64,000 bases of DNA from Caulobacterales bacterium RIFCSPHIGHO2_01_FULL_70_19 (GTDB lineage: Bacteria > Pseudomonadota > Alphaproteobacteria > Caulobacterales > Caulobacteraceae): contig MGLK01000026.1 in NCBI GenBank assembly GCA_001794825.1, positions 19,619-83,618 on the forward strand, in the 5' to 3' direction. Positions 1-64,000 of this stretch are shown piece by piece. The translations under genes were made by a program, and so were the position numbers. The notes below the pieces were generated by a model that saw nothing but the letters and a program-made list of their open reading frames with translations, was not told the origin of the DNA and did not search any database. Numbering within the stretch: position 1 is the first letter of the stretch; every line of letters starts with the position of its first letter.

Positions 1-118
1 CGGCCAGATGGTCGCGCGGGCCATGGCTCGCCAGCTGGACGGCGCCATCGAACGGGACTGGACGCCGCAGGGGCTGGTCGTCCGGCTGCGGATGAACCGC
101 GAGCGGGTGGCGCAGTAG
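1..118 (+). CDS. 3' end of a CDS that begins upstream of the window (possibly the tail of a sensor-kinase ATPase domain)
   Basis: Open frame from nt 2 to TAG 116-118 translating ...GQMVARAMARQLDGAIERDWTPQGLVVRLRMNRERVAQ*. Only 38 aa are visible, so the family call is weak. Confidence 0.35.
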   Translation, partial: GQMVARAMARQLDGAIERDWTPQGLVVRLRMNRERVAQ

Positions 119-147
119 GGGCTCGGCCGCCGTCCGGCCGCGGCGGC

Positions 148-813
148 TCAACCTGCTTCGATCAGGGCCGCGACACCGGCGTAGTCCTGAACCACATGGT
201 GGGCGCCCGCGGCGTCGAGCCGGTCAGCGTGCCCGTCGCGGATGTGGCCGCCGGCGCACAGGCCGACGACTGTCATCCCCGCCGCCACGCCGGCGCGTAC
301 GCCTGTCGGAGTGTCCTCGATCACGAGAGCGCGGGCGGGATCCACCGCCATCGCGGAGGCGGCATGGAGGAACAGGTCAGGGTGGGGTTTGCCCCGGCCG
401 ACGTGGACGGCGGCGCTGAAAATTGAGCCTCCGAAGGCGGCGGCCACGCCAAAGCGCTCGAGCCCCATCTCGATCCAGCGCACAGGGCTGGATGATGCGA
501 TGCACCGGGACTCCCGCCGCGCCGCCAGGAATTCGACAAATCCCGGTACCGGGTTCAGTTCGACGGCCGCGCGGTCGTGGCAGCGTCGGGTCCATTCGCC
601 GTGAAAGTGCCCGGGGCAGGGGCCGCCCATCCGCCGCTCGATCAGGGGCAGACAGTCGAGCCAGCGTTTGCCCATATAGGTCGAGAGGGCTTCATCGAGG
701 CCGGTCTCGAGACCGCATTCGGTGAGCAGTTCGGCCAGCACGCGATTGTTCAGCAGCTCGCTGTCGGCGACGACGCCGTCATAGTCGAAGATGATCAGGT
801 CGTACCGGCTCAC
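148..813 (-). CDS. HAD-superfamily hydrolase (phosphatase, beta-phosphoglucomutase/phosphoglycolate phosphatase-like)
   Basis: ORF 148..843. HAD motif I 'LIIFDYDGVVADSE'; later motifs 'GRGKPHPDLF' and 'LVIEDTPTGVRAG'. Start placed at GTG 811-813 (GGAG upstream, GTGA overlap with the mazG stop) rather than ATG 843. Confidence 0.85.
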   Translation of the reverse strand: MSRYDLIIFDYDGVVADSELLNNRVLAELLTECGLETGLDEALSTYMGKRWLDCLPLIERRMGGPCPGHFHGEWTRRCHDRAAVELNPVPGFVEFLAARRESRCIASSSPVRWIEMGLERFGVAAAFGGSIFSAAVHVGRGKPHPDLFLHAASAMAVDPARALVIEDTPTGVRAGVAAGMTVVGLCAGGHIRDGHADRLDAAGAHHVVQDYAGVAALIEAG

Positions 814-1595
814 CTCCGCTCCGCCGCCTTGGCCGCGTCCCACAACCCGTCCATCTCGGCGAGATTCGACTGCTCCGGCGTCCGTCCCGTCTTCGCCAGC
901 TCGGCCTCGATGAAGGCGAACCGCCGCACGAACTTGGCGTTCGTCCCCCGCAACGCGTCCTCCGGCTCCACGCCGAGCTTGCGGGCGAGGTTGGCCATGA
1001 CGAACAGGAGGTCGCCGATCTCCTCGCGGGCTTTCTCCACGTCGCCGGCGGCGATCTCGGCGCGCAGCTCGGCGACCTCCTCGACGAACTTGTCGAACAC
1101 CTCGTCTGTCGAGGGCCAGTCGAAGCCGACGCGGGCGGCGCGCTTCGTCAGCTTGGCCGCGCGGGCGAGGGCGGGGAGGCCGACCGGCACGTCGTCCAGC
1201 ACCCCGTGCTGCGCCTTCGCCTTGCGTTCGTCGGCCTTGATGTCCTCCCAGCGCGCCTTCTGGGCCGCGCCGTCGGCCCTGGCCGCCTCGTCGCCGAACA
1301 CGTGCGGATGGCGCCGCTCCAGCTTGTCGGCGATGGCGTTCGCGACGTCGTCGAAGGCGAACAGCCCCTGTTCCTCGGCCATGCGGGCGTGGAAGACGAC
1401 CTGGAACAGCAGGTCGCCCAGTTCGGACTTCAGCTCATCCCAGTCGCCGCGCTCGATGGCGTCGGCGACCTCATAGGCCTCCTCGAGGGTGTAGGGCGCG
1501 ATGGTCTCGAAGGTCTGCTCCACGTCCCACGGGCAGCCGCGCTCGGGGTCGCGCAGGCGGGCCATGATGGCGTTGAGGCGGTCGACGGGGGTCAC
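810..1595 (-). CDS. mazG: Nucleoside triphosphate pyrophosphohydrolase MazG
   Basis: C-terminal 261 aa of track ORF 810..2498: 'RLRDPERGCPWDVEQTFETIAPYTLEEAYEVADAIE' plus a second MazG repeat 'FDWPSTDEVFDKFVEEVAELRAE'. GTG 1593-1595 overlaps the TGA of the upstream MFS gene. The remaining N-terminal part of the track ORF is Arg/Pro-rich read-through. Confidence 0.9.
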   Translation of the reverse strand: MTPVDRLNAIMARLRDPERGCPWDVEQTFETIAPYTLEEAYEVADAIERGDWDELKSELGDLLFQVVFHARMAEEQGLFAFDDVANAIADKLERRHPHVFGDEAARADGAAQKARWEDIKADERKAKAQHGVLDDVPVGLPALARAAKLTKRAARVGFDWPSTDEVFDKFVEEVAELRAEIAAGDVEKAREEIGDLLFVMANLARKLGVEPEDALRGTNAKFVRRFAFIEAELAKTGRTPEQSNLAEMDGLWDAAKAAERR

Positions 1596-2971
1596 TCCAC
1601 GATCCCTCCGGGGCGGGCCTCGAGCGCCCGGCGGATCTCGTCGTGCCGGTCCGGGGTCAGCGGATAGCGGCGCAGCAGCAGGGCGGCGGAGGCGATCAGC
1701 AGGGCCGGGGCGACGATGAACATGACCTGCAGCGCCAGCAGGGAGGCCGGGCTGTTGCCCTCCGGCGGCGGCACGGCCTGGAAGCCGACCCAGCCGAGCA
1801 CGGCGTAGGGGATCAGGGCGAAGACGTGACCCAGCTTGGTGGTCGCCGACAGGATGGAGAACATCAGGGCGGTGCGGTCGACGCCGGTCTCCAGACGGAC
1901 CTCGTCGCCCGCGTCGGCCATCATGGCCCGGAGCAGGAACAGGCCGGCGGCGTAGGGCAGGCCGGCGATGAACATGGCGACCCCGGTCAGCGCGAAGTTG
2001 CCGCCGGGCAGGAGGGTGGCGATCAGGTAGAGGCTGGCGAAGATCAGGCTGGCCACGGCGAGGGCGCGATGCTTGCCGATCTTCGTCGCCAGCCGGGCCC
2101 AGATGGGCGCTCCGGCCAGCCCCCCGACGAAGTAGAGGAGCATGAAGATCGAGGCGGCGGCGCGGTCGTAGCCCTTGATCTGGTCGAAGAAGAAGAACAG
2201 CAGCGCCCCGGTGATGCCGGGCGCCACGCCGAGCACGATGTCGGCGGCCAGCAGCCGGGCGACGGTCGGGCGGCGGACGATGTCCCAGTAGGCTTTCAGA
2301 CCGCCGTGCGGCGCGTCGCCGGCGTTGACCGGCTCGGGCACCGCGGCCAGCGCCAGGCTGATGGTCAGGGGCAGGGCGGCGACGATGGCCCAGCCCATGA
2401 TGTGAACCCCGGCCACGTAGTCGCCCATGCCGCTCTGCACCACGGCGGCGGGCAGGATCAGGATGGCGATGACGCCGAGGATGTTGAACGCCTGCCACCA
2501 GGCGTAGACGCGGCTACGCTGGTCGTATTCGGGGGCCAGCACCGAGGCCCAGCCCAGCTGGCTCAGCGTGCCGACCGAGAAGCCGAGGTAGAGCACCAGC
2601 AGCCAGGTGAACAGATAGAGCGGCCCGGCCCCCGGCTTGACCATGACGAAGATCATCAGGGCGGCCAGCATCAGCACCGGCGCGGAGGCGGCCATCCACG
2701 GCCGGTAGCGGCCGAAGCGGGTGCGGGTCCGGTCCATGGCCGCCCCGATGATCGGATCGGCGGCGATGTCGATGGCTCGAACCGCCATGAAGACGTAGCC
2801 GACCATGGCGATGTCGATGCCGACATGGCTGGCGTAGTACTCCGGAAGGGTCACCGGCAGGGCCACGCCGAAGGCCGCCAGCGGCAGGCAGACGGTTGAG
2901 AAGGCGGCGAGAATGGCGTTCGAACGACGCGTCGCCGGAGCGGCGGGGCTCGGGGCGGGGGCAGCGGTCAT
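1592..2971 (-). CDS. MFS transporter, glycoside-pentoside-hexuronide (GPH)-like cation symporter family
   Basis: 459 aa from ATG 2969-2971 ('MTAAPAPS...'). Multi-TM hydrophobic profile and MFS loop signature 'DRTRTRFGRYRPWM'. The upstream 328 aa of track ORF 1592..3955 run antisense to the M15 peptidase gene. Confidence 0.85.
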   Translation of the reverse strand: MTAAPAPSPAAPATRRSNAILAAFSTVCLPLAAFGVALPVTLPEYYASHVGIDIAMVGYVFMAVRAIDIAADPIIGAAMDRTRTRFGRYRPWMAASAPVLMLAALMIFVMVKPGAGPLYLFTWLLVLYLGFSVGTLSQLGWASVLAPEYDQRSRVYAWWQAFNILGVIAILILPAAVVQSGMGDYVAGVHIMGWAIVAALPLTISLALAAVPEPVNAGDAPHGGLKAYWDIVRRPTVARLLAADIVLGVAPGITGALLFFFFDQIKGYDRAAASIFMLLYFVGGLAGAPIWARLATKIGKHRALAVASLIFASLYLIATLLPGGNFALTGVAMFIAGLPYAAGLFLLRAMMADAGDEVRLETGVDRTALMFSILSATTKLGHVFALIPYAVLGWVGFQAVPPPEGNSPASLLALQVMFIVAPALLIASAALLLRRYPLTPDRHDEIRRALEARPGGIVE

Positions 2972-3094
2972 GGAAGGGTCCGCGGAACGGCGCTGAGTCG
3001 GCCGCGGCGCCAGCATGCCAGCTTTCGCCCTGGCTGCTCCATCCCCGCGCGAAGGCTCTTGCCGGGGCGGGCCGGGCGGAGGCACCCTGCGGAC

Positions 3095-3976
3095 ATGTGG
3101 ACCGGCCGCCGCCTGCTGTCGCTGATCGGGGCCGCCCTGTTTCTGGGCGGGGCGTCCGCGGCGCATGCGGAGACGGGCCCCTGCGACGCCGACGCCGTGG
3201 AGTGGGCCGCTCCGGCCATGGTGAACGCCGTTTCGGTCCACGCCATGGAGTGGACGCCGTTCGGCCCGGCCGAGCGGGGCTGGGAGGCCTACGTCCCGTT
3301 GATCCAGCAGGAGCTGGGGACGGACTGCCCGCCGAACTCCCCGGTCTTCGCCCGCGCGATGGCCGCCTTCCAGACGCGCTACGGCCTGCCTGCGACGGGC
3401 TGGTTCGATCCCGCAGCCTTCCAGGTGTTCCGCGGCGTCTGGCAGGAGCGCCGGCCCTTCATCATGGCCCGGGTGCGCGAGGAGCCGTGCCCGGAGCCGC
3501 CGCCGCTCAACCAGCTCGGCTACCTGGTGGCCGAGGAGGAGCACGCTGACCGGCTGACGCGGCTTCTGCGCCGCGACGTGCTGGACGCCTACCGCCGCAT
3601 GGTCGCCGCCGCCCGGGCCGAGGTGCCCGAGATCGCGGCCGATCCCGAGCTGCTGCAGATCTTCTCCGGGTTCCGCGATCCGGAGGCTGACGCCGCCCGC
3701 TGCACCGAACAGGGCAACTGCGACGGACTCCGCCGCGCCGTGTGCTCGCCGCACCGCACAGGCGCCGCGGTCGATCTCTATGTCGGGCATGTCCCGGGGC
3801 TTGGCGTCGACGACACCTCGCCGGGGAGCCGTCTGCACATGACCCGGGGTCCGGTCTATCGCTGGCTGGTGAGGAACGCCGGCCGCTTCGGATTCACCCC
3901 GTACGTCTACGAGCCCTGGCACTGGGAGTGGACGGGCGAGCCCGGCGGCTATCACGTCGCCGCCACGGGGCCGTGA
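3095..3976 (+). CDS. Secreted M15-family (VanY-like) D-alanyl-D-alanine carboxypeptidase with peptidoglycan-binding-like segment
   Basis: Signal peptide 'MWTGRRLLSLIGAALFLGGASAAHA'. PG-binding-like 'FQTRYGLPATGWFD'. VanY zinc motifs 'SPHRTGAAVDL' and 'EPWHWEW'. Confidence 0.8.
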   Translation: MWTGRRLLSLIGAALFLGGASAAHAETGPCDADAVEWAAPAMVNAVSVHAMEWTPFGPAERGWEAYVPLIQQELGTDCPPNSPVFARAMAAFQTRYGLPATGWFDPAAFQVFRGVWQERRPFIMARVREEPCPEPPPLNQLGYLVAEEEHADRLTRLLRRDVLDAYRRMVAAARAEVPEIAADPELLQIFSGFRDPEADAARCTEQGNCDGLRRAVCSPHRTGAAVDLYVGHVPGLGVDDTSPGSRLHMTRGPVYRWLVRNAGRFGFTPYVYEPWHWEWTGEPGGYHVAATGP

Positions 3977-4431
3977 TCCGCCGCCTCACGCCCGCCGAAA
4001 TCGCCCTCGCGCGCGAGGCCTTCGGCGAGACCCTGCGCTACGAGCTGATCCGCATCCTGGCTGCGCCGTGGCCGCTGACGCGCGCCTTCGTGCCGGGGCG
4101 CTGGTTCGGGCGGGACTGGATCGTCTGGCCGGCGCGAAGCCTACCGGGCGACATCGCCGGCGCGGCGCTGGGTTTGCAGGCGACCTTCATCCACGAGCTC
4201 ACCCACGTCTGGCAGGCGACAAACGGCGTCAACCTTCTCACCGGCAAGCTCCGGGCCGGCGACCGCCCCGAGGCCTACCGTTACCCGCTCGGCATGGACT
4301 GCGCCTGGGAAGGGCTGAACATCGAGCAGCAGGCCATGGTGGTCGAACACCGCTTCCGGCTGGCTCGCGGCCAGAAGGTTCCCGCGGACCAGGCCTTCTA
4401 CGACCGGGTCTGCCCGATCAACCGGGCCTGA
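3973..4431 (+). CDS. Hypothetical protein with HExxH motif (putative metallopeptidase-like)
   Basis: GTG 3973-3975 overlaps the TGA of the M15 gene (GTGA). 'FIHELTHVWQ' HExxH motif. In frame with track ORF 3742..4431. Confidence 0.6.
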   Translation: MIRRLTPAEIALAREAFGETLRYELIRILAAPWPLTRAFVPGRWFGRDWIVWPARSLPGDIAGAALGLQATFIHELTHVWQATNGVNLLTGKLRAGDRPEAYRYPLGMDCAWEGLNIEQQAMVVEHRFRLARGQKVPADQAFYDRVCPINRA

Positions 4432-4548
4432 AGTCGGAACCGTCCCGGACCCGACCGATTGTCTCCGCGGGGCCCCTTGCATTCGGCGAGCGGCATCCAA
4501 AATAGACACCGACGCAGTTACAATATGCGTCCAGCATCGGAGCAGGAC

Positions 4549-5151
4549 ATGACGCGCGTACTCGTTCTCTATCATTCCACCTACGGCCACGTGGAGCGGA
4601 TGGCGCAAGCCGTCGCCGAAGGGGCGCAGTCGGTGGAGGGCGTCGAGGTCGACATCAAGCGGGTCCCCGAGCTCGTTCCCGAGGAGCTGGCGCGCAAGAG
4701 CGGCTACAAGCTGGACCAGGCCGCGCCGATCGCCGAGGTCGGCGATCTGGCGAACTACGACGCCATCATCGTCGGCGCGGGCACCCGCTACGGCACCGCG
4801 GCCTCGCAGATGCGCAACTTCCTCGACCAGACCGGCGGCCTCTGGGCCAAGGGGGCGCTGGTCGGCAAGGTCGGCTCGGCCTTCACCTCGACCGCGACCC
4901 AGCATGGCGGTCAGGAGGTCACCCTGATCGGCCTGATCCAGACCCTGCTGCACCACGGCATGGTCGTCGCCGGTCTGCCGTACGCCTGGGCCGGGCAGTC
5001 GCGCATGGACGAGATCACCGGCGGGAGTCCCTACGGGGCCACCACCATCACCGGCGGCGACGGGTCGCGCATGCCCAGCGACAACGAGCTGGAAGGCGCC
5101 CGCTGGCAGGGTCGCTGGGTCGCCGAGACCGCGAGAAAGCTGAGGGCGTAG
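4549..5151 (+). CDS. wrbA: NAD(P)H:quinone oxidoreductase WrbA (flavodoxin-like)
   Basis: '[25 protein letters not shown]', '[11 protein letters not shown]', 'GGSPYGATT'. ATG at 4549. Confidence 0.92.
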
Positions 5152-5906
5152 TGCGGCAGCCGGCGATCTTCTTCGGCCACGGCTCGCCCATGAACGCCCT
5201 GGGCGGGCCCTTCGCCGACGGCTGGCGCGCCTTGGGCGCGGCCGTCGGCAAGCCGAAAGGCGTGGTCATGGTTTCCGCCCACTGGGAGACGGTCGGCCTC
5301 GCCGTCACGGCGCAGGAAAATCCGGAAACCCTCCATGATTTCGGCGGCTTTCCGGCCGAACTGCATGCGATGCAATACAGTGCGCCGGGGTCGCCGGAGC
5401 TCGCCGCCCGCGTCGCCGCCCTGACCGGCGCGGCCCCCACGGCGCAGTGGGGCCTGGATCACGGGACCTGGTCGGTGCTGGTCCACGTCTGGCCCGAGGC
5501 GGACGTGCCGGTCGTGCAGCTGTCGCTGGACCGGCGGCTGACCCCGCGCCAGCATTTCGACCTCGCCCGGCGCCTGCAGCCGTTGCGGGAGGAGGGGGTG
5601 ATCGTCGCCGGTTCGGGCGATTTCGTGCACAACCTGCGCACCTGGAAACGGGATGGGGGCGAGCCCTACGGCTGGGCGACCGGCTTCAACGAAGCTGTGA
5701 AGTCGGCGCTGGTCCGCGGCGACGACGCCGCCCTCGTCGACTGGGTCGGATTGGCCGAGGACGCCCAGCTCAGCGTGCCGACCGACGAACACTTCCTGCC
5801 GTTGCTCTACGTCGCCGCCCAGCGCCGGCCGGACGACGAGGTCGCCTTCTTCAACGACGTCATCGACGGCGGCTCCATCTCGATGACCGGCGTGCGGATC
5901 GGCTGA
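5151..5906 (+). CDS. Class III extradiol ring-cleavage dioxygenase (4,5-DOPA dioxygenase YgiD-like, LigB family)
   Basis: 'IFFGHGSPMNAL', 'VSAHWE', 'HDFGGFP', 'GSGDFVHNL'. GTG start overlaps the wrbA stop. Confidence 0.88.
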   Translation: MRQPAIFFGHGSPMNALGGPFADGWRALGAAVGKPKGVVMVSAHWETVGLAVTAQENPETLHDFGGFPAELHAMQYSAPGSPELAARVAALTGAAPTAQWGLDHGTWSVLVHVWPEADVPVVQLSLDRRLTPRQHFDLARRLQPLREEGVIVAGSGDFVHNLRTWKRDGGEPYGWATGFNEAVKSALVRGDDAALVDWVGLAEDAQLSVPTDEHFLPLLYVAAQRRPDDEVAFFNDVIDGGSISMTGVRIG

Positions 5907-5912
5907 AGCCGC

Positions 5913-7466
5913 TCAGGCCGCCTTGTCCATCTCCACCATCTGCTGGATGGCGACGTAGTCGGTCTTGCCGGTGCCCAGCACCGGCACCTCGCCGACGCGG
6001 ACGATCTTCTTCGGCACCGCCAGCTCCGGCGCGCCGTGCTCGCGGGCCCACTCGGCCAGCCGCGCCACCTCGGCGTCGCCGCGGTCGGTGACCAGCACCA
6101 GCTTCTCGCCCTTGCGGCTGTCGGCGACGGCGACCACAGCGTGGCGGGCGTCGGGCCAGACGGCGCTGGCCAGTCCCTCGACTGCGGTCAGCGACACCAT
6201 CTCGCCGCCGATCTTGGCGAAGCGCTTGGCCCGCCCGAGGATGCAGACGTAGCCCTCCTCGTCGACCGAGACGATGTCGCCGGTGTCGTGCCACCCGTCC
6301 TTGAGCGGTTCGATTTCATCGGGATCGTCAGACGACAGATAGCCCTTCATCACATTGGGCCCACGCAGGTAGAGCCGGCCGCCCTCGTCGATGCCGTCGA
6401 CCGGATCGAGCCGCCATTCCATGCCCGGCAGCATCTGGCCGACGGTGCCCGGACGATTGCGATCGGGATGGTTGACCGCCACCACCGGCGCGGCCTCGGT
6501 GGCGCCGTAGCCCTCCAGCAGCTTGAGTCCGTGGAAGCGGGTGTTGAACAGGTGGTGGGTCTCCTCGCGCACGCGCTCGGCGCCGGCGACCACGAACTCC
6601 AGCGTCGAGAAGTCGTCAGGCCCGGCCACGCGGGCGTACTGGTTCAGGAAGGTGTCGGTGGCGAACAGGATCGACGCCTTCACCTGCGGCAGCAGTTCGA
6701 CGATCTGCCTGGCGTGCAGCGGCGACGGATACTGGAACGCCTTCATCCCCTGCAGCAGGGGCAGCAGCACGCCGCCGGTCAGGCCGAAGCAGTGGAACGT
6801 CGGCAGCGGGTTGAACATCACCCATTCGGGCTTGAGGTCGATGTGTTGGGCCACCTGGCGGCAGTTGGCCACGAGGTTTGTCTGGCTGAGCACCACGCCC
6901 TTGGGCGCGCCGAAGCTGCCGGAGGTGAAGAGGATGACGCCCGGCGACGACGGCTCGGTCTTCACCCGGAAACGTTTCGGCATCATCCCGGCCATAAGAC
7001 CGTAGAGCTTGTCCGGCAGCCCGATCGAGGCGCGAACGTCGTCCAGCCAGACGACCTCGGCGACGCTCCCGATCTGTTCGATCAGCTCTTCCAGCTTCGC
7101 CTGCTGGATGAAGCGTCGGGCCGTCAGGATCTTCTTCACCCCGGCCGCGGCGATCGCCGCCTTGATGTTCCGCTCGCCGGCCGTGAAGTTGATCATCACC
7201 GGCACGCGCCCGTGGGCGTGCAGGCCGTAGAAGGTGACCACCACTCCCATGCTGGACGGCAGCAGGATGCCGACGCGCTCCGCCGGCGCGGTCATGGCCG
7301 CGACCTTGCGTCCCAGCACGAAGGCGGCGCGGATCAGGCCCGTGTAGGTGAGGGGCTTGCGATCCTGGTCCTCCAGGATCTCCTTGTCGCCATAGGTGTC
7401 GCGCGCGGCGATCAGGGCGTCGAAGATGGTCTCCTCGCCGGCCTTGGGGTCCAGGGGTACGCGCAA
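5913..7466 (-). CDS. AMP-binding enzyme (acyl-CoA / acyl-ACP synthetase family, Aas-like)
   Basis: Adenylation core motifs 'LFTSGSFGAPKGVVLS', 'EGYGATE', 'WHDTGDIV', 'RAKRFAKIGGEMVS'. Confidence 0.88.
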   Translation of the reverse strand: MRVPLDPKAGEETIFDALIAARDTYGDKEILEDQDRKPLTYTGLIRAAFVLGRKVAAMTAPAERVGILLPSSMGVVVTFYGLHAHGRVPVMINFTAGERNIKAAIAAAGVKKILTARRFIQQAKLEELIEQIGSVAEVVWLDDVRASIGLPDKLYGLMAGMMPKRFRVKTEPSSPGVILFTSGSFGAPKGVVLSQTNLVANCRQVAQHIDLKPEWVMFNPLPTFHCFGLTGGVLLPLLQGMKAFQYPSPLHARQIVELLPQVKASILFATDTFLNQYARVAGPDDFSTLEFVVAGAERVREETHHLFNTRFHGLKLLEGYGATEAAPVVAVNHPDRNRPGTVGQMLPGMEWRLDPVDGIDEGGRLYLRGPNVMKGYLSSDDPDEIEPLKDGWHDTGDIVSVDEEGYVCILGRAKRFAKIGGEMVSLTAVEGLASAVWPDARHAVVAVADSRKGEKLVLVTDRGDAEVARLAEWAREHGAPELAVPKKIVRVGEVPVLGTGKTDYVAIQQMVEMDKAA

Positions 7467-7639
7467 ACCTTCATCCTCCGTGCCGGCGCGTTGGCCGCGC
7501 CTGTGCTTGGCGCGGCAAACTAGTGCGGGGGCGGGGCGTTGAAAAGATACGTTACCTTGCGTGAGGCGCCGCGCCGCCTTGCCTTGGCCCCGCGGAAGGA
7601 CGACATAGCCGGTTTCCGCCCCCGGAGCGCGAGTTCGCC

Positions 7640-8602
7640 TTGGTCACCCTGATCGACGCCCTGAAGAAGACGCCCGCCGAACTGCGTCACCCGGAGAAGC
7701 AGAACCGGCCGGAGACGGCGGTGCTGAAGAAGCCCGACTGGCTGCGGGTCAAGGCCCCGGGATCGGGCCAGTACAACGCCACCCGCTCGATCGTGAAGGA
7801 GAAGGGCCTTCACACCGTCTGCGAGGAGGCGGCCTGCCCGAACATCGGCGAGTGCTGGAGCCAGAAGCACGCCACCCTGATGATCATGGGCGACACCTGC
7901 ACGCGGGCCTGCGCCTTCTGCAACGTCAAGACCGGCCTGCCCGACGCGCTGGATCCCGAGGAGCCGGTCAAGGTCGGCCTGGCCGTGCAGCAGATGGGGC
8001 TCAACCACGTGGTCATCACCAGCGTGGACCGTGACGACCTGTCCGACGGGGGCGCCGCCCACTTCGCCGAGGTGGTCCGCCAGATCCGCCTGCAGGCGCC
8101 GGCCACCACGGTCGAGATCCTGACCCCCGACTTCCTGCGCAAGGACGGCGCGGCCGAGGTGATGATCGACGCGCGGCCCGACGTCTTCAACCACAACCTC
8201 GAGACCGTCCCGCGGCTCTACCTGAAGATCCGGCCCGGCGCCCGCTACTTCCACAGCCTCCGCCTGCTGCAGATGGTCAAGGAGCGCGACCCCAACCAGT
8301 TCACCAAGTCCGGCATCATGGTCGGCCTCGGCGAGACCAAGGAGGAGGTCATGCAGGTGATGGACGACATGCGCTCCGCCGGCGTCGACTTCATCACCAT
8401 CGGCCAGTACCTGCAGCCGACCCGCAAGCATGCCGCCATCGAGCGCTTCGTGACGCCCGAGGAGTTCAAGGCCTACGAGGCGATCGCGCGCGCCAAGGGC
8501 TTCCTGATGGTGTCGGCCTCGCCCCTGACCCGCAGTTCCCATCACGCCGGCGAGGACTTCGCCCGGCTGAAGGCGGCGCGGCTGGCGCAGACGGGCCGCT
8601 GA
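7640..8602 (+). CDS. lipA: Lipoyl synthase
   Basis: Radical-SAM and auxiliary clusters '[13 protein letters not shown]' and '[10 protein letters not shown]'. Start codon (TTG 7640) uncertain. Confidence 0.95.
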
Positions 8603-8609
8603 TCCCGTC

Positions 8610-9065
8610 TTGGCCGTCCACCGCGTCACCAGGATCCTGCCGTACCAGCCCGACCAGCTCGCCGATCTGGTCGCGGACGTGCGCGCCTATCCGGACTTCG
8701 TGCCCTGGGTGACCTCGATGCGCACCTGGAACCGGCGCGAGGAGCGGCCCGGCGTCTGCGTCGAGGACGCCGAGGCCGGGGTGGGCTTCTCCTTCCTGAC
8801 GGAGCGGTTCTCGACCTGGGTGCGGCATGACCGGAACAGGCCGCTGGTCGAGGTCGGCCTGCTGCGCGGGCCCTTTCACCACCTGAAGAACCGCTGGGAG
8901 TTCTTCCCCCATCCGGAAGGGACGCGCGTCGAGTTCTTCATCGACTTCGCCTTCAGGTCCCGACTGCTCGACATGATGCTGCAGGCCAATTTCGACCGCG
9001 CCGTCGGCAAGCTGATGCACTGCTTCGAGGCGCGGGCGGACGCGCTGTACGGCAAGAAGGCGTGA
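8610..9065 (+). CDS. SRPBCC-family protein (RatA / COQ10-like polyketide cyclase-dehydrase fold)
   Basis: 'YQPDQLADLVADVRAYPDFVPWV' and 'LKNRWEFFP', typical of RatA/Coq10. Sits downstream of lipA, as in many alphaproteobacteria. Confidence 0.8.
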   Translation: MAVHRVTRILPYQPDQLADLVADVRAYPDFVPWVTSMRTWNRREERPGVCVEDAEAGVGFSFLTERFSTWVRHDRNRPLVEVGLLRGPFHHLKNRWEFFPHPEGTRVEFFIDFAFRSRLLDMMLQANFDRAVGKLMHCFEARADALYGKKA

Positions 9066-10174
9066 GCTTCGACTTCGACGCCGTGGTGGTGGGGGCCGGG
9101 GCCGTCGGCCTCGCCTGCGGCCGCGCCCTCTCGGGTCGCGGCCTTTCGGTGCTGGTGCTGGAGAGGGAGCCGGCCATCGGCCAGGGCGTCTCCTCGCGCA
9201 ACAGCGAGGTGATCCACGGCGGCCTCTACTATCCGACGGGCTCGCTGAAGGCGCGGTTCTGCGTGCAGGGGCGGCGCGCGCTCTACGCCTTCCTCGACAG
9301 CCGCAAGGTCGACTACCGCCGCTGCGGCAAGCTGGTCGTCGCGACCGAGGCGGCCGAAGCCCCGCGCATAGAGGCCATCTTCGAGCAGGCGACGACCAAC
9401 GGCGTCGAGGGACTGGCGCACCTCACGGGCGCGCAGGCCCGGGCGCTGGAGCCGGAACTCAACGTCCATTCCGCCATCCTCTCGCCGGAGAGCGGCGTCT
9501 TCGACAGTCACGGCTACATGCTGGCCCTGCAGGGCGAGATCGAGGACGCCGGGGGATCGGTCGTGGTCTCGACCCCGTTCGAGCGGGCCGAGCCGCTGCC
9601 GGGGGGCGGCTTCCGCATCACGGCGGGCGGAGAGGGCGGGGCGGTCCTGACCTGCCGGCTGCTGGTGGCCGCCGCGGGTTTGCAGGCGCAGGACGTCGCC
9701 GCCCGCATTGACGGCTACCCGCCCGATCGCATCCCGGCCGGGTGTTTCGGCAAGGGCGTCTACTTCCGGCTGGCGGGCAAGGCGCCGTTCGAGCGTCTGG
9801 TCTATCCGCCGCCGATTCCCGGCGCGCTCGGCACCCACTATCGCAAGGACCTTGGCGGCCAGGCGGTGTTCGGGCCGGACCTCGCGTACGTCGACGCCGA
9901 GGACTACTCGGTCGATCCGTCGCGAGCGGCCGAGTTCGAGCGCACCATCCGCCGCTTCTGGCCCGCCCTGCCGGACGGCGCGCTGACGCCCGACTACGCC
10001 GGGATCCGCCCCAAGCTGCACGGCCCGGGCGAGCCGCAGCCGGATTTCCAGCTGCGGGGCCGCGACGATCATGGAATCGACGGGCTGGTCGCCCTGTTCG
10101 GCATCGAGAGTCCGGGCCTGACCAGCTCGCTGGCCATCGGCGAAGCGGCGGCCGGGATGCTGGCCGATGACTGA
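9062..10174 (+). CDS. FAD-dependent oxidoreductase (L-2-hydroxyglutarate oxidase LhgO-like)
   Basis: Rossmann 'VVVGAGAVGLACGRAL', 'SSRNSEVIHGGLYY'. GTG 9062 overlaps the upstream TGA. Confidence 0.85.
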   Translation: MSFDFDAVVVGAGAVGLACGRALSGRGLSVLVLEREPAIGQGVSSRNSEVIHGGLYYPTGSLKARFCVQGRRALYAFLDSRKVDYRRCGKLVVATEAAEAPRIEAIFEQATTNGVEGLAHLTGAQARALEPELNVHSAILSPESGVFDSHGYMLALQGEIEDAGGSVVVSTPFERAEPLPGGGFRITAGGEGGAVLTCRLLVAAAGLQAQDVAARIDGYPPDRIPAGCFGKGVYFRLAGKAPFERLVYPPPIPGALGTHYRKDLGGQAVFGPDLAYVDAEDYSVDPSRAAEFERTIRRFWPALPDGALTPDYAGIRPKLHGPGEPQPDFQLRGRDDHGIDGLVALFGIESPGLTSSLAIGEAAAGMLADD

Positions 10175-10697
10175 GCCGACCTTCCGTCGCGCGACTGCCG
10201 ACGACGTCCCGGCGCTGCATGCGCTGGTGCACGGCGCCTATCGCGGCGACTCCGCCCGACGCGGCTGGACGCACGAGGCCGACCTGCTGGAAGGCTCCCG
10301 CATCGACCTGCCGACGCTGGAAGCGATCGTCGCCGACCCGGCCCAGGTGGTGCTGCTGGCCGAGCGGGACGGCCGCCTGCTCGGCTGCGTGCAGGTGACT
10401 GACCGGGGACGGGGTCTGGCCTATCTCGGCATGTTGACGGTGGATCCGGTCCTGCAGGGCGGCGGGCTGGGGCGGTCCCTGATCGCCGCCGCGGAGACCG
10501 CTGCGCGCGATCGCCTCGGCGCCCGCACGATGGAGATGACCGTCATCGTCCAGCGCACCGAGCTGATCGACTGGTACGCCCGCCGCGGCTACCTGCCGAC
10601 GGGAGAACGCCGGCCGTTCCCGGCCACGGATCCCCGCTTCGGGCTGCCCAAGCGGGATGATCTGGCCTTCGTGGTGCTGGCCCGGAACCTGACTTGA
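10167..10697 (+). CDS. GNAT-family N-acetyltransferase
   Basis: Acetyl-CoA motif A 'VDPVLQGGGLGRSLIAAAE', 'WYARRGY'. Confidence 0.85.
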   Translation: MTEPTFRRATADDVPALHALVHGAYRGDSARRGWTHEADLLEGSRIDLPTLEAIVADPAQVVLLAERDGRLLGCVQVTDRGRGLAYLGMLTVDPVLQGGGLGRSLIAAAETAARDRLGARTMEMTVIVQRTELIDWYARRGYLPTGERRPFPATDPRFGLPKRDDLAFVVLARNLT

Positions 10698-10728
10698 CCC
10701 TCACCCTCCGGGGCGGCGACGCTGGTTC

Positions 10729-11265
10729 ATGGAGATCGTCACCGCCCGCCTGAAGCTTCGCCCGGCCCGTCCTGACGACCTCGAGGCGATGCATACGGTG
10801 CTGTCCGATCCGCGGGCGACCCGCTGGTGGTCGACTCCGCCGCACATCTCCCTCGACCAGACCGCGGCCTGGCTCGACAGCATGATCGCCAACGGCCCGG
10901 ACCAGCCGGATTTCGTCGTCGAGCGGGAAGGGCGGGTGATCGGCAAGGCCGGCTTCTGGCGGCTGCCGGAGATCGGCTACATCCTTCATCCCGATCACTG
11001 GGGCCAAGGGCTCGCGCACGAGGCGACATCCGCCGCCATCGGGCATGTTTTCGCCACCGGAGACCTCGATGAACTGACCGCCGACGTCGACCCGGAGAAC
11101 CTCGCCTCGATCCGTTTGCTTGAACGGCTCGGCTTCGTCCGCACCGGCTTCGCCGAGCGGGCGCTCAGGATCGGCGACGAATGGAAGGACAGCATCTACT
11201 TCGCTCTGTCCCGGGCCGTCTGGGAGACGGATCAGAGGACCTCGACCCAGCCCTCGCCGAGGTAG
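10729..11265 (+). CDS. GNAT-family N-acetyltransferase (RimJ/RimL-like)
   Basis: 'ARLKLRPARPDDLEAMHTVLSDP', 'HPDHWGQGLAHEA', 'NLASIRLLERLGF'. Confidence 0.85.
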   Translation: MEIVTARLKLRPARPDDLEAMHTVLSDPRATRWWSTPPHISLDQTAAWLDSMIANGPDQPDFVVEREGRVIGKAGFWRLPEIGYILHPDHWGQGLAHEATSAAIGHVFATGDLDELTADVDPENLASIRLLERLGFVRTGFAERALRIGDEWKDSIYFALSRAVWETDQRTSTQPSPR

Positions 11266-11912
11266 TCGCCCCGCTTGCCGTAGCAGAACAGACCGAGCCG
11301 CTCGGCGCTCCGGCCGTCCCGCTCCGAGCTCCAGCGCACCTGTTTGCAGGGCCAGGCGCCGACCGGGGCTTCGCCGATCACGGTCAGCGCCAGCTGCGCG
11401 CCCGAGGCGCCGGTCCAGCGAATCGCCTCTCCGACCGCCATTTCGCCGACGCGGTTCTCCAGCGCCCGCATCGGCTGCACCTCCGGCACGTGGTGCCGAA
11501 TCCACGAGTCGTAGGACCGGCCGCCCTCGCAGTCGTCGCAGGCCACCGTGTTGAACTCATCGAAGGCCCGCTCCGCCGATTGCAGTTCGGGAGAGAACTG
11601 CAGCCGATAGGGTCCCGGCAGGGCGGGGCTGTAGTTGATCGGAGCCGGGTCGGCGAAGGCGGCGACGGCGGCTGAATCGCCGGCCTCCGCATCGCCGACA
11701 GGGGCTTCTGCGGTCCTCGGCGCGGCGGTCTCCGTCTCGCTCGCTTCGGACCGGCCGCGGCGGCCGAACAGACCGGCGGTCGCCTCACGCGCCGCGCCTT
11801 CGGCGAGCGCCTGGCCCGCCCCCCGGGCGGCCCGCTCCAGCAGGCTCTGGGCGGAGGCGGGGGCGGCGAGGGCGGACAGGGCTGCGGCGGTGAGCAGCGC
11901 ACGGGCGATCAT
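11232..11912 (-). CDS. Secreted hypothetical protein
   Basis: Start taken at ATG 11912, giving signal peptide 'MIARALLTAAALSALAAPASAQS'. No recognisable domain. The 3' end overlaps the convergent GNAT gene by 34 nt. Confidence 0.55.
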   Translation of the reverse strand: MIARALLTAAALSALAAPASAQSLLERAARGAGQALAEGAAREATAGLFGRRGRSEASETETAAPRTAEAPVGDAEAGDSAAVAAFADPAPINYSPALPGPYRLQFSPELQSAERAFDEFNTVACDDCEGGRSYDSWIRHHVPEVQPMRALENRVGEMAVGEAIRWTGASGAQLALTVIGEAPVGAWPCKQVRWSSERDGRSAERLGLFCYGKRGDYLGEGWVEVL

Positions 11913-12161
11913 GGCGGGAACCTTCCGGTCGTCTGGAGAAGAAGCGTCGCTGTAAGGACGCGCCTGCTGGTCAGCCAATGAATTGCGGGCAAGCTTTGCG
12001 GCTGGATTTCGCCATTAATCGCGGTCAGACGAGCTGCGCCGCCCGCCCTTGAAAAGCCGCGCGGCTTCATGCATAAGCCCGCGCTCGCGTGGCGGCTCTC
12101 CCGGGGGCCGCCGCTGTTGTTTTCGCGCCTTCCGGCGCCCGACCAGAAGATTGAGACGGAC

Positions 12162-12344
12162 ATGGCCGTTCCGAAGCGGAAAGTATCGCCCTCGCGTCGC
12201 AACATGCGCCGCGCCCACGACGCCCTGGGCACGAACGCCTACGTCGAGGACAAGGACACCGGCGAGCTGAAGCGCCCGCACCACATCGACCTGAAGACCG
12301 GCACCTATCGTGGCCGCCAGGTCCTGACGCCGAAGGAAGACTAG
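12162..12344 (+). CDS. rpmF: 50S ribosomal protein L32
   Basis: '[19 protein letters not shown]' is the canonical L32 N-terminus. 60 aa within track ORF 12069..12344. Confidence 0.95.
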
Positions 12345-12370
12345 CTCTTTCCACGCGTTGACGCCGATTG

Positions 12371-12399
12371 ACGGCGCGCGGTTCTCCGCGCGCCGTTTT
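12371..12399 (+). terminator. Rho-independent terminator after rpmF
   Basis: Perfect GC hairpin ACGGCGCGCGG-ttct-CCGCGCGCCGT followed by TTTT. Confidence 0.8.
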
Positions 12400-12437
12400 C
12401 GTGCGTTGATGACTCTCCATCTCACCGGAGGGCTCCC

Positions 12438-13037
12438 ATGATCCGCCGCCTGCTGCTCACGTCCGCCGTGCTCGTTCTCGCCGCCTGCGGGGCCGAGAAC
12501 TCCACCCCGCCCGAGGCGGCTCCCGCGCCGACCCCGCCGCCGGCCGCGAGCTCCACGACCCCCCAACTGACGGCCGAGGGATGGGGCCCGCTGCGCATCG
12601 GCATGACCCGCGCCGAGGTGGTCGCGGCGCTCGGCGAGGACGCCAACCCCGAAGCTGTCGGCGGGCCGGACCCCGCCAGTTGCGACGAGTTCCGGCCTGA
12701 ACGGGCTCCCGACGCCATGCTTGTGATGATCGAACGCGACCGCCTGACCCGCATCTCCCTGATCCGGCCGTCGGACGTGACCACAGACCGCGGCTACGGG
12801 GTCGGAGACCCCGGCGAAGGGATCGCAGCAGCTTACGGGCCCGCGGCGCGGCGCGAGCCGCACAAGTACGAATCCGCGCCGGCCGGTTACATCACCGTGT
12901 GGAGCCGCGGCGGCGGGGACGGCTATGTCGAGGATCCGGATGCCCGCGGTCTGGTTTTCGAGGTCGGCCAGGACGGGGCGGTGAAGGCCATCCGCGCCGG
13001 CGGGCCCTCGATCCAGTACGTCGAGGGCTGCGCCTGA
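12438..13037 (+). CDS. Hypothetical lipoprotein
   Basis: Lipobox 'LVLAAC|G' after 'MIRRLLLTSAV', then a Pro/Ala-rich linker. Confidence 0.65.
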   Translation: MIRRLLLTSAVLVLAACGAENSTPPEAAPAPTPPPAASSTTPQLTAEGWGPLRIGMTRAEVVAALGEDANPEAVGGPDPASCDEFRPERAPDAMLVMIERDRLTRISLIRPSDVTTDRGYGVGDPGEGIAAAYGPAARREPHKYESAPAGYITVWSRGGGDGYVEDPDARGLVFEVGQDGAVKAIRAGGPSIQYVEGCA

Positions 13038-13121
13038 CGCCTCTTCCCGCCCGCGCCTGAACGATCGCGGGGCCTCCGCCGGCGGCGGCTCGCCTTGCTC
13101 CGGGCGCTCCGGACGGGCTAA

Positions 13122-14438
<1,317 letters not shown>

Positions 14439-14540
14439 GGCAGGGGAGCCGCCGCAGATCCTGCGGCCAAGCTACGGTTCGTTAGGCATTTTCGGTCAGG
14501 ACTCGTTGATCACGAGTCCGCGCTCAGAAGGAGCGTCCGA

Positions 14541-14870
14541 GTGCCCGAGCGGATGAAGCCCTACGTCCCGTCCTGCGTACTGTTGCTGCTGATCGCCTAC
14601 CTCGGCGTGCAGGCCCTCACCGGCCAGCGCGGCCTGCTGGGCGGTGGAGAGCGCGAGGCCATGCTGCTGCGTCGGGAGGCCCAGCTGGCCCGCATCCTTG
14701 AGGAGCGGCGGGACCTCGAGGTCCGCGTCCGCTACCTGCGCACCGACAGCCTGTCGCGCGACCTGCTCGAGGAACGGGCCCGCGCCGTGCTCGGCTTCGC
14801 CGATCCCCGCGACTATGTGATCCGCGTCTCCCATCCGGCGTCCGAGCAGGTCCCCGCCGCGAGATCGTGA
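14541..14870 (+). CDS. ftsB: Septum formation initiator FtsB/DivIC family protein
   Basis: Single N-terminal TM segment followed by a coiled coil, 'SLSRDLLEERARAVLGFADPRDYVI'. Conserved position downstream of eno. Confidence 0.85.
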   Translation: MPERMKPYVPSCVLLLLIAYLGVQALTGQRGLLGGGEREAMLLRREAQLARILEERRDLEVRVRYLRTDSLSRDLLEERARAVLGFADPRDYVIRVSHPASEQVPAARS

Positions 14871-14984
14871 ACTTTAGTTACAGCTTCGCCGGGCCGCTTT
14901 GCGTTTCGGGAACGAAGGCTGCTAAAGCCCCTTTCCGTAACGACAGAGGCCCCGTGCTGCGGGCCCAGCCGGGAGTGAAGACGG

Positions 14985-16013
14985 ATGGCGAAAGCCCCCG
15001 CCGCCAAAGCTGATTCCAGCAAGGCCAGGAGTATCCCCAACAGGCCGCAGGCCTCCAAGGAGGACCTGCTGCGCTACTACCGCGAGATGGTGCTCATCCG
15101 GCGCTTCGAGGAGCGTGCGGGCCAGCTCTACGGCATGGGGCTGATCGGCGGCTTCTGCCATCTGTACATCGGCCAGGAGGCCGTGGCCGTCGGCGTTCAG
15201 GAGAGCGTCAGGCAGGGCTACGACAAGATCATCACCGGCTACCGCGACCACGGCCACATGCTGGCCGCCGGCATGGATCCGAAGGAGGTCATGGCCGAGC
15301 TGACCGGGCGGATCGGCGGCTCGTCGAAGGGCAAGGGCGGCTCGATGCACATGTTCGACGTGCCGACCGGCTTCTATGGCGGTCACGGCATCGTCGGCGC
15401 CCAGGTGGCGCTGGGCACCGGTCTGGCTTTCTCGGGCAAGTACCGCGGCGACGACTCGGTGGCGTTCGTCTACTTCGGCGACGGCGCCGCCAACCAGGGC
15501 CAGGTCTACGAGAGCTTCAACATGGCCCAGCTGTGGAAGCTGCCGGCCATCTACATTATCGAGAACAACCAGTACGCCATGGGCACCTCGATCGAGCGCT
15601 CGTCGGCGACGACCGAGCTCTACCAGCGGGGGGCCAGCTTCGGCATCCCGGGCGAGCAGGTCGACGGCATGGACGTGCTGGCGGTGCGCGACGCCACCCG
15701 CAAGGCCGTCGAACGCGCCCGCCGGGGCGAGGGCCCCTACATCCTCGAGGTCAAGACCTACCGCTACCGCGGCCACTCGATGTCGGACCCGGCCAAGTAC
15801 CGCACCAAGGAGGAGGTCGACGAGGTCAAGAAGACCCGCGACCCGATCGAGCACGTCAAGGTTCTGCTGGAACAGGCCAAGGCCACCGAGGACGAGCTCA
15901 AGGCCATCGACAACGAAATCAAGGCGATCGTGGCGGAAGCTGTGCAATTCGCTCAAGAGAGCCCGGAGCCGGATCCGTCCGAGCTCTACACCGACGTCTA
16001 CGTGGAGGCCTGA
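14985..16013 (+). CDS. pdhA: Pyruvate dehydrogenase E1 component subunit alpha
   Basis: TPP motif 'YFGDGAANQGQVYESFNMA', 'YRYRGHSMSDP'. Confidence 0.97.
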   Translation: MAKAPAAKADSSKARSIPNRPQASKEDLLRYYREMVLIRRFEERAGQLYGMGLIGGFCHLYIGQEAVAVGVQESVRQGYDKIITGYRDHGHMLAAGMDPKEVMAELTGRIGGSSKGKGGSMHMFDVPTGFYGGHGIVGAQVALGTGLAFSGKYRGDDSVAFVYFGDGAANQGQVYESFNMAQLWKLPAIYIIENNQYAMGTSIERSSATTELYQRGASFGIPGEQVDGMDVLAVRDATRKAVERARRGEGPYILEVKTYRYRGHSMSDPAKYRTKEEVDEVKKTRDPIEHVKVLLEQAKATEDELKAIDNEIKAIVAEAVQFAQESPEPDPSELYTDVYVEA

Positions 16014-16016
16014 TCC

Positions 16017-17410
<1,394 letters not shown>

Positions 17411-17414
<4 letters not shown>

Positions 17415-17725
17415 GCGACCGGGAAGAGCACGAGCTGAAGACGCCGGAAAGCGTCGCCGCCGATCCGGAAGCCATCGAGATCATCCGGATGTGGTGGTCC
17501 AGGAACGAGCCGGTGATGTCGGTGAAGCCCGCCTTCAACGACCCCGCGAAGTTCGGCCAGCTGCTCGCCATCGCCGCCCGGCACATGGCCTATGGCTACG
17601 CCGTGCGGCACGGCCACGACGAAAAGCAGGCCTACAATCGAATTCTCCAGGGGCTGAGCGACGTCATCAAGGCGGACAATGTCCAGACGGTCGCCGAGCC
17701 GACGCCGACCGGGAGCGTGCAATGA
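17411..17725 (+). CDS. Small conserved hypothetical protein embedded in the pdh operon (DUF5076-like)
   Basis: 104 aa. ATG 17411 overlaps the pdhB TGA, and its own TGA overlaps the pdhC ATG (ATGA at both junctions). '[24 protein letters not shown]'. Confidence 0.7.
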
Positions 17726-19014
17726 CCGACATCCTGATGCCCGCCCTGTCTCCGACCATGGAGGAGGGCGTCCTCGCCAAGTGGCACATCAAGGCCGGCG
17801 ACACGGTCAAGGCGGGCGACGTCATCGCCGAGATCGAGACCGACAAGGCGACCATGGAGGTCGAGGCGGTCGACGAGGGGGAGGTACTGGAGATCCTCGT
17901 GCCCGAGGGCTCCGAGAACGTGAAGGTCAACACGCCGATCGCCCGGCTGAAGGGCGAAGGCGCCGCCCCTGCGCCGGCACCGAAGCCGGCCGAGGCCCCG
18001 CCGGCGAAGGCCGAACCGGCTCCCGCCGGGCATGAGAGCGGCCAGGCCGTCGCCACGCCCCAGGGCGTGAAAGCGGCGTCGTCGGCTCTCGCCCCCGCGA
18101 AGGCCGGCGACGGCGGACGCCTGTTCGCCTCGCCGCTGGCGCGCCGTCTGGCGGCCCAGGCGGGTTTGAATCTCGCCTCGATCAAGGGCACCGGTCCGCG
18201 CGGCCGCATCGTACGGCGCGACGTCGAGGCCGCCGGCAAGGACGGCGCGGCGGCTCCCGCGGCGGCGCAGGCGGGCTCCGAGCCGCGCAAGGTCCAGTCG
18301 CTGGCCCAGATGGGCATTCCGGACGGCAGCTACGACCTCGTGCCGCTGGACGGCATGCGCAAGGCCATCGCCCGGCGCCTGACCGACAGCTTCCGCGACG
18401 TGCCGCATTTCCCGCTGACCATCGACTGCGAGATCGACGGCCTGCTCGCCTCGCGGGCCCGGGTCAACGCCATGCTGGAGAAGGACGGGATCAAGGTCTC
18501 GGTCAACGACTTCATCATCAAGGCCTCGGCCATGGCGCTGAAGGCGGTGCCGGAGGCCAACGCGAGCTATTCGCCCGAAGGCATCGCCATGCACCACCAC
18601 GCCGACGTGGCGATGGCGGTGGCGATCGACGGAGGCCTGATCACGCCGATCATCCGCAAGGCCGAGACCAAGTCCCTGTCGCAGATCGCGACGGAGTCCA
18701 AGGATCTCGCCAAACGGGCCCGCGACCGAAAGCTGAAGCCCGAGGAGTTCCAGGGCGGAACGTTCAGCGTGTCCAACCTCGGCATGTTCGGCATCAAGGC
18801 CTTCGCCTCGATCATCAACGAGCCGCAGGGCGCGATCATGAGCGTGGGGGCGGGGGAACAGCGCCCGGTCGTCAAGAACGGCCAGCTCGCGGTCGCCACG
18901 GTGATGACCGTCACCCTGACCTGCGATCACCGCGTGGTCGACGGCGCCATCGGCGCCAAATTCCTGCAGGTCTTCAAGGCGATGATCGAAGATCCTGTAA
19001 CGATGCTGGCGTAA
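17722..19014 (+). CDS. pdhC: Pyruvate dehydrogenase E2 dihydrolipoamide acetyltransferase
   Basis: Lipoyl '[13 protein letters not shown]', E3-binding '[16 protein letters not shown]', catalytic 'DHRVVDGA'. True start ATG 17722 within track ORF 17491..19014. Confidence 0.97.
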
Positions 19015-19024
19015 GGAGCGCTCC

Positions 19025-20428
19025 GTGGCTGACTTCGACCTCATCGTGATCGGTTCGGGGCCCGGCGGCTATGTGGCCGCCATCCGGGCCTCGCAGCTCG
19101 GCCAGAAGGTGGCCATCGTCGAGCGCGAGAACCTCGGCGGCGTCTGCCTGAACTGGGGCTGCATCCCGACCAAGGCGCTGCTGAAGTCCGGCGAGAAGTA
19201 CGAGAGCCTGTCGCACCTCAAGGACTACGGCCTGTCGGCGGAGAAGGTCGGCTTCGACTTCGACGCCATCATCCAGCGTTCGCGCGGGGTGGCCGCCCAG
19301 ATGAACAAGGGCGTCGCCTTCCTGATGAAGAAGCACAAGATCGAGGTGATCGAGGGCTCCGCGAGGCTGGAGAAGGGCGCCGCGGCCCCGAAGGTGGTCG
19401 TGAAGCTGAACGCCGGCGGCGAGCGCACGGTCGAGGCGAAGGCGGTGATGCTGGCGGTCGGCGCGCGGGCGAGGGCGCTGCCGCAGATCGGCCTCGAGGC
19501 GGACGGCGAGCGGATCTGGGCCTATCGCGAGGCCCTGGCTCCGAAGCGGCTGCCGAAGTCGTTCGTGGTCATCGGTTCGGGCGCGATCGGACTGGAATTC
19601 GCCAGCTTCTACAGGGCTCTCGGAGCGGAAGTTACGGTCGTGGAAGCAGTCGACCGGATCATGCCGGTCGAGGACGAGGAAGTCTCGAAGGCGGCGCAGA
19701 AGGCCTTTGAGAAGCGCGGCATCCGGTTCCGCGTCGGGGCGAAGGTCACCAAGGTCTCGAAGGCCGGGCAGGGGGTTCAGGTCGTCATCGAGGTTGGCGG
19801 CAAGGCCGAGACCCTTGAGGGTGAGGTCTGCATCTCGGCTGTCGGCATCACCGCCAACACCGACGGCATCGGCCTGGAGGCGCTCGGCGTCGATATGGAC
19901 CGGGGGCACATCACGACCGGCCCGCACGGCGAGACCAATGTGAAGGGGCTCTACGCCATCGGCGACTGCGCCGGCGCGCCCTGGCTGGCGCACAAGGCCA
20001 GCCACGAAGGCATTCACGCGGCCGAGCACATCGCCGGCTTCCGCTCGCCGAACGTGGTCTCGCCGATCGCGGGGTGCACCTACACCCAGCCCCAGGTGGC
20101 GTCGGTCGGCCTGACGGAACAGACGGCGAAGGCCGCGGGCCGCGACATCAAGGTCGGCCGCTTCCCGTTCCGGGTGAATGGCAAGGCGGTCGCGGCCGGG
20201 GAGATCGACGGTTTCGTCAAGACGATCTTCGACGCAAAGACCGGCGCTCTCATCGGCGCTCACATGATCGGCGCCGAAGTCACGGAAATGGTGCAGGGTT
20301 TCGTCACCGCGATCACCATGGAGGCGACCGAGGAAGACATGCACGGCATCGTCTATCCGCACCCGACCATGAGCGAGGCCATGCATGAGGCCTCGCTGGA
20401 CGCCTGGCAACGCGTCCTGCACATCTGA
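19025..20428 (+). CDS. lpdA: Dihydrolipoyl dehydrogenase (E3)
   Basis: 'VIGSGPGGYVAAIRA', redox disulfide 'CLNWGCIPTK', 'YPHPTMSEA'. Confidence 0.97.
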   Translation: MADFDLIVIGSGPGGYVAAIRASQLGQKVAIVERENLGGVCLNWGCIPTKALLKSGEKYESLSHLKDYGLSAEKVGFDFDAIIQRSRGVAAQMNKGVAFLMKKHKIEVIEGSARLEKGAAAPKVVVKLNAGGERTVEAKAVMLAVGARARALPQIGLEADGERIWAYREALAPKRLPKSFVVIGSGAIGLEFASFYRALGAEVTVVEAVDRIMPVEDEEVSKAAQKAFEKRGIRFRVGAKVTKVSKAGQGVQVVIEVGGKAETLEGEVCISAVGITANTDGIGLEALGVDMDRGHITTGPHGETNVKGLYAIGDCAGAPWLAHKASHEGIHAAEHIAGFRSPNVVSPIAGCTYTQPQVASVGLTEQTAKAAGRDIKVGRFPFRVNGKAVAAGEIDGFVKTIFDAKTGALIGAHMIGAEVTEMVQGFVTAITMEATEEDMHGIVYPHPTMSEAMHEASLDAWQRVLHI

Positions 20429-20434
20429 TCCGAC

Positions 20435-20767
20435 TCAGTCGGCGGCGTCGGTCACCGGTCGGGCGCTCTGGGTGTACTCGCGGGCCGAGGGGATCGAGCG
20501 CTCACTGGCCTCGTAACGGGTGCAGAGGCCCCGATAGTTCGGCCGCGCGCAGAGCTCCCAGACGCCGCGCTGCACGCGGATCGAACGGACCGGCCACTGG
20601 AGAGCGAGGTCGGGGCTGGGGCCGGTGAGGGTGCGCGACGGGCCGCGGTAGCCAATGTCCCGATAGATGATGGCCAGCGGCTCGGCGGTCGGCGGCGGCG
20701 CGGCGGCCGCGGCGAGCGATGCGGCTCCAGCAAGGAGAGCGGCGAGTACGATGCGGCGCGGCGTCAT
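20435..20767 (-). CDS. Secreted beta/gamma-crystallin-like domain protein
   Basis: Signal peptide 'MTPRRIVLAALLAGAASLAAAAA'. Greek-key-like 'YRDIGYRGPS...VWELCARPNYRGLC'. Confidence 0.6.
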   Translation of the reverse strand: MTPRRIVLAALLAGAASLAAAAAPPPTAEPLAIIYRDIGYRGPSRTLTGPSPDLALQWPVRSIRVQRGVWELCARPNYRGLCTRYEASERSIPSAREYTQSARPVTDAAD

Positions 20768-21083
20768 GCGAAATCTCCCGTGACAGGCGTCCGGAGGCAC
20801 GAAGCCTGATCATACGTCGAGATGTCGCTAATCAAAAACATTGCGACTGAACACGAGCGGCGGACGGGACTTTGACCTCCATCATGGACGAACGATTTCC
20901 CGCATTCGGTGCGCTATGATCGCATAATCTGCGACTCAGATTCGCATCGGGTTTTCGACCAAACTGCCTCTCGAACTTCCCCAATCGCGTGATCGGACGA
21001 GGAGCGCCGTGCCGAGCTGAACGCGGAACAGGTCATCTGCCGGCAGATTGCTTTTGGACGTATCGCCCCCCCGAGCCGGGCGA

Positions 21084-21428
21084 CTATTTTCTTTTCTTAC
21101 TTCGTTTCGCGTTGGATGTCGGCTCGATCCACAGTTTTCGTGCAAACATCCAGCTGGGATCCGCCTGCTCGCGGGGTGTCGGAATAGCTCGCTTCTGCAG
21201 CGCGACCTCAAACTCCTGAACTTTGCCGCCGCTCACCAATTGTCCCAGCTGCATTTTGAACAGCTGAACGTCGCCGAAATAGTTGGGATAAGCCTTCCTC
21301 AAGTTTGCCAGCTTTACCCCCTCGACCAGGACGACGTCCGAGGTGTCCTGACCGGTCAGGTTGTCGTTGACCTCCGCATCTTCATAACTCTTCACCGCAA
21401 ACTGGGACTTGAACTTCACTCGCCCCAA
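21084..21428 (-). CDS. Hypothetical protein with basic C-terminal tail (third gene of the HEPN-motif cassette)
   Basis: 114-aa ORF in a visibly AT-richer stretch, 44 nt downstream of the HEPN-motif gene. Tail 'NAKRSKKRK'. No domain recognised. Confidence 0.5.
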   Translation of the reverse strand: MGRVKFKSQFAVKSYEDAEVNDNLTGQDTSDVVLVEGVKLANLRKAYPNYFGDVQLFKMQLGQLVSGGKVQEFEVALQKRAIPTPREQADPSWMFARKLWIEPTSNAKRSKKRK

Positions 21429-21472
21429 CCACGCGGGCGGCGCCGACCAAGGTCCCGCCAGGCGATGCGCGA

Positions 21473-21991
21473 TCAGGACAGAAGGAGGTCGCTCTCGTCC
21501 AGGGCCTCGGCGAGAGCCACGAGACTGTCGAAGTCATACTTGCGGCCAAGCTTTGCTGTCCAGTATCGGCCGTGAGCGAGCCAGTGACGCAGCTTCAGCG
21601 CGCCCTTGATGTCGCCGATCAGCGCGCGGGAGAGACTGCCCTCGGCCTTCCAGGTTTCGAGAATGTCTTCCTCAAGTCTGATCCGCTCGCCCCGCGTTTT
21701 CCTGATCTGCCGGAAGGTCTTTGCAAGCTTGGCACGCTTGCGGCCGGCGCAACGCTTCTCGAAATCGATCCGGAATGACGCCTCGATCGCGGCCAGGAGG
21801 ATCAGGGATTGACTGAGCTCCAGTTCAGCCAGCCGCTCGTGCAGATCGCGCGCCACATCGGCTGGCGATGCGCCAGTAAAGCGCACGGGGTCCGCGTGCG
21901 GGTTTCCGAAGTAGGCGCGCAGGGCCGCACGGCTGTCGATATAGTGATCGACAATCAGAGCCGTCGTCAGGGTCTCGTCGGAGGCAGACAC
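21473..21991 (-). CDS. Hypothetical protein with C-terminal HEPN-type Rx4H motif (candidate RNase toxin/effector)
   Basis: 'LKLRHWLAHGRYW': CGT CAC TGG CTC GCT CAC at 21572-21589 gives R-H-W-L-A-H followed by G (R-x4-H, AHG variant). Helical-looking sequence. GTG start shares 1 nt with the upstream stop. Confidence 0.55.
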   Translation of the reverse strand: MSASDETLTTALIVDHYIDSRAALRAYFGNPHADPVRFTGASPADVARDLHERLAELELSQSLILLAAIEASFRIDFEKRCAGRKRAKLAKTFRQIRKTRGERIRLEEDILETWKAEGSLSRALIGDIKGALKLRHWLAHGRYWTAKLGRKYDFDSLVALAEALDESDLLLS

Positions 21992-22518
21992 TAAGAGGCG
22001 ACTGCCAGGACGGCCTCCTTGAAGGCCCGCTCATCAAGCTCGACATAATCGCGTCGCGGGCCTTCCGAGAACTTCCAGGCCCACGTCGGCGGCGGTGGCG
22101 GGTTTCGCTTCTCGCGTTCAACATCTTCTTCACCGAGGACGCGGATCCGCGCGCGGCTCGCGGCCTTGTCGACCAGGACAAGCTTACGGCTATCGCGGGG
22201 GCCTATGAGGTCGACCCGACCGTGCGCCCCGAAGATGAGGGCGCCGATCGGACGAAGTTCGACTTGCTTGGGACCGATCTCGATGACCAGCCGTGAAATC
22301 TCGTAGGTCCCAAGAAACTCCTCGTTCAGCGTGGTCGGACGCCGTTCAAGGCGGATCGCGCCGGACGCCGTGAAGGCCGCCAGAAAGGATTCCACCTGCC
22401 GGTAGAGAGCCTCCACATCATCCAGCCACTCACGGATGCGGGCGTCAGCGTCAAAAGGATCGTTGCGGGCGCTCTCCAGCTCAGCGGCTACGAAGGCGGA
22501 GAATCGATCAGTCGTCAT
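21991..22518 (-). CDS. Hypothetical protein (first gene of the HEPN-motif cassette)
   Basis: 175 aa from ATG 22518 ('MTTDRFSAFVAAELESARN...'). The rest of track ORF 21991..22995 is Arg/Ser/Pro-rich read-through that overlaps the kinase gene on the same strand. TAG shares a base with the GTG of the next gene. Confidence 0.55.
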   Translation of the reverse strand: MTTDRFSAFVAAELESARNDPFDADARIREWLDDVEALYRQVESFLAAFTASGAIRLERRPTTLNEEFLGTYEISRLVIEIGPKQVELRPIGALIFGAHGRVDLIGPRDSRKLVLVDKAASRARIRVLGEEDVEREKRNPPPPPTWAWKFSEGPRRDYVELDERAFKEAVLAVAS

Positions 22519-22756
22519 GGTCAACCTCTGCGCGGACACCAAGTCCGGGCGCAATGTGGAGTGTAGGCGCCCACGCTGTCCTGCGCCACGGGCGAAGGCG
22601 GTTGATCTGCGCCGACGAAGCGAATTTCGTCCTCGAGCGCCCGCTCCGGGGCAGTGGGTATGCCCGGTCCGATGACCTCGAGGAAGACATTGCGGTCGCC
22701 TCGAATAGCAACCGCTGCCATTGGGGCGGGCAGCACAGATCCTCGGGCTGACGCGC

Positions 22757-23896
22757 CTAGATCGACGTGGGGAGCCGGATGGTGAAGCGGCTGCCCGTGC
22801 CCGGACCGTCGCTGTGCACGGCGATGCCGCCCTCATGCAGGTCGATAAGATGCTTGACGAGCGCCAGGCCGATCCCAAGGCCTTCCGCAAATCGGCCGTC
22901 GGGCCCGTGCAGCTGGGTGTAGAGATTGAAGATCGACTTCTGGAGTTCCGGGGCGATGCCGACCCCGTTGTCCTCGACGATGATCTCGACAGCATCGTGG
23001 TCGGGACGGGCGCCCATCCAGATGCGGCCGCCCGGGGGCGTGTATTTCGCGGCGTTGGTCAGCAGATTGCTGATCACCTGGGACAACCGGGTGAAATCCG
23101 CCGTCACCCAAACCGGATCTTCGGGAAGATCGACGGTCAGGACGTGTCCGCCGGCCTCGATCCTTGGTCGGCTCGTCTCGATGGCCGAATCCAGCACGGT
23201 ATGGATCGCAACCCGCTCCAGCCGGAGATTGATCTTGCCCTGGTCGATCCGGGACACGTCGAGGAGATCCTCGATCAGTCTGGAGAGATGGAAAACCTGG
23301 ACGGCCATCCGCTCCCTTATACCGACCACGCGGGAGTGGGCGTCGTCGCGCTCCATCAGTTGCAGTCCGGCGCGGAGCGCCATCAATGGATTGCGCAGCT
23401 CGTGGCCCAGCACGGCGAGGAACTCGTTCTTGCGCTGGTCGGCGGCTCGCAGTTGCGCGGCATAGGCTTCCATCTTGTCCCGCTGCGCCTGGACCTGACG
23501 TCGTTGCTGGAACAGGTCGAAGAAGACGGCGGCCTTGCCTCTCAGGATATCGGCTTCGATCGGCTTCTGAATGAAGTCGACCGCCCCCGCTTCATAGCCG
23601 CGGAACCGCCGCTGATTGTCCGCGCTGCCGGCCGTGACGAAGATGATCGGGACATGGCGGGCGCGGGCGTTGCCGCGCATGAACTCGGCCAGCTGAAAGC
23701 CGTCCATGCCCGGCATTTGCACATCAAGCAGCGCCAGGGCCACCTCATGGGTGAGAAGCAGCTCCAGAGCCTCGTCCCCCGAGCGAGCCTTCAGGCAAGT
23801 CAGGCCGTCACGGCGCAGCATCGCTTCCAGCGCGAGGAGGTTTTCCTCGAGGTCGTCCACCAGCAGAAAATGGATTGGAGCGTCCGTCTGGGTCAT
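22757..23896 (-). CDS. Response-regulator receiver fused to histidine kinase (REC-HisKA-HATPase)
   Basis: REC 'FLLVDDLEENL...ALLDVQMPGMDG'. H-box 'FLAVLGHELRNPL'. N/G boxes 'LLTNAAKYT', 'VEDNGVGI', 'GLGIGLALV'. Confidence 0.9.
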   Translation of the reverse strand: MTQTDAPIHFLLVDDLEENLLALEAMLRRDGLTCLKARSGDEALELLLTHEVALALLDVQMPGMDGFQLAEFMRGNARARHVPIIFVTAGSADNQRRFRGYEAGAVDFIQKPIEADILRGKAAVFFDLFQQRRQVQAQRDKMEAYAAQLRAADQRKNEFLAVLGHELRNPLMALRAGLQLMERDDAHSRVVGIRERMAVQVFHLSRLIEDLLDVSRIDQGKINLRLERVAIHTVLDSAIETSRPRIEAGGHVLTVDLPEDPVWVTADFTRLSQVISNLLTNAAKYTPPGGRIWMGARPDHDAVEIIVEDNGVGIAPELQKSIFNLYTQLHGPDGRFAEGLGIGLALVKHLIDLHEGGIAVHSDGPGTGSRFTIRLPTSI

Positions 23897-24468
23897 TCGC
23901 GGGTCAGGGCGGAAAGATGGTTGGCGATATCGGTGAGGGTCATGACCCGCGCTTGCGGGCAGGCGGCGAGCGCGGCGGCGGGCATGGTCGGCGCGGCCGC
24001 TTCAGCCGGCGCCTGGACGAGGGCCTCGCCTCCGGCGGCGTGGATCGCGGCCAGGCCTCTTGCGCCATCCGCGTTCGCGCCGGTGAGGATGACGCCGACG
24101 AGCGCGTCGCCCCAGGCGTCTGCGGCGCTTTCGAACAGGACGTCGATCGACGGACGCGCGTGGTGAACCGGTTCGTCCGACGAAAGGGCCAGGGAACCGT
24201 CCTGCTCCACCAGCAAGTGATAGTCGGAAGGCGCGAAATAGACCTGGCCGGGAAGGGCCGGTTCCTTGTCTTCGGCCTCCTTCAGGGACGCGCGGCAGCG
24301 GGTCTGGAGGAGAGGGATCAGCGCGTTGCTGCGATCGGCCGGGACGTGGACCGCCACCAGCACGATGACGCGGCCCTCTGCTGGCAGGGCGGGCAGAATG
24401 TCCAGCAACGCCTGGACAGCCCCGGCCGAAGCGCCAATCACGACAGCCTTGCAGGCGGAGCGGGTCAC
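23893..24468 (-). CDS. cheB: CheB-type protein-glutamate methylesterase (catalytic domain only)
   Basis: 'VVIGASAGAVQAL', 'YFAPSDYHLL', 'PSIDVLFESAA', 'ILTGANADGARG'. 4-nt overlaps with both neighbours. Confidence 0.88.
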   Translation of the reverse strand: MTRSACKAVVIGASAGAVQALLDILPALPAEGRVIVLVAVHVPADRSNALIPLLQTRCRASLKEAEDKEPALPGQVYFAPSDYHLLVEQDGSLALSSDEPVHHARPSIDVLFESAADAWGDALVGVILTGANADGARGLAAIHAAGGEALVQAPAEAAAPTMPAAALAACPQARVMTLTDIANHLSALTRE

Positions 24469-25289
24469 GCGGCGCGCTTCCGGTAGATTTTCTCGGCTGG
24501 CACGAACTCCCGGAAGGCGTCGGCGTGGGCGGAGAACCGCAGACTCTCCCTCGATCCGAGGCCGAGGAAGCCGTGGCGCGGCAGGGCGTCCCGGAACAGG
24601 CCGATGGCCCGGTCCTGCAACGCCCGGTCGAAGTAGATCATGACGTTGCGGCAGGAGATCAACTGCATCTCCGCGAAGACGGCGTCCGTCACCAGGCTAT
24701 GGTCCGAGAAGACCACGCGGGAGCGCAGCGCCTTGTCAAAGACCGCCCGCCCATAGTCCGCGATGTAGTAGTCCGACAACGACGAGCGGCCGCCGGACTT
24801 CTGATGGTTCACTGTGAATTTGCGCAGCCGCTCCAGCGGGTAGACTCCGGCCTCAGCGGCTCGCAGGGCATCAGGGTTGATGTCGGTCGCATAGAAGAGA
24901 GTCCGGTCAAAGAGGCCTTCCTCCTTGAACAGAATAGCCATGGAGTAGACCTCCTCGCCGTGGCTGCAGCCGGCTATCCAGACCTTGAGCGAGGGATAGG
25001 TCTTCAGATGCGGGAGCACCAACTCGCGCAGGGCCCGGAAATAGCCGGGGTCGCGGAACATCTCGCTGACCTGCACGGTCAGGTAGCCCAGCAACCGGGG
25101 CAGCATGGCTGCGTCGTGCAGAAGAGCGCCCTGCAGGGCGGAGAGCGTGTCGAAGCCCAACTGTTCGCGGGCCTGAAGGACGCGCCGCTTTATGGACGCC
25201 CGGGCGTAATGCCGGAAGTCGTAATGGTAGCGCTGGAACAGCGCCTCCAGCAGAAGCTGGATTTCAAGATCTTCGGAACTGTCGGGCAC
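24465..25289 (-). CDS. cheR: CheR-type protein-glutamate O-methyltransferase
   Basis: 'SEMFRDPGYF', SAM site 'VWIAGCSHGEEVYSMAI', 'ATDINPDAL', 'ISCRNVMIYF'. Confidence 0.9.
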   Translation of the reverse strand: MPDSSEDLEIQLLLEALFQRYHYDFRHYARASIKRRVLQAREQLGFDTLSALQGALLHDAAMLPRLLGYLTVQVSEMFRDPGYFRALRELVLPHLKTYPSLKVWIAGCSHGEEVYSMAILFKEEGLFDRTLFYATDINPDALRAAEAGVYPLERLRKFTVNHQKSGGRSSLSDYYIADYGRAVFDKALRSRVVFSDHSLVTDAVFAEMQLISCRNVMIYFDRALQDRAIGLFRDALPRHGFLGLGSRESLRFSAHADAFREFVPAEKIYRKRAA

Positions 25290-25296
25290 TGGGTCC

Positions 25297-28200
25297 TCAG
25301 CGCGCCATCCAGACCCGGACCAGCGACAGCAGCTTGTCTACGTCGATGGGCTTGGCCATGTAATCGTTGGCGCCCGCCGCCAGGCAGCGTTCCTGGTCGT
25401 CCGGCATGGCCTTCGCGGTCAGCATGAGGACGGGCAACTTCGACCAGCGACCGTCCTCGCGAATGCGGCGCGTCGCAGTCAGGCCGTCCATCACCGGCAT
25501 CATGACATCCATCAGAACCAGATCCACTTCGCGGGCCGGATCGCCATCGGCGGCGGCCAGGACGTCCAGCGCCTCTTGACCGTTCCGTGCGATCTCAACA
25601 AGGGCTCCGCGAGGCTCGAGCACATTGGTCAGCGAATAGACGTTGCGGACATCGTCCTCGACGATCAGGATTCGTCGGCCCTCAAGAACGGCGTCGCGGT
25701 TGCGGGCCTGGCGGATCATTCGCTGCTGTTCGGGCGGCAGGTCCGAGACCACCTGATGCAGGAAGAGGGAAACCTCATCGAGCAACCGCTCGGGCGATTT
25801 TGCGCCCTTGATGATGATTGAGCTGGAGTAGCGGCGGAGCTGCTGTTCATGCTCCGGGGAGAGGTCCTTGCCGGTGTAGACGATCACCGGCGGGAAAGGC
25901 TGCTCGGGATCGCGGCTAAGCGTCTCCAACAGCGCGAAACCGTCCGCGTCCGGCAGAGTGAGGTCCAGCACCATGCAGTCGAAGGTCTGCCGGGCCAACT
26001 CCTCGAGGCACTCGGCCGCGGTCCCCACCCCGACGGTCTCGACCTGGCCGGAGGAGAGCAGAGCGCGGACCGCGTCGCGCTGGACCGGATCGTCCTCGAC
26101 GACCAGCACCCGGCGAACGGTCCGGTCCAAGGTCTCCTCCAGATGTTTCAGGGCTGCGGTGAGGTCCTCGCGCCGAGCGGGTTTCATCAGGTAGCCGACC
26201 GCGCCCAGAGCGAGGGCGGTCTGGCTGTGGTCGGCGGCGGATACGACATGGATCGGGATATGCCGGGTCTGGTCGTCGCGCTTGAGGCTGTCGAGGACGG
26301 TGAGCCCGGACTGGTCCGGCAAGCCGACGTCCAGAACGATGGCGCTCGGACGATACCGGCGGGCCATCCTGATCGCCTCCTCGGCGGTGCTGGCCACCAG
26401 GCACTGAAACTCCATCTCGCGAGACAGGTCCCGCACGATTTCGGCGAACCGGTCGTCGTCCTCGATCACAAGGAGCACTCTGCGTGCCTCGACGAGGTGG
26501 TCGCGATCGTCCTCGATCGCTCGCGGGGCCCGCATCGGGCGCGCGGGCGGCGCGGCGGGGGTGGGGGACTGGGAGGGCGCCGGCGGCGCGGCGCGCGGCT
26601 CGATCCGCTCTGGATCGTAAACGGCCGGGAGCGTGAGGGTGAAGGTGCTGCCCCTGCCCGGTTTGCTTTCCAGCGTAATGGTTCCTCCCAGCAGGCGGGC
26701 CAGTTCGCGCGAGATCGAAAGGCCCAGGCCAGTCCCGCCATACCGGCGGCTGATGGTGCCGTCGGCCTGCTGGAAAGCCTCGAAGATCGCCGATCGCTGG
26801 TCGGGCGAAATGCCGATGCCGGTGTCCTTCACCGCGAAGGCGATGTGTTCGCCGGCCTTCTTGATGGTGAGGCGGACGCCGCCGGACTCGGTGAACTTGA
26901 AGGCGTTGGACAAGAGGTTCTTGAGAATCTGCTCCAGGCGCTGCCGGTCGGTCTCGACCAGATCCGGGACAGCCTTGGCGATGTCGATCTCGAACGAGAG
27001 GCCTTTCTCGTCCGCGATCGGCTGGAAGGTCTGGAGCAGGTCCCCGGACAGGCGTTGAGGCGAAACGCCCTCGGGCTTCACCACGATATGCCCGGCCTCG
27101 ATCTTGGAAAGGTCGAGGATGTCGTTGATCAACGTCAGGAGGTCGTCGCCCGAGGACTGGATCGTGCGGGCGTAGCGCACCTGTTCCTCGGTCAGATTGC
27201 CCTCGGCGTTGTCGCCCAGGAGCTTGGAAAGGATCAGCAGCGAGTTCAGCGGCGTGCGCAGCTCGTGCGACATGTTCGCCAGGAAGTCGGACTTGTACTG
27301 ACTCGCCCGCTCAAGGTCCTGCGCCTTCACCGTCAATTCCGCGCCGGCGCGCTCCAGGTCGTCGCGCTGGGCTTCCAGCACCTGGGCCTGTTCCTCGAGC
27401 TGACTGTTGGTCTGCTCCAGCTCGACCTGCTGTTGCTCCAGCCGGACCTGGGACTCCTTAAGGGCGCGGCCCTGTTCCTCCAGTTCTTCATTGGAGACCC
27501 GCAGCTCCTCGCTTTGCACCTGGAGCTCTTCGGCTTGCCGCTGGGTCTCCTCAAGGGCGTCCTGGAGGTCAGCGCGGTAACGGGCCGACCGGAGCGCCAC
27601 GCCCATCGCCGGGGCCGCCTGCGACAGGAGTTCGCGGACCAGGTCGTTCGGGGGCTGCAGGAAGCCCAGTTCGACAACCGCGTTGACCACGCCGTCGGCC
27701 ATGGCGGGGGCGATCAGCAGGTGCCGCGGCTTGTCGCGACCGAGGGCTGAGCCGAAGGTCAGGTAGCCGTCCGGCACGTCGGCCAACAGGCGCGGCGCCC
27801 CTTCCGCAGCCACCTGGCCGAGCAGGCCTTCCCGGACATGGAAGGCTTGAGGCACCGGCGCATCCGAGGGCACGCCCAACGTCGCAGCCCGGCGAAACTG
27901 ACCGCCCTCGCCCTTGAACAGGGCGCCGGCCGGCGCATCCGTATATCGGGAGAGAAATTCGAGAATCCGTTCGCCCAGTTCCGTGACCGTGCGGTCGCCG
28001 CTCATCGCTTCGGCCAGGCCGACCTGACCCGCGCGCAACCAGTCCTGACGGCTGCGCGCCCGCGCGCTGCGGCGGATCAGAAGGAAGACCGTTACAGTGA
28101 GGACAATGCCCAGGAGTGCAGACAGCACCCCGCTGATCGTCGCCGTCCGATATGCGGCCTCCATCCGCGCCAGCCATTGCTGCCGCTCACGAAGCCCTTC

Positions 28201-28731
28201 GGCGCTGATCGCGGCGACGCGTTCGCGGATCGCCTCCATCTCGACCTGACCGCGGTTGGTGTTGACAGCGGCGAGGGCGGGCTGAAGACCGCCGGTCCTG
28301 CGCAGTTCGACCGTCCGGCGCAGTTCCTCCATCTTGGCGTCGACGTGGCGACGCAGCTGGGCGATGCTCGACTGCTGACGCGGATTGTCGGCCGTCAGCT
28401 GGAGGAGGTTGTCGATATGGCCTTCCATATCAGCCTCCGCCCGCTCGTAGGGCTCCAGATACTGATCGCGCCCGGTCAGAATGTAGCCGCGCTGCCCGGT
28501 CTCCGCGTCTTGAGCGGCCGCGAGCACCGCGTCAGCGCCGACCAGGACAGAGTGGGTATGGACGACGCGCCGGCTGTTGGCCCGCAGGTCCTGGATATTC
28601 GCGTAGGCGATGACGCCGCTGAGGACAAAGAAGCCCAGAACGGCGGCCAGACCTCCGGCCGCCCACAGTTCCACTCTTGAGCGACCTGCCGGTTCACCGG
28701 CGCCAAACAGCGACATGGGGACCTCATTCAT
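25297..28731 (-). CDS. Hybrid sensor histidine kinase (CHASE3-TM-GAF-coiled coil-HisKA-HATPase-3xREC)
   Basis: TM plus CHASE3-like N-terminus. Q/E-rich coil '[21 protein letters not shown]'. H-box '[11 protein letters not shown]' (His codon 27265-27267). '[13 protein letters not shown]'. Three receivers ('VLLVIEDDD', 'VLVVEDDP', 'ILIVEDDV...DVMMPVMDG'). Start set at ATG 28731; other starts are possible. Confidence 0.9.
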
Positions 28732-29109
28732 GACCCGAGCCTTGCCTAAAGGGTGGGAGCGAGAAGGCAAGGGGAGGCCTGGAGGCCGGCGCGGGCGACA
28801 CACGATCGGCCGCGATTGCGGCCGGATCGTCGGCGTTGGCGTTTGCTGACCGGACCGGTTATGGCGGTATGGCGGGGAGTGGAGCCGAGGCTCGCCTTCG
28901 ATCGCTCGCGCGTCACGCGGGTCGGATCCGGAAGGGCGAGCTGTTCTGGCTTTCGACGGCGCAGCAGGCGACCTCGCCGCCTGGCCTGGAAGGTTGGACC
29001 AAGCTTGGCCGGGCCGGTCCCAGGTGAGGTGCTGTCCACACGACTGTCAGGGTCGTCCTGCGGCGCTCGTTTGATCGAAAGTCGATTGCCGCGACGCGAA
29101 CCCTGCTCC

Positions 29110-29325
29110 TCACTTGCCCGGGCCGCCAGACGCCTCGATGTCGCGCACCCTCCAGCTGTAGGGACGTCGGTCGCCGGGGAACTTGAAGTTCGCGCCCGGT
29201 CGTCTCATCGCTGCGGCGACGTAGGACGCGTTCGGCTGCGCGTGGCCGTCCTCGCCCAGAGGCAAGTCAATCCGGAAAGTTCGGACGGGAGTCCCCGCGC
29301 GCAGCCGCTCGACGATCTTGATCAT
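29110..29325 (-). CDS. Small hypothetical protein (possible last gene of the methyltransferase-kinase operon)
   Basis: 71-aa ORF with GGAG 4 nt upstream of ATG 29325, 43 nt downstream of the previous gene. No domain recognised. Confidence 0.4.
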   Translation of the reverse strand: MIKIVERLRAGTPVRTFRIDLPLGEDGHAQPNASYVAAAMRRPGANFKFPGDRRPYSWRVRDIEASGGPGK

Positions 29326-29368
29326 GATACTCCGATCCCGGAAATTCTGGTGACGGCAGGCGCGCCGC

Positions 29369-30097
29369 TCAGGTGCTTTCCGGATACCAATGCAGTGACC
29401 GGTAGCAGGTAGGGGCGTCCCCGGAGTTCAGCCGCCCGATGCGGTGGCCGACGCCCTTGTAGACGTTGCAGCTCTGCAAGACCTTCTTGAAGGAACCTCG
29501 CTCGCCCGCGCCTGACCCTTTGTGCAGCAGATGGTCGGCGCAGATCTGGGCGATGATGGAGAAGACGTCCATGTGGGCCGTCGGGACCCGGGCTTGGCGA
29601 AACAGGTCCTGGACGGGGTCCTCGAGCTTGTCGATCGGCAGTGCGAACTGCGCCACCAGGGCGTCGCCGAGCTCCGCCATTGTCTGGATCTGGTGGTGAA
29701 ACACGGGGTGGCCGAGATTGCTCTCGTCGAGGTCGTAGTGTGCGCCGTAGATGTGGGTCAGCACCCGATCCTTGTAGCGGAAATAGCCGACGTGCGTCTT
29801 GAAGTGCGTGGCCAGGTACTGGCCGGCCTGCAGAGCCGCGCGATCGAACGTCAGTCGCCCTTCCACCACGACGTATATCTGCTTGCCGGGACGATCACCT
29901 CGTTCCGGGACCTGAAAGACCACGGGCTTCATCGCCAGAACGATGTGATCGGCGCGATCCGGGGCCATGAAGTGAAAGACGTCGTCAAACGCCGCCGGTC
30001 TGATCGTGATGCCTTGCTGGATCTTGCGTGCGGACGCGCAGGCGTCGGTCCACGCCCTTTCGAGGCGGCGGGCGAGGCGGCCTTCGTCGGTATCCAT
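29369..30097 (-). CDS. Hypothetical protein (candidate effector of the methyltransferase-kinase operon)
   Basis: 242 aa from ATG 30097 ('MDTDEGRLARRLERAW...'), 10 nt after the stop of the receiver-like gene. His-rich segment 'YGAHYDLDESNLGHPVFHHQIQ'. No family recognised. Confidence 0.6.
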   Translation of the reverse strand: MDTDEGRLARRLERAWTDACASARKIQQGITIRPAAFDDVFHFMAPDRADHIVLAMKPVVFQVPERGDRPGKQIYVVVEGRLTFDRAALQAGQYLATHFKTHVGYFRYKDRVLTHIYGAHYDLDESNLGHPVFHHQIQTMAELGDALVAQFALPIDKLEDPVQDLFRQARVPTAHMDVFSIIAQICADHLLHKGSGAGERGSFKKVLQSCNVYKGVGHRIGRLNSGDAPTCYRSLHWYPEST

Positions 30098-30107
30098 TTT
30101 GTGGGTG

Positions 30108-31202
30108 TCAAAGGCCAAGGAGCGGCGCCCACTCTTCGTAGAAGCCGCTCTCGACCCGGCAAGCGCGGGCTCCATCTGGAACCCAGCTGCTTGAGCTGAT
30201 CGAACAGTCCGATCGGACGCAAACCGGACGGTGGGTGAAGGGGCAGTAGAAGCCGCCGTTGTCGCCATTGCAGCGCGAGCAGTCGTGTCGGGGGAGGGCT
30301 TCGCCGAGCTGCCGCTCGGCGATCGCCCGGTTCAGGGCGCCGATCGTTTCGGCCTCGTCATCCAGACCTTCGCCGAGGGTTTCCAGCCGATCATCAATGC
30401 GATCCCGCCAGAAGAACGATCCGCTGGCGGCGAAGGGGCCCTCGTAGCGGGCATCCTCGAAGATGCCGGCAAGCCGATCGAAGCCCGCAGCGTCACAGGC
30501 GAAATAGGCGCACAGCGCCTTCTCGTGAAGGATCGGTCCCGGATACTTCAGCACCGCGTTGAGAAGCAGGTGGCCGGCGACATAGGCGATCAGGCCAAGC
30601 TTTTCGCTGTCGGTCGGTTCGAGCTCCTCCGGCGCTGTCGCTCGAACGCGCTGCAGCAGGGCTCCGCTGGTCGCGCCAAAGGCGGGCGAATACAGCGCCA
30701 GCTGGCTTTCCATCTCGGGACGGCCCAGCAGGGTCGCCAGGACCGACGCGGGCGAGCGCAAGGGCAGATACGTGTCGCGATCATCAAGGATCGCTGTGCG
30801 GATGGCGTGGAACCCCCGGAAGGCCTGTTCGATGAAGGCGGCGGCCGTGCCGTCGGCCGGCACGCGCAGTTCAAAGAAGTTCGGCTCCTTCGGAAGCGCA
30901 TCGACCGTCTTGCGTGAGAAGTCCCCGACGGGAATCGCGCGTTGCTGGCTCCATCCGACGACGGTCGGCCCAAAGAAGCCGGTCTGGCCTCGCCTGGTCA
31001 GATCGTAGTCGGTGACGATCAGCACCGTGGTTTCGTCGACCAGTTCCTGCAGCTTCTGGAGCGGCTTGTCATGCTCCTCGGGCGACCAGGGACGGACGTC
31101 GACGTTGAGGTTGGCCAGCCGGCTCTCCAGGTCGGCCGTCAGCGTGGCGAGCTGAACCTGATCGTCGTCGACCAGCAGAAGGGAGGGGCGCACGTCAGGC
31201 AT
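30108..31202 (-). CDS. Receiver-like domain protein with unknown central domain and C-terminal Cys cluster
   Basis: N-terminus 'SLLLVDDDQVQL' (31161-31178) and 'VLIVTDYDLT' (31002-31019) fit REC beta1/beta3 acidic residues. C-terminus 'CSRCNGDNGGFYCPFTHRPVCVRSDC'. ATG shares a base with the upstream TGA. Confidence 0.65.
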   Translation of the reverse strand: MPDVRPSLLLVDDDQVQLATLTADLESRLANLNVDVRPWSPEEHDKPLQKLQELVDETTVLIVTDYDLTRRGQTGFFGPTVVGWSQQRAIPVGDFSRKTVDALPKEPNFFELRVPADGTAAAFIEQAFRGFHAIRTAILDDRDTYLPLRSPASVLATLLGRPEMESQLALYSPAFGATSGALLQRVRATAPEELEPTDSEKLGLIAYVAGHLLLNAVLKYPGPILHEKALCAYFACDAAGFDRLAGIFEDARYEGPFAASGSFFWRDRIDDRLETLGEGLDDEAETIGALNRAIAERQLGEALPRHDCSRCNGDNGGFYCPFTHRPVCVRSDCSISSSSWVPDGARACRVESGFYEEWAPLLGL

Positions 31203-33448
31203 CAGTCGGTTCCGGCCGGTAGAGGGAGACGAATCTGGACGCAGGTGGCGAACTCGGGCGGCGGCGGCACGACGTTGGCCGTCCCTCCGAACGCGGCCGC
31301 GCCGCGGCGAACCAGCGCCAGGCCGAGCCCCATGCCCGATCCAAGCGGGTCCTGACTGGAGTCCGTGGTGGTGAACAGGGGATCGAACACCCGTTCCTTG
31401 AGCAGGTTGGGAATGCCGATTCCGGTGTCCGCGACTTCCAGCACGTGGTGGCGGCCATCGTTCCAGGCGCGGAAGGTGATCCGTCGTGGGCCGTCGCCCG
31501 ACTTCGCCGTCACGGCCTTCAGGGCGTTAGTGTACAGGTTGAGCGCCAACCCGTTGTACAGCGAGGCGGGCACCAGGGGCGAGAGAAGGTCCGAGTCGGC
31601 CTCGATCTCCAGCGAGATGCCCCGGGTGTCTGCATAGCTGCCAAACACACGCGCGACCTGCTGCAGACGAGGCCGGACCTTGTACGGCTTGTTCGGCGTG
31701 ACGCGCGACCCCCGGATATAGCCTTGGGAGTAGGTGACGAACTCCTCGAGCTTGGCGATATGCCCAGCGAAGGCGTCGGCCGTCTCGGCGAAGGTCTCAT
31801 CCTTTCGCGCGAGCTCGAGCAGTTTGCGCTGCGTGTCCTTCAGCTCATGCAAGGCAATGCCGAACTCGTGGGTCATGAACCCGGCGACGACGCCGAGGAG
31901 GCTCATCACTTCAAGCTGACGAACGCGCTCCTGGGCGCTCTCATCCTGCTCCGTCGCCCGGCGTTCGGTCTGCGCCAGCGCCGAAACGATGCGATTCTTC
32001 TCGTGTTCCGGGATCGTGGAACTGGCCTCGATGGCCTCGATCGCCTCGCGGGTCTCGGTTCGAAGCGCCTTCAGCTTCTCCTTGCGCTCAGCCTCTTCTT
32101 CGTCCCGCTGGATGGCGCGGTCGGCATAGGCGATCAGCTCGGCGGCGCCGCGAACGATGTCCTGCAGCTGGGCGAAGGCGAGGTTCTCGACGAAGCCTTC
32201 CCGGTCGGCCGAAGCGACCAGGCCCTCCGTCTCGTCCTGCTCAAGGCTGCGCCGGCCCGCCACCTGCACGACCCCCACCACCTGCGTCTGCTGGGGCAGG
32301 CGCAGCATGTAGTTCTCGGACGTCGAGCTGCGAACGGCCGCGTCCATGGGGTAGTGCTTGAGCGCGATGGTGGAACGGGGATCCCGGTAGTTCCGCCCGC
32401 TGTCAGCGGACAGGCGGAGCCAGTCGTCACCCGCCGCTCCATAAGGATAGACCCGGAAAGCCCGATCGAAGACCGCGACGCCAGAGTTGTCGACGATCCA
32501 GCGGCGCGCGCGCGGGCCGTCGACGCCGAGGCCCCTGAAGACGCCCTTGCGGTAAGGGAGAAAGCGCAGATCGGCCCAAGCCCGGCCGATCTCGTTGGCG
32601 TAGGTGTCCGTGACCTCGAGATAGGGCGCCTCATCGCCTTGGCGATACACAGTAATCGTAAGACGGTCGCCTGCGAGGTCGACCACGGCCTTCAGCGCGT
32701 ACGCCTCCAGGATTTCGGCGGCGACATCCCCTTTGGCGGCATCGTCCTTGTCGGCCGGGCGAATCTTGAGAACGAAACCAGGATCCTGCTCGGCGCCCGT
32801 GTCGCGCTCTTCATCCCTCAGGGGCGCGCCGTCCAGCAGGGTTCGCAAGGGAGTGAGCACGCCGATCGACCCAGTGCGAACCCGCTGCATGTTGATGAGG
32901 TCGACGCCGGCCCGAAGCTTGCTGACCGTCAAGGTGACGCCGGTCTGCGCTTCCTCGTGCAGGCGCTCGAGGGTGTAGGGGACGCGCACGTCTCCAAGCT
33001 CCTCGATCCGGTCGATCTCTGGCCAATCAAAGGTGGCTGTGAGTCGCGTCAGTCCTTTACTGTCACGGGCGACCGAGACCAGATGCAGGTGGCGGCCGAG
33101 GAAGCGCACCGCGAACCGGCCGATGCCCTTCTCCCCCGTGATCGCGCGGCCATAGCGAGGGCTGCGGCCCTCAGCCTCCTTGGCGCTGGTTCCGATTCTC
33201 ATCCACCCGTTGATAAACTGGTCGAGCGTCATGCCCAGACCGGTGTCCTGGACGACCAGCTTCCCGTCCGCCAGGGTGACGACGCAATCTTGCGAGTCTG
33301 CGTCGTAGGCGTTCTTGATGAGCTCGATCAGCGCGACTTCGGGCTGTTTGACGAGGCGCTCGCCGAGCTCGCGCAAGATGCGGCTCTCGATGGTGAAGGC
33401 CAACTCGCCTTTACCGACTACGTCCGGCGGAAGGGCGGGCTCGGTCAC
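31202..33448 (-). CDS. Dual GHKL protein: N-terminal MORC/Hsp90/MutL-type ATPase head fused to a C-terminal histidine-kinase core
   Basis: N-terminus: N-box 'ELIKNAYDAD' (33305-33325), G1 'QDTGLGM', G2 'GEKGIGRFA'. Central coiled coil. H-box 'FMTHEFGIALHEL' (His codon 31868-31870). C-terminal N-box 'LYTNALKAV', G1 'VADTGIGIP', F 'FDPLFTT', G2 'GSGMGLGLALV'. GTG 33446-33448 overlaps the MTase TGA. Confidence 0.8.
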   Translation of the reverse strand: MTEPALPPDVVGKGELAFTIESRILRELGERLVKQPEVALIELIKNAYDADSQDCVVTLADGKLVVQDTGLGMTLDQFINGWMRIGTSAKEAEGRSPRYGRAITGEKGIGRFAVRFLGRHLHLVSVARDSKGLTRLTATFDWPEIDRIEELGDVRVPYTLERLHEEAQTGVTLTVSKLRAGVDLINMQRVRTGSIGVLTPLRTLLDGAPLRDEERDTGAEQDPGFVLKIRPADKDDAAKGDVAAEILEAYALKAVVDLAGDRLTITVYRQGDEAPYLEVTDTYANEIGRAWADLRFLPYRKGVFRGLGVDGPRARRWIVDNSGVAVFDRAFRVYPYGAAGDDWLRLSADSGRNYRDPRSTIALKHYPMDAAVRSSTSENYMLRLPQQTQVVGVVQVAGRRSLEQDETEGLVASADREGFVENLAFAQLQDIVRGAAELIAYADRAIQRDEEEAERKEKLKALRTETREAIEAIEASSTIPEHEKNRIVSALAQTERRATEQDESAQERVRQLEVMSLLGVVAGFMTHEFGIALHELKDTQRKLLELARKDETFAETADAFAGHIAKLEEFVTYSQGYIRGSRVTPNKPYKVRPRLQQVARVFGSYADTRGISLEIEADSDLLSPLVPASLYNGLALNLYTNALKAVTAKSGDGPRRITFRAWNDGRHHVLEVADTGIGIPNLLKERVFDPLFTTTDSSQDPLGSGMGLGLALVRRGAAAFGGTANVVPPPPEFATCVQIRLPLPAGTD

Positions 33449-34824
33449 GAGGCAACCGCCGGCGAGAACAGTTCGCGAAGCAGCATGTTCAGCTGATTGA
33501 TCTCGATCTTCCGCAGACCGTTGCTGTGCGCGACGATGCGCCCGGCCAGGTCCATCGTCGCCGCTGTCGAGGCCAGTCTCGCCTTGCTCGCCTCGTCGAT
33601 ATTGTAGAGGCCGCAGACGCCGCCGACGGCCTTGGCGCCGATGATGTTGTTCACCGCCTTGGGAAAGCGCCCGCGGAAGCTCTGCGACATCAGCATGTCG
33701 GGCGTCGGCGGCATGACGAACCGCCACCAGACCTCCCGGCCGTTGCAGGTTGCGGTCTTTCGCTCTTCGATGGGGGTGCTCTCCAGGTACAGGAGGAGCT
33801 CCCGGCTCGCCTCTACATCCGTCCGGATCAGCCAACACTTGTGGCCGGGGTCGCGATAGTGGGCGTTGAAGGTCTGCCGATCGAGGACGGCGACATCGTT
33901 CGGCAGGTGTCGGAGGGTGGTGACGCAAGGAACGACGTCGCGGTCCACCCGCAGTCCCCCGTGCACCCGCTCCCCCTCGGTCAGGGTCAGGATTTTCTGC
34001 GTGCCGGGACTGAGACCGCGCACAGCGCGAGCTTCGCCGGCCTTTACATCGGCGCGGCGCCGGTAGCCGATCACGCCGCCTTCTCCGCCGGTAGGCGAGG
34101 GCAGGGGGGTATAGGCGCCGTCGGCGGTCTCTTCGAAGTAACGCCAGCGCCCATCCGTCCCGGTCTTGTCGATCAGGGTGATGCTCGCCGTAGTCAGGAC
34201 CGCGTCAAAGGTGCTGTCGACCAGACGGTAGACATCCACGCGCCAACCCTTGCCCTTGATGTAGTCCCGAAGCGCCTTCGCCGAGGGGCGAGAAACCCAT
34301 TCGAACGGGACCACCAGCGCGCACAGACCGTCCGGCTTGGTGCTGGCCAACGCCAGGAAGAAGAAATATTGCCAGGCGTTCGCCAGCCCGGACAGGCGCA
34401 CGCCCGTGCGCTCCTCGATCACCTTGCTGGCCGATCGCCGCCATCCGTCGGGCAGGTGCTGGTTGCGCACGAACGGCGGGTTACCGATGCACACGTCGGC
34501 CTGCATGCGGTCGGCCGAAAAGGCGCACTGGTCCAGAAGGTCTGCATTGTCTGGTAAGTCAGCGTCCCGGATCCGGGTCTTGTCCACCTCGAAGCCGATG
34601 TATTGATCGTACCGGCCGCAGCGGGCGAAACGTCCATCGCCGGCTCCGAAGTCCACCACCATGCCGACGTGTTCGCGCAGCTGGTGCACATGGTCCCAGG
34701 TCGCCCTCACCAGCTTGGGAGGAGTGTCGACCTGGCAAATGTTGAGGTAGAGCGCGATCGTCCGCTCGCAGCCCCATTCGGGCGCGAGTCGAGACGCCAC
34801 GGTCGTTTCGGCAGCCCCCTGCAC
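33445..34824 (-). CDS. N6-adenine DNA methyltransferase (gamma-class, Eco57I/TaqI-like) with large C-terminal target-recognition region
   Basis: Motif I 'VVDFGAGDGRF' (~34632-34661) precedes motif IV 'IGNPPFV' (NPPF codons 34471-34482). About 250 aa of C-terminal region with no recognised domain. Start codon (GTG 34824) uncertain. Confidence 0.8.
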   Translation of the reverse strand: MQGAAETTVASRLAPEWGCERTIALYLNICQVDTPPKLVRATWDHVHQLREHVGMVVDFGAGDGRFARCGRYDQYIGFEVDKTRIRDADLPDNADLLDQCAFSADRMQADVCIGNPPFVRNQHLPDGWRRSASKVIEERTGVRLSGLANAWQYFFFLALASTKPDGLCALVVPFEWVSRPSAKALRDYIKGKGWRVDVYRLVDSTFDAVLTTASITLIDKTGTDGRWRYFEETADGAYTPLPSPTGGEGGVIGYRRRADVKAGEARAVRGLSPGTQKILTLTEGERVHGGLRVDRDVVPCVTTLRHLPNDVAVLDRQTFNAHYRDPGHKCWLIRTDVEASRELLLYLESTPIEERKTATCNGREVWWRFVMPPTPDMLMSQSFRGRFPKAVNNIIGAKAVGGVCGLYNIDEASKARLASTAATMDLAGRIVAHSNGLRKIEINQLNMLLRELFSPAVAS

Positions 34825-35064
34825 CGTGCTTCTTCTCTTACGTCGTCTCGCCCTGACCGGCGTGGGCAGATGCTAGGGGAACAACCCTTGCTTATCAACT
34901 AAGCTGTTGATTCCGCCGTCGTTCCGATAGTCCTTGATCAGAGGACCTGACGCCGAGGTGGGCTTGGGGCGGCCCGCGTCGGCGTGGCAGGACGCCAGGG
35001 CTTGACGCAGGTCAACGTGAACCCCTCCTGCCCATGGAACAAGAAGCCGAAGGGAGGCCCAGCA

Positions 35065-35910
35065 ATGGCCATGCGCGATATACTGTTACAGATCGACACC
35101 TATCCCGAAGCGACATCGAATGACGCCCTCGATCAGGCCATCCGGTTCGCGGTGGCCATGGACGGATTGCTGTCGGCATTGGCGGTCGAGGTCGAGATTC
35201 AGGCTCCCCGCAATCGGCTGGCCGACTATCTGATCGGCCTCGCTCACATTGCTGCCGAGGAGGAGCGGAAAAGCCGCCGCCTTTGCGCAGCGGCGCTTGA
35301 GCTCTTCAACACGAGGGCCGAGGCGGCAGGCGTGCTCGGCCAAGCCATTCATGGCCGCGCGGATCTCTACAGCGTCGGGACCTATGTCGCCGACGCGTCG
35401 CGCACCCGTGACCTCTGCATCGTACCTGTCGCCGACCGATTTGACGGGCAGCGCGCCATTCTGGAGGCGGTCGCCTTCGGCTCCGGTCGTCCGGTCCTGA
35501 CCTTCCGCCCCGGCGTGGCAGACCTCGCCGCCGCGCTGAACACGATCGTACTCGCCTGGGACGGATCGCGCACAGCGGCCCGCGCCCTGGCGGATGCCCT
35601 GCCCATCCTTGGGAAGGCGCGCGAAGTGCGGATTCTGACGGTGATCAACGAGAAACCCACCGCGCGCGCAGGCTTGGGCCAGGACGTCCGACGTCATCTC
35701 GAGGCGCACGGCGTCAGCGCCGCGGTCGACGAAGTCGACGCGGGCGGACGACGCATAGGACAGGTGTTCGAGGACTACCTGGCCGGACGTGACGCCGATC
35801 TCTTCGTAATGGGCGCCTACGGCCGATCACGGGCAAGGGAGTTCATCCTCGGCGGTGCGACGGAGCACATGCTGCACGATCCCCGCGTTCCCCTGCTTCT
35901 GTCGCACTAA
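35065..35910 (+). CDS. Universal stress protein (tandem UspA domains)
   Basis: 'ILLQIDTYPE', C-terminal ATP-binding-type 'DLFVMGAYGRSRAREFILGGATEHML'. ATG 35065. Confidence 0.8.
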   Translation: MAMRDILLQIDTYPEATSNDALDQAIRFAVAMDGLLSALAVEVEIQAPRNRLADYLIGLAHIAAEEERKSRRLCAAALELFNTRAEAAGVLGQAIHGRADLYSVGTYVADASRTRDLCIVPVADRFDGQRAILEAVAFGSGRPVLTFRPGVADLAAALNTIVLAWDGSRTAARALADALPILGKAREVRILTVINEKPTARAGLGQDVRRHLEAHGVSAAVDEVDAGGRRIGQVFEDYLAGRDADLFVMGAYGRSRAREFILGGATEHMLHDPRVPLLLSH

Positions 35911-36078
35911 CGCAGACACGTCGCCACTCCTGTGCACAAACAGATTTCGTTGGGCTGAGTCCTTTTCCCCTCCCGTGGGCTGGACGCTTGGTCGGGCGAG
36001 ATGATGACGATCCCTGGCGCCTGAACCAGGCACCATCAGCCAGCCACTCAGCTCAGGCGACGGCGCTGTCTGCAATCC

Positions 36079-36372
36079 TTAGTTGGACGCCTCTCCGTCC
36101 CGTGCGCCAGCGTCCGGTTCGGGCAGGTACCGGAGGATCCAGATGCTGAAGAAGAAGAGCACGACGGCGCCGCTGAGACCTATGAGGATCTGATGCTCCA
36201 TCACCCGACCCCAGCCGAGGATGGGGACGAAGCCGAATGCGAACGAAGCCAGACCCAAATTGCCGAGCAGTCGCGCACGCATGATCAAGAGGGCGGACTT
36301 TTGGTGAGGCGCGAGCGGCGGCATTGAAGTCTCCGAAGCGTTGATCATTTGACGGGCCGACCGCGCAGGCAA
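36079..36372 (-). CDS. Small hypothetical membrane protein
   Basis: Two hydrophobic segments, 'LLGNLGLASFAFGFVPILGW' and 'ILIGLSGAVVLFFFSIWIL'. Lies 48 nt downstream of the recombinase gene. Start uncertain. Confidence 0.45.
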   Translation of the reverse strand: MPARSARQMINASETSMPPLAPHQKSALLIMRARLLGNLGLASFAFGFVPILGWGRVMEHQILIGLSGAVVLFFFSIWILRYLPEPDAGARDGEASN

Positions 36373-36420
36373 GTGCCACTGTCGGCCCCTCTTGTATACT
36401 TCAAGCGGGGAGGGTTCCTT

Positions 36421-37002
36421 CTACTTGGCGCCAGCCGTCGCCCGGTTCCGGGCCAAAGCCCGGTAAAGGGTGCTGCGTGAGACGCCCAAAGACGAGGCGA
36501 TTGCCTCCATCGTCTGATCCGGGTGGCTCAGGAGGAGCCGCGCCTGTGCGATCTGTCGCTCGCTGAGCGCCCGCTTGCGGCCACCCCTTCTCCCGCGCGC
36601 CCGTGCAGCCGCCAGGCCGGCCATGGTCCGCTCCCGAATGAGATCCCGCTCCATCTCGGCAAGCGCTGCCATCATGTGGAAGAAGAATCGGCCGGCGGGC
36701 GTCGTCGTATCGATGCCGTCCGTGAGGCTGCGGAAGCCGACCCCTCGACCTCTCAGTTCAGCGACCAGCTCCACCAGCTGGCGGACGGTTCGGCCGAGGC
36801 GGTCCAGCTTCCATACGGTGAGCGTATCGCCCTCACGCAAGTAGCTCAGGGCTTCCCTCAAGCCAGGGCGCTCGACCTGCGCACCCGAGGTGGCATCGGC
36901 GAAGATCTGGCTGCAGCCGGCGGCCCTCAGAGCGTCGGTCTGCAGATCAACGTTCTGATCCGCTGTCGAAACGCGGGCGTAGCCAACCATCATGTCGCAC
37001 AA
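36421..37002 (-). CDS. Serine recombinase (resolvase/invertase family)
   Basis: 'VGYARVSTADQNVDLQ' with the catalytic Ser, 'VWKLDRLGR', C-terminal HTH 'IASSLGVSRSTLYRAL'. The real start is probably one of the internal Met codons (MMVGYARVS). Confidence 0.92.
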   Translation of the reverse strand: MCDMMVGYARVSTADQNVDLQTDALRAAGCSQIFADATSGAQVERPGLREALSYLREGDTLTVWKLDRLGRTVRQLVELVAELRGRGVGFRSLTDGIDTTTPAGRFFFHMMAALAEMERDLIRERTMAGLAAARARGRRGGRKRALSERQIAQARLLLSHPDQTMEAIASSLGVSRSTLYRALARNRATAGAK

Positions 37003-37317
37003 CTCGTCGAAGGGCCGATTTGCGGCACATAGAATCAGCGACAGGGTTTTGACACAAGCGCGGTGTCGAGTTTGCGGCAGTTGGGGAGTCGCCAGGACCG
37101 CCGCGCCAGAAACGACCGTTTGTGCGACGCCGGCCGACTTTGTTTTTCGGATCGCGGCAGCCCTTCAGAAGGGGGCGGGGCCAGAACAGCATCAGTTCGG
37201 CGTTTGCCTGCGGACGCCGTTCGCAGGGTGTGGCTAGTCGCCGCCCTCGCAGCCCGCGTCTATGGGGCAAAAGGGCAGCTACAGTGGAAGTAGCCGGCGG
37301 CCCTCGACTTGGGGTTT

Positions 37318-39399
37318 CTAGGAGGCCTTGGCGACCTCAACCAATCTGCCTCCTTCCAGCTTAAGCACTCGATCTGCAGCCTCAATCAACCTAGGCCGAT
37401 GGGCGACGACGATTCGCGTAATTTTTAATCCCTTTACGAAATCGCAGATCAGCGCCTCGTTCTCGCTGTCCAAGTTCGCGGTTCCTTCGTCCAGGACGAG
37501 GATGGCCGGATCGCGGTATATGGCACGAGCCAGGATCACACGCTGAAGCTGTCCACCCGATAGACTGGTGCCCATGTCGCCAACGCGAGTCCAGTAGCCC
37601 ATCGGCATTTCCTCAATCTCGTCGGCGATCTTGGCCGCCGCGGCAGCCCGCTTCACACGGTCTAAATCAAGCTCAAGAGGAAAACCCGCGATATTCTCGG
37701 CGACGGGACCGGCGAGCAGCTGATCATTCTGGGCCACATAGCCGATGTGCCTTCGGACGGCGGAGCGAGTGTCTGGAGCCAATTCGCGTCCGTCGATCCG
37801 GATACGTCCGCTGGACGGCTCCAGAAGACCAAGCAGCAATTTGACCAACGTCGTCTTGCCTGCGCCGGAGGCTCCAACGATCGCGACGAACTCGCCTTGC
37901 GATATGACGAGGTCTAGGTCACGAAGCACCAACGGAAGTCCAGCGCCGTAGGCATAGGTCACGCCCTGCAGTTCGATCGCACCACGTACGCATATGTTTG
38001 CGCCTGCTACCGTCTCCGGCGGTTCCGACAGAATGTCCTTCAGACGCTCGAGATGGACGTCCAGCAGCCGGAACTGGACCAGTTGCAAGTTGAGGGCGTT
38101 TGCGCGCTCCGCGAATATCTGCCGATACGCCAAAAAGGCGACCAGCATCCCGATTGAGAGGCCGGATCCCGACAGTACCGACCTCGCGCCCAGGTACAGG
38201 ATGATCACCCCCTGCAGCCCCTGCAGGCCGACCTGCACCGCCGCGTTGATCGACTGCCATTTGGAGGCAAGCAGACCTGCGTTGAGCGCTCGGATGAGGA
38301 GGTTCTGCCACTGAGAATCTCGTGTGGTCTCCAGTCCGAGGACCTTGATGAGCGTGGCTCCCCTCACTGATTCTATGAGGTGGTTCTGCTCCTGAGCAGA
38401 CTCTACGACCTGTTCGGCGATTTGCCTGCGCACACGGGGGTAGATGAGCATCGTGACGCCAGCGGAGACGGCGGCGAACAGGGCCGCAATCAGAGCCAGC
38501 GGGGGCGAGTACAGCGTCATTATTGCCAACGCGCCGAGCGCCGTCAGCAGATCCAGCCCTGCGGTCAGCACGCCCTTGGTCAGAACCTCCTGCACGCTTC
38601 GAACGGAGTTCACCCGTGACAGGACATCCCCGACGGCTCTGACCTGAAAATAAGCCATCGGCAGGCGAATGAGCCGATGAACGACGTTACTGAGCAGTCG
38701 GAAGTTAAGGCCGGCTCCGACGATGTTGAGCGTCCAAGCTCGGAGGCCGTCGAGAAGGGCGTGGGTGACAACGATCACCCCGAAGGCCACGGCCAGCGGC
38801 AGCAGGATGTCTGCGTCCTCACCACTGATCGCGCGATCGAGGGTCAGCTGGGTTTGAAGCGGGAGCGCAAAGAGGACCACCTGGAGCGCCAGCGACACTA
38901 TCAGGGCTTGGCCGGCGACTGCATTCAGTCCGGACAGACCGCGAAACAGATCCCGAAGGCGCAGGGGCGTACGGGCATCGATGGGCCGGAACTCGGGGGC
39001 GCGATCGAGTTCCAGCGCCACCCCTGTGAAGGCGTCCGACAGCACTTTCCGCGGAACTTTCCGAGCTCCAACGGCGGGGTCAATGATTGTCGCCTCCCTG
39101 CCGTCGAAGCCGGAGAGGACAACGAAGTGGTCAAAGCGCCAGTGAAGGACCGCGGGGAGTTGAAGAAGCTCAAGCTCTTCTATTTCCACGCGGATGGGTC
39201 TCGTTCGCAGGCCGAGCGCTTCGCCCACGTCCATCAAGGTAGCGAGCGTGGCTCCGGCTGCCGAACTGGGGAACCGCTTCTTCAGATCCGTCAGGTCGAT
39301 CTTGTGGCCCCAGTAGCCCGCAACCATGGCGAGGCAAGCCAATCCGCAATCGGCCTGCTCCGCCGCGAGGATCATCGGAACATTGCGGCGTCTGGGCAT
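37318..39399 (-). CDS. Peptidase-C39-domain ABC transporter (PCAT, bacteriocin/RiPP exporter)
   Basis: C39 catalytic 'QADCGLACLAMVAGYWG' and 'FDHFVVL'. Six-TM region. Walker A 'GASGAGKTT', signature 'LSGGQLQR', Walker B 'ILVLDEGT'. ATG 39399 lies 2 nt from the HlyD stop. Confidence 0.9.
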   Translation of the reverse strand: MPRRRNVPMILAAEQADCGLACLAMVAGYWGHKIDLTDLKKRFPSSAAGATLATLMDVGEALGLRTRPIRVEIEELELLQLPAVLHWRFDHFVVLSGFDGREATIIDPAVGARKVPRKVLSDAFTGVALELDRAPEFRPIDARTPLRLRDLFRGLSGLNAVAGQALIVSLALQVVLFALPLQTQLTLDRAISGEDADILLPLAVAFGVIVVTHALLDGLRAWTLNIVGAGLNFRLLSNVVHRLIRLPMAYFQVRAVGDVLSRVNSVRSVQEVLTKGVLTAGLDLLTALGALAIMTLYSPPLALIAALFAAVSAGVTMLIYPRVRRQIAEQVVESAQEQNHLIESVRGATLIKVLGLETTRDSQWQNLLIRALNAGLLASKWQSINAAVQVGLQGLQGVIILYLGARSVLSGSGLSIGMLVAFLAYRQIFAERANALNLQLVQFRLLDVHLERLKDILSEPPETVAGANICVRGAIELQGVTYAYGAGLPLVLRDLDLVISQGEFVAIVGASGAGKTTLVKLLLGLLEPSSGRIRIDGRELAPDTRSAVRRHIGYVAQNDQLLAGPVAENIAGFPLELDLDRVKRAAAAAKIADEIEEMPMGYWTRVGDMGTSLSGGQLQRVILARAIYRDPAILVLDEGTANLDSENEALICDFVKGLKITRIVVAHRPRLIEAADRVLKLEGGRLVEVAKAS

Positions 39400-39400
39400 A

Positions 39401-40651
39401 CTAATTGAACATCCGCCTGACCGTCCTCGACAGCCAGTCCCAGAAGGACCTTCGATCCACCGTGATCCGGGCCTCCACCGGGGTTCCGGGCCGCACATCT
39501 GCGAACTCCGGCCGACGCCGTAGACTGCCTGCATCGATTTCTACGTTGACCCGGAAATAGGAGCCCTGCGGCAACGTAGAGGAAATGAGGTCCGCAGAGG
39601 GCAGGGCGGTCGCCGAAATCCCCAAGACCTTGCCCCGCACCCGGCCGAACCGTCGCTGAGGCAGGGTGTCGAACCCAACCGTTGCCGGTTGTCCGGCGGC
39701 GATCAACCCGACGTCGGAGGCGGGCATGAGGAGCTCGGCGACGGCTTTGCCGGGCCCCGCAATGAAACCTATGGCCCCGCCGGAATTCAAATGCTGGGAT
39801 CCGACGTTGGGGACCAGCGTGAGGACGCCCGCCCTCGGAGCCGACACGAGATACCGTCCATCAGCTTGGAGCTGAGCGAGCTGTCCACCCAACCGGGCGC
39901 GCGTTTCCGTCGCCGTGGCCGAGGCCGCCTGCCTTTCGACCTCCGATCGCGCCCCTGATTCTTCCTGCTCGGCGATCTGACGCCGCAGCCCTTCCGCGGC
40001 GGCCGACAATGCTAGGTGTTCGGACTTCAAACTAAGCAACTGATCCTGCCGACGGAGCAGCTCGGACCGTGTGAGATATCCCCGCGCGGCGATCTCCTCG
40101 GCGTTTCGGGCCTGTTCTTCGGCAAGGGTGATGCGTCCGTTCATCAAGCCGATCTGGCTCTCCACCTGACTGAGTTCCTGCCTGAGACTCACGGCATTGC
40201 GCTTGGCGATCCGGGATGAGAGGCTAAGTTGATCGGCCCGGAGGTCAGCGGCCAAGGCCGCCGCCTCAAGCTCTTCGCGCGCCGCGTTTTCGCGCACATT
40301 CCAAGGATTGTTGGACCCAGAGTTGTCGGCCAATGCGATGGAGGCGATCGGCTGGCCGGCGAAAACGTGCGAGCCGTCTTCGACGTGTAGCTCACGAACA
40401 AGCCCGCCACGATCGGCAACGACCCGGACGATGCCGCCTTGGGGGGTGAGTATTCCCCGGCCCGAGACAGTGGAAGGAAAGCGGATGAAGGAGCAGGTCA
40501 GGGCTGCCGTAAAGACAAGGCCGGTCAGAACGAGGCTAAGCCGGGCTGTTAGAGGGGGGAGGGCGAGAAAAACGGCGCCTTCCCCACGACGGCTGATGCC
40601 GAGCAGGGCTTCCGAACGAAAGAGGCTGTTGTCGTCCTGCGGGTCTGCCAT
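39401..40651 (-). CDS. HlyD-family membrane fusion protein (CvaA/LcnD-like secretion accessory protein)
   Basis: 'LFRSEAL' N-terminus, single TM, barrel-sandwich 'VVADRGGLVRELHVEDGSHVFAGQPIA', long coiled coil. Confidence 0.88.
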   Translation of the reverse strand: MADPQDDNSLFRSEALLGISRRGEGAVFLALPPLTARLSLVLTGLVFTAALTCSFIRFPSTVSGRGILTPQGGIVRVVADRGGLVRELHVEDGSHVFAGQPIASIALADNSGSNNPWNVRENAAREELEAAALAADLRADQLSLSSRIAKRNAVSLRQELSQVESQIGLMNGRITLAEEQARNAEEIAARGYLTRSELLRRQDQLLSLKSEHLALSAAAEGLRRQIAEQEESGARSEVERQAASATATETRARLGGQLAQLQADGRYLVSAPRAGVLTLVPNVGSQHLNSGGAIGFIAGPGKAVAELLMPASDVGLIAAGQPATVGFDTLPQRRFGRVRGKVLGISATALPSADLISSTLPQGSYFRVNVEIDAGSLRRRPEFADVRPGTPVEARITVDRRSFWDWLSRTVRRMFN

Positions 40652-40660
40652 GCGCTACGG

Positions 40661-41791
40661 TTAAGCCGCAGACGCGCGTTCGTCCAAAACGTTCATAGCG
40701 GCAGACGGTATAGGGCCGAGCGCTTTCATGAACGCCGATTTGGGCAAAGAATCGAAACGGCTCCGAAGGGCTTTGGCCGACAGTTCTGCGGAACAGGTGC
40801 GGGGATCGAAGGTGAATTGGTCGTCCTTGGACGCCAGGTAGCGCGCGAAGGGCTCCAGAACCATGGTGTCCTCGCTGTGGAGCTCCTGCCAGATGAACTG
40901 CCCGGCTTCGTTCACCTCGAAAAAGACCCATTCGCCCTCCCGGCTCATCGCGAGGTCGAACGTCCCGAACCGGATGTCCAGCAGAGACATGATCTGCTTC
41001 AACTTCGTAAGAAGCCAGTCTTCGACGCTAAACGCTTGGAGGGTATTCAGGTAGGAGAGGTTCTGTCGCCAATCGCTGGCTAGGTCGGGGTCCTCCGGCA
41101 CCAGGATCTTGGACGCTGCGACATAGTTTCCGAAGATCGTAATGCGGACCTCGAAGGCCTTTGAAATATACTCTTGGTAGATTGTCGGCGACAGTTCGAC
41201 CGCGTCCTGCGGAAGTTCCTCGGGCGCCCGAATGACAGTCGTAAAGGCTGATATAATGCCCTCTTCCGTCTTCCAGTTGGCGTTGAAGTGGGTTTTCGTG
41301 CAGATTGCCTTTCTCGCCGCCAGAAAAGCTAGAACCTCCTCGTGATCATTACCGATCAAAGTGTCGGGGACACGCAGGCCGACCGCTTTTGCCGCTCGTA
41401 GTTGTGCGAACTTGTCGCCGCCACGAAGAATGCCCCGCGCCGGATTGACGGCGAATCCATCTTCCGAAAGCAAGGAGACGCTACGCGCGAAAGCGAATGC
41501 GCTTCCCTCGAGGAATGGCAGATCGGCCGGATGATATGAGCGCGGCTCAAAAGGGTGGGTGAGCCGCCGACGGTTCCACTGCGTGTCGATAGAGTCCAGC
41601 GGCAAGCGCTCATGCTGCGACCGGACTTGGAGCCACTCGCTCTCCGCGTCCGTGGCAAGGGAGAACCCCCCGTCTCTGAGGATAGGATCGACTACGATGA
41701 GGTGGCTCTCATGCCCCGTCGCGGTCAGCACGGCGTCGACATAGACCGCATGAGAATCCCGAGGTTCCGTAACCGTCAAGATGGTAGTCAT
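40661..41791 (-). CDS. ATP-grasp ligase of the RimK/MdnC-MvdD type (graspetide macrocyclase candidate)
   Basis: 'IYQEYISKAFEVRITIFGNYVAAS' and Mg/ATP motif 'FGTFDLAMSREGEWVFFEVNEAGQFIW' (compare E-I-N-P-x-G-Q-W of microviridin ligases). ATG 41791 overlaps the upstream TGA. Confidence 0.8.
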   Translation of the reverse strand: MTTILTVTEPRDSHAVYVDAVLTATGHESHLIVVDPILRDGGFSLATDAESEWLQVRSQHERLPLDSIDTQWNRRRLTHPFEPRSYHPADLPFLEGSAFAFARSVSLLSEDGFAVNPARGILRGGDKFAQLRAAKAVGLRVPDTLIGNDHEEVLAFLAARKAICTKTHFNANWKTEEGIISAFTTVIRAPEELPQDAVELSPTIYQEYISKAFEVRITIFGNYVAASKILVPEDPDLASDWRQNLSYLNTLQAFSVEDWLLTKLKQIMSLLDIRFGTFDLAMSREGEWVFFEVNEAGQFIWQELHSEDTMVLEPFARYLASKDDQFTFDPRTCSAELSAKALRSRFDSLPKSAFMKALGPIPSAAMNVLDERASAA

Positions 41792-42489
41792 GGGCGCGTT
41801 CCTGAGGCGGATTGATCTCGAGCGCAAAGCTGGTCCAGGAGAGGAATGCTCTCTGTGAGCGAGATGTCCATGCCGATCGCCTTCCGTCGCCCGTCCGCCG
41901 CCGAAATCGAGTCGACGGTCCCTCGATCAAAACGCCCATCGGCGCACACGCGATTGGTGCCATATGGTTGCGGCGTCCCCCGTGCCAACGCGATCCGATC
42001 CGCCGTCCGCGCGTAGTGATCCGGGTCAAGAGATCGCCGCGTCACGGCATCTCGCATGCCGCTAAGAACTCCTGCACGTAGAGCCGTCCCGTCAAGGTCA
42101 TCCCGATCAGGCACGTGTTGAAGAAGCAGCCACAAAGCCCGCTCGCCATCGGATCCAAGTCTCGGCCAACCGCCAGTCGCAACTATCGCCGCGACCCGAC
42201 GTGAGTTGGCGTCAATGATCTCCCGGCGGATCGTGCGCGTGCAGTCATCGGTGTTGGAGGGAGGTGGTTGTCTGCCCCAGCAGTCCGGCGGCACAGCCGT
42301 CAGCGAAAGCGCTGCTTGATCTGCGGCAGCCCGAAGCACGAGCTCCGAAGCCAGACAGGAGGTGTCAGAAATTTCACAAGCAAGATTGGTCGCGGCTTCC
42401 AGAGACGGCGGCCCGTCTCCGAAGGGGGTTACCGCCGGAGCCTGTTGGAGAAGCAAAGCCAGCAATAGGAAGTGGGCGAAGCTGTGCAT
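41788..42489 (-). CDS. Secreted hypothetical protein (first gene of the RiPP operon; immunity or accessory candidate)
   Basis: 233 aa from ATG 42489 with signal-like 'MHSFAHFLLLALLLQQAPA'. The rest of track ORF 41788..42783 is read-through. Confidence 0.55.
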   Translation of the reverse strand: MHSFAHFLLLALLLQQAPAVTPFGDGPPSLEAATNLACEISDTSCLASELVLRAAADQAALSLTAVPPDCWGRQPPPSNTDDCTRTIRREIIDANSRRVAAIVATGGWPRLGSDGERALWLLLQHVPDRDDLDGTALRAGVLSGMRDAVTRRSLDPDHYARTADRIALARGTPQPYGTNRVCADGRFDRGTVDSISAADGRRKAIGMDISLTESIPLLDQLCARDQSASGTRP

Positions 42490-42613
42490 ATCTGAACATT
42501 CGCATCGGGCAGGTTGTGACGCAATGCGCAGCCAAACACAGGGTTGTGAAGTGACGGATACAACCTTCGCGGAAATGATGGATCGCTGTTTCAGCAAGCA
42601 ATAGGAGGTTGAA

Positions 42614-42799
42614 GTGACTACAAGGCCCCTTGCTCGAGTACACGCTGTCGGCCGAACCCTTTCGCGAGAGGATGCGGCCAAGATCGGCGGCGGTGGAGAT
42701 GGCGGTGGCGATACGCTGTGCGTTTCACCCACCGAGATCACCCACGGTGATCCGCCCGAAACCATCCCCGACGAGAAGATCATCCGAGACGCTCAGTAG
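42614..42799 (+). CDS. Candidate RiPP precursor peptide with double-glycine leader (graspetide-type core)
   Basis: AGGAGG 5 nt upstream of GTG 42614. 61 aa 'MTTRPLARVHAVGRTLSREDAAKIGGGGDGGGDTLCVSPTEITHGDPPETIPDEKIIRDAQ'. 'LSREDAAKIGGG' fits the L-S-x-x-E/D-x-x-x-I-x-G-G leader. A strong terminator follows immediately. Divergent from the ATP-grasp/PCAT operon. Confidence 0.7.
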   Translation: MTTRPLARVHAVGRTLSREDAAKIGGGGDGGGDTLCVSPTEITHGDPPETIPDEKIIRDAQ

Positions 42800-42801
42800 C
42801 G

Positions 42802-42837
42802 GAAAGGCCCGGCGAAGCCGGGCCTTTCTATTTGTAT
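42802..42837 (+). terminator. Rho-independent terminator after the precursor peptide gene
   Basis: GAAAGGCCCGGC-gaag-GCCGGGCCTTTC perfect hairpin followed by the T-rich 'TATTTGTAT'. Confidence 0.85.
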
Positions 42838-43085
42838 GGTGTCACAGGCCTACTGGTACCTGACCGCTCCAGCGTTGGGACCCGCTCGGATTGAAGCGCC
42901 GAGGGTCTCTACAGCACCATGACTTGGGAGTGCGCTTCCAGCATTGCGTCCGCCAACCGCACGGCCGCTCCCGCGAGCGCTATGCCCGAGGCCGAACGGA
43001 CCGACACCATTCTGACTGGCGACGAACCCTTGGGCGCGACCAGCGTGCAGAGAGACGCTGGACTCCCAACCTATCGCCGGGACTA

Positions 43086-43948
43086 GGGCCAATCCACATT
43101 CAGGGATTCACGCGAGCTATGATGCGTGATTCATAGGTCTCCGCATTGGCGGAGGTCGGGATGGGTGTGAAGCGTTACGAGCTGACGGACGGACAGTGGG
43201 AGCGGATCGCTCCGCTGTTGCCGGGCAAGCCGACGGACCCCGGCCGGACAGGGTCGGACAACCGGCAGTTCGTGAACGGGGTGCTCTGGGTGCTGAGGTC
43301 AGGCGCCCACTGGCGCGATCTGCCGGAGCGCTACGGCAAGTGGAAGACGGCGCATACCCGCTTCAGCCGCTGGGCGCGAAAGGGCGTCTGGGAGCAGGTC
43401 TTCGACGAGCTGACCCGCGACCGGGACAACGCCTATCTGATGCTGGATTCGACGCTGGTGCGGGCGCATCAGCAGGCGACGGCGGGTCGGGGTTCCGGCC
43501 GAAAAAGGGGGGCCTCGACCCGGCTGTGGGGCGTTCCCGAGGTGGACTGACCACCAAGATCCACATGGCCTGCGACGGTCAGGGCCGACCCGTCCGCTTC
43601 CTGCTCGCGCCGGGCCAGGCCAGCGACGTCCAGGCCGCACCGGCCCTGCTGGAGGGCTTCCGCCCCGCCGCCGTCCTGGCCGACCGCGCCTATGACTCCA
43701 TGGCCCTGCGAGACCGGATCGACGCCATCGGCGCCGAGGCCGTCATCCCCTCGACCCGCTCGCGCAAGACCCCCATCCCGCACGACCGCGATCTCTACCG
43801 GCTGCGCAACCGCATCGAGCGCTGCTTCGCAAAGCTCAAGCACTTCCGCCGCTTCGCCACCCGCTACGACAGGCTCGCCGTCCACTTCCTCGGCTTCATC
43901 CACCTGGCCGCCGCCATGATCTGGATGCGGTGAATGTCGATTCGTCCT
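43086..43948 (+). mobile_element. IS5-family insertion sequence (IS427-group-like), about 0.86 kb
   Basis: Imperfect terminal inverted repeats: left CTAGGGCCAATCCACATTCA (43083-) against the reverse complement of the right end, CTAGGACGAATCGACATTCA (-43950). TA/CTAG-type flanks. Two-frame DDE transposase inside. Confidence 0.85.
43146..43933 (+). CDS. IS5-family DDE transposase expressed by programmed -1 frameshift (orfA 43146..43550, orfB frame to 43933)
   Basis: orfA 'YELTDGQWERIAPLLPG...NGVLWVLRSGAHWRDLP'. orfB 'LADRAYDS...RNRIERCFAKLKHFRRFATRYD'. The frames switch by -1 at the A5G6 run GAAAAAGGGGGG (43501-43512). Confidence 0.88.
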
Positions 43949-44215
43949 AGGGCCGCCTGAGGGGGCATCCTTTTGACGGCACCTGAAACGCTCGAAACCC
44001 TCCGATCACGCGATGTGCAACATCGCCCGCGAGTCTCACGCGAAGTTGATAGGTGCCGGAAATCGTGCTAATTGAATTGAATTCTTGCGATGTGCTGAAG
44101 TTAATTCGCGCGCGCCAATAGCTCGCGAACTCGGCCGCCGCCAGAGTTGCGATACGCCGTATTCGGAGTCGTGACTTGTCCTCCCACCAGCCGGAGGACT
44201 TGCGCGTGACCGAAC

Positions 44216-44240
44216 TGTCGTTTTCTCAGGACCCTCATCC
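44216..44240 (+). repeat. Tn5053/Tn402-type terminal inverted repeat (tni-proximal end)
   Basis: TGTCGTTTTCTCAGGACCCTCATCC. The first 10 nt are identical, and about 14 of the first 17 nt match, the TGTCGTTTTCAGAAGAC... ends of the Tn402/Tn5053 family. Lies 280 nt upstream of tniA and reads inward. Confidence 0.7.
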
Positions 44241-44495
44241 GCCACATCGCGAAGACCCCCTTGCGGGGTTGCCCGAGTGCGTGATCATCGCCACGGAGCA
44301 GCTTCTCTGCGAACTGCTTGAAGCGGCGGACGCCGAAGTCGACCTGGACAACTGGGACGTCCAGGCCGCTGAACTGGACGTGGCCGTGAAGGGCGCCAGA
44401 ACCGGCTGGCTGGTTACAGTCACCGATCTGTCCACGCGGTCGATCCTTGGGTCGACGACGGTGTTCGAGCCAACCTCAGCCGCGGCGATTGCAGC

Positions 44496-46112
44496 ATGAG
44501 CGCTGTCGAACCGATCGCCGGCGGCGACCTGGAGAGCATGTCGGAGGAGCGGTTTGCGCAACTGGCTGCTCGGGCTCGCGGAATCGCCGACCTCGCGACG
44601 CGCGAGCATAGAACCGTCTGGGACGTGGAGTCGGCGGCGGATCGCGCCGGTGTCAGCCGGGCGACCGTCTACCGGGACCTGCAACGGGCTCGAGGGGAGG
44701 GGAGGACGACCATCCGCGACCTGGCGGGTCGCACGGGCGGCTTCCCCAAAGGCCGGAGCCGTCTTCACCCCCATGTCGAGGCTGTCGTCGCGGAGGCGCT
44801 GAGGGGCCATTACCTCTCGCCCAACAAGCCGCCCTTGACGGAAACGGTGAAGGTCATTGACGGCGCCTGTGAACGGCTTGGGCTGCCTGGTCCGAGATAC
44901 GCAACGGTTCGACGTCGCCTTCTGAAAATGAACCGCGCAGCGGTGCTCGGCCGTCGCGACGGGAAGAAAGCCCGTGAGGCTGCGACGGCCAGGCCCGGCA
45001 GCTATGAGATCAAGCACCCTTGGGATTGCTGGCAGATCGATCACACCAAGGCCGACGTCATCATCGTCGACAAGGAGAGTCGCAAGCCGGTCGGGCGCCC
45101 TTGGCTGACCGTCATCATCGACGTCGCCACCCGTATGGTCGTAGGCTTCTACGTATCTCTTGAGCCGCCCTCGATCTTGCGAGCTGGCGCCGCCCTCGAC
45201 CAGGCGGTTCGGCCCAAGGGGCCCTGGCTGAAGCAGTTGGGGCTCGACTATCGCTGGCCGGTCGAGGGTCTTCCCAAGCTCATCCATTCCGATCGTGCCG
45301 GCGAATTCCAGTCTCGCGCCTTCGAACGGGCGTTGGCCAATCAGGGAGTCGAAACCTTCCTCCGTCCTGCCGGGAAAGCCCATTGGGGCGGCCACATCGA
45401 GCGGATGATCGGCACGATGATGGGCAGGTGCAAGATGCTGCCCGGCGCCACTCAGGGGAATCCCAAAGCGCGCGGCGACTACGACGCCAGCAAGGGCGCT
45501 GCCCTGGATATCGACCAGCTTGAACTATGGTTTGCTCACCAAATCCTCGGGGAGTACCACAACACCGTCCATAGCTCGCTCGGCTGCACACCTCTTGAGG
45601 CCTGGGAGCGCAAGGCAGCCGGGCTCCATCCGCGCCGACCGGACGACCCGGAAAGCTTTCGGATCGATCTGTTTCCAGAAATCACGCGCACCCTGACACG
45701 CACAGGCTTGAAGGCGTTCGGGGAGGAGTATGCGTCAGAAGACACCACGCTCGCTTACGCTGAAGGTCGCACCAAGGCCCGGCTGAAGTTCGATCCCCGG
45801 AACCTGGGCTGTCTCTACCTTCAAACGGCCGGTCGATGGGTTCGCGTGCTATATCGCCTGCCGAACCATTCCGGGCGCTACCCGACGCTGTGGTTCTACA
45901 ACTACGCCCGTCGGCTCGCCAAAGTGCTTGGCGCACCCCTCGAGGGCATCATGGCGCGCGCCGCCCGCGAAAAGGCCGAGGAGCTGCTCCACGGCGAGGC
46001 TCATAGCTCCCGCATCGCCCGCCTCGCCGTTGAGCGCCTCCGACAGGCCCGCGTCGCCACGGAAGCGCCGCCGGCCCAGGATCACGATGACAGCTGGGGA
46101 GGCGCGCTTTGA
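44496..46112 (+). CDS. tniA: TniA-type DDE transposase (Mu/Tn7 TnsB-like integrase core)
   Basis: HTH 'AGVSRATVYRDLQRA'. DDE core 'WQIDHTKADVIIVD', 'LTVIIDVATRMVVG', 'IHSDRAGEFQS...GHIERMIGT'. Confidence 0.9.
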   Translation: MSAVEPIAGGDLESMSEERFAQLAARARGIADLATREHRTVWDVESAADRAGVSRATVYRDLQRARGEGRTTIRDLAGRTGGFPKGRSRLHPHVEAVVAEALRGHYLSPNKPPLTETVKVIDGACERLGLPGPRYATVRRRLLKMNRAAVLGRRDGKKAREAATARPGSYEIKHPWDCWQIDHTKADVIIVDKESRKPVGRPWLTVIIDVATRMVVGFYVSLEPPSILRAGAALDQAVRPKGPWLKQLGLDYRWPVEGLPKLIHSDRAGEFQSRAFERALANQGVETFLRPAGKAHWGGHIERMIGTMMGRCKMLPGATQGNPKARGDYDASKGAALDIDQLELWFAHQILGEYHNTVHSSLGCTPLEAWERKAAGLHPRRPDDPESFRIDLFPEITRTLTRTGLKAFGEEYASEDTTLAYAEGRTKARLKFDPRNLGCLYLQTAGRWVRVLYRLPNHSGRYPTLWFYNYARRLAKVLGAPLEGIMARAAREKAEELLHGEAHSSRIARLAVERLRQARVATEAPPAQDHDDSWGGAL

Positions 46113-46999
46113 CCGACGACATCGGCGACCCCTTCGCTCACCTGGATGACCGAGTGAAGGCCCACGCCCTGGCGACCGATGCGTCGCGCCTGGCGCTCAT
46201 CTCCAGCGATTGGTGGATCTCCTATCCGCCGGGCGAGGAGGTGATCACCCGTCTCTTCGAACTGATCGATCTGCCGCTCCGCCAAAGGCCGCCGTCGATT
46301 GTCGTTCATGCTCCGCCCAACTACGGCAAGACGGCGATCATCACCCGGTTCATGGCCCTCTATGCCGGGCGGGTCTCCCGCGATGAGGCGGATCGGGATG
46401 GGGTCGTAGTGATCCAGGCGCCGCCGACTGTGGACGAGAAGCGTCTGTACCTTGAGATCCTCAACGCGATCGGAGCCAGCGCCCCGAATACGACCACGGC
46501 CAAGCTTCGCTCCATGGTCGTCAATCAACTACGCCAGCGTCGTACGCGCTTGTTGATCATCGACGAGTTGCAGCATGCCCTGGGCCAGCGCGCCAGCGCA
46601 CAGCAGGTGGTTCTCAACACCCTGAAGTACCTGTCCAACGAACTGAGCCTGTCCATCGCGGGGTTCGGATCCCGAGAGTCGAAGGCGCTTGTCTATTCCG
46701 ACGAGCACCTCGCCCAACGCTTCGAAGTCGTAGCCCTGCCGGCCTGGGACAAGAAGCACAGCTGGGTGGTCGACGTCGTTCGTCAGCGCATCACCCTGTT
46801 TCCGTTGCGACGGCCGACTGTGATCGACCGGTCCTTCATGAACCTGCTGCTGCAGCTCTGTGGGCCGACGGGCGGGCGCATGCTGGCCATGCTGGAACGC
46901 TGCGCCCGATCGGCGATCCGTGACGGCAGCGAGCAGCTTTCCGTCGAGCTGCTGGAAGCCGTGGCGCTCAAGGGCGAGCGGCTCGAACATGGGGTTTGA
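46109..46999 (+). CDS. tniB: TniB-type AAA+ ATPase (transposition helper)
   Basis: Walker A 'HAPPNYGKTAI', Walker B 'LLIIDELQHAL'. 4-nt overlap with tniA. Confidence 0.9.
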   Translation: MTDDIGDPFAHLDDRVKAHALATDASRLALISSDWWISYPPGEEVITRLFELIDLPLRQRPPSIVVHAPPNYGKTAIITRFMALYAGRVSRDEADRDGVVVIQAPPTVDEKRLYLEILNAIGASAPNTTTAKLRSMVVNQLRQRRTRLLIIDELQHALGQRASAQQVVLNTLKYLSNELSLSIAGFGSRESKALVYSDEHLAQRFEVVALPAWDKKHSWVVDVVRQRITLFPLRRPTVIDRSFMNLLLQLCGPTGGRMLAMLERCARSAIRDGSEQLSVELLEAVALKGERLEHGV

Positions 47000-48020
47000 T
47001 CGGCCTCACGGCGCGACGCTCTCGTTCCCGGCCGTCAGACGGGAGGAAGGGGAGGCGCTCTCCTCCTGGCTCGCACGCATCGCCCGAGCGCATCTTCTCG
47101 ATATGGACCACGTCGCGGACGAGGTCGGTTGTCGCGTGCAGTTGGTCGACCACGCGCCTGCTGAAGAGATCCTTGCGCAGATCGCCCGCCGCACCGGCGT
47201 GGACCTCTACCAGGTTAGAGCGGCGGTGCATCCGCTGCTCACTGGATCTGATCGACCCTTGCGAGCGGAGTTGGACTGGCGCGTATGTCCCGCGTGCCTG
47301 GCGCAAGACGCCGGGGCGGGGAGGGCGCTCTTCGTGAGAACGGCGTGGACCCATCCCCTCGCGACGGTCTGCCTCGAGCACCGTTCGCCCCTCCTGACGC
47401 CAACCGCAGCGCAGGCCTCAGCGATGCTTCCGTCCGACGTCAGCTTGCCCCGCCAAGATCATGGGCTGTCCAGCATCGAGCGGGAGCCCCTCGACAGCCT
47501 TCTGCTCGCGGCCGAACGCGTCCGCCCAACCAAATCGATCACGCCAGACGTGGGCACCTTGGTCCGCGAAGTGCGGGATCTCGTCGACGCGCTGTCGGTC
47601 CAGATCAACCTCGCCTTAGGAACAGGAGCGGCGCTGACCCTCTTCGAAGAGCCTCGCCGTGGGCGTCACATCGCCCCGCTCGCGCTGACCCTGCCAGAGG
47701 ACATCTTGGCGGCGCTGGACCCGGCCGATCGGCTTCTGTTCGCGCGAGCCGCCATCGCTCTGCGCTGGCCTTCGCCCGGCTATCGTCAGGAGCGGGAGGT
47801 GCTGGGAGACTGGTTCTCCCGCGTTGTGGACGTCGTCGTGCCGAAGGGTCGGCGGCGGGTGATCGGCGATGTCGGCATGGACCCGCTGGGGCTGCTGGCT
47901 ATGGCGCTCCCTGTCCAGCCGTTCCATCAGCTACGGGCGAGAGCGGGGGGCTGGTCGGAAGAGTTTCGGGGACGTTGGGCGGCCGCCGAGCAACTGGCCG
48001 CCTTGGCTGGCCTCAACTGA
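46989..48020 (+). CDS. tniQ: TniQ-family transposition (target-selection) protein
   Basis: From ATG 46989: 'FPAVRREEGEALSSWLARIARAHLLD', the TniQ N-terminal signature, plus a Cys pair 'VCPACL'. Overlaps the tniB end by 11 nt. Confidence 0.8.
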   Translation: MGFDRPHGATLSFPAVRREEGEALSSWLARIARAHLLDMDHVADEVGCRVQLVDHAPAEEILAQIARRTGVDLYQVRAAVHPLLTGSDRPLRAELDWRVCPACLAQDAGAGRALFVRTAWTHPLATVCLEHRSPLLTPTAAQASAMLPSDVSLPRQDHGLSSIEREPLDSLLLAAERVRPTKSITPDVGTLVREVRDLVDALSVQINLALGTGAALTLFEEPRRGRHIAPLALTLPEDILAALDPADRLLFARAAIALRWPSPGYRQEREVLGDWFSRVVDVVVPKGRRRVIGDVGMDPLGLLAMALPVQPFHQLRARAGGWSEEFRGRWAAAEQLAALAGLN

Positions 48021-48035
48021 ACCGCGCTCCGAGGA

Positions 48036-48164
48036 TCACTCTCGATCATGCTTCCGGCGGATGTTGGGACCGCGCCAAGCCCGCGCCAGTGCCGAGAGGA
48101 GCGCCCCTAGGGCGAGCACGGCGAAGAAGGCCAGCACGACCGGTATCGAGAACTCGTCGAGCAT
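48036..48164 (-). CDS. Possible 42-aa hydrophobic peptide (not in the ORF track)
   Basis: GGAGGG 7 nt upstream of ATG 48164. 'MLDEFSIPVVLAFFAVLALGALLSALARAWRGPNIRRKHDRE*' is one TM segment plus a basic tail. Convergent with tniQ. Confidence 0.35.
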   Translation of the reverse strand: MLDEFSIPVVLAFFAVLALGALLSALARAWRGPNIRRKHDRE

Positions 48165-48298
48165 GAGAAAGCCCTCCGGCGAACGCAATCAGGTCACTAT
48201 ATCGCTCACGGCGAAATCGGAAGACGCGGTCTTGACGGCTTCGACTAGACGTGGAGTCCACGATCAGCGATTCTCCCGACAAAGCAGGGAGTTTGCCG

Positions 48299-48670
48299 AT
48301 GACAGAGCCAGAACTGACCCGAGCCGGTAGGGACGCGGACTGGGAAGTGCCGCGCACCAATCTATCGATGCGCATTCCTCGATGGGCCCACAAGCGTATG
48401 AAGGCGAAGGCCCGTGACGAGGGCCGGACTGCGGCGGACCTGTATACGGACGTCGTGGGAGACTTCGTTGAAAACGAAATCGATCGCTGGAAGAATGGTT
48501 TAATCGCCGGACCGACGTCGTCGCCGTCGACCTCGCTGGTGGTTCCGCGCCCGTTGGCGACGCGCGTCCGAGCCATCGCTGAAGACCGCGACGTCATCAT
48601 CAGCGACATCATCTACACCGCAGTCCTTTTGTACCTGGGCGAAGCGCCTCCGAGCGCCGCCGCCGCCTGA
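48299..48670 (+). CDS. Hypothetical protein with two ribbon-helix-helix-like segments
   Basis: 'LSMRIPRWAHKRMKAKARDEGRTAADLYTDVV' and 'LVVPRPLATRVRAIAEDRDVIISDIIYTAVLLYL' both look like beta-strand/helix/helix CopG-type units. Start could be 48251 or ATG 48299. Confidence 0.5.
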   Translation: MTEPELTRAGRDADWEVPRTNLSMRIPRWAHKRMKAKARDEGRTAADLYTDVVGDFVENEIDRWKNGLIAGPTSSPSTSLVVPRPLATRVRAIAEDRDVIISDIIYTAVLLYLGEAPPSAAAA

Positions 48671-48875
48671 GCCCGATCCAGGCTGGCTAGTCGAGCTGCG
48701 CTCGTGAGCACAGAGTCGCAGCATTCCGATCAAAACTCGCAAGACTGATCGCAAACACCATGCGAACGGCCTGTGGCGATGAGAATCTCAAGCATTGGAA
48801 ACAGGGACACGAGAGAGGCCGTCTCGCCAGACCCGGGACACGCCTAAGACATATTATGCGAAATTCGGGATCAGC

Positions 48876-49745
48876 TCAGCGGGCCGCGCTGCGCGCCTGC
48901 AGGCGCGCCGCAAGACTGGAAGTGTCCCAGCGCGAGCCTCCCATGGCCTGCACCTCTGAATAGAACTGGTCGACCAGCGCCGTCAGGGCCAGATGGCTGC
49001 CGTTGGCGCGCGCCTCCTCAAGCACCAGTCCGAGGTCCTTGCGCATCCAGTCGACGGCGAAGCCGAACTCGAACTCGCCGCGAGCCATGGTCTTCCAGCG
49101 ATTGTCCATCTGCCACGACTGGGCCGCGCCCTTCGAGATGGCGTCGTAGACGGCGTCCGTGTCGAGGCCGGCCGACTGGGCGAAGTGCACGGCCTCGGCC
49201 AGGCCCTGCACGACGCCGGCGATGCAGATCTGGTTGACCATCTTGGTCAACTGGCCGGCGCCCGCGGGCCCCATGTGCTTCACGGCCCTGGCGTAGGCGC
49301 GAAGGACCGGCTCGACACGCGCCAGCGCCGCCGCGTCGCCGCCCGCCATGACGCTGAGCGCGCCCGCTTCCGCGCCCGCCTGGCCGCCCGAGACCGGCGC
49401 ATCGATGAAGGCCACGTCCGCCTTGTCCGCGGCGGCGGCCATTTCCCGGGCGATGCGGGCCGACGTCGTGGTGTGGTCCACGACCACGGCCTGCGGGCCG
49501 AGGTGCGGAAGAGCCTCGAGGACGACCTGGCGCACGTCGTCATCGTTCCCGACGCAGAGGATGAACAGTTCGGCGCCCCGGGCCGCGTCGGCCACCGTGG
49601 CGGCGTAGCGCCCGCCCGCGGCCTCGGCCCAGGCCTGCGCCTTGGCCGGCGAGCGGTTGAAGCCTGCGACCTCATGTCCGGCGGCCACGAGGTGACGCGC
49701 CATCGGCGCGCCCATGACGCCCAGTCCCGCGAAGCCGATTCTCAT
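48876..49745 (-). CDS. NAD(P)-dependent oxidoreductase, 3-hydroxyisobutyrate dehydrogenase family
   Basis: 'MRIGFAGLGVMGAPMARHL', 'DAPVSGG', 'KMVNQICIAG'. Confidence 0.9.
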   Translation of the reverse strand: MRIGFAGLGVMGAPMARHLVAAGHEVAGFNRSPAKAQAWAEAAGGRYAATVADAARGAELFILCVGNDDDVRQVVLEALPHLGPQAVVVDHTTTSARIAREMAAAADKADVAFIDAPVSGGQAGAEAGALSVMAGGDAAALARVEPVLRAYARAVKHMGPAGAGQLTKMVNQICIAGVVQGLAEAVHFAQSAGLDTDAVYDAISKGAAQSWQMDNRWKTMARGEFEFGFAVDWMRKDLGLVLEEARANGSHLALTALVDQFYSEVQAMGGSRWDTSSLAARLQARSAAR

Positions 49746-50245
49746 TTGACGTCTCCCAGCATCCCGTAGCGACCCCGCCAGAACGTCAGTGCGGAGCCCT
49801 CCTCGACCGAGAAGCTCTCGACCCGGCCGACGACGATCATGTGATCTCCCATCCCGATCCTCTCATGGGTGGCGCAATCGAAGCGGGCCAGGACGTGAGG
49901 CAGACGCGGGGGACCGTCCGCTCGCCTACCGAACTCACCCTCGGACAGGATCGCCACGCCCCGGGCGAAGCGCGCCGCCCTCGCCCGGTCCGCGGCCGCA
50001 AGGACGTGGACGGCGAATCGGTCGGCGGCGGCGAAGGCCGACCAGCGCTCCGACCGTTCGTCCAGGCACCACAGGATCAGCCGCGGCTCGAGCGAGACAG
50101 AGGTGAAGGAGTTGATGGTCAGGCCCAGCGGCCCCTGGTCGCTGTCGGCCGTCACCACGCACACGCCTGTGGCGAAGGCGCCGAGCGCGCGGCGGTAGGC
50201 CGTGGTCTCGGCGGACGGATGCTCGGGCGGCGGTTCGAGGGTCAC
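49742..50245 (-). CDS. Flavin reductase (FMN-binding split-barrel family)
   Basis: 'FATGVCVVTA', 'LTINSFTSVSLEPRLILWCL'. 4-nt overlap with the downstream dehydrogenase. Confidence 0.88.
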   Translation of the reverse strand: MTLEPPPEHPSAETTAYRRALGAFATGVCVVTADSDQGPLGLTINSFTSVSLEPRLILWCLDERSERWSAFAAADRFAVHVLAAADRARAARFARGVAILSEGEFGRRADGPPRLPHVLARFDCATHERIGMGDHMIVVGRVESFSVEEGSALTFWRGRYGMLGDVK

Positions 50246-50353
50246 GCGTCCGACCTAGGCGGCCGCGCGGGCCGGGGCAAGCCGCGGATGGGAAACGTCG
50301 CCTTAACGCCTCGCCGTCCAGGATCGGGACAGTCCCGCTGGAGCCCCTCCCCC

Positions 50354-51256
50354 ATGTCCATGAGCGATCGTCCGATCCTCATCAAGAAGGTCAAGAAGGT
50401 CGTGGGGCACGGCCACCATGGCGGCGCATGGAAGGTCGCCTACGCCGACTTCGTGACCGCGATGATGGCCTTCTTCCTGCTGATGTGGCTGATCAACACG
50501 ACGGATCCGGAGCAGAAGCGCGGCATTGCGGAGTATTTCGCGCCGGCCAGCGTGTCGCAGACCACCTCGGGCTCGGGCGGCATTCTCGGCGGCACCTCGC
50601 TGGGCGACGACGGGGCCAAGGGGGCGGGTTCGATGTCAGTGATCACCCAGCTGGCCCCCGAGGCGCCGGAGGATGCGCCGGCGGAAGCGGGCCAGAATTC
50701 GAACCTCGCCGCGGCCACGGAAGAGGAGCTGCGCGAAGAGATCGCCCGGCGCGAGGCCGCGGACTTCGCTTCCGCGGCCGAATCGCTGCGTCAGGCGATG
50801 CAGTCGATGCCGGAGCTGGCCGAGCTGTCGAAGCAGCTGATCATCGACCAGACTCCGGAAGGGCTGCGCATCCAGCTGGTCGACCAGGAAGGCCGCTCGA
50901 TGTTCGAGACCAATTCGGCCCGGCCCAATCCACGGGCCCAGCTGCTGCTCCGGGCTATCTCGCGAGTGATCAACCAGCTGCCGAACCGCATCTCGATCAC
51001 CGGCCACACCTCGGCGGCGCCAGGGTCGAACCGGGCCAGCGGCCCCAACGACTGGACCCTGTCGTCAGCGCGCGCCAACGCTTCGCGGTTGATCCTGCAG
51101 GCGGCGGGCGTGGATCCCGACCGGGTCTACCAAGTGTCGGGCAAGGCGGGATCGGATCCGCTCTACCCCGACGACCCGACCCTCGCAGGAAACCGACGCA
51201 TCGCCATCGTGTTGCTGCGCGAGGCTCCGGTGCTGCCCACGGACACCAGCCTGTGA
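50354..51256 (+). CDS. motB: Flagellar motor stator protein MotB (OmpA-like C-terminus)
   Basis: 'HHGGAWKVAYADFVTAMMAFFLLMWL', C-terminal 'ISITGHTS...WTLSSARANASR...NRRIAIVL'. No motA adjacent. Confidence 0.9.
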   Translation: MSMSDRPILIKKVKKVVGHGHHGGAWKVAYADFVTAMMAFFLLMWLINTTDPEQKRGIAEYFAPASVSQTTSGSGGILGGTSLGDDGAKGAGSMSVITQLAPEAPEDAPAEAGQNSNLAAATEEELREEIARREAADFASAAESLRQAMQSMPELAELSKQLIIDQTPEGLRIQLVDQEGRSMFETNSARPNPRAQLLLRAISRVINQLPNRISITGHTSAAPGSNRASGPNDWTLSSARANASRLILQAAGVDPDRVYQVSGKAGSDPLYPDDPTLAGNRRIAIVLLREAPVLPTDTSL

Positions 51257-51368
51257 CCCGCCGCCCGGCCAGCGACGGTCGGGCTTGCGTCGGGAGGCGG
51301 AGCGGTCCCACATACGGTCATGTGCAAGGTGCCGGATTTCGGGCGGAATTGGATGGCGTGGTGAGGCC

Positions 51369-52103
51369 GTGACCCGCTTCGTTCCGCAACGCCAGCTACG
51401 CTTCTACATGACCTCGGTCGCCCCCTGCCCTTACCTGCCCGGGCAGACGGAACGGAAGGTGTTCGCCAACCTGCCCTTCTCGGACGGGGTCCACGTCAAC
51501 GATGAGCTGACCCAGGCCGGGTTCCGGCGCAGCCAGAACATCGCCTACCGGCCGGCGTGCGAGAGCTGCGACGCCTGCGTCTCCGTGCGCATCCCCACGG
51601 GCCAGTTCGCCTTCTCCCGATCGCAGCGGCGGGTGTTGGCGAGGAACTCGGATCTGAGCCGGGATCTGGTCGAGGCCGAGGCGACGACCGAGCAGTTCGA
51701 CCTGCTGCGGCGCTACCTGGCGGCACGGCATCCCGGCGGCGGGATGAGCGGCATGGGCTGGCTCGACTATGTGGCCATGGTCGAGGATACGGCGGTGCGG
51801 ACCCACCTGATCGAATACCGGCTGCCCTCCCCGGACGGCGGTCCCGGGGACCTGGTGGGGGTCTGCCTGACGGACCTGCTCTCGGACGGGCTGTCGATGG
51901 TCTACAGCTTCTTCGACCCGGACCAGGAGGCGCGGAGCCCGGGACGGTTCGCCATCCTCGACCACGTGCGACAGGCGCAGGCCGTGGGGCTCCCGTACGT
52001 CTACCTGGGCTACTGGGTCCGGGGATCGGAGAAGATGGACTACAAGGCCCGCTTCCGGCCGATGGAGCAACTGACCCGGCTGGGCTGGCGCGCCCTGCCC
52101 TAG
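51369..52103 (+). CDS. bpt: Arginyl/leucyl-tRNA--protein transferase (Bpt/Ate family)
   Basis: 'CPYLPGQTERKVF', 'GFRRSQNIAYRPACESCDAC', 'YVYLGYWV'. Start (GTG 51369) uncertain. Confidence 0.9.
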   Translation: MTRFVPQRQLRFYMTSVAPCPYLPGQTERKVFANLPFSDGVHVNDELTQAGFRRSQNIAYRPACESCDACVSVRIPTGQFAFSRSQRRVLARNSDLSRDLVEAEATTEQFDLLRRYLAARHPGGGMSGMGWLDYVAMVEDTAVRTHLIEYRLPSPDGGPGDLVGVCLTDLLSDGLSMVYSFFDPDQEARSPGRFAILDHVRQAQAVGLPYVYLGYWVRGSEKMDYKARFRPMEQLTRLGWRALP

Positions 52104-53125
52104 CTGGCCGCCGGCACGGAGGTGTCCTGCCCCGCCGGCTGCGGTCCGACCCACGGGCCCGGGTCCTGCCCCCCGCCGAATTTCACCAGCGCTTCGATGC
52201 GCTTTTCGATCGGCGGATGGGTGGCGAACAGGCCTTCCAGGCCGCGGCCGTCCGGCTGGTTGTCGAGGAACATCTGCTGCACCTCGTCCGGGCCCTTCAG
52301 CGAGGAGCGGCCCTCGATCTTGCGCAGGGCCGAGATCATTGCGTCGGGGTTCTTGGTCAGCTCCACGGCCCCGGCGTCGGCGACGAACTCGCGCGTGCGC
52401 GACAGCATCATCCGGATGACCACCGCCAGGGCCACGCCGACGGCGGCGAAAACCAGGCCGATGAGGATCAGCGGGCCGGCATTGGAGTTCTTCGATCGGC
52501 CGCGTCCGCCGCCGGTGTGGACCAGGGCGCGGAAGACCAGTTCGGCCAGCACGCTGATGATGCCGGCGAAGATGGAGGCGATGACCATGGTCCGCACGTC
52601 CTTGTTGATGACGTGGGTGAGCTCGTGGGCCAGAACGGCTTCGACCTCGTCGCGGGTCAGGGTGTTCACGAGCCCCCGGGTCACGGTGACGCTGTAGCGG
52701 CCCTCGTGCAGGCCGGTGGCGAAGGCGTTGAGGCTGTCGCTCTCGATCATGCGCAGTGTCGGCGTGCGCAGTCCGCGTGAGATCGCGAGGTTTTCCAGCA
52801 GGTTGTAGAGCTCGGGTTCAGTGCGTCTCTCAACCTTCCGGGCGCCGGTGATCGAGTCGATGATGGCCTGGTTGCCGACGTAGGCGATGGCGAACCAGAC
52901 CGCGGCGACGACCAGGGCCATGGGCACGGTCCAGCCCAGCCACGAGGCGGCCAGCGCCATGTCGTCGCCGAGCCCGCGCCCGGTGCCGGGCAGCAGGCCG
53001 AAGCCCATCATCACCAGCTGGGCGCCGTAGAGAATGAAGACCAGCAGCACCGGAAAGCCGGCCAGCAGCAGGATCGACCGGGTGTTGTTCGCCCAGATGT
53101 GGGTCTGGAGCCCGACGGCGCCCAT
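52100..53125 (-). CDS. htpX: M48-family zinc metalloprotease (HtpX-like)
   Basis: 'AVLAHELTHVINKD', multiple TM segments. Confidence 0.88.
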   Translation of the reverse strand: MGAVGLQTHIWANNTRSILLLAGFPVLLVFILYGAQLVMMGFGLLPGTGRGLGDDMALAASWLGWTVPMALVVAAVWFAIAYVGNQAIIDSITGARKVERRTEPELYNLLENLAISRGLRTPTLRMIESDSLNAFATGLHEGRYSVTVTRGLVNTLTRDEVEAVLAHELTHVINKDVRTMVIASIFAGIISVLAELVFRALVHTGGGRGRSKNSNAGPLILIGLVFAAVGVALAVVIRMMLSRTREFVADAGAVELTKNPDAMISALRKIEGRSSLKGPDEVQQMFLDNQPDGRGLEGLFATHPPIEKRIEALVKFGGGQDPGPWVGPQPAGQDTSVPAAS

Positions 53126-53132
53126 GGCTCAG

Positions 53133-53708
53133 TCAGGCCTGGAAGTTCACCGTCGGCGGGGCGGCGGTCATGGCGGCGCGGTCGGCCTCGCCCACATCGA
53201 AGAACGGCTTGTCCGCGTCGAAGCCGACGAGGCCGGCGAACAGGACGGTCGGGAACTGGCGGCGGACGGCGTTGAACTCGGAGACCGCGTTGTTGAAGAA
53301 GCGCCGGGCGGCGGCGAGCTTGTTCTCGATATCCGAAAGCTCGGTCTGCAACTGCTGGAAGTTGGTGTTGGCCTTGAGGTCCGGATAGGCCTCGGCGACG
53401 GCGAACAGGCGGCCCAGGGCGCCGGTCAGCATGTTCTCGGCCTGCACCCGATCGTTGATGTTCTGCGCCCCGGCGGCGGCGGCGCGTGCCTGGGTGACGG
53501 CGTCCAGGGTCCCGCGCTCGTGGGTGGCGTAGCCCTTCACCGTCTCGACGAGGTTGGGGATCAGGTCCTGCCGCTGCTTCAGCTGGACGTCGATGTCGGC
53601 GAACGACTGGTCGGCGCGCTGGTCCAGCGCCACGAGTCGGTTGTAGCCGCCGACGACGATGAACAGGACGATGGCGACGACGACGCCGATGACGATCCAG
53701 GTGATCAT
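53133..53708 (-). CDS. lemA: LemA-family membrane protein
   Basis: N-terminal TM segment, 'YNRLVALDQR', 'AEAYPDLKAN', 'RRFFNNAVSEFN'. Confidence 0.9.
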   Translation of the reverse strand: MITWIVIGVVVAIVLFIVVGGYNRLVALDQRADQSFADIDVQLKQRQDLIPNLVETVKGYATHERGTLDAVTQARAAAAGAQNINDRVQAENMLTGALGRLFAVAEAYPDLKANTNFQQLQTELSDIENKLAAARRFFNNAVSEFNAVRRQFPTVLFAGLVGFDADKPFFDVGEADRAAMTAAPPTVNFQA

Positions 53709-53867
53709 GTCAGTCTCCCCTCGGGGCGATGGCCCACCTCTTCACTATCGCCGGTTATGGACGGCGGGCGAAGTGAAATCGGAGTCACCGAACGCGCCGG
53801 TCGCCACCCTCCGGTATCCCGAGGCCGCGCCGCGGCTCCCCGTAGGGCGAGGATGGCGGCCGCCGTG

Positions 53868-56069
<2,202 letters not shown>

Positions 56070-56145
56070 GCGAAACTGATTCGGGCTGGGAAGCCGTCAG
56101 TCTAGCGCAGGATGGGCGCCCGTGACGGAACGCGCCTGTGGGCGA

Positions 56146-57747
56146 TCAGCCGACCGCCTGTTCGATGCCCGCCAGGAGGCTCTCGGCGGTGATCGGCTTT
56201 GACACGTGCAGGTCGGCGCCGGCGGCGCGGGCCTCCTCGCGGTGTTCGGTCATGGCGTTGGCGCTGAGCATGACGATCGGCGTGACGCCGGCGCCGCGCC
56301 GGGCTTCCAGCTCGCGAATGGCTCGCGTGGCGGCCAGGCCGTCCATCACCGGCATCTGCATGTCCATCAGCACCACGTCGTAGGGGGCGGCTGCGAAGGC
56401 CTCCAAGGCCTGGTGGCCGTCCTCGACGATGGTCAGGTCCGCGCCGGTGGAGGCCAGGATCAACTGCACGACGCGCTGGTTGGTCGGGTGGTCCTCGGCC
56501 AGGAGGACGCGCAGCGGCCTGTCGCGCCGGACGTCGCCCGTCGGCGCCGCCTCGTTTGCGGGGTCCTCCACGTGCGCGCCGACTCGCGCCAGCGGCAGAT
56601 GGACGGTGAACCGGCTGCCGGCGCCGGGCGACGAAACGACGGCGATGTCGCCGCCCATCATCCGGGCCAGAGAGCGGCAGATCGAAAGGCCCAGCCCCGT
56701 GCCGCCGAAGCGGCGGGTGATGCTGGTGTCCGCCTGGGTGAACCGCCCGAACAGGCGCGCGCCCGTCTCGGCGTCGAAGCCGATGCCGGTGTCCTGCACC
56801 TCGATCCGGATGCGCCCGGCGCGGTCGAGGTCGACCCGCACCGTGATCGATCCGTCGGCCGTGAACTTGACGGCGTTGGAGAGCAGGTTGTCGACGATCT
56901 GGCGCACGCGGGTGCTGTCGCCGATGAACCGGCCGCGGGCGGCCGGATCGTGGGCGACGACGACCTCCAGCCCCTTTTCGCTGGCGCGGGAGCGGACGCT
57001 CTCGATGGAGGCTGCGAGGGTGCGGGCCAGGTCGAACGGCCGGCTCTCGAGGTGCAAATGACCCGCCTCGATCTTGGAGACGTCGAGAATGTCCGAAACC
57101 AGCCGTTCCAGCACGACGCCGGATTCGCGCACCAGGGCGACCATCTCGGACTGTTCAGGCGTCAGGTCGGTGCGCGCCAGGGCGTCGACAATGCCGATGA
57201 CGCCGTTCAGGGGCGTCCGGATCTCATGGCTCATATTGGCAAGAAAGTCGGACTTCGCCCGGCTGGCCGCCTCGGCGGCCGCCCTGGCCTCGGCCATGGC
57301 GCGCTCGGCGGCGATGCGATCCGTCACGTCACGGGCCACGCCGTAGATCAGGTCGCCGTAGCGCTGGGCCCGCCATTCAAGGATGCGGTACGAGCCGTCG
57401 GCGTGCCGGTAACGGTTGATGAAGCCCAGCACCGGGTCGCCCGGCTTCCGGTTCTCGACCTCGTGGACGCTGATGCGGGTCGCGGCCGCATCTTCCGGGT
57501 GCAGGAAGCGCAGGAGAGGCCGGCCCTCCATGTCCTCGGGGCGATGCCCCAGCACCGTCTCCCACGAACGGCTGACCTTGACCGCCCGTCCCTCGAGATC
57601 GCGGATGACCAGGAGGTCAAGCGACACGTCGAAGAAGGTGCTGAGGTGAGCGTTCTCGCCCTCGCGCGGCTCCGAGACCGGCTCTTCCGCCACAAGGGAC
57701 GTTCTGACGAGGGACGCATAACTCATGTCGACTTGCCTTCGGCGCAC
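56146..57747 (-). CDS. Hybrid sensor histidine kinase (PAS-HisKA-HATPase-REC)
   Basis: PAS region, H-box 'NMSHEIRTPLN', '[14 protein letters not shown]', receiver 'VLLAEDHP...MDMQMPVMDG'. Confidence 0.9.
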   Translation of the reverse strand: MRRRQVDMSYASLVRTSLVAEEPVSEPREGENAHLSTFFDVSLDLLVIRDLEGRAVKVSRSWETVLGHRPEDMEGRPLLRFLHPEDAAATRISVHEVENRKPGDPVLGFINRYRHADGSYRILEWRAQRYGDLIYGVARDVTDRIAAERAMAEARAAAEAASRAKSDFLANMSHEIRTPLNGVIGIVDALARTDLTPEQSEMVALVRESGVVLERLVSDILDVSKIEAGHLHLESRPFDLARTLAASIESVRSRASEKGLEVVVAHDPAARGRFIGDSTRVRQIVDNLLSNAVKFTADGSITVRVDLDRAGRIRIEVQDTGIGFDAETGARLFGRFTQADTSITRRFGGTGLGLSICRSLARMMGGDIAVVSSPGAGSRFTVHLPLARVGAHVEDPANEAAPTGDVRRDRPLRVLLAEDHPTNQRVVQLILASTGADLTIVEDGHQALEAFAAAPYDVVLMDMQMPVMDGLAATRAIRELEARRGAGVTPIVMLSANAMTEHREEARAAGADLHVSKPITAESLLAGIEQAVG

Positions 57748-57806
57748 CCGGGATTCCGGGTCCGTGACCGTACAAATCGAGTGTTAAGGCGGCTTGAAGC
57801 GGAACC

Positions 57807-58538
57807 CTAAAGCCGCCCCGCCTCGCGCAGACGGTCGATCATCCACACCCGCGCCGGCGGCAGGGGCCGGTCCAGCGGGTGGAACACGAACTGCTCGAGG
57901 AAGTGTCCGGTGAGGTCGAGCCCCGCGCCGACGTCGCCCTCGCCGAGGCCGGCCTGGGCGCCGAGCAGGAAGGGCGGCAGCTTCAGCAGTTTGTCGGCGT
58001 ACGGCTCTCCGGCGGCGCGGCTGACGGCGCGGCCGGTGCGCGGGCTGACCCAGACGAGGTCGTCGACGGCGCCGGTGGCGGCGCAGCGGCTGAGATCGAG
58101 CCCGAAGCCGAGATCCTCGAGCAGGCCGGCCTCGAAGCGGACGAAGACGGCGGGCCAGACCTCCGGGACGGCGAAGGCGGAGATCAGCGCCTCAAAGGCG
58201 AGAAAGGCGCCGGGGTGCGGCTCACGCTCCGGCAGCGCGCCCTGGGCCACGGCGGCGGCGGCGGCCAGACCGGTCAGGGCCAGCGGATCGTCGAACAGGG
58301 CGCTGGGCCCCTCCCCCACCGGCTCCAGCCGGGCCGAGCCGAGGTGCTCGGAGGTGCGGGCGCGGAGATCGGCGACGACCCGGGCGCCGGGCTGCAGGAA
58401 CGGCTTCATCCGCCGCGAGGCGCCGCCCGCGACATAGGCCGCGCGCCGGCCGTGGCTTTCGGTGAGCAACTCCACCACGGCTCCGGTGTCGCCGTGGGCG
58501 CGGGCGGCGAGGACGTAGGCGTCGTCGGTGAAGTCCAT
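57807..58538 (-). CDS. recO: DNA repair protein RecO
   Basis: Length, OB-fold-like N-terminus 'DDAYVLAARAHGDTGAVVELLTESHGR' and a Cys/acidic C-terminal half fit RecO. Call rests on overall resemblance. Confidence 0.8.
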   Translation of the reverse strand: MDFTDDAYVLAARAHGDTGAVVELLTESHGRRAAYVAGGASRRMKPFLQPGARVVADLRARTSEHLGSARLEPVGEGPSALFDDPLALTGLAAAAAVAQGALPEREPHPGAFLAFEALISAFAVPEVWPAVFVRFEAGLLEDLGFGLDLSRCAATGAVDDLVWVSPRTGRAVSRAAGEPYADKLLKLPPFLLGAQAGLGEGDVGAGLDLTGHFLEQFVFHPLDRPLPPARVWMIDRLREAGRL

Positions 58539-58588
58539 GCAGACGGCTTAGAGCGGCCGGCGGGGGTTGGCCACACGTTCCGGCGGCG

Positions 58589-59050
58589 TCACTCCGCTCC
58601 GCGGATGACCTCGACGACCTGCCGCGCCCTGTCATTGGGGACGGCGAAGCTGAGCACGTACTGCTCGATCCTCCAGCCGTCGGCGGTGAGGCGCAGGACG
58701 CCGGAGCCGCGGGTTTCGCCGTAGGACTCGTTGGACAGCTTCTCCTCGAACCAGGCGATGCAGCGGCAGTCGATCGGGGCGATGGTGATGGTCCGCTCGG
58801 CGGCGGGATAGGACCAGCCGTTGCCGCGCGCGAAATGAGGCCCGGCGTAGGCGCGGAATTCGGCCAGCGTCCAGTGCTCGGTCGCGTCCGTGCCGACGAA
58901 GCGGGCGTCGGGTGTGAACAGGGCGAAGTAGGCGTCGCCGTCGGCGGCGGTCGAGGCGGCGTTCAGCCGGTCGAGCACGGCGGCGACCTCGGCGACGGCG
59001 GGATCCGGAGCCTGGATGGACAGGGCGAGGGCGAGAAGTGGCGCGAGCAT
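58589..59050 (-). CDS. Secreted SnoaL/NTF2-like fold protein
   Basis: Signal 'MLAPLLALALSIQA', then 'DAYFALFTPDARFVGTDATEHW', typical of SnoaL-like/DUF4440 proteins. Confidence 0.6.
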   Translation of the reverse strand: MLAPLLALALSIQAPDPAVAEVAAVLDRLNAASTAADGDAYFALFTPDARFVGTDATEHWTLAEFRAYAGPHFARGNGWSYPAAERTITIAPIDCRCIAWFEEKLSNESYGETRGSGVLRLTADGWRIEQYVLSFAVPNDRARQVVEVIRGAE

Positions 59051-59097
59051 GGACGGAAGCCTACCTTGGCAAGCCGGATCGCCCAAGGAGGAAGCGC

Positions 59098-59493
59098 ATG
59101 CTGACCGTCGCCGGAATCGACCATGTGGTGCTGCGGGTGCGCGATGCAGAGGCGTCGGTGGCCTTCTACAGCGGGGTGCTGGGCTGCCCGGTCGAGCGGC
59201 GCAACGACGCCATCGGCCTGATCCACCTGCGCGCCGGCGACAGCCTGATCGACCTCGTGCCGCTGGACGGCCGGCTGGGGGCCGCGGGCGGCGCGGGACC
59301 GGGCGTGGAGGGTCGCAACGTCGACCACATCTGCCTGCGGCTTAAGGACTACGAGCCGGCGGCGACGATGGCGCACCTCAAGGCCCACGGCGTGCCCTTC
59401 GAGGCGCCGGCCGAGCGCTACGGGGCCGGCGGCGTGGCCGCCTCGATCTACCTGAAGGATCCCGACGGCAACGGCATCGAGCTGCGCGGCTAG
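59098..59493 (+). CDS. VOC-family (glyoxalase/bleomycin-resistance/dioxygenase) protein
   Basis: 'GIDHVVLRVRDAEASVAFYSGVLG', 'VDHICL', 'DPDGNGIEL'. Confidence 0.85.
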   Translation: MLTVAGIDHVVLRVRDAEASVAFYSGVLGCPVERRNDAIGLIHLRAGDSLIDLVPLDGRLGAAGGAGPGVEGRNVDHICLRLKDYEPAATMAHLKAHGVPFEAPAERYGAGGVAASIYLKDPDGNGIELRG

Positions 59494-60101
59494 CCGCCGC
59501 TCTCCGGGACTGGATAGACATCCGGGCTGAGCACACGGGCGAGCGCCAGCAGGTTGCGCGCGGCGATGCGGCCGGTGCGGTCGGACCAGTCGTGGGCCTT
59601 GTCGGTGTCGGTGTAGTTCGGGCCGGGGCCGGGCCCGAGGTGCCAATAGGTCCAGCTCTGGCCCGGAATGGTGAAGCCGATGTCGATCAGGGCCTGACAG
59701 ACGCTGGCGACGATGTGGTGGGCGCCGTCCTCGTTGCCGGTGATCACCACCCCGGCCACCTTGCCGTAGGCGACCGGACGGCCGTCGTCGCGGGTCTCGG
59801 ACAGCATGGCGTCCATCCGCTCCAGCGCGCGCATACACACGCTGGAATGCTGGCCCAGCCAGGTCGGCGTGGCCATGACCAGGATGTCGGCGGCGAGAAT
59901 GCGGGCGCGCACCGACGGCCAGTCGTCGCCCTCGCCCTGGTCGGTCTTCACGCCGGGCTTGAGGTTCAGGTCCACCAGACGGACGAGCTCTGTCTCCGCC
60001 CCGCCCTTCTCCAGTTCGGCCATGACCACCCGCGCGAGCGCCTCGGTGTTCGAGGTCTGCGGCGACGGCTTGAGGGTGCAGTTCAGGACCAGGGCCTTCA
60101 T
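59490..60101 (-). CDS. NAD(P)H-dependent FMN reductase / flavodoxin-like fold protein
   Basis: 'MKALVLNCTLKPSP', 'ADILVMATPTWLG'. Confidence 0.85.
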   Translation of the reverse strand: MKALVLNCTLKPSPQTSNTEALARVVMAELEKGGAETELVRLVDLNLKPGVKTDQGEGDDWPSVRARILAADILVMATPTWLGQHSSVCMRALERMDAMLSETRDDGRPVAYGKVAGVVITGNEDGAHHIVASVCQALIDIGFTIPGQSWTYWHLGPGPGPNYTDTDKAHDWSDRTGRIAARNLLALARVLSPDVYPVPESGG

Positions 60102-60233
60102 CGGCGCGCCTCCTATGCTGGAGCCGGGCCAATGCACGCCCCCGCCGGACCGTTCCGGACCTTCATTTAACCCGACGGTTGACAACGGGACGGCCGCGGC
60201 GCATTTAACCTGTCAGTTACATAAGACGCCGCC

Positions 60234-60581
60234 ATGCAGACCGACCTTCTCTCCGCCCAGTTCGCCGCCCTCGCCGACCCGACCCGTCGGGCGATCCTCG
60301 CGCGGCTGAGCGAAGGGGAAGCCAGCGTCAATGAACTGGCCGAGCCGTTCGACATCAGCCTGCCCGCCGTGTCGAAGCACCTGAAGGTGCTGGAGAAGGC
60401 GGGGCTGATCAGCCGCGGGCGGGAGGCGCAGTGGCGACCGGCGCGGCTGGAGCCGATGGCCCTGAAGGGCATCGCCGAGTGGATGGAGCACTACCGCCGC
60501 TTCTGGGACGCCAGTTTCGACCGGCTGGACGCGTACCTGAAGAAGATTCAGCAAGGAGACGACCGTGGCCCAAGAAACTGA
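60234..60581 (+). CDS. ArsR/SmtB-family transcriptional regulator
   Basis: 'ALADPTRRAILARLSEGEASVNELAEPFDISLPAVSKHLKVLEKAGL'. Confidence 0.92.
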   Translation: MQTDLLSAQFAALADPTRRAILARLSEGEASVNELAEPFDISLPAVSKHLKVLEKAGLISRGREAQWRPARLEPMALKGIAEWMEHYRRFWDASFDRLDAYLKKIQQGDDRGPRN

Positions 60582-61068
60582 GACCAATCCCTGCAACACC
60601 GACGGCGTGGCGCACGCCTTCGAGCTGGAGCTGCGCCGGACGATCGACGCCTCCCCCGAGCGGATCTGGAAGGCCTGGATGACGCCGGAGCTGCTGGAGC
60701 AGTGGTTCGCGCCGAAGCCGTGGCGCATCTCGGACGTGCGGGTCGACCCGCGTCCGGGCGGGGTGTTCAACTTCGTCATGCACGGCCCGGACGGCGAGCG
60801 TTATCCGAACCACGGCGTGTTCCTAGAGGCCGAGCCGAACCGGCGCTGGACCACGACCGACGCCTTCACGCCGGACTGGAGGCCCGCCGGCCAGCCGTTC
60901 ATGGTCGCGACCGTCGAACTGACCCCCCTCGCCGACGGCCGGACGGAATATGTCGCCACCGCCCGGCACTGGAACGCCGAGACGATGAAGCAGCACGAGG
61001 CCATGGGTTTCCACGAGGGCTGGGGCCAGTGCGCCGACCAGCTGGAGCAGCTGCTGAAGAACAACTGA
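60565..61068 (+). CDS. SRPBCC-domain protein (AHSA1/START-like)
   Basis: 'SPERIWKAWMTPELLEQWFAP', 'GFHEGWGQCADQLEQLL'. Confidence 0.85.
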   Translation: MAQETETNPCNTDGVAHAFELELRRTIDASPERIWKAWMTPELLEQWFAPKPWRISDVRVDPRPGGVFNFVMHGPDGERYPNHGVFLEAEPNRRWTTTDAFTPDWRPAGQPFMVATVELTPLADGRTEYVATARHWNAETMKQHEAMGFHEGWGQCADQLEQLLKNN

Positions 61069-61113
61069 TCCCCTCCCCGACCGTCGACCGGACCCGCCCT
61101 GCGAGGAAGCCTC

Positions 61114-61602
61114 ATGAACCACGTCGAAGCCATCGCCACCCGACCGTCCCTGCACCTGCAGCGCGTCTTCGACGCGCCCCGGGCGCTGGTGTGGAAGGCC
61201 TGGACGACGCCCGAGACCGTGGTGCTGTGGCTGGGTCCGGTCGAATGGCCGGCGGTCAGCGTGTCGCAGGATCTGCGCGTCGGCGGCGAATGGCGGGCCT
61301 GCCTGCGCTCGCCCGAGACCGGACAGGACCTGTGGCAGGGCGGGATCTACCGCGAGATCGTCCCGCCCGAGCGTCTGGTGTTCACCTTCAAGTGGGACGA
61401 GTCCCACGAGGACGGGCCGCCGGTCGACACCCTGGTCACGGTGGAGTTCGCCGAACTTCCGGATGGCCGCACCCGCATGGACTTCACCCACGAGGGCCTG
61501 AAGTCGGAGCAGAGCCTGGTCGGCCATCGCCACGGCTGGACCTCGACCTTCGACCGTCTGGTGGCCTTTCTCGAAAAGCAGGACGACGGAGACAATCGAT
61601 GA
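61114..61602 (+). CDS. SRPBCC-domain protein (AHSA1/START-like), paralogue of the preceding gene
   Basis: 'APRALVWKAWTTPETVVLWLGP', 'GHRHGWTSTFDRLVAFLE'. Confidence 0.85.
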   Translation: MNHVEAIATRPSLHLQRVFDAPRALVWKAWTTPETVVLWLGPVEWPAVSVSQDLRVGGEWRACLRSPETGQDLWQGGIYREIVPPERLVFTFKWDESHEDGPPVDTLVTVEFAELPDGRTRMDFTHEGLKSEQSLVGHRHGWTSTFDRLVAFLEKQDDGDNR

Positions 61603-62042
61603 AGATCGTGACCAGCCTGAGCTTCAACGGCCAGTGCCGCGAGGCGTTCGAGTTCTATGCGAAGGCGCTGGGCGGCAGGATCACCGCCGCCATGCCCTAT
61701 TCCGACGCGCCGCCGGAGATGCCCGTGGGCGACAGGTACCGTGAGTGGCTGATGCATTGCTGGCTCGAGGTCGGCGACCAGGCGCTGATGGGGGCGGACA
61801 TGGACGTCGACTGGGCGCCGAACGTCGACAAGCCCAAGAACGGCTTCGACGTCACCCTGCACACCCAGGACAAGGCCGAGGCGCAGCGCTGGTTCGAGCA
61901 GCTGTCCGAGGGCGGCCGGGTCGTCATGGCCTTCAACGAGACCTTCTGGTCGCCCGGCCACGGCAGCCTGATCGACCGCTTCGGCGTGCCGTGGATGGTC
62001 AACACCGTGCCGGCCGGCGAGTGGCGCGGCCCCGAGACCTGA
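61599..62042 (+). CDS. VOC/PhnB-like (3-demethylubiquinone methyltransferase-domain) protein
   Basis: 'LSFNGQCREAFEFYAKALGG', 'FWSPGHGSLIDRFGVPWMVN'. Confidence 0.85.
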   Translation: MKIVTSLSFNGQCREAFEFYAKALGGRITAAMPYSDAPPEMPVGDRYREWLMHCWLEVGDQALMGADMDVDWAPNVDKPKNGFDVTLHTQDKAEAQRWFEQLSEGGRVVMAFNETFWSPGHGSLIDRFGVPWMVNTVPAGEWRGPET

Positions 62043-62099
62043 CGATCCGGGAGGCGCGGCGCGGGCGCCCCGCCTCCCCGCACCCAAGGAGATCCAGAG

Positions 62100-62759
62100 A
62101 TGCGCACGATCCGAACCGCCACCTTCGTTTCGTTAGACGGCGTCATGCAGGCGCCCGGCGGGCCGGAGGAGGATCCGGCCGGCGGCTTCCGCTTCGGCGG
62201 GTGGGTGTTTCCGCACTGGGACGAGGCCCTCGGGCGGCTGATGGACCGCGCCATGGGCGAGAACTACGATCTCCTGCTGGGCCGCCGGACCTACGAGATC
62301 TTCGCCGCCTACTGGCCGCACCAGGACGACGACATCGGCCGCGTCTTCAACGCGGTGAACAAGTACGTCGTGGCGAGCCCCGGCACGCCGACGCCATGGG
62401 AGAACAGCCACCTGCTGGAGGGCGATGTCGCGGAGTCGGTGCGGGCGCTCAAGCAGACGGAGGGGCGGGACCTGCTGATCCAGGGTTCGAGCGAGGTCAT
62501 CCACGCCCTGCTCGCGGCTGACCTGATCGACCAGATGACGCTGCTGACCTTCCCGCTGGTGCTGGGCGAGGGCAAACGCCTGTTCGACGCGGGCTCGCGG
62601 CCGCGCGGCTGGACGCCGCTGGGGACCGAGACTACCGGCGAGGGCGTTGTGGTCTCCACCTACCGCCGGGGCGGCGACGTGCCGACCGGCTCGTTCGCCG
62701 GGGACGAGATCGGCGAGGCCCGGCAGGCGCGGCGGGAGGGGAGCCGGGCCGAAGGCTAG
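62100..62759 (+). CDS. Dihydrofolate reductase-family protein (RibD C-terminal domain)
   Basis: 'FVSLDGVMQAPGGPEED', 'LLLGRRTYEIFAAYWP', 'LIQGSSEVIHALL'. Confidence 0.88.
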   Translation: MRTIRTATFVSLDGVMQAPGGPEEDPAGGFRFGGWVFPHWDEALGRLMDRAMGENYDLLLGRRTYEIFAAYWPHQDDDIGRVFNAVNKYVVASPGTPTPWENSHLLEGDVAESVRALKQTEGRDLLIQGSSEVIHALLAADLIDQMTLLTFPLVLGEGKRLFDAGSRPRGWTPLGTETTGEGVVVSTYRRGGDVPTGSFAGDEIGEARQARREGSRAEG

Positions 62760-63988
62760 CGCACGACCTCCGTCGGGAACGAGCGCCCGAGGGCCTCGGC
62801 CATGCCCTGCTGGGACAGCAGCAGCACCGCCTCGCGCTGGTGGAAATTGTTGGACAGGACGATGACCGTGACGTCCCCGTCCGGCTGGTAGGTCACCAGG
62901 TTGCGGAAACCCGACCAGCTGCCCGTGTGGTAGATCTGACGATCGAGGAAGTCGGGGCGGACCTGGCGGCCCAGCGCCTTCTCGTAGAGGCCGAAGCCCC
63001 ACAGGCGGCGCGGCTGGCCGCGTTCGTCGGGCGTGTCCTCGGGCGCATGGTCGGCGATCATCTGGCGGTAGCTCTCTGGCGACAGCAGGTGGCCGCCGTG
63101 CAGGGCGCGATTCCACACGAGCAGGTCGTCCAGCGTCGAATACAGGGCTCCGGCGGCGAAGATGATGCTGAGGTTGGCGTTCGGCTGCGGACTGGGCGGA
63201 CCGCCGAGATTGGCGTATCCCATGACCACGTCCGAGAAGCCGTCGTCGTAGCCTGTGTCGATCATGCCGAGGGGCTCGAAGAAGGCGGCGCGGAGGTAGT
63301 CGTGCAGCGGCTGGCCGCTGGCCCGCTCGACCACCACGCCCAGAAGGTTGTAGCCGGCGTTGCTGTATCGGACCTTCGTTCCCGGCGCGAAGGACGGGCT
63401 GTAGCGTCTTGAGTCTTCGGTCAGTTCTTCCGGCGTGGCGGGGGTCACGCGACGCAGGCCCCAGCCCGGACGCGCCATCAGGTCGGGAAGGCCGGAACTA
63501 TGCGACAGGAGATGGCGCAGGCGGATCGGGGCCCAGGACGCCGGGCAATCCTCGATCCAGCGGCAGACCGGATCCTCCACCGAAAGCACGCCCTCGTCCT
63601 GCAGGCGAAGGACGGCGGCGGCGGTGAACTGCTTGCTGACCGACGCGAGCCGGAAACGGGAGTTCAGCTCCAGCGGCGTTCCGGTGCGCCGGTCCGCCAT
63701 GCCGTAGACGCGGCGAAACAGCACCTCGTCGCCGCGGGCGACAAGAACCCCGCCGGTGAAGCGGCCGGCGCCGCCCCATCGATCCAGCTGATCCTTGAGC
63801 TGCGGCAGGGCCTCGACCGTGACCAGGGGCGGTCGCGGCGGCAAGGTCGCCTCGACCGGCTCGCCTTCCGCCGGCGGCCGGTTCAGCGTCGCCCATCCCA
63901 CCCCGCCGGCCGCCAACGCGGCCAGGACGGCCAGAAGACCGAAGGTCAGCCGGGGATGGTTTCCGGCGCGGCGGGGGACATGAAACAA
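62756..63988 (-). CDS. Serine hydrolase (class C beta-lactamase / PBP4*-like family)
   Basis: Active-site 'ASVSKQFTA' (S-x-x-K), 'YSNAGYNLLG' (Y-x-N), N-terminal TM/signal segment. Confidence 0.88.
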   Translation of the reverse strand: MFHVPRRAGNHPRLTFGLLAVLAALAAGGVGWATLNRPPAEGEPVEATLPPRPPLVTVEALPQLKDQLDRWGGAGRFTGGVLVARGDEVLFRRVYGMADRRTGTPLELNSRFRLASVSKQFTAAAVLRLQDEGVLSVEDPVCRWIEDCPASWAPIRLRHLLSHSSGLPDLMARPGWGLRRVTPATPEELTEDSRRYSPSFAPGTKVRYSNAGYNLLGVVVERASGQPLHDYLRAAFFEPLGMIDTGYDDGFSDVVMGYANLGGPPSPQPNANLSIIFAAGALYSTLDDLLVWNRALHGGHLLSPESYRQMIADHAPEDTPDERGQPRRLWGFGLYEKALGRQVRPDFLDRQIYHTGSWSGFRNLVTYQPDGDVTVIVLSNNFHQREAVLLLSQQGMAEALGRSFPTEVVR

Positions 63989-64000
63989 GGGATCAGACGT

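Follow-up and report, generated by a model that had tools for sequence, protein, structure and literature searches.

A small gene divergent from an ATP-grasp operon very probably encodes a double-glycine graspetide precursor

Comparison with homologous loci indicates that 42614..42799 of the window, by which we mean the whole stretch of 64,000 nucleotides analyzed here, is a genuine, conserved gene that encodes a small peptide. We consider it highly probable that this peptide is a graspetide precursor, which would be cross-linked through its side chains by the neighboring ATP-grasp enzyme, with two predicted ester rings, and cut after G27. The type of cluster, in which a graspetide is accompanied by a PCAT exporter and a DUF6624 protein, is already catalogued, and the precursor is a rare, undescribed member of this known class. 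The frame (61 codons, plus strand) opens with GTG at 42614 and closes with TAG at 42797-42799, as read directly from the DNA, and retranslation returned exactly the 61 aa given in the original prediction, MTTRPLARVHAVGRTLSREDAAKIGGG|GDGGGDTLCVSPTEITHGDPPETIPDEKIIRDAQ. The gene and the elements around it are as follows.

42490..42613, no strand: divergent intergenic region of 124 bp, separating the precursor gene from the DUF6624/ATP-grasp operon (gene geometry)
42603..42608, plus strand: Shine-Dalgarno sequence AGGAGG, 5 nt upstream of the GTG (read directly)
42614..42694, plus strand: leader peptide, codons 1-27, MTTRPLARVHAVGRTLSREDAAKIGGG (invariant residues and double-glycine consensus)
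42695..42799, plus strand: core peptide, codons 28-61, GDGGGDTLCVSPTEITHGDPPETIPDEKIIRDAQ, and stop codon (alignments, composition, purifying selection)
42801..42829, plus strand: GC-rich hairpin with a 13-bp stem and a 3-nt loop (terminator scan, folding)

The remaining four genes of this compact five-gene cluster lie on the opposite strand.

41788..42489, minus strand: DUF6624 protein, 233 aa, ATG at 42489 (Pfam PF20329, alignments)
40661..41791, minus strand: ATP-grasp peptide maturase (graspetide synthetase) of 376 aa, starting at Met13 of its ORF, P0001 (NCBIfam and PDB matches)
39401..40651, minus strand: HlyD-family periplasmic adaptor of a type I secretion system (Pfam HlyD_3, TIGR01843)
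37318..39399, minus strand: PCAT with C39 peptidase, ABC membrane and ABC ATPase domains (Pfam, NCBIfam)

By itself the small ORF is not significant, since 156 ORFs of 40 aa or longer overlap an 18-kb stretch of this GC-rich DNA (62% GC). ORF size alone is uninformative and the frame was accepted as a gene because of the comparison with its homologues. A search for homologous small ORFs next to homologous ATP-grasp genes, which the original prediction had put forward as a check, yielded nine distinct precursors of 58-64 aa adjoining such genes, with the core motif conserved and with the start and stop positions of the ORF kept. In most of them the layout is that of the window, with the precursor gene divergent from a DUF6624 gene that is followed by the ATP-grasp gene. 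In the loci compared (L001-L006, L088-L090, L134 and L136) the small gene lies within about 150 bp to about 1.2 kb (the latter in L136) of the ATP-grasp gene or of the DUF6624 gene that precedes it, and the ATP-grasp proteins share 38-47% identity with the enzyme of the window. In close pairs of loci the identities of peptide and enzyme rise together (88/77, 67/64 and 65/67%). The precursor genes of L004 and L090 differ at 31 synonymous and 9 non-synonymous positions, giving a pS of 0.75 and a pN of 0.06; judged by these differences, the gene is under strong purifying selection, with dN/dS far below 1. The family is nevertheless very rare. There were 7 matches among 1.84 billion representatives, a profile search with the peptide alignment gave only 6 clusters, and a scan of metagenome contigs with the close ATP-grasp alignment added no further close family member. 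The RefSeq homologues of the precursor are labeled merely "hypothetical protein", and none of the Pfam, NCBIfam or literature models matches the peptide.

The signals for expression described in the original prediction were found where it had placed them. AGGAGG is present 5 nt before the GTG, and a GGAGG or GGAG-like sequence lies 5-9 nt upstream of the start in five of six homologues. The hairpin that follows the gene, which had been described as a perfect 12-bp stem, has 12-13 bp and a folding energy of -27.9 kcal/mol (z = -3.98 against shuffled sequences). It reads GGAAAGGCCCGGC-GAA-GCCGGGCCTTTCT and is followed by ATTTGTAT, in which the run of T residues is weak. It is the sole terminator-like site in 42300-43200, and similar hairpins lie downstream of the stop codon in L003, L006 and L088. 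The hairpin is thus a probable intrinsic terminator and the precursor transcript is probably monocistronic; this mRNA would be translated from the GTG at 42614. The 124-bp intergenic region is presumed to be the promoter region, and an identical divergent arrangement is found in L001-L006 and L088-L090. A scan of the precursor region found no sigma-70 promoter consensus, and an Rfam scan of 42300-43200 returned only sub-threshold matches attributable to chance.

NCBIfam models TIGR04187, TIGR04184 and TIGR04185 match the ATP-grasp protein with E values from 1e-38 to 4e-30, all with scores below the family cut-offs: 133 bits against 350, and 105-110 bits against 425-475 (TIGR04184, 109.8 against 475; TIGR04185, 105 against 425). 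Because these scores are far below every subfamily cut-off, we regard the protein as a distant member of the maturases. Its matches in the PDB are MdnC (5IG9, E 6e-20), CdnC (7MGV) and MdnB (5IG8, E 2e-15). The precursor therefore stands beside an ATP-grasp enzyme of the MdnB/MdnC clade, and the two are paired likewise in all of the homologous loci. The nearest relatives of the enzyme in species-representative genomes are only 27-35% identical to it, which suggests a separate small cluster of ATP-grasp proteins; judged from its sequence, the enzyme would probably not join graspetide groups 18, 20, 23 or 42 at the published network threshold (alignment score 70).

The leader contains two separately conserved elements, an N-terminal R-P-h-A-R motif and a double-glycine leader. 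In the six closest members M1, R4, P5, A7, R8, A11, R14 and G26 are invariant. The original prediction had noted a loose resemblance of RPLARV to the PFFARFL helix bound by microviridin ligases and had called the link speculative; the invariance of R4, P5, A7, R8, A11 and R14 makes it stronger than expected. In addition, P5-L6-A7-R8-V9 matches P-h-h-x(1,2)-h, a motif general to graspetide leaders and regarded by Makarova et al. (PMC8939145) as the functional equivalent of PFFARFL. Motifs of the R-P-h-A-R type are kept, with different cores, in precursors beside ATP-grasp relatives as little as about 30% identical, and a leader profile found the shared architecture in 56 loci, the window included, among 96 sequences. 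R-P-h-A-R is presumed to be the element recognized by the ATP-grasp enzyme, which would dock on R4-P5-h-A7-R8 (..A11..R14) as the counterpart of PFFARFL. The second element follows the family consensus [LI](-12)-[ST](-11)-x-x-[ED](-8)-[IVA](-7)-x-x-[IV](-4)-[SG]-G-[GA]. At -12, -11, -8, -7, -4, -2 and -1 the window's peptide reads L, S, D, A, I, G and G, so that the fit claimed earlier for L(-12), S(-11), D(-8) and I(-4) is borne out by the family. The alignment also places the homologous predicted cleavage site after G26-G27, in agreement with the earlier placement after IGGG.

In the core, a variable Gly/Asp linker precedes a conserved block, [ST]34-[IL]-C36 ... [IF]-T43-[RH] ... P52-D53-[EQ] ... 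D59. The composition reported originally stands for the hydroxyl residues (4 Thr and 1 Ser), the single Lys (K55) and the single Cys; the acidic residues number eight (5 Asp and 3 Glu) and not seven. The hydroxyl and acidic residues and the Lys had been offered as donors and acceptors for ester or amide cross-links, and here the comparison is more selective. In six members position 34 is kept as Ser or Thr (T34 in the window) and T43, D53 and D59 never vary, while the other residues listed, including Lys, are not conserved. Since the single Lys is not conserved, omega-amides are unlikely and no lactam is expected. We propose that the ATP-grasp enzyme would use ATP to turn the side-chain carboxylates of D53 and D59 into acyl phosphates, which the hydroxyls of S/T34 and T43 would attack to form two omega-ester (macrolactone) rings. 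Whether these would be nested (34-59 and 43-53) or crossed (34-53 and 43-59) is a guess from the four conserved residues. In the most distant member, P0050, which has no Cys, the first donor may be at a different position.

The single Cys had been called unusual; Cys36 is present in eight of the nine members of the family. This raises the possibility that Cys36 takes part in a cross-link or modification new to graspetides, namely an omega-thioester, a DUF6624-dependent change or an obligatory disulfide dimer, which on the sequence comparisons we consider unlikely. That such a modification, whether an omega-thioester formed by the ATP-grasp enzyme, a change dependent on DUF6624 or a disulfide dimer, would be the decisive one and define a new chemotype is quite unlikely. 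This reading would account for the retention of a Cys two residues past the first conserved Ser/Thr; further, Pfam and NCBIfam reveal no radical-SAM or other known Cys-modifying enzyme in the cluster, and the Cys-less P0050 sits in a locus without DUF6624. P0050 itself, however, shows that the Cys can be missing. Across the loci compared in the wider superfamily, some of the cores accompanied by DUF6624 lack Cys and some of the cores with Cys are in loci that lack DUF6624, so that a strict link between DUF6624 and the core Cys is rejected. Moreover, because DUF6624 looks secreted it would not meet a cytoplasmic precursor, and a literature search found no paper that joins graspetides with thioesters or thiolactones. 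If true, an omega-thioester at Cys36 or a DUF6624-dependent change would provide the first function for DUF6624. Irrespective of this, a core motif with a near-invariant Cys represents an unstudied scaffold.

The exporter genes provide what a double-glycine precursor would need. Pfam identifies Peptidase_C39 (8e-32), ABC_membrane and ABC_tran in the PCAT, and TIGR03796 matches it at E 2e-132, below the equivalog/subfamily cut-off of that model. The protein is probably 693 aa long, beginning MPRRRNVPMIL, and a 693-aa gene call is present in identical contigs. Three stretches of its C39 domain, CG(L)AxLAMV, (D/N)HFVVL and DPA, align with the double-glycine protease LahT150 and presumably carry the catalytic Cys, His and Asp of PCATs. 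LahT150 (6MPZ, E 1e-20) is the closest solved relative of the domain, which covers residues 46-190 of the 738-aa ORF, or about 1-145 of the 693-aa form. The adaptor matches HlyD_3 and TIGR01843 at E 1e-32, the latter again below its equivalog/subfamily cut-off. A cognate C39 ABC transporter and a membrane-fusion protein are thus both encoded in the cluster. The C39 domain would recognize L(-12), S(-11), D(-8), I(-4), G(-2) and G(-1) and cut after G27, and PCAT and HlyD, together with an outer-membrane channel of the host, would export the 34-residue core.

Since a double-glycine leader with PCAT and HlyD is sufficient for export of the class II microcin type, the peptide might be an unmodified bacteriocin-like, microcin-like or signaling peptide that is cut and exported in this way while the ATP-grasp enzyme acts elsewhere. 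The transcription of the precursor apart from, and divergently to, the ATP-grasp operon would fit such an arrangement. Several observations make it very unlikely. The leader extends about 10 residues beyond what C39 needs, and this extra N-terminal part, with R4, P5, A7 and R8, is conserved more strongly than any other part of the peptide. PCAT, HlyD and DUF6624 genes are present in most of the homologous loci, whereas the ATP-grasp gene is present in all; in particular, L004 and L090 keep the small gene and the ATP-grasp gene with no PCAT nearby. Finally, the enzyme belongs to a clade of RiPP maturases, and the conserved core positions are exactly Ser/Thr and Asp. The same points set the window apart from class II microcin and bacteriocin export (LahT, ComA, PCAT1), with which it shares the fit to LSxxELxxIxGG, a C39 domain closest to LahT150 and ComA, and a HlyD adaptor suited to Gram-negative type I secretion; it differs in the additional conserved N-terminal recognition element and in encoding a peptide-modifying ATP-grasp enzyme.

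For a cross-linked precursor, two kinds of graspetide system provide the closest comparisons. Clusters with double-glycine graspetides have been described for groups 18, 20, 23 and 42 (Carter et al. 2026, PMC13097080; Kim et al. 2025, PMC12186529), with the "cluster 23" proteins of Makarova et al. 2022 (PMC8939145) as a counterpart. An NHLM-type PCAT and DUF6624 accompany groups 18, 20 and 23, with HlyD shown for 20 and 23 (PMC13097080); the double-glycine motif of SmaA, a group 18 precursor, is cut by LahT150 (PMC12186529). The window has in common with these groups a double-glycine precursor, an MdnC-like ATP-grasp enzyme, a TIGR03796 C39-ABC exporter, a TIGR01843 HlyD protein and DUF6624, and PF20329, TIGR03796 and TIGR01843 do co-occur in it. 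Also shared is a leader of the form R-h-h-A-R...A...[LI][ST]xxE[LI]xx[VI]SGG beside an ATP-grasp protein of about 30% identity (Legionella, Acidobacteriota, Lysobacter and others). Compared with the common form, the window's leader contains a Pro and two inserted residues; its precursor is transcribed divergently, and the cluster has no SmaO/SmaX-type oxygenases. Neither the core motif [ST][IL]C...[IF]T[RH]...PD[EQ]....D nor the peptide sequences themselves turned up in the portions of the supplements to PMC13097080 and PMC8939145 consulted, an absence that is not proof.

The resemblance to microviridins lies in the homology of the ATP-grasp enzyme to MdnC and MdnB, in a conserved Pro-hydrophobic motif near the N-terminus of the leader, and in Thr/Ser donors and Asp acceptors in the core. 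The T-R pair of most members (T43-R44) presumably recalls the Thr-P1 of trypsin-inhibiting microviridins, which we offer as a lead only. In contrast, the window's peptide has neither PFFARFL nor a TxKxPSDx(E/D)(E/D) core, its family has no conserved Lys, there is one ligase where MdnB and MdnC make two, and the window has in addition a double-glycine leader and an exporter with a C39 domain. With the leader and core motifs absent and the ligase scoring 105-110 bits on the MvdC/MvdD equivalogs, against cut-offs of 425-475, membership in the microviridins (group 1) was rejected. Protease inhibition or antagonism are the leading guesses for the activity of the product.

DUF6624 is among the commonest uncharacterized partners in graspetide clusters, and in the literature compared no structurally solved cyclized product was found for the groups associated with it; a small, tractable cluster such as this one offers an entry point both to its role and to the rings made by this clade of enzymes. 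Its gene ends with a 4-nt overlap between its stop and the ATP-grasp start, and PF20329 matches the protein at 27.4 bits against a cut-off of 27. Because the N-terminus is hydrophobic and resembles a signal peptide and six Cys are invariant in the alignments, the protein probably resides in the periplasm or is secreted. Outside the cytoplasm this Cys-rich protein might act in self-protection (immunity) or late maturation, and this is the weakest of our proposals. A profile of DUF6624 had no match among PDB sequences even at E = 10, a single-sequence structure model was poor (pLDDT 46.9, pTM 0.28), and PADLOC assigned no defense system to DUF6624 or to the MotB-like neighborhood.

On the same strand, a 331-aa ORF (41788..42783) extends DUF6624 by 98 residues and overlaps the precursor gene in antisense. 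That this ORF is the real gene and the small ORF a chance frame would agree with the 331-aa product (P0037) reported by gene callers on identical metagenome contigs and with the abundance of chance ORFs in GC-rich DNA, but it is scarcely credible and is refuted by the homologous loci, where six DUF6624 homologues of 221-233 aa start at the equivalent of Met99 (42489 in the window) with no match to the extension, and where the small ORF, which has its own ribosome-binding site and terminator, shows pN far below pS. The extension has no counterpart in any DUF6624 homologue and is specific to the window; a homologue search with the protein returned nothing beyond the long form of the window itself and a single fragment. 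The 61-aa peptide itself is called on 8 contigs, although automated calling on identical contigs often gives the over-extended antisense ORF over the precursor. This is a practical caution for RiPP mining of GC-rich genomes.

A search of 28000-50000 for inverted repeats gave no convincing transposon ends, and no plasmid matched 37000-43200 in a megablast search. The cluster lies among Tn5053-type transposition genes, and identical copies lie beside genes of this type in many metagenomes, a pattern suggesting that a secreted-peptide trait has recently spread by horizontal transfer.

The small frame at 42614..42799 on the plus strand runs from GTG ACT ACA AGG CCC to a TAG and encodes 61 residues (MTTRPLARVHAVGRTLSREDAAKIGGGGDGGGDTLCVSPTEITHGDPPETIPDEKIIRDAQ). 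Direct reading reproduced both this translation, as given in the original prediction, and the AGGAGG that precedes the GTG. The perfect hairpin expected after the stop codon was also present; it is the sole terminator-like site returned by a terminator scan of 42300-43200 and has a folding energy of -27.9 kcal/mol (z = -3.98 against shuffled sequences). The elements of the cluster are as follows.

42603-42608, plus strand: AGGAGG in the Shine-Dalgarno position, 5 nt ahead of the GTG
42614..42799, plus strand: precursor frame
42801-42829, plus strand: perfect GC-rich hairpin directly 3' of the stop codon
41788..42489, minus strand: DUF6624 protein (PF20329, 27.4 bits against a cut-off of 27)
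40661..41791, minus strand: ATP-grasp enzyme, 376 aa (NCBIfam TIGR04187, TIGR04184 and TIGR04185, E 1e-38 to 4e-30)
39401..40651, minus strand: HlyD-family adaptor (Pfam and NCBIfam matches)
[quoted passage not shown]

The four minus-strand genes form an operon (DUF6624, ATP-grasp, HlyD, PCAT) that is transcribed away from the precursor gene. The region has a GC content of about 62%, and 18 kb of it is overlapped by 156 ORFs of 40 aa or more, so that the length of a 61-aa ORF is by itself no evidence for a gene. The ATP-grasp enzyme has only 30 relatives at E < 1e-5 among 5.8 billion protein clusters, the closest being 44-47% identical. Homologous small ORFs beside homologous ATP-grasp genes, for which the original prediction had proposed a search, were found: every close-relative locus that included the upstream region (L001-L006 and L088-L090) carries an ORF of 60-64 aa at the equivalent site, divergent from, and about 120-150 bp upstream of, the DUF6624 gene located ahead of the ATP-grasp gene. 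Between the small ORFs of L004 and L090 there are 31 synonymous and 9 non-synonymous changes (pS 0.75, pN 0.06), and between those of L004 and L006 dN/dS is 0.26; these substitution patterns show coding constraint. Most homologues also possess a sequence resembling a ribosome-binding site on the 5' side and a stable hairpin on the 3' side, and in close relatives the identities of peptide and ligase move together (88/77, 67/64 and 65/67%). Taken together, conserved position, coding constraint, flanking signals and co-varying identities show that the small ORF is a genuine gene with a functional link to the ATP-grasp gene.

The family is small. A peptide-profile search yielded six clusters among 5.8 billion proteins, and a full HMM scan with the same profile gave seven matches among 1.84 billion representatives. 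The scan added P0049, from a locus (L136) with DUF6624, PCAT and HlyD, P0050, which adjoins an ATP-grasp gene whose product is 38% identical to that of the window, and P0048, a disrupted copy. In P0048 (319 aa), residues 1-50 are a family precursor (MSVRPIARSLAVSRTLTGEEVAKVSGADSAIEVGDSTICNDPESFTRPDP) and the remainder is unrelated sequence; an insertion or frameshift apparently disrupted the gene. RefSeq holds one member, WP_313552953.1 from Brevundimonas sp., annotated "hypothetical protein" and listed alongside the same-species ATP-grasp protein WP_313552951.1. The locus of P0050 (L134, 3583..8644) contains two tandem precursor/ATP-grasp pairs with one PCAT/HlyD pair serving both, the precursors being the Cys-less P0050 and a 61-aa peptide with an RVFAR...TGG leader. 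In place of DUF6624 it encodes a protein of 415 aa whose match to the ChaN/Tiki-type family is weak and sub-threshold (PF04187, E 0.0034, 17.8 bits against a cut-off of 27.7).

A 331-aa ORF at 41788..42783 on the minus strand runs 98 codons upstream of the DUF6624 start, antisense across the precursor frame. This extension is an artefact, since all DUF6624 homologues are 221-233 aa long and begin at the equivalent of the ATG at 42489 (MHSFAHFLLLALLLQQAPAVT...) with a hydrophobic, signal-peptide-like segment; alignment of these homologues set the true start. On identical metagenome contigs gene callers often give the over-extended form (P0037), overlapping the precursor; the 61-aa peptide is nonetheless called as a gene on 8 contigs (P0036). 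Several identical contigs also have a called gene for a 55-aa ORF just past the precursor terminator (42919..43086, plus strand), which is without a family match.

Family alignment divides the leader, residues 1-27, into two parts. The first is an invariant N-terminal pattern, M-[TS]-x-R-P-[LIV]-A-R-x-x-A-x-x-R. The second, [LI]-[ST]-x-x-[ED]-[IVA]-x-x-[IV]-[SG]-G-[GA], bears out the double-glycine leader originally proposed, its consensus matching the classical pattern (L-12, S-11, E-8, L-7, I-4, G-2, G-1), and the alignment agrees with the predicted cleavage after G26-G27. "GA" replaces "GG" in P0031, P0033, the L088 variant and the distant P0050. A likeness of RPLARV to the microviridin PFFARFL helix had been offered as speculation and has gained ground, in that the invariant N-terminal part fits P-h-h-x(1,2)-h. 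Makarova et al. (PMC8939145) report this motif from roughly half of the graspetide precursors and treat it as the equivalent of PFFARFL, which activates the ligase in microviridins. An iterative search with a leader-only profile through the small ORFs of 96 sequences (95 loci and the window) recovered the two-part leader in 56 loci including the window, with the consensus R-[IV]-[LF]-A-[RY]-x-[LM]-A-x-E-[LI]-[ST]-x-x-E-[LI]-x-x-[VI]-S-G-G. Most of these matches are immediately followed by an ATP-grasp gene with about 30% identity to that of the window; among their hosts are Legionella, Thermoanaerobaculia, Lysobacter and Burkholderiales, and their cores are quite different.

The core, residues 28-61, begins with a variable Gly/Asp/Met-rich linker followed by the conserved block [ST]34-[IL]-C36-x(4,6)-[IF]-T43-[RH]-x(5,8)-P52-D53-[EQ]-x(4)-D59. 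The residue counts originally reported for it were right except for Asp/Glu, which number 8 (5 Asp and 3 Glu) and not 7. As to the proposed donors and acceptors, S/T34, T43, D53 and D59 are conserved across the family and the Lys is not. The Cys occurs in 8/9 members.

The ATP-grasp enzyme matches the solved graspetide ligases MdnC (5IG9, E 6e-20), CdnC (7MGV) and MdnB (5IG8), with every NCBIfam "ATP-grasp ribosomal peptide maturase" score far under the family cut-off. The nearest solved relative of the PCAT C39 domain is the double-glycine protease LahT150 (6MPZ, E 1e-20), with which the stretches QADCGLACLAMV, DHFVVL and IIDPA align; we take the Cys, His and Asp in these respective stretches to be catalytic. 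Comparative evidence thus supports the interpretation of the peptide as a graspetide precursor, and the mechanism that we propose has as its established part the reality of the gene, its association with the cluster, the conservation of leader and core, and the enzyme families. From these we infer the steps of ligase binding, cross-linking, cleavage and export. The ligase would bind the N-terminal leader motif and, using ATP, phosphorylate the carboxylates of D53 and D59; attack by the hydroxyls of S/T34 and T43, in either pairing, would yield two macrolactones, and a lactam would not be expected. The C39 domain would cut after G27, and the 34-residue core would be exported by PCAT/HlyD with a host outer-membrane channel. 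In the weakest step, DUF6624, which looks secreted from its hydrophobic N-terminus and six Cys (invariant across the aligned homologues), would have an extracytoplasmic role in self-protection or late maturation. Its structure prediction reached a pLDDT of only 47, and a search of PDB sequences found no solved-structure homologue. In the wider superfamily, comparison of loci showed no tie between DUF6624 and a core Cys; the sole Cys-less family member, P0050, is from a locus without DUF6624. Interest in the system would grow if the conserved Cys or DUF6624 did new chemistry.

A microviridin identity was rejected: the peptide lacks the defining microviridin motifs, and the ligase falls short of the equivalog scores. 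Closer parallels are found in graspetide groups 18, 20, 23 and 42 of Carter et al. 2026, in which DUF6624 is frequent; NHLM-type peptidase transporters accompany groups 18, 20 and 23, and HlyD is tabulated for groups 20 and 23 (PMC13097080). The window cluster is like all four in its DUF6624 association and shares a PCAT with groups 18, 20 and 23. The "cluster 23" proteins of Makarova et al. 2022, described as secreted or resembling lipoproteins and as having His and Arg conserved (PMC8939145), and DUF6624 are probably one family. The double-glycine motif of SmaA, a group 18 precursor, is cleaved by LahT150; its oxygenase modifications alone have been characterised, the cyclised product not (PMC12186529). 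The gene set of precursor, ATP-grasp, PCAT, HlyD and DUF6624 is therefore already catalogued, and on comparative evidence the precursor belongs with the double-glycine-leader, DUF6624-associated graspetides of predicted PCAT export, among which it is rare. What is new is the precursor and core family. The precursor matched no Pfam or NCBIfam model, and its strings were not found in the searched parts of the supplements of PMC13097080 and PMC8939145. The ligase probably forms a small cluster of its own, since it is only 27-35% identical to relatives in species-representative genomes.

Between the ATP-grasp and exporter genes some relatives carry an extra gene without a Pfam match (229 aa in L001-L003, 270 aa in L006, 191 aa in L088, 312 aa in L094), which varies among related clusters and is absent from the window. 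In the window ATP-grasp, HlyD and PCAT are co-directional, whereas related clusters with the extra gene are convergent. The surroundings of the cluster include the following.

25297..28803, minus strand: hybrid sensor kinase, 1168 aa (CHASE3, GAF, HisKA, HATPase and three receiver-domain matches)
31202..34824, minus strand: Eco57I-type DNA methyltransferase (459 aa), then a 908-aa protein with two HATPase_c-type domains
36421..37002, minus strand: serine resolvase gene, flanking the cluster
43146..43933, plus strand: IS4/IS5-family element (IS5-family insertion), between the precursor gene and tniA
44496..48020, plus strand: tniA (rve), tniB and tniQ, flanking the cluster
49841..51256, plus strand: MotB_plug/OmpA-domain protein, at the start of the region 49841..57810

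Tn5053/Tn402-type transposons likewise possess a serine resolvase with tniA/tniB/tniQ; terminal inverted repeats were looked for in 28000-50000 and not found. An identical ATP-grasp protein occurs on contigs of many metagenome samples (22 contigs read among 36 index blocks), and the IS5 insertion is present on some identical contigs and absent from others, such as L096 and L099. The element has its transposase in two frames that overlap, DUF4096 and then DDE_Tnp_1, which suggests a programmed frameshift. L088 has a version of the cluster with 47% identity, which adjoins tni and Eco57I-methylase genes of the same kinds, and there too the methyltransferase/908-aa pair follows the cluster. This pair has weak PADLOC matches to type II restriction-modification and may represent a module for restriction or defence that moves together with the peptide cluster. 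Three large predicted ORFs (407, 1023 and 534 aa) that follow the MotB_plug/OmpA protein on the plus strand gave no match to Pfam or PADLOC. The hybrid sensor kinase sits upstream of the mobile region.
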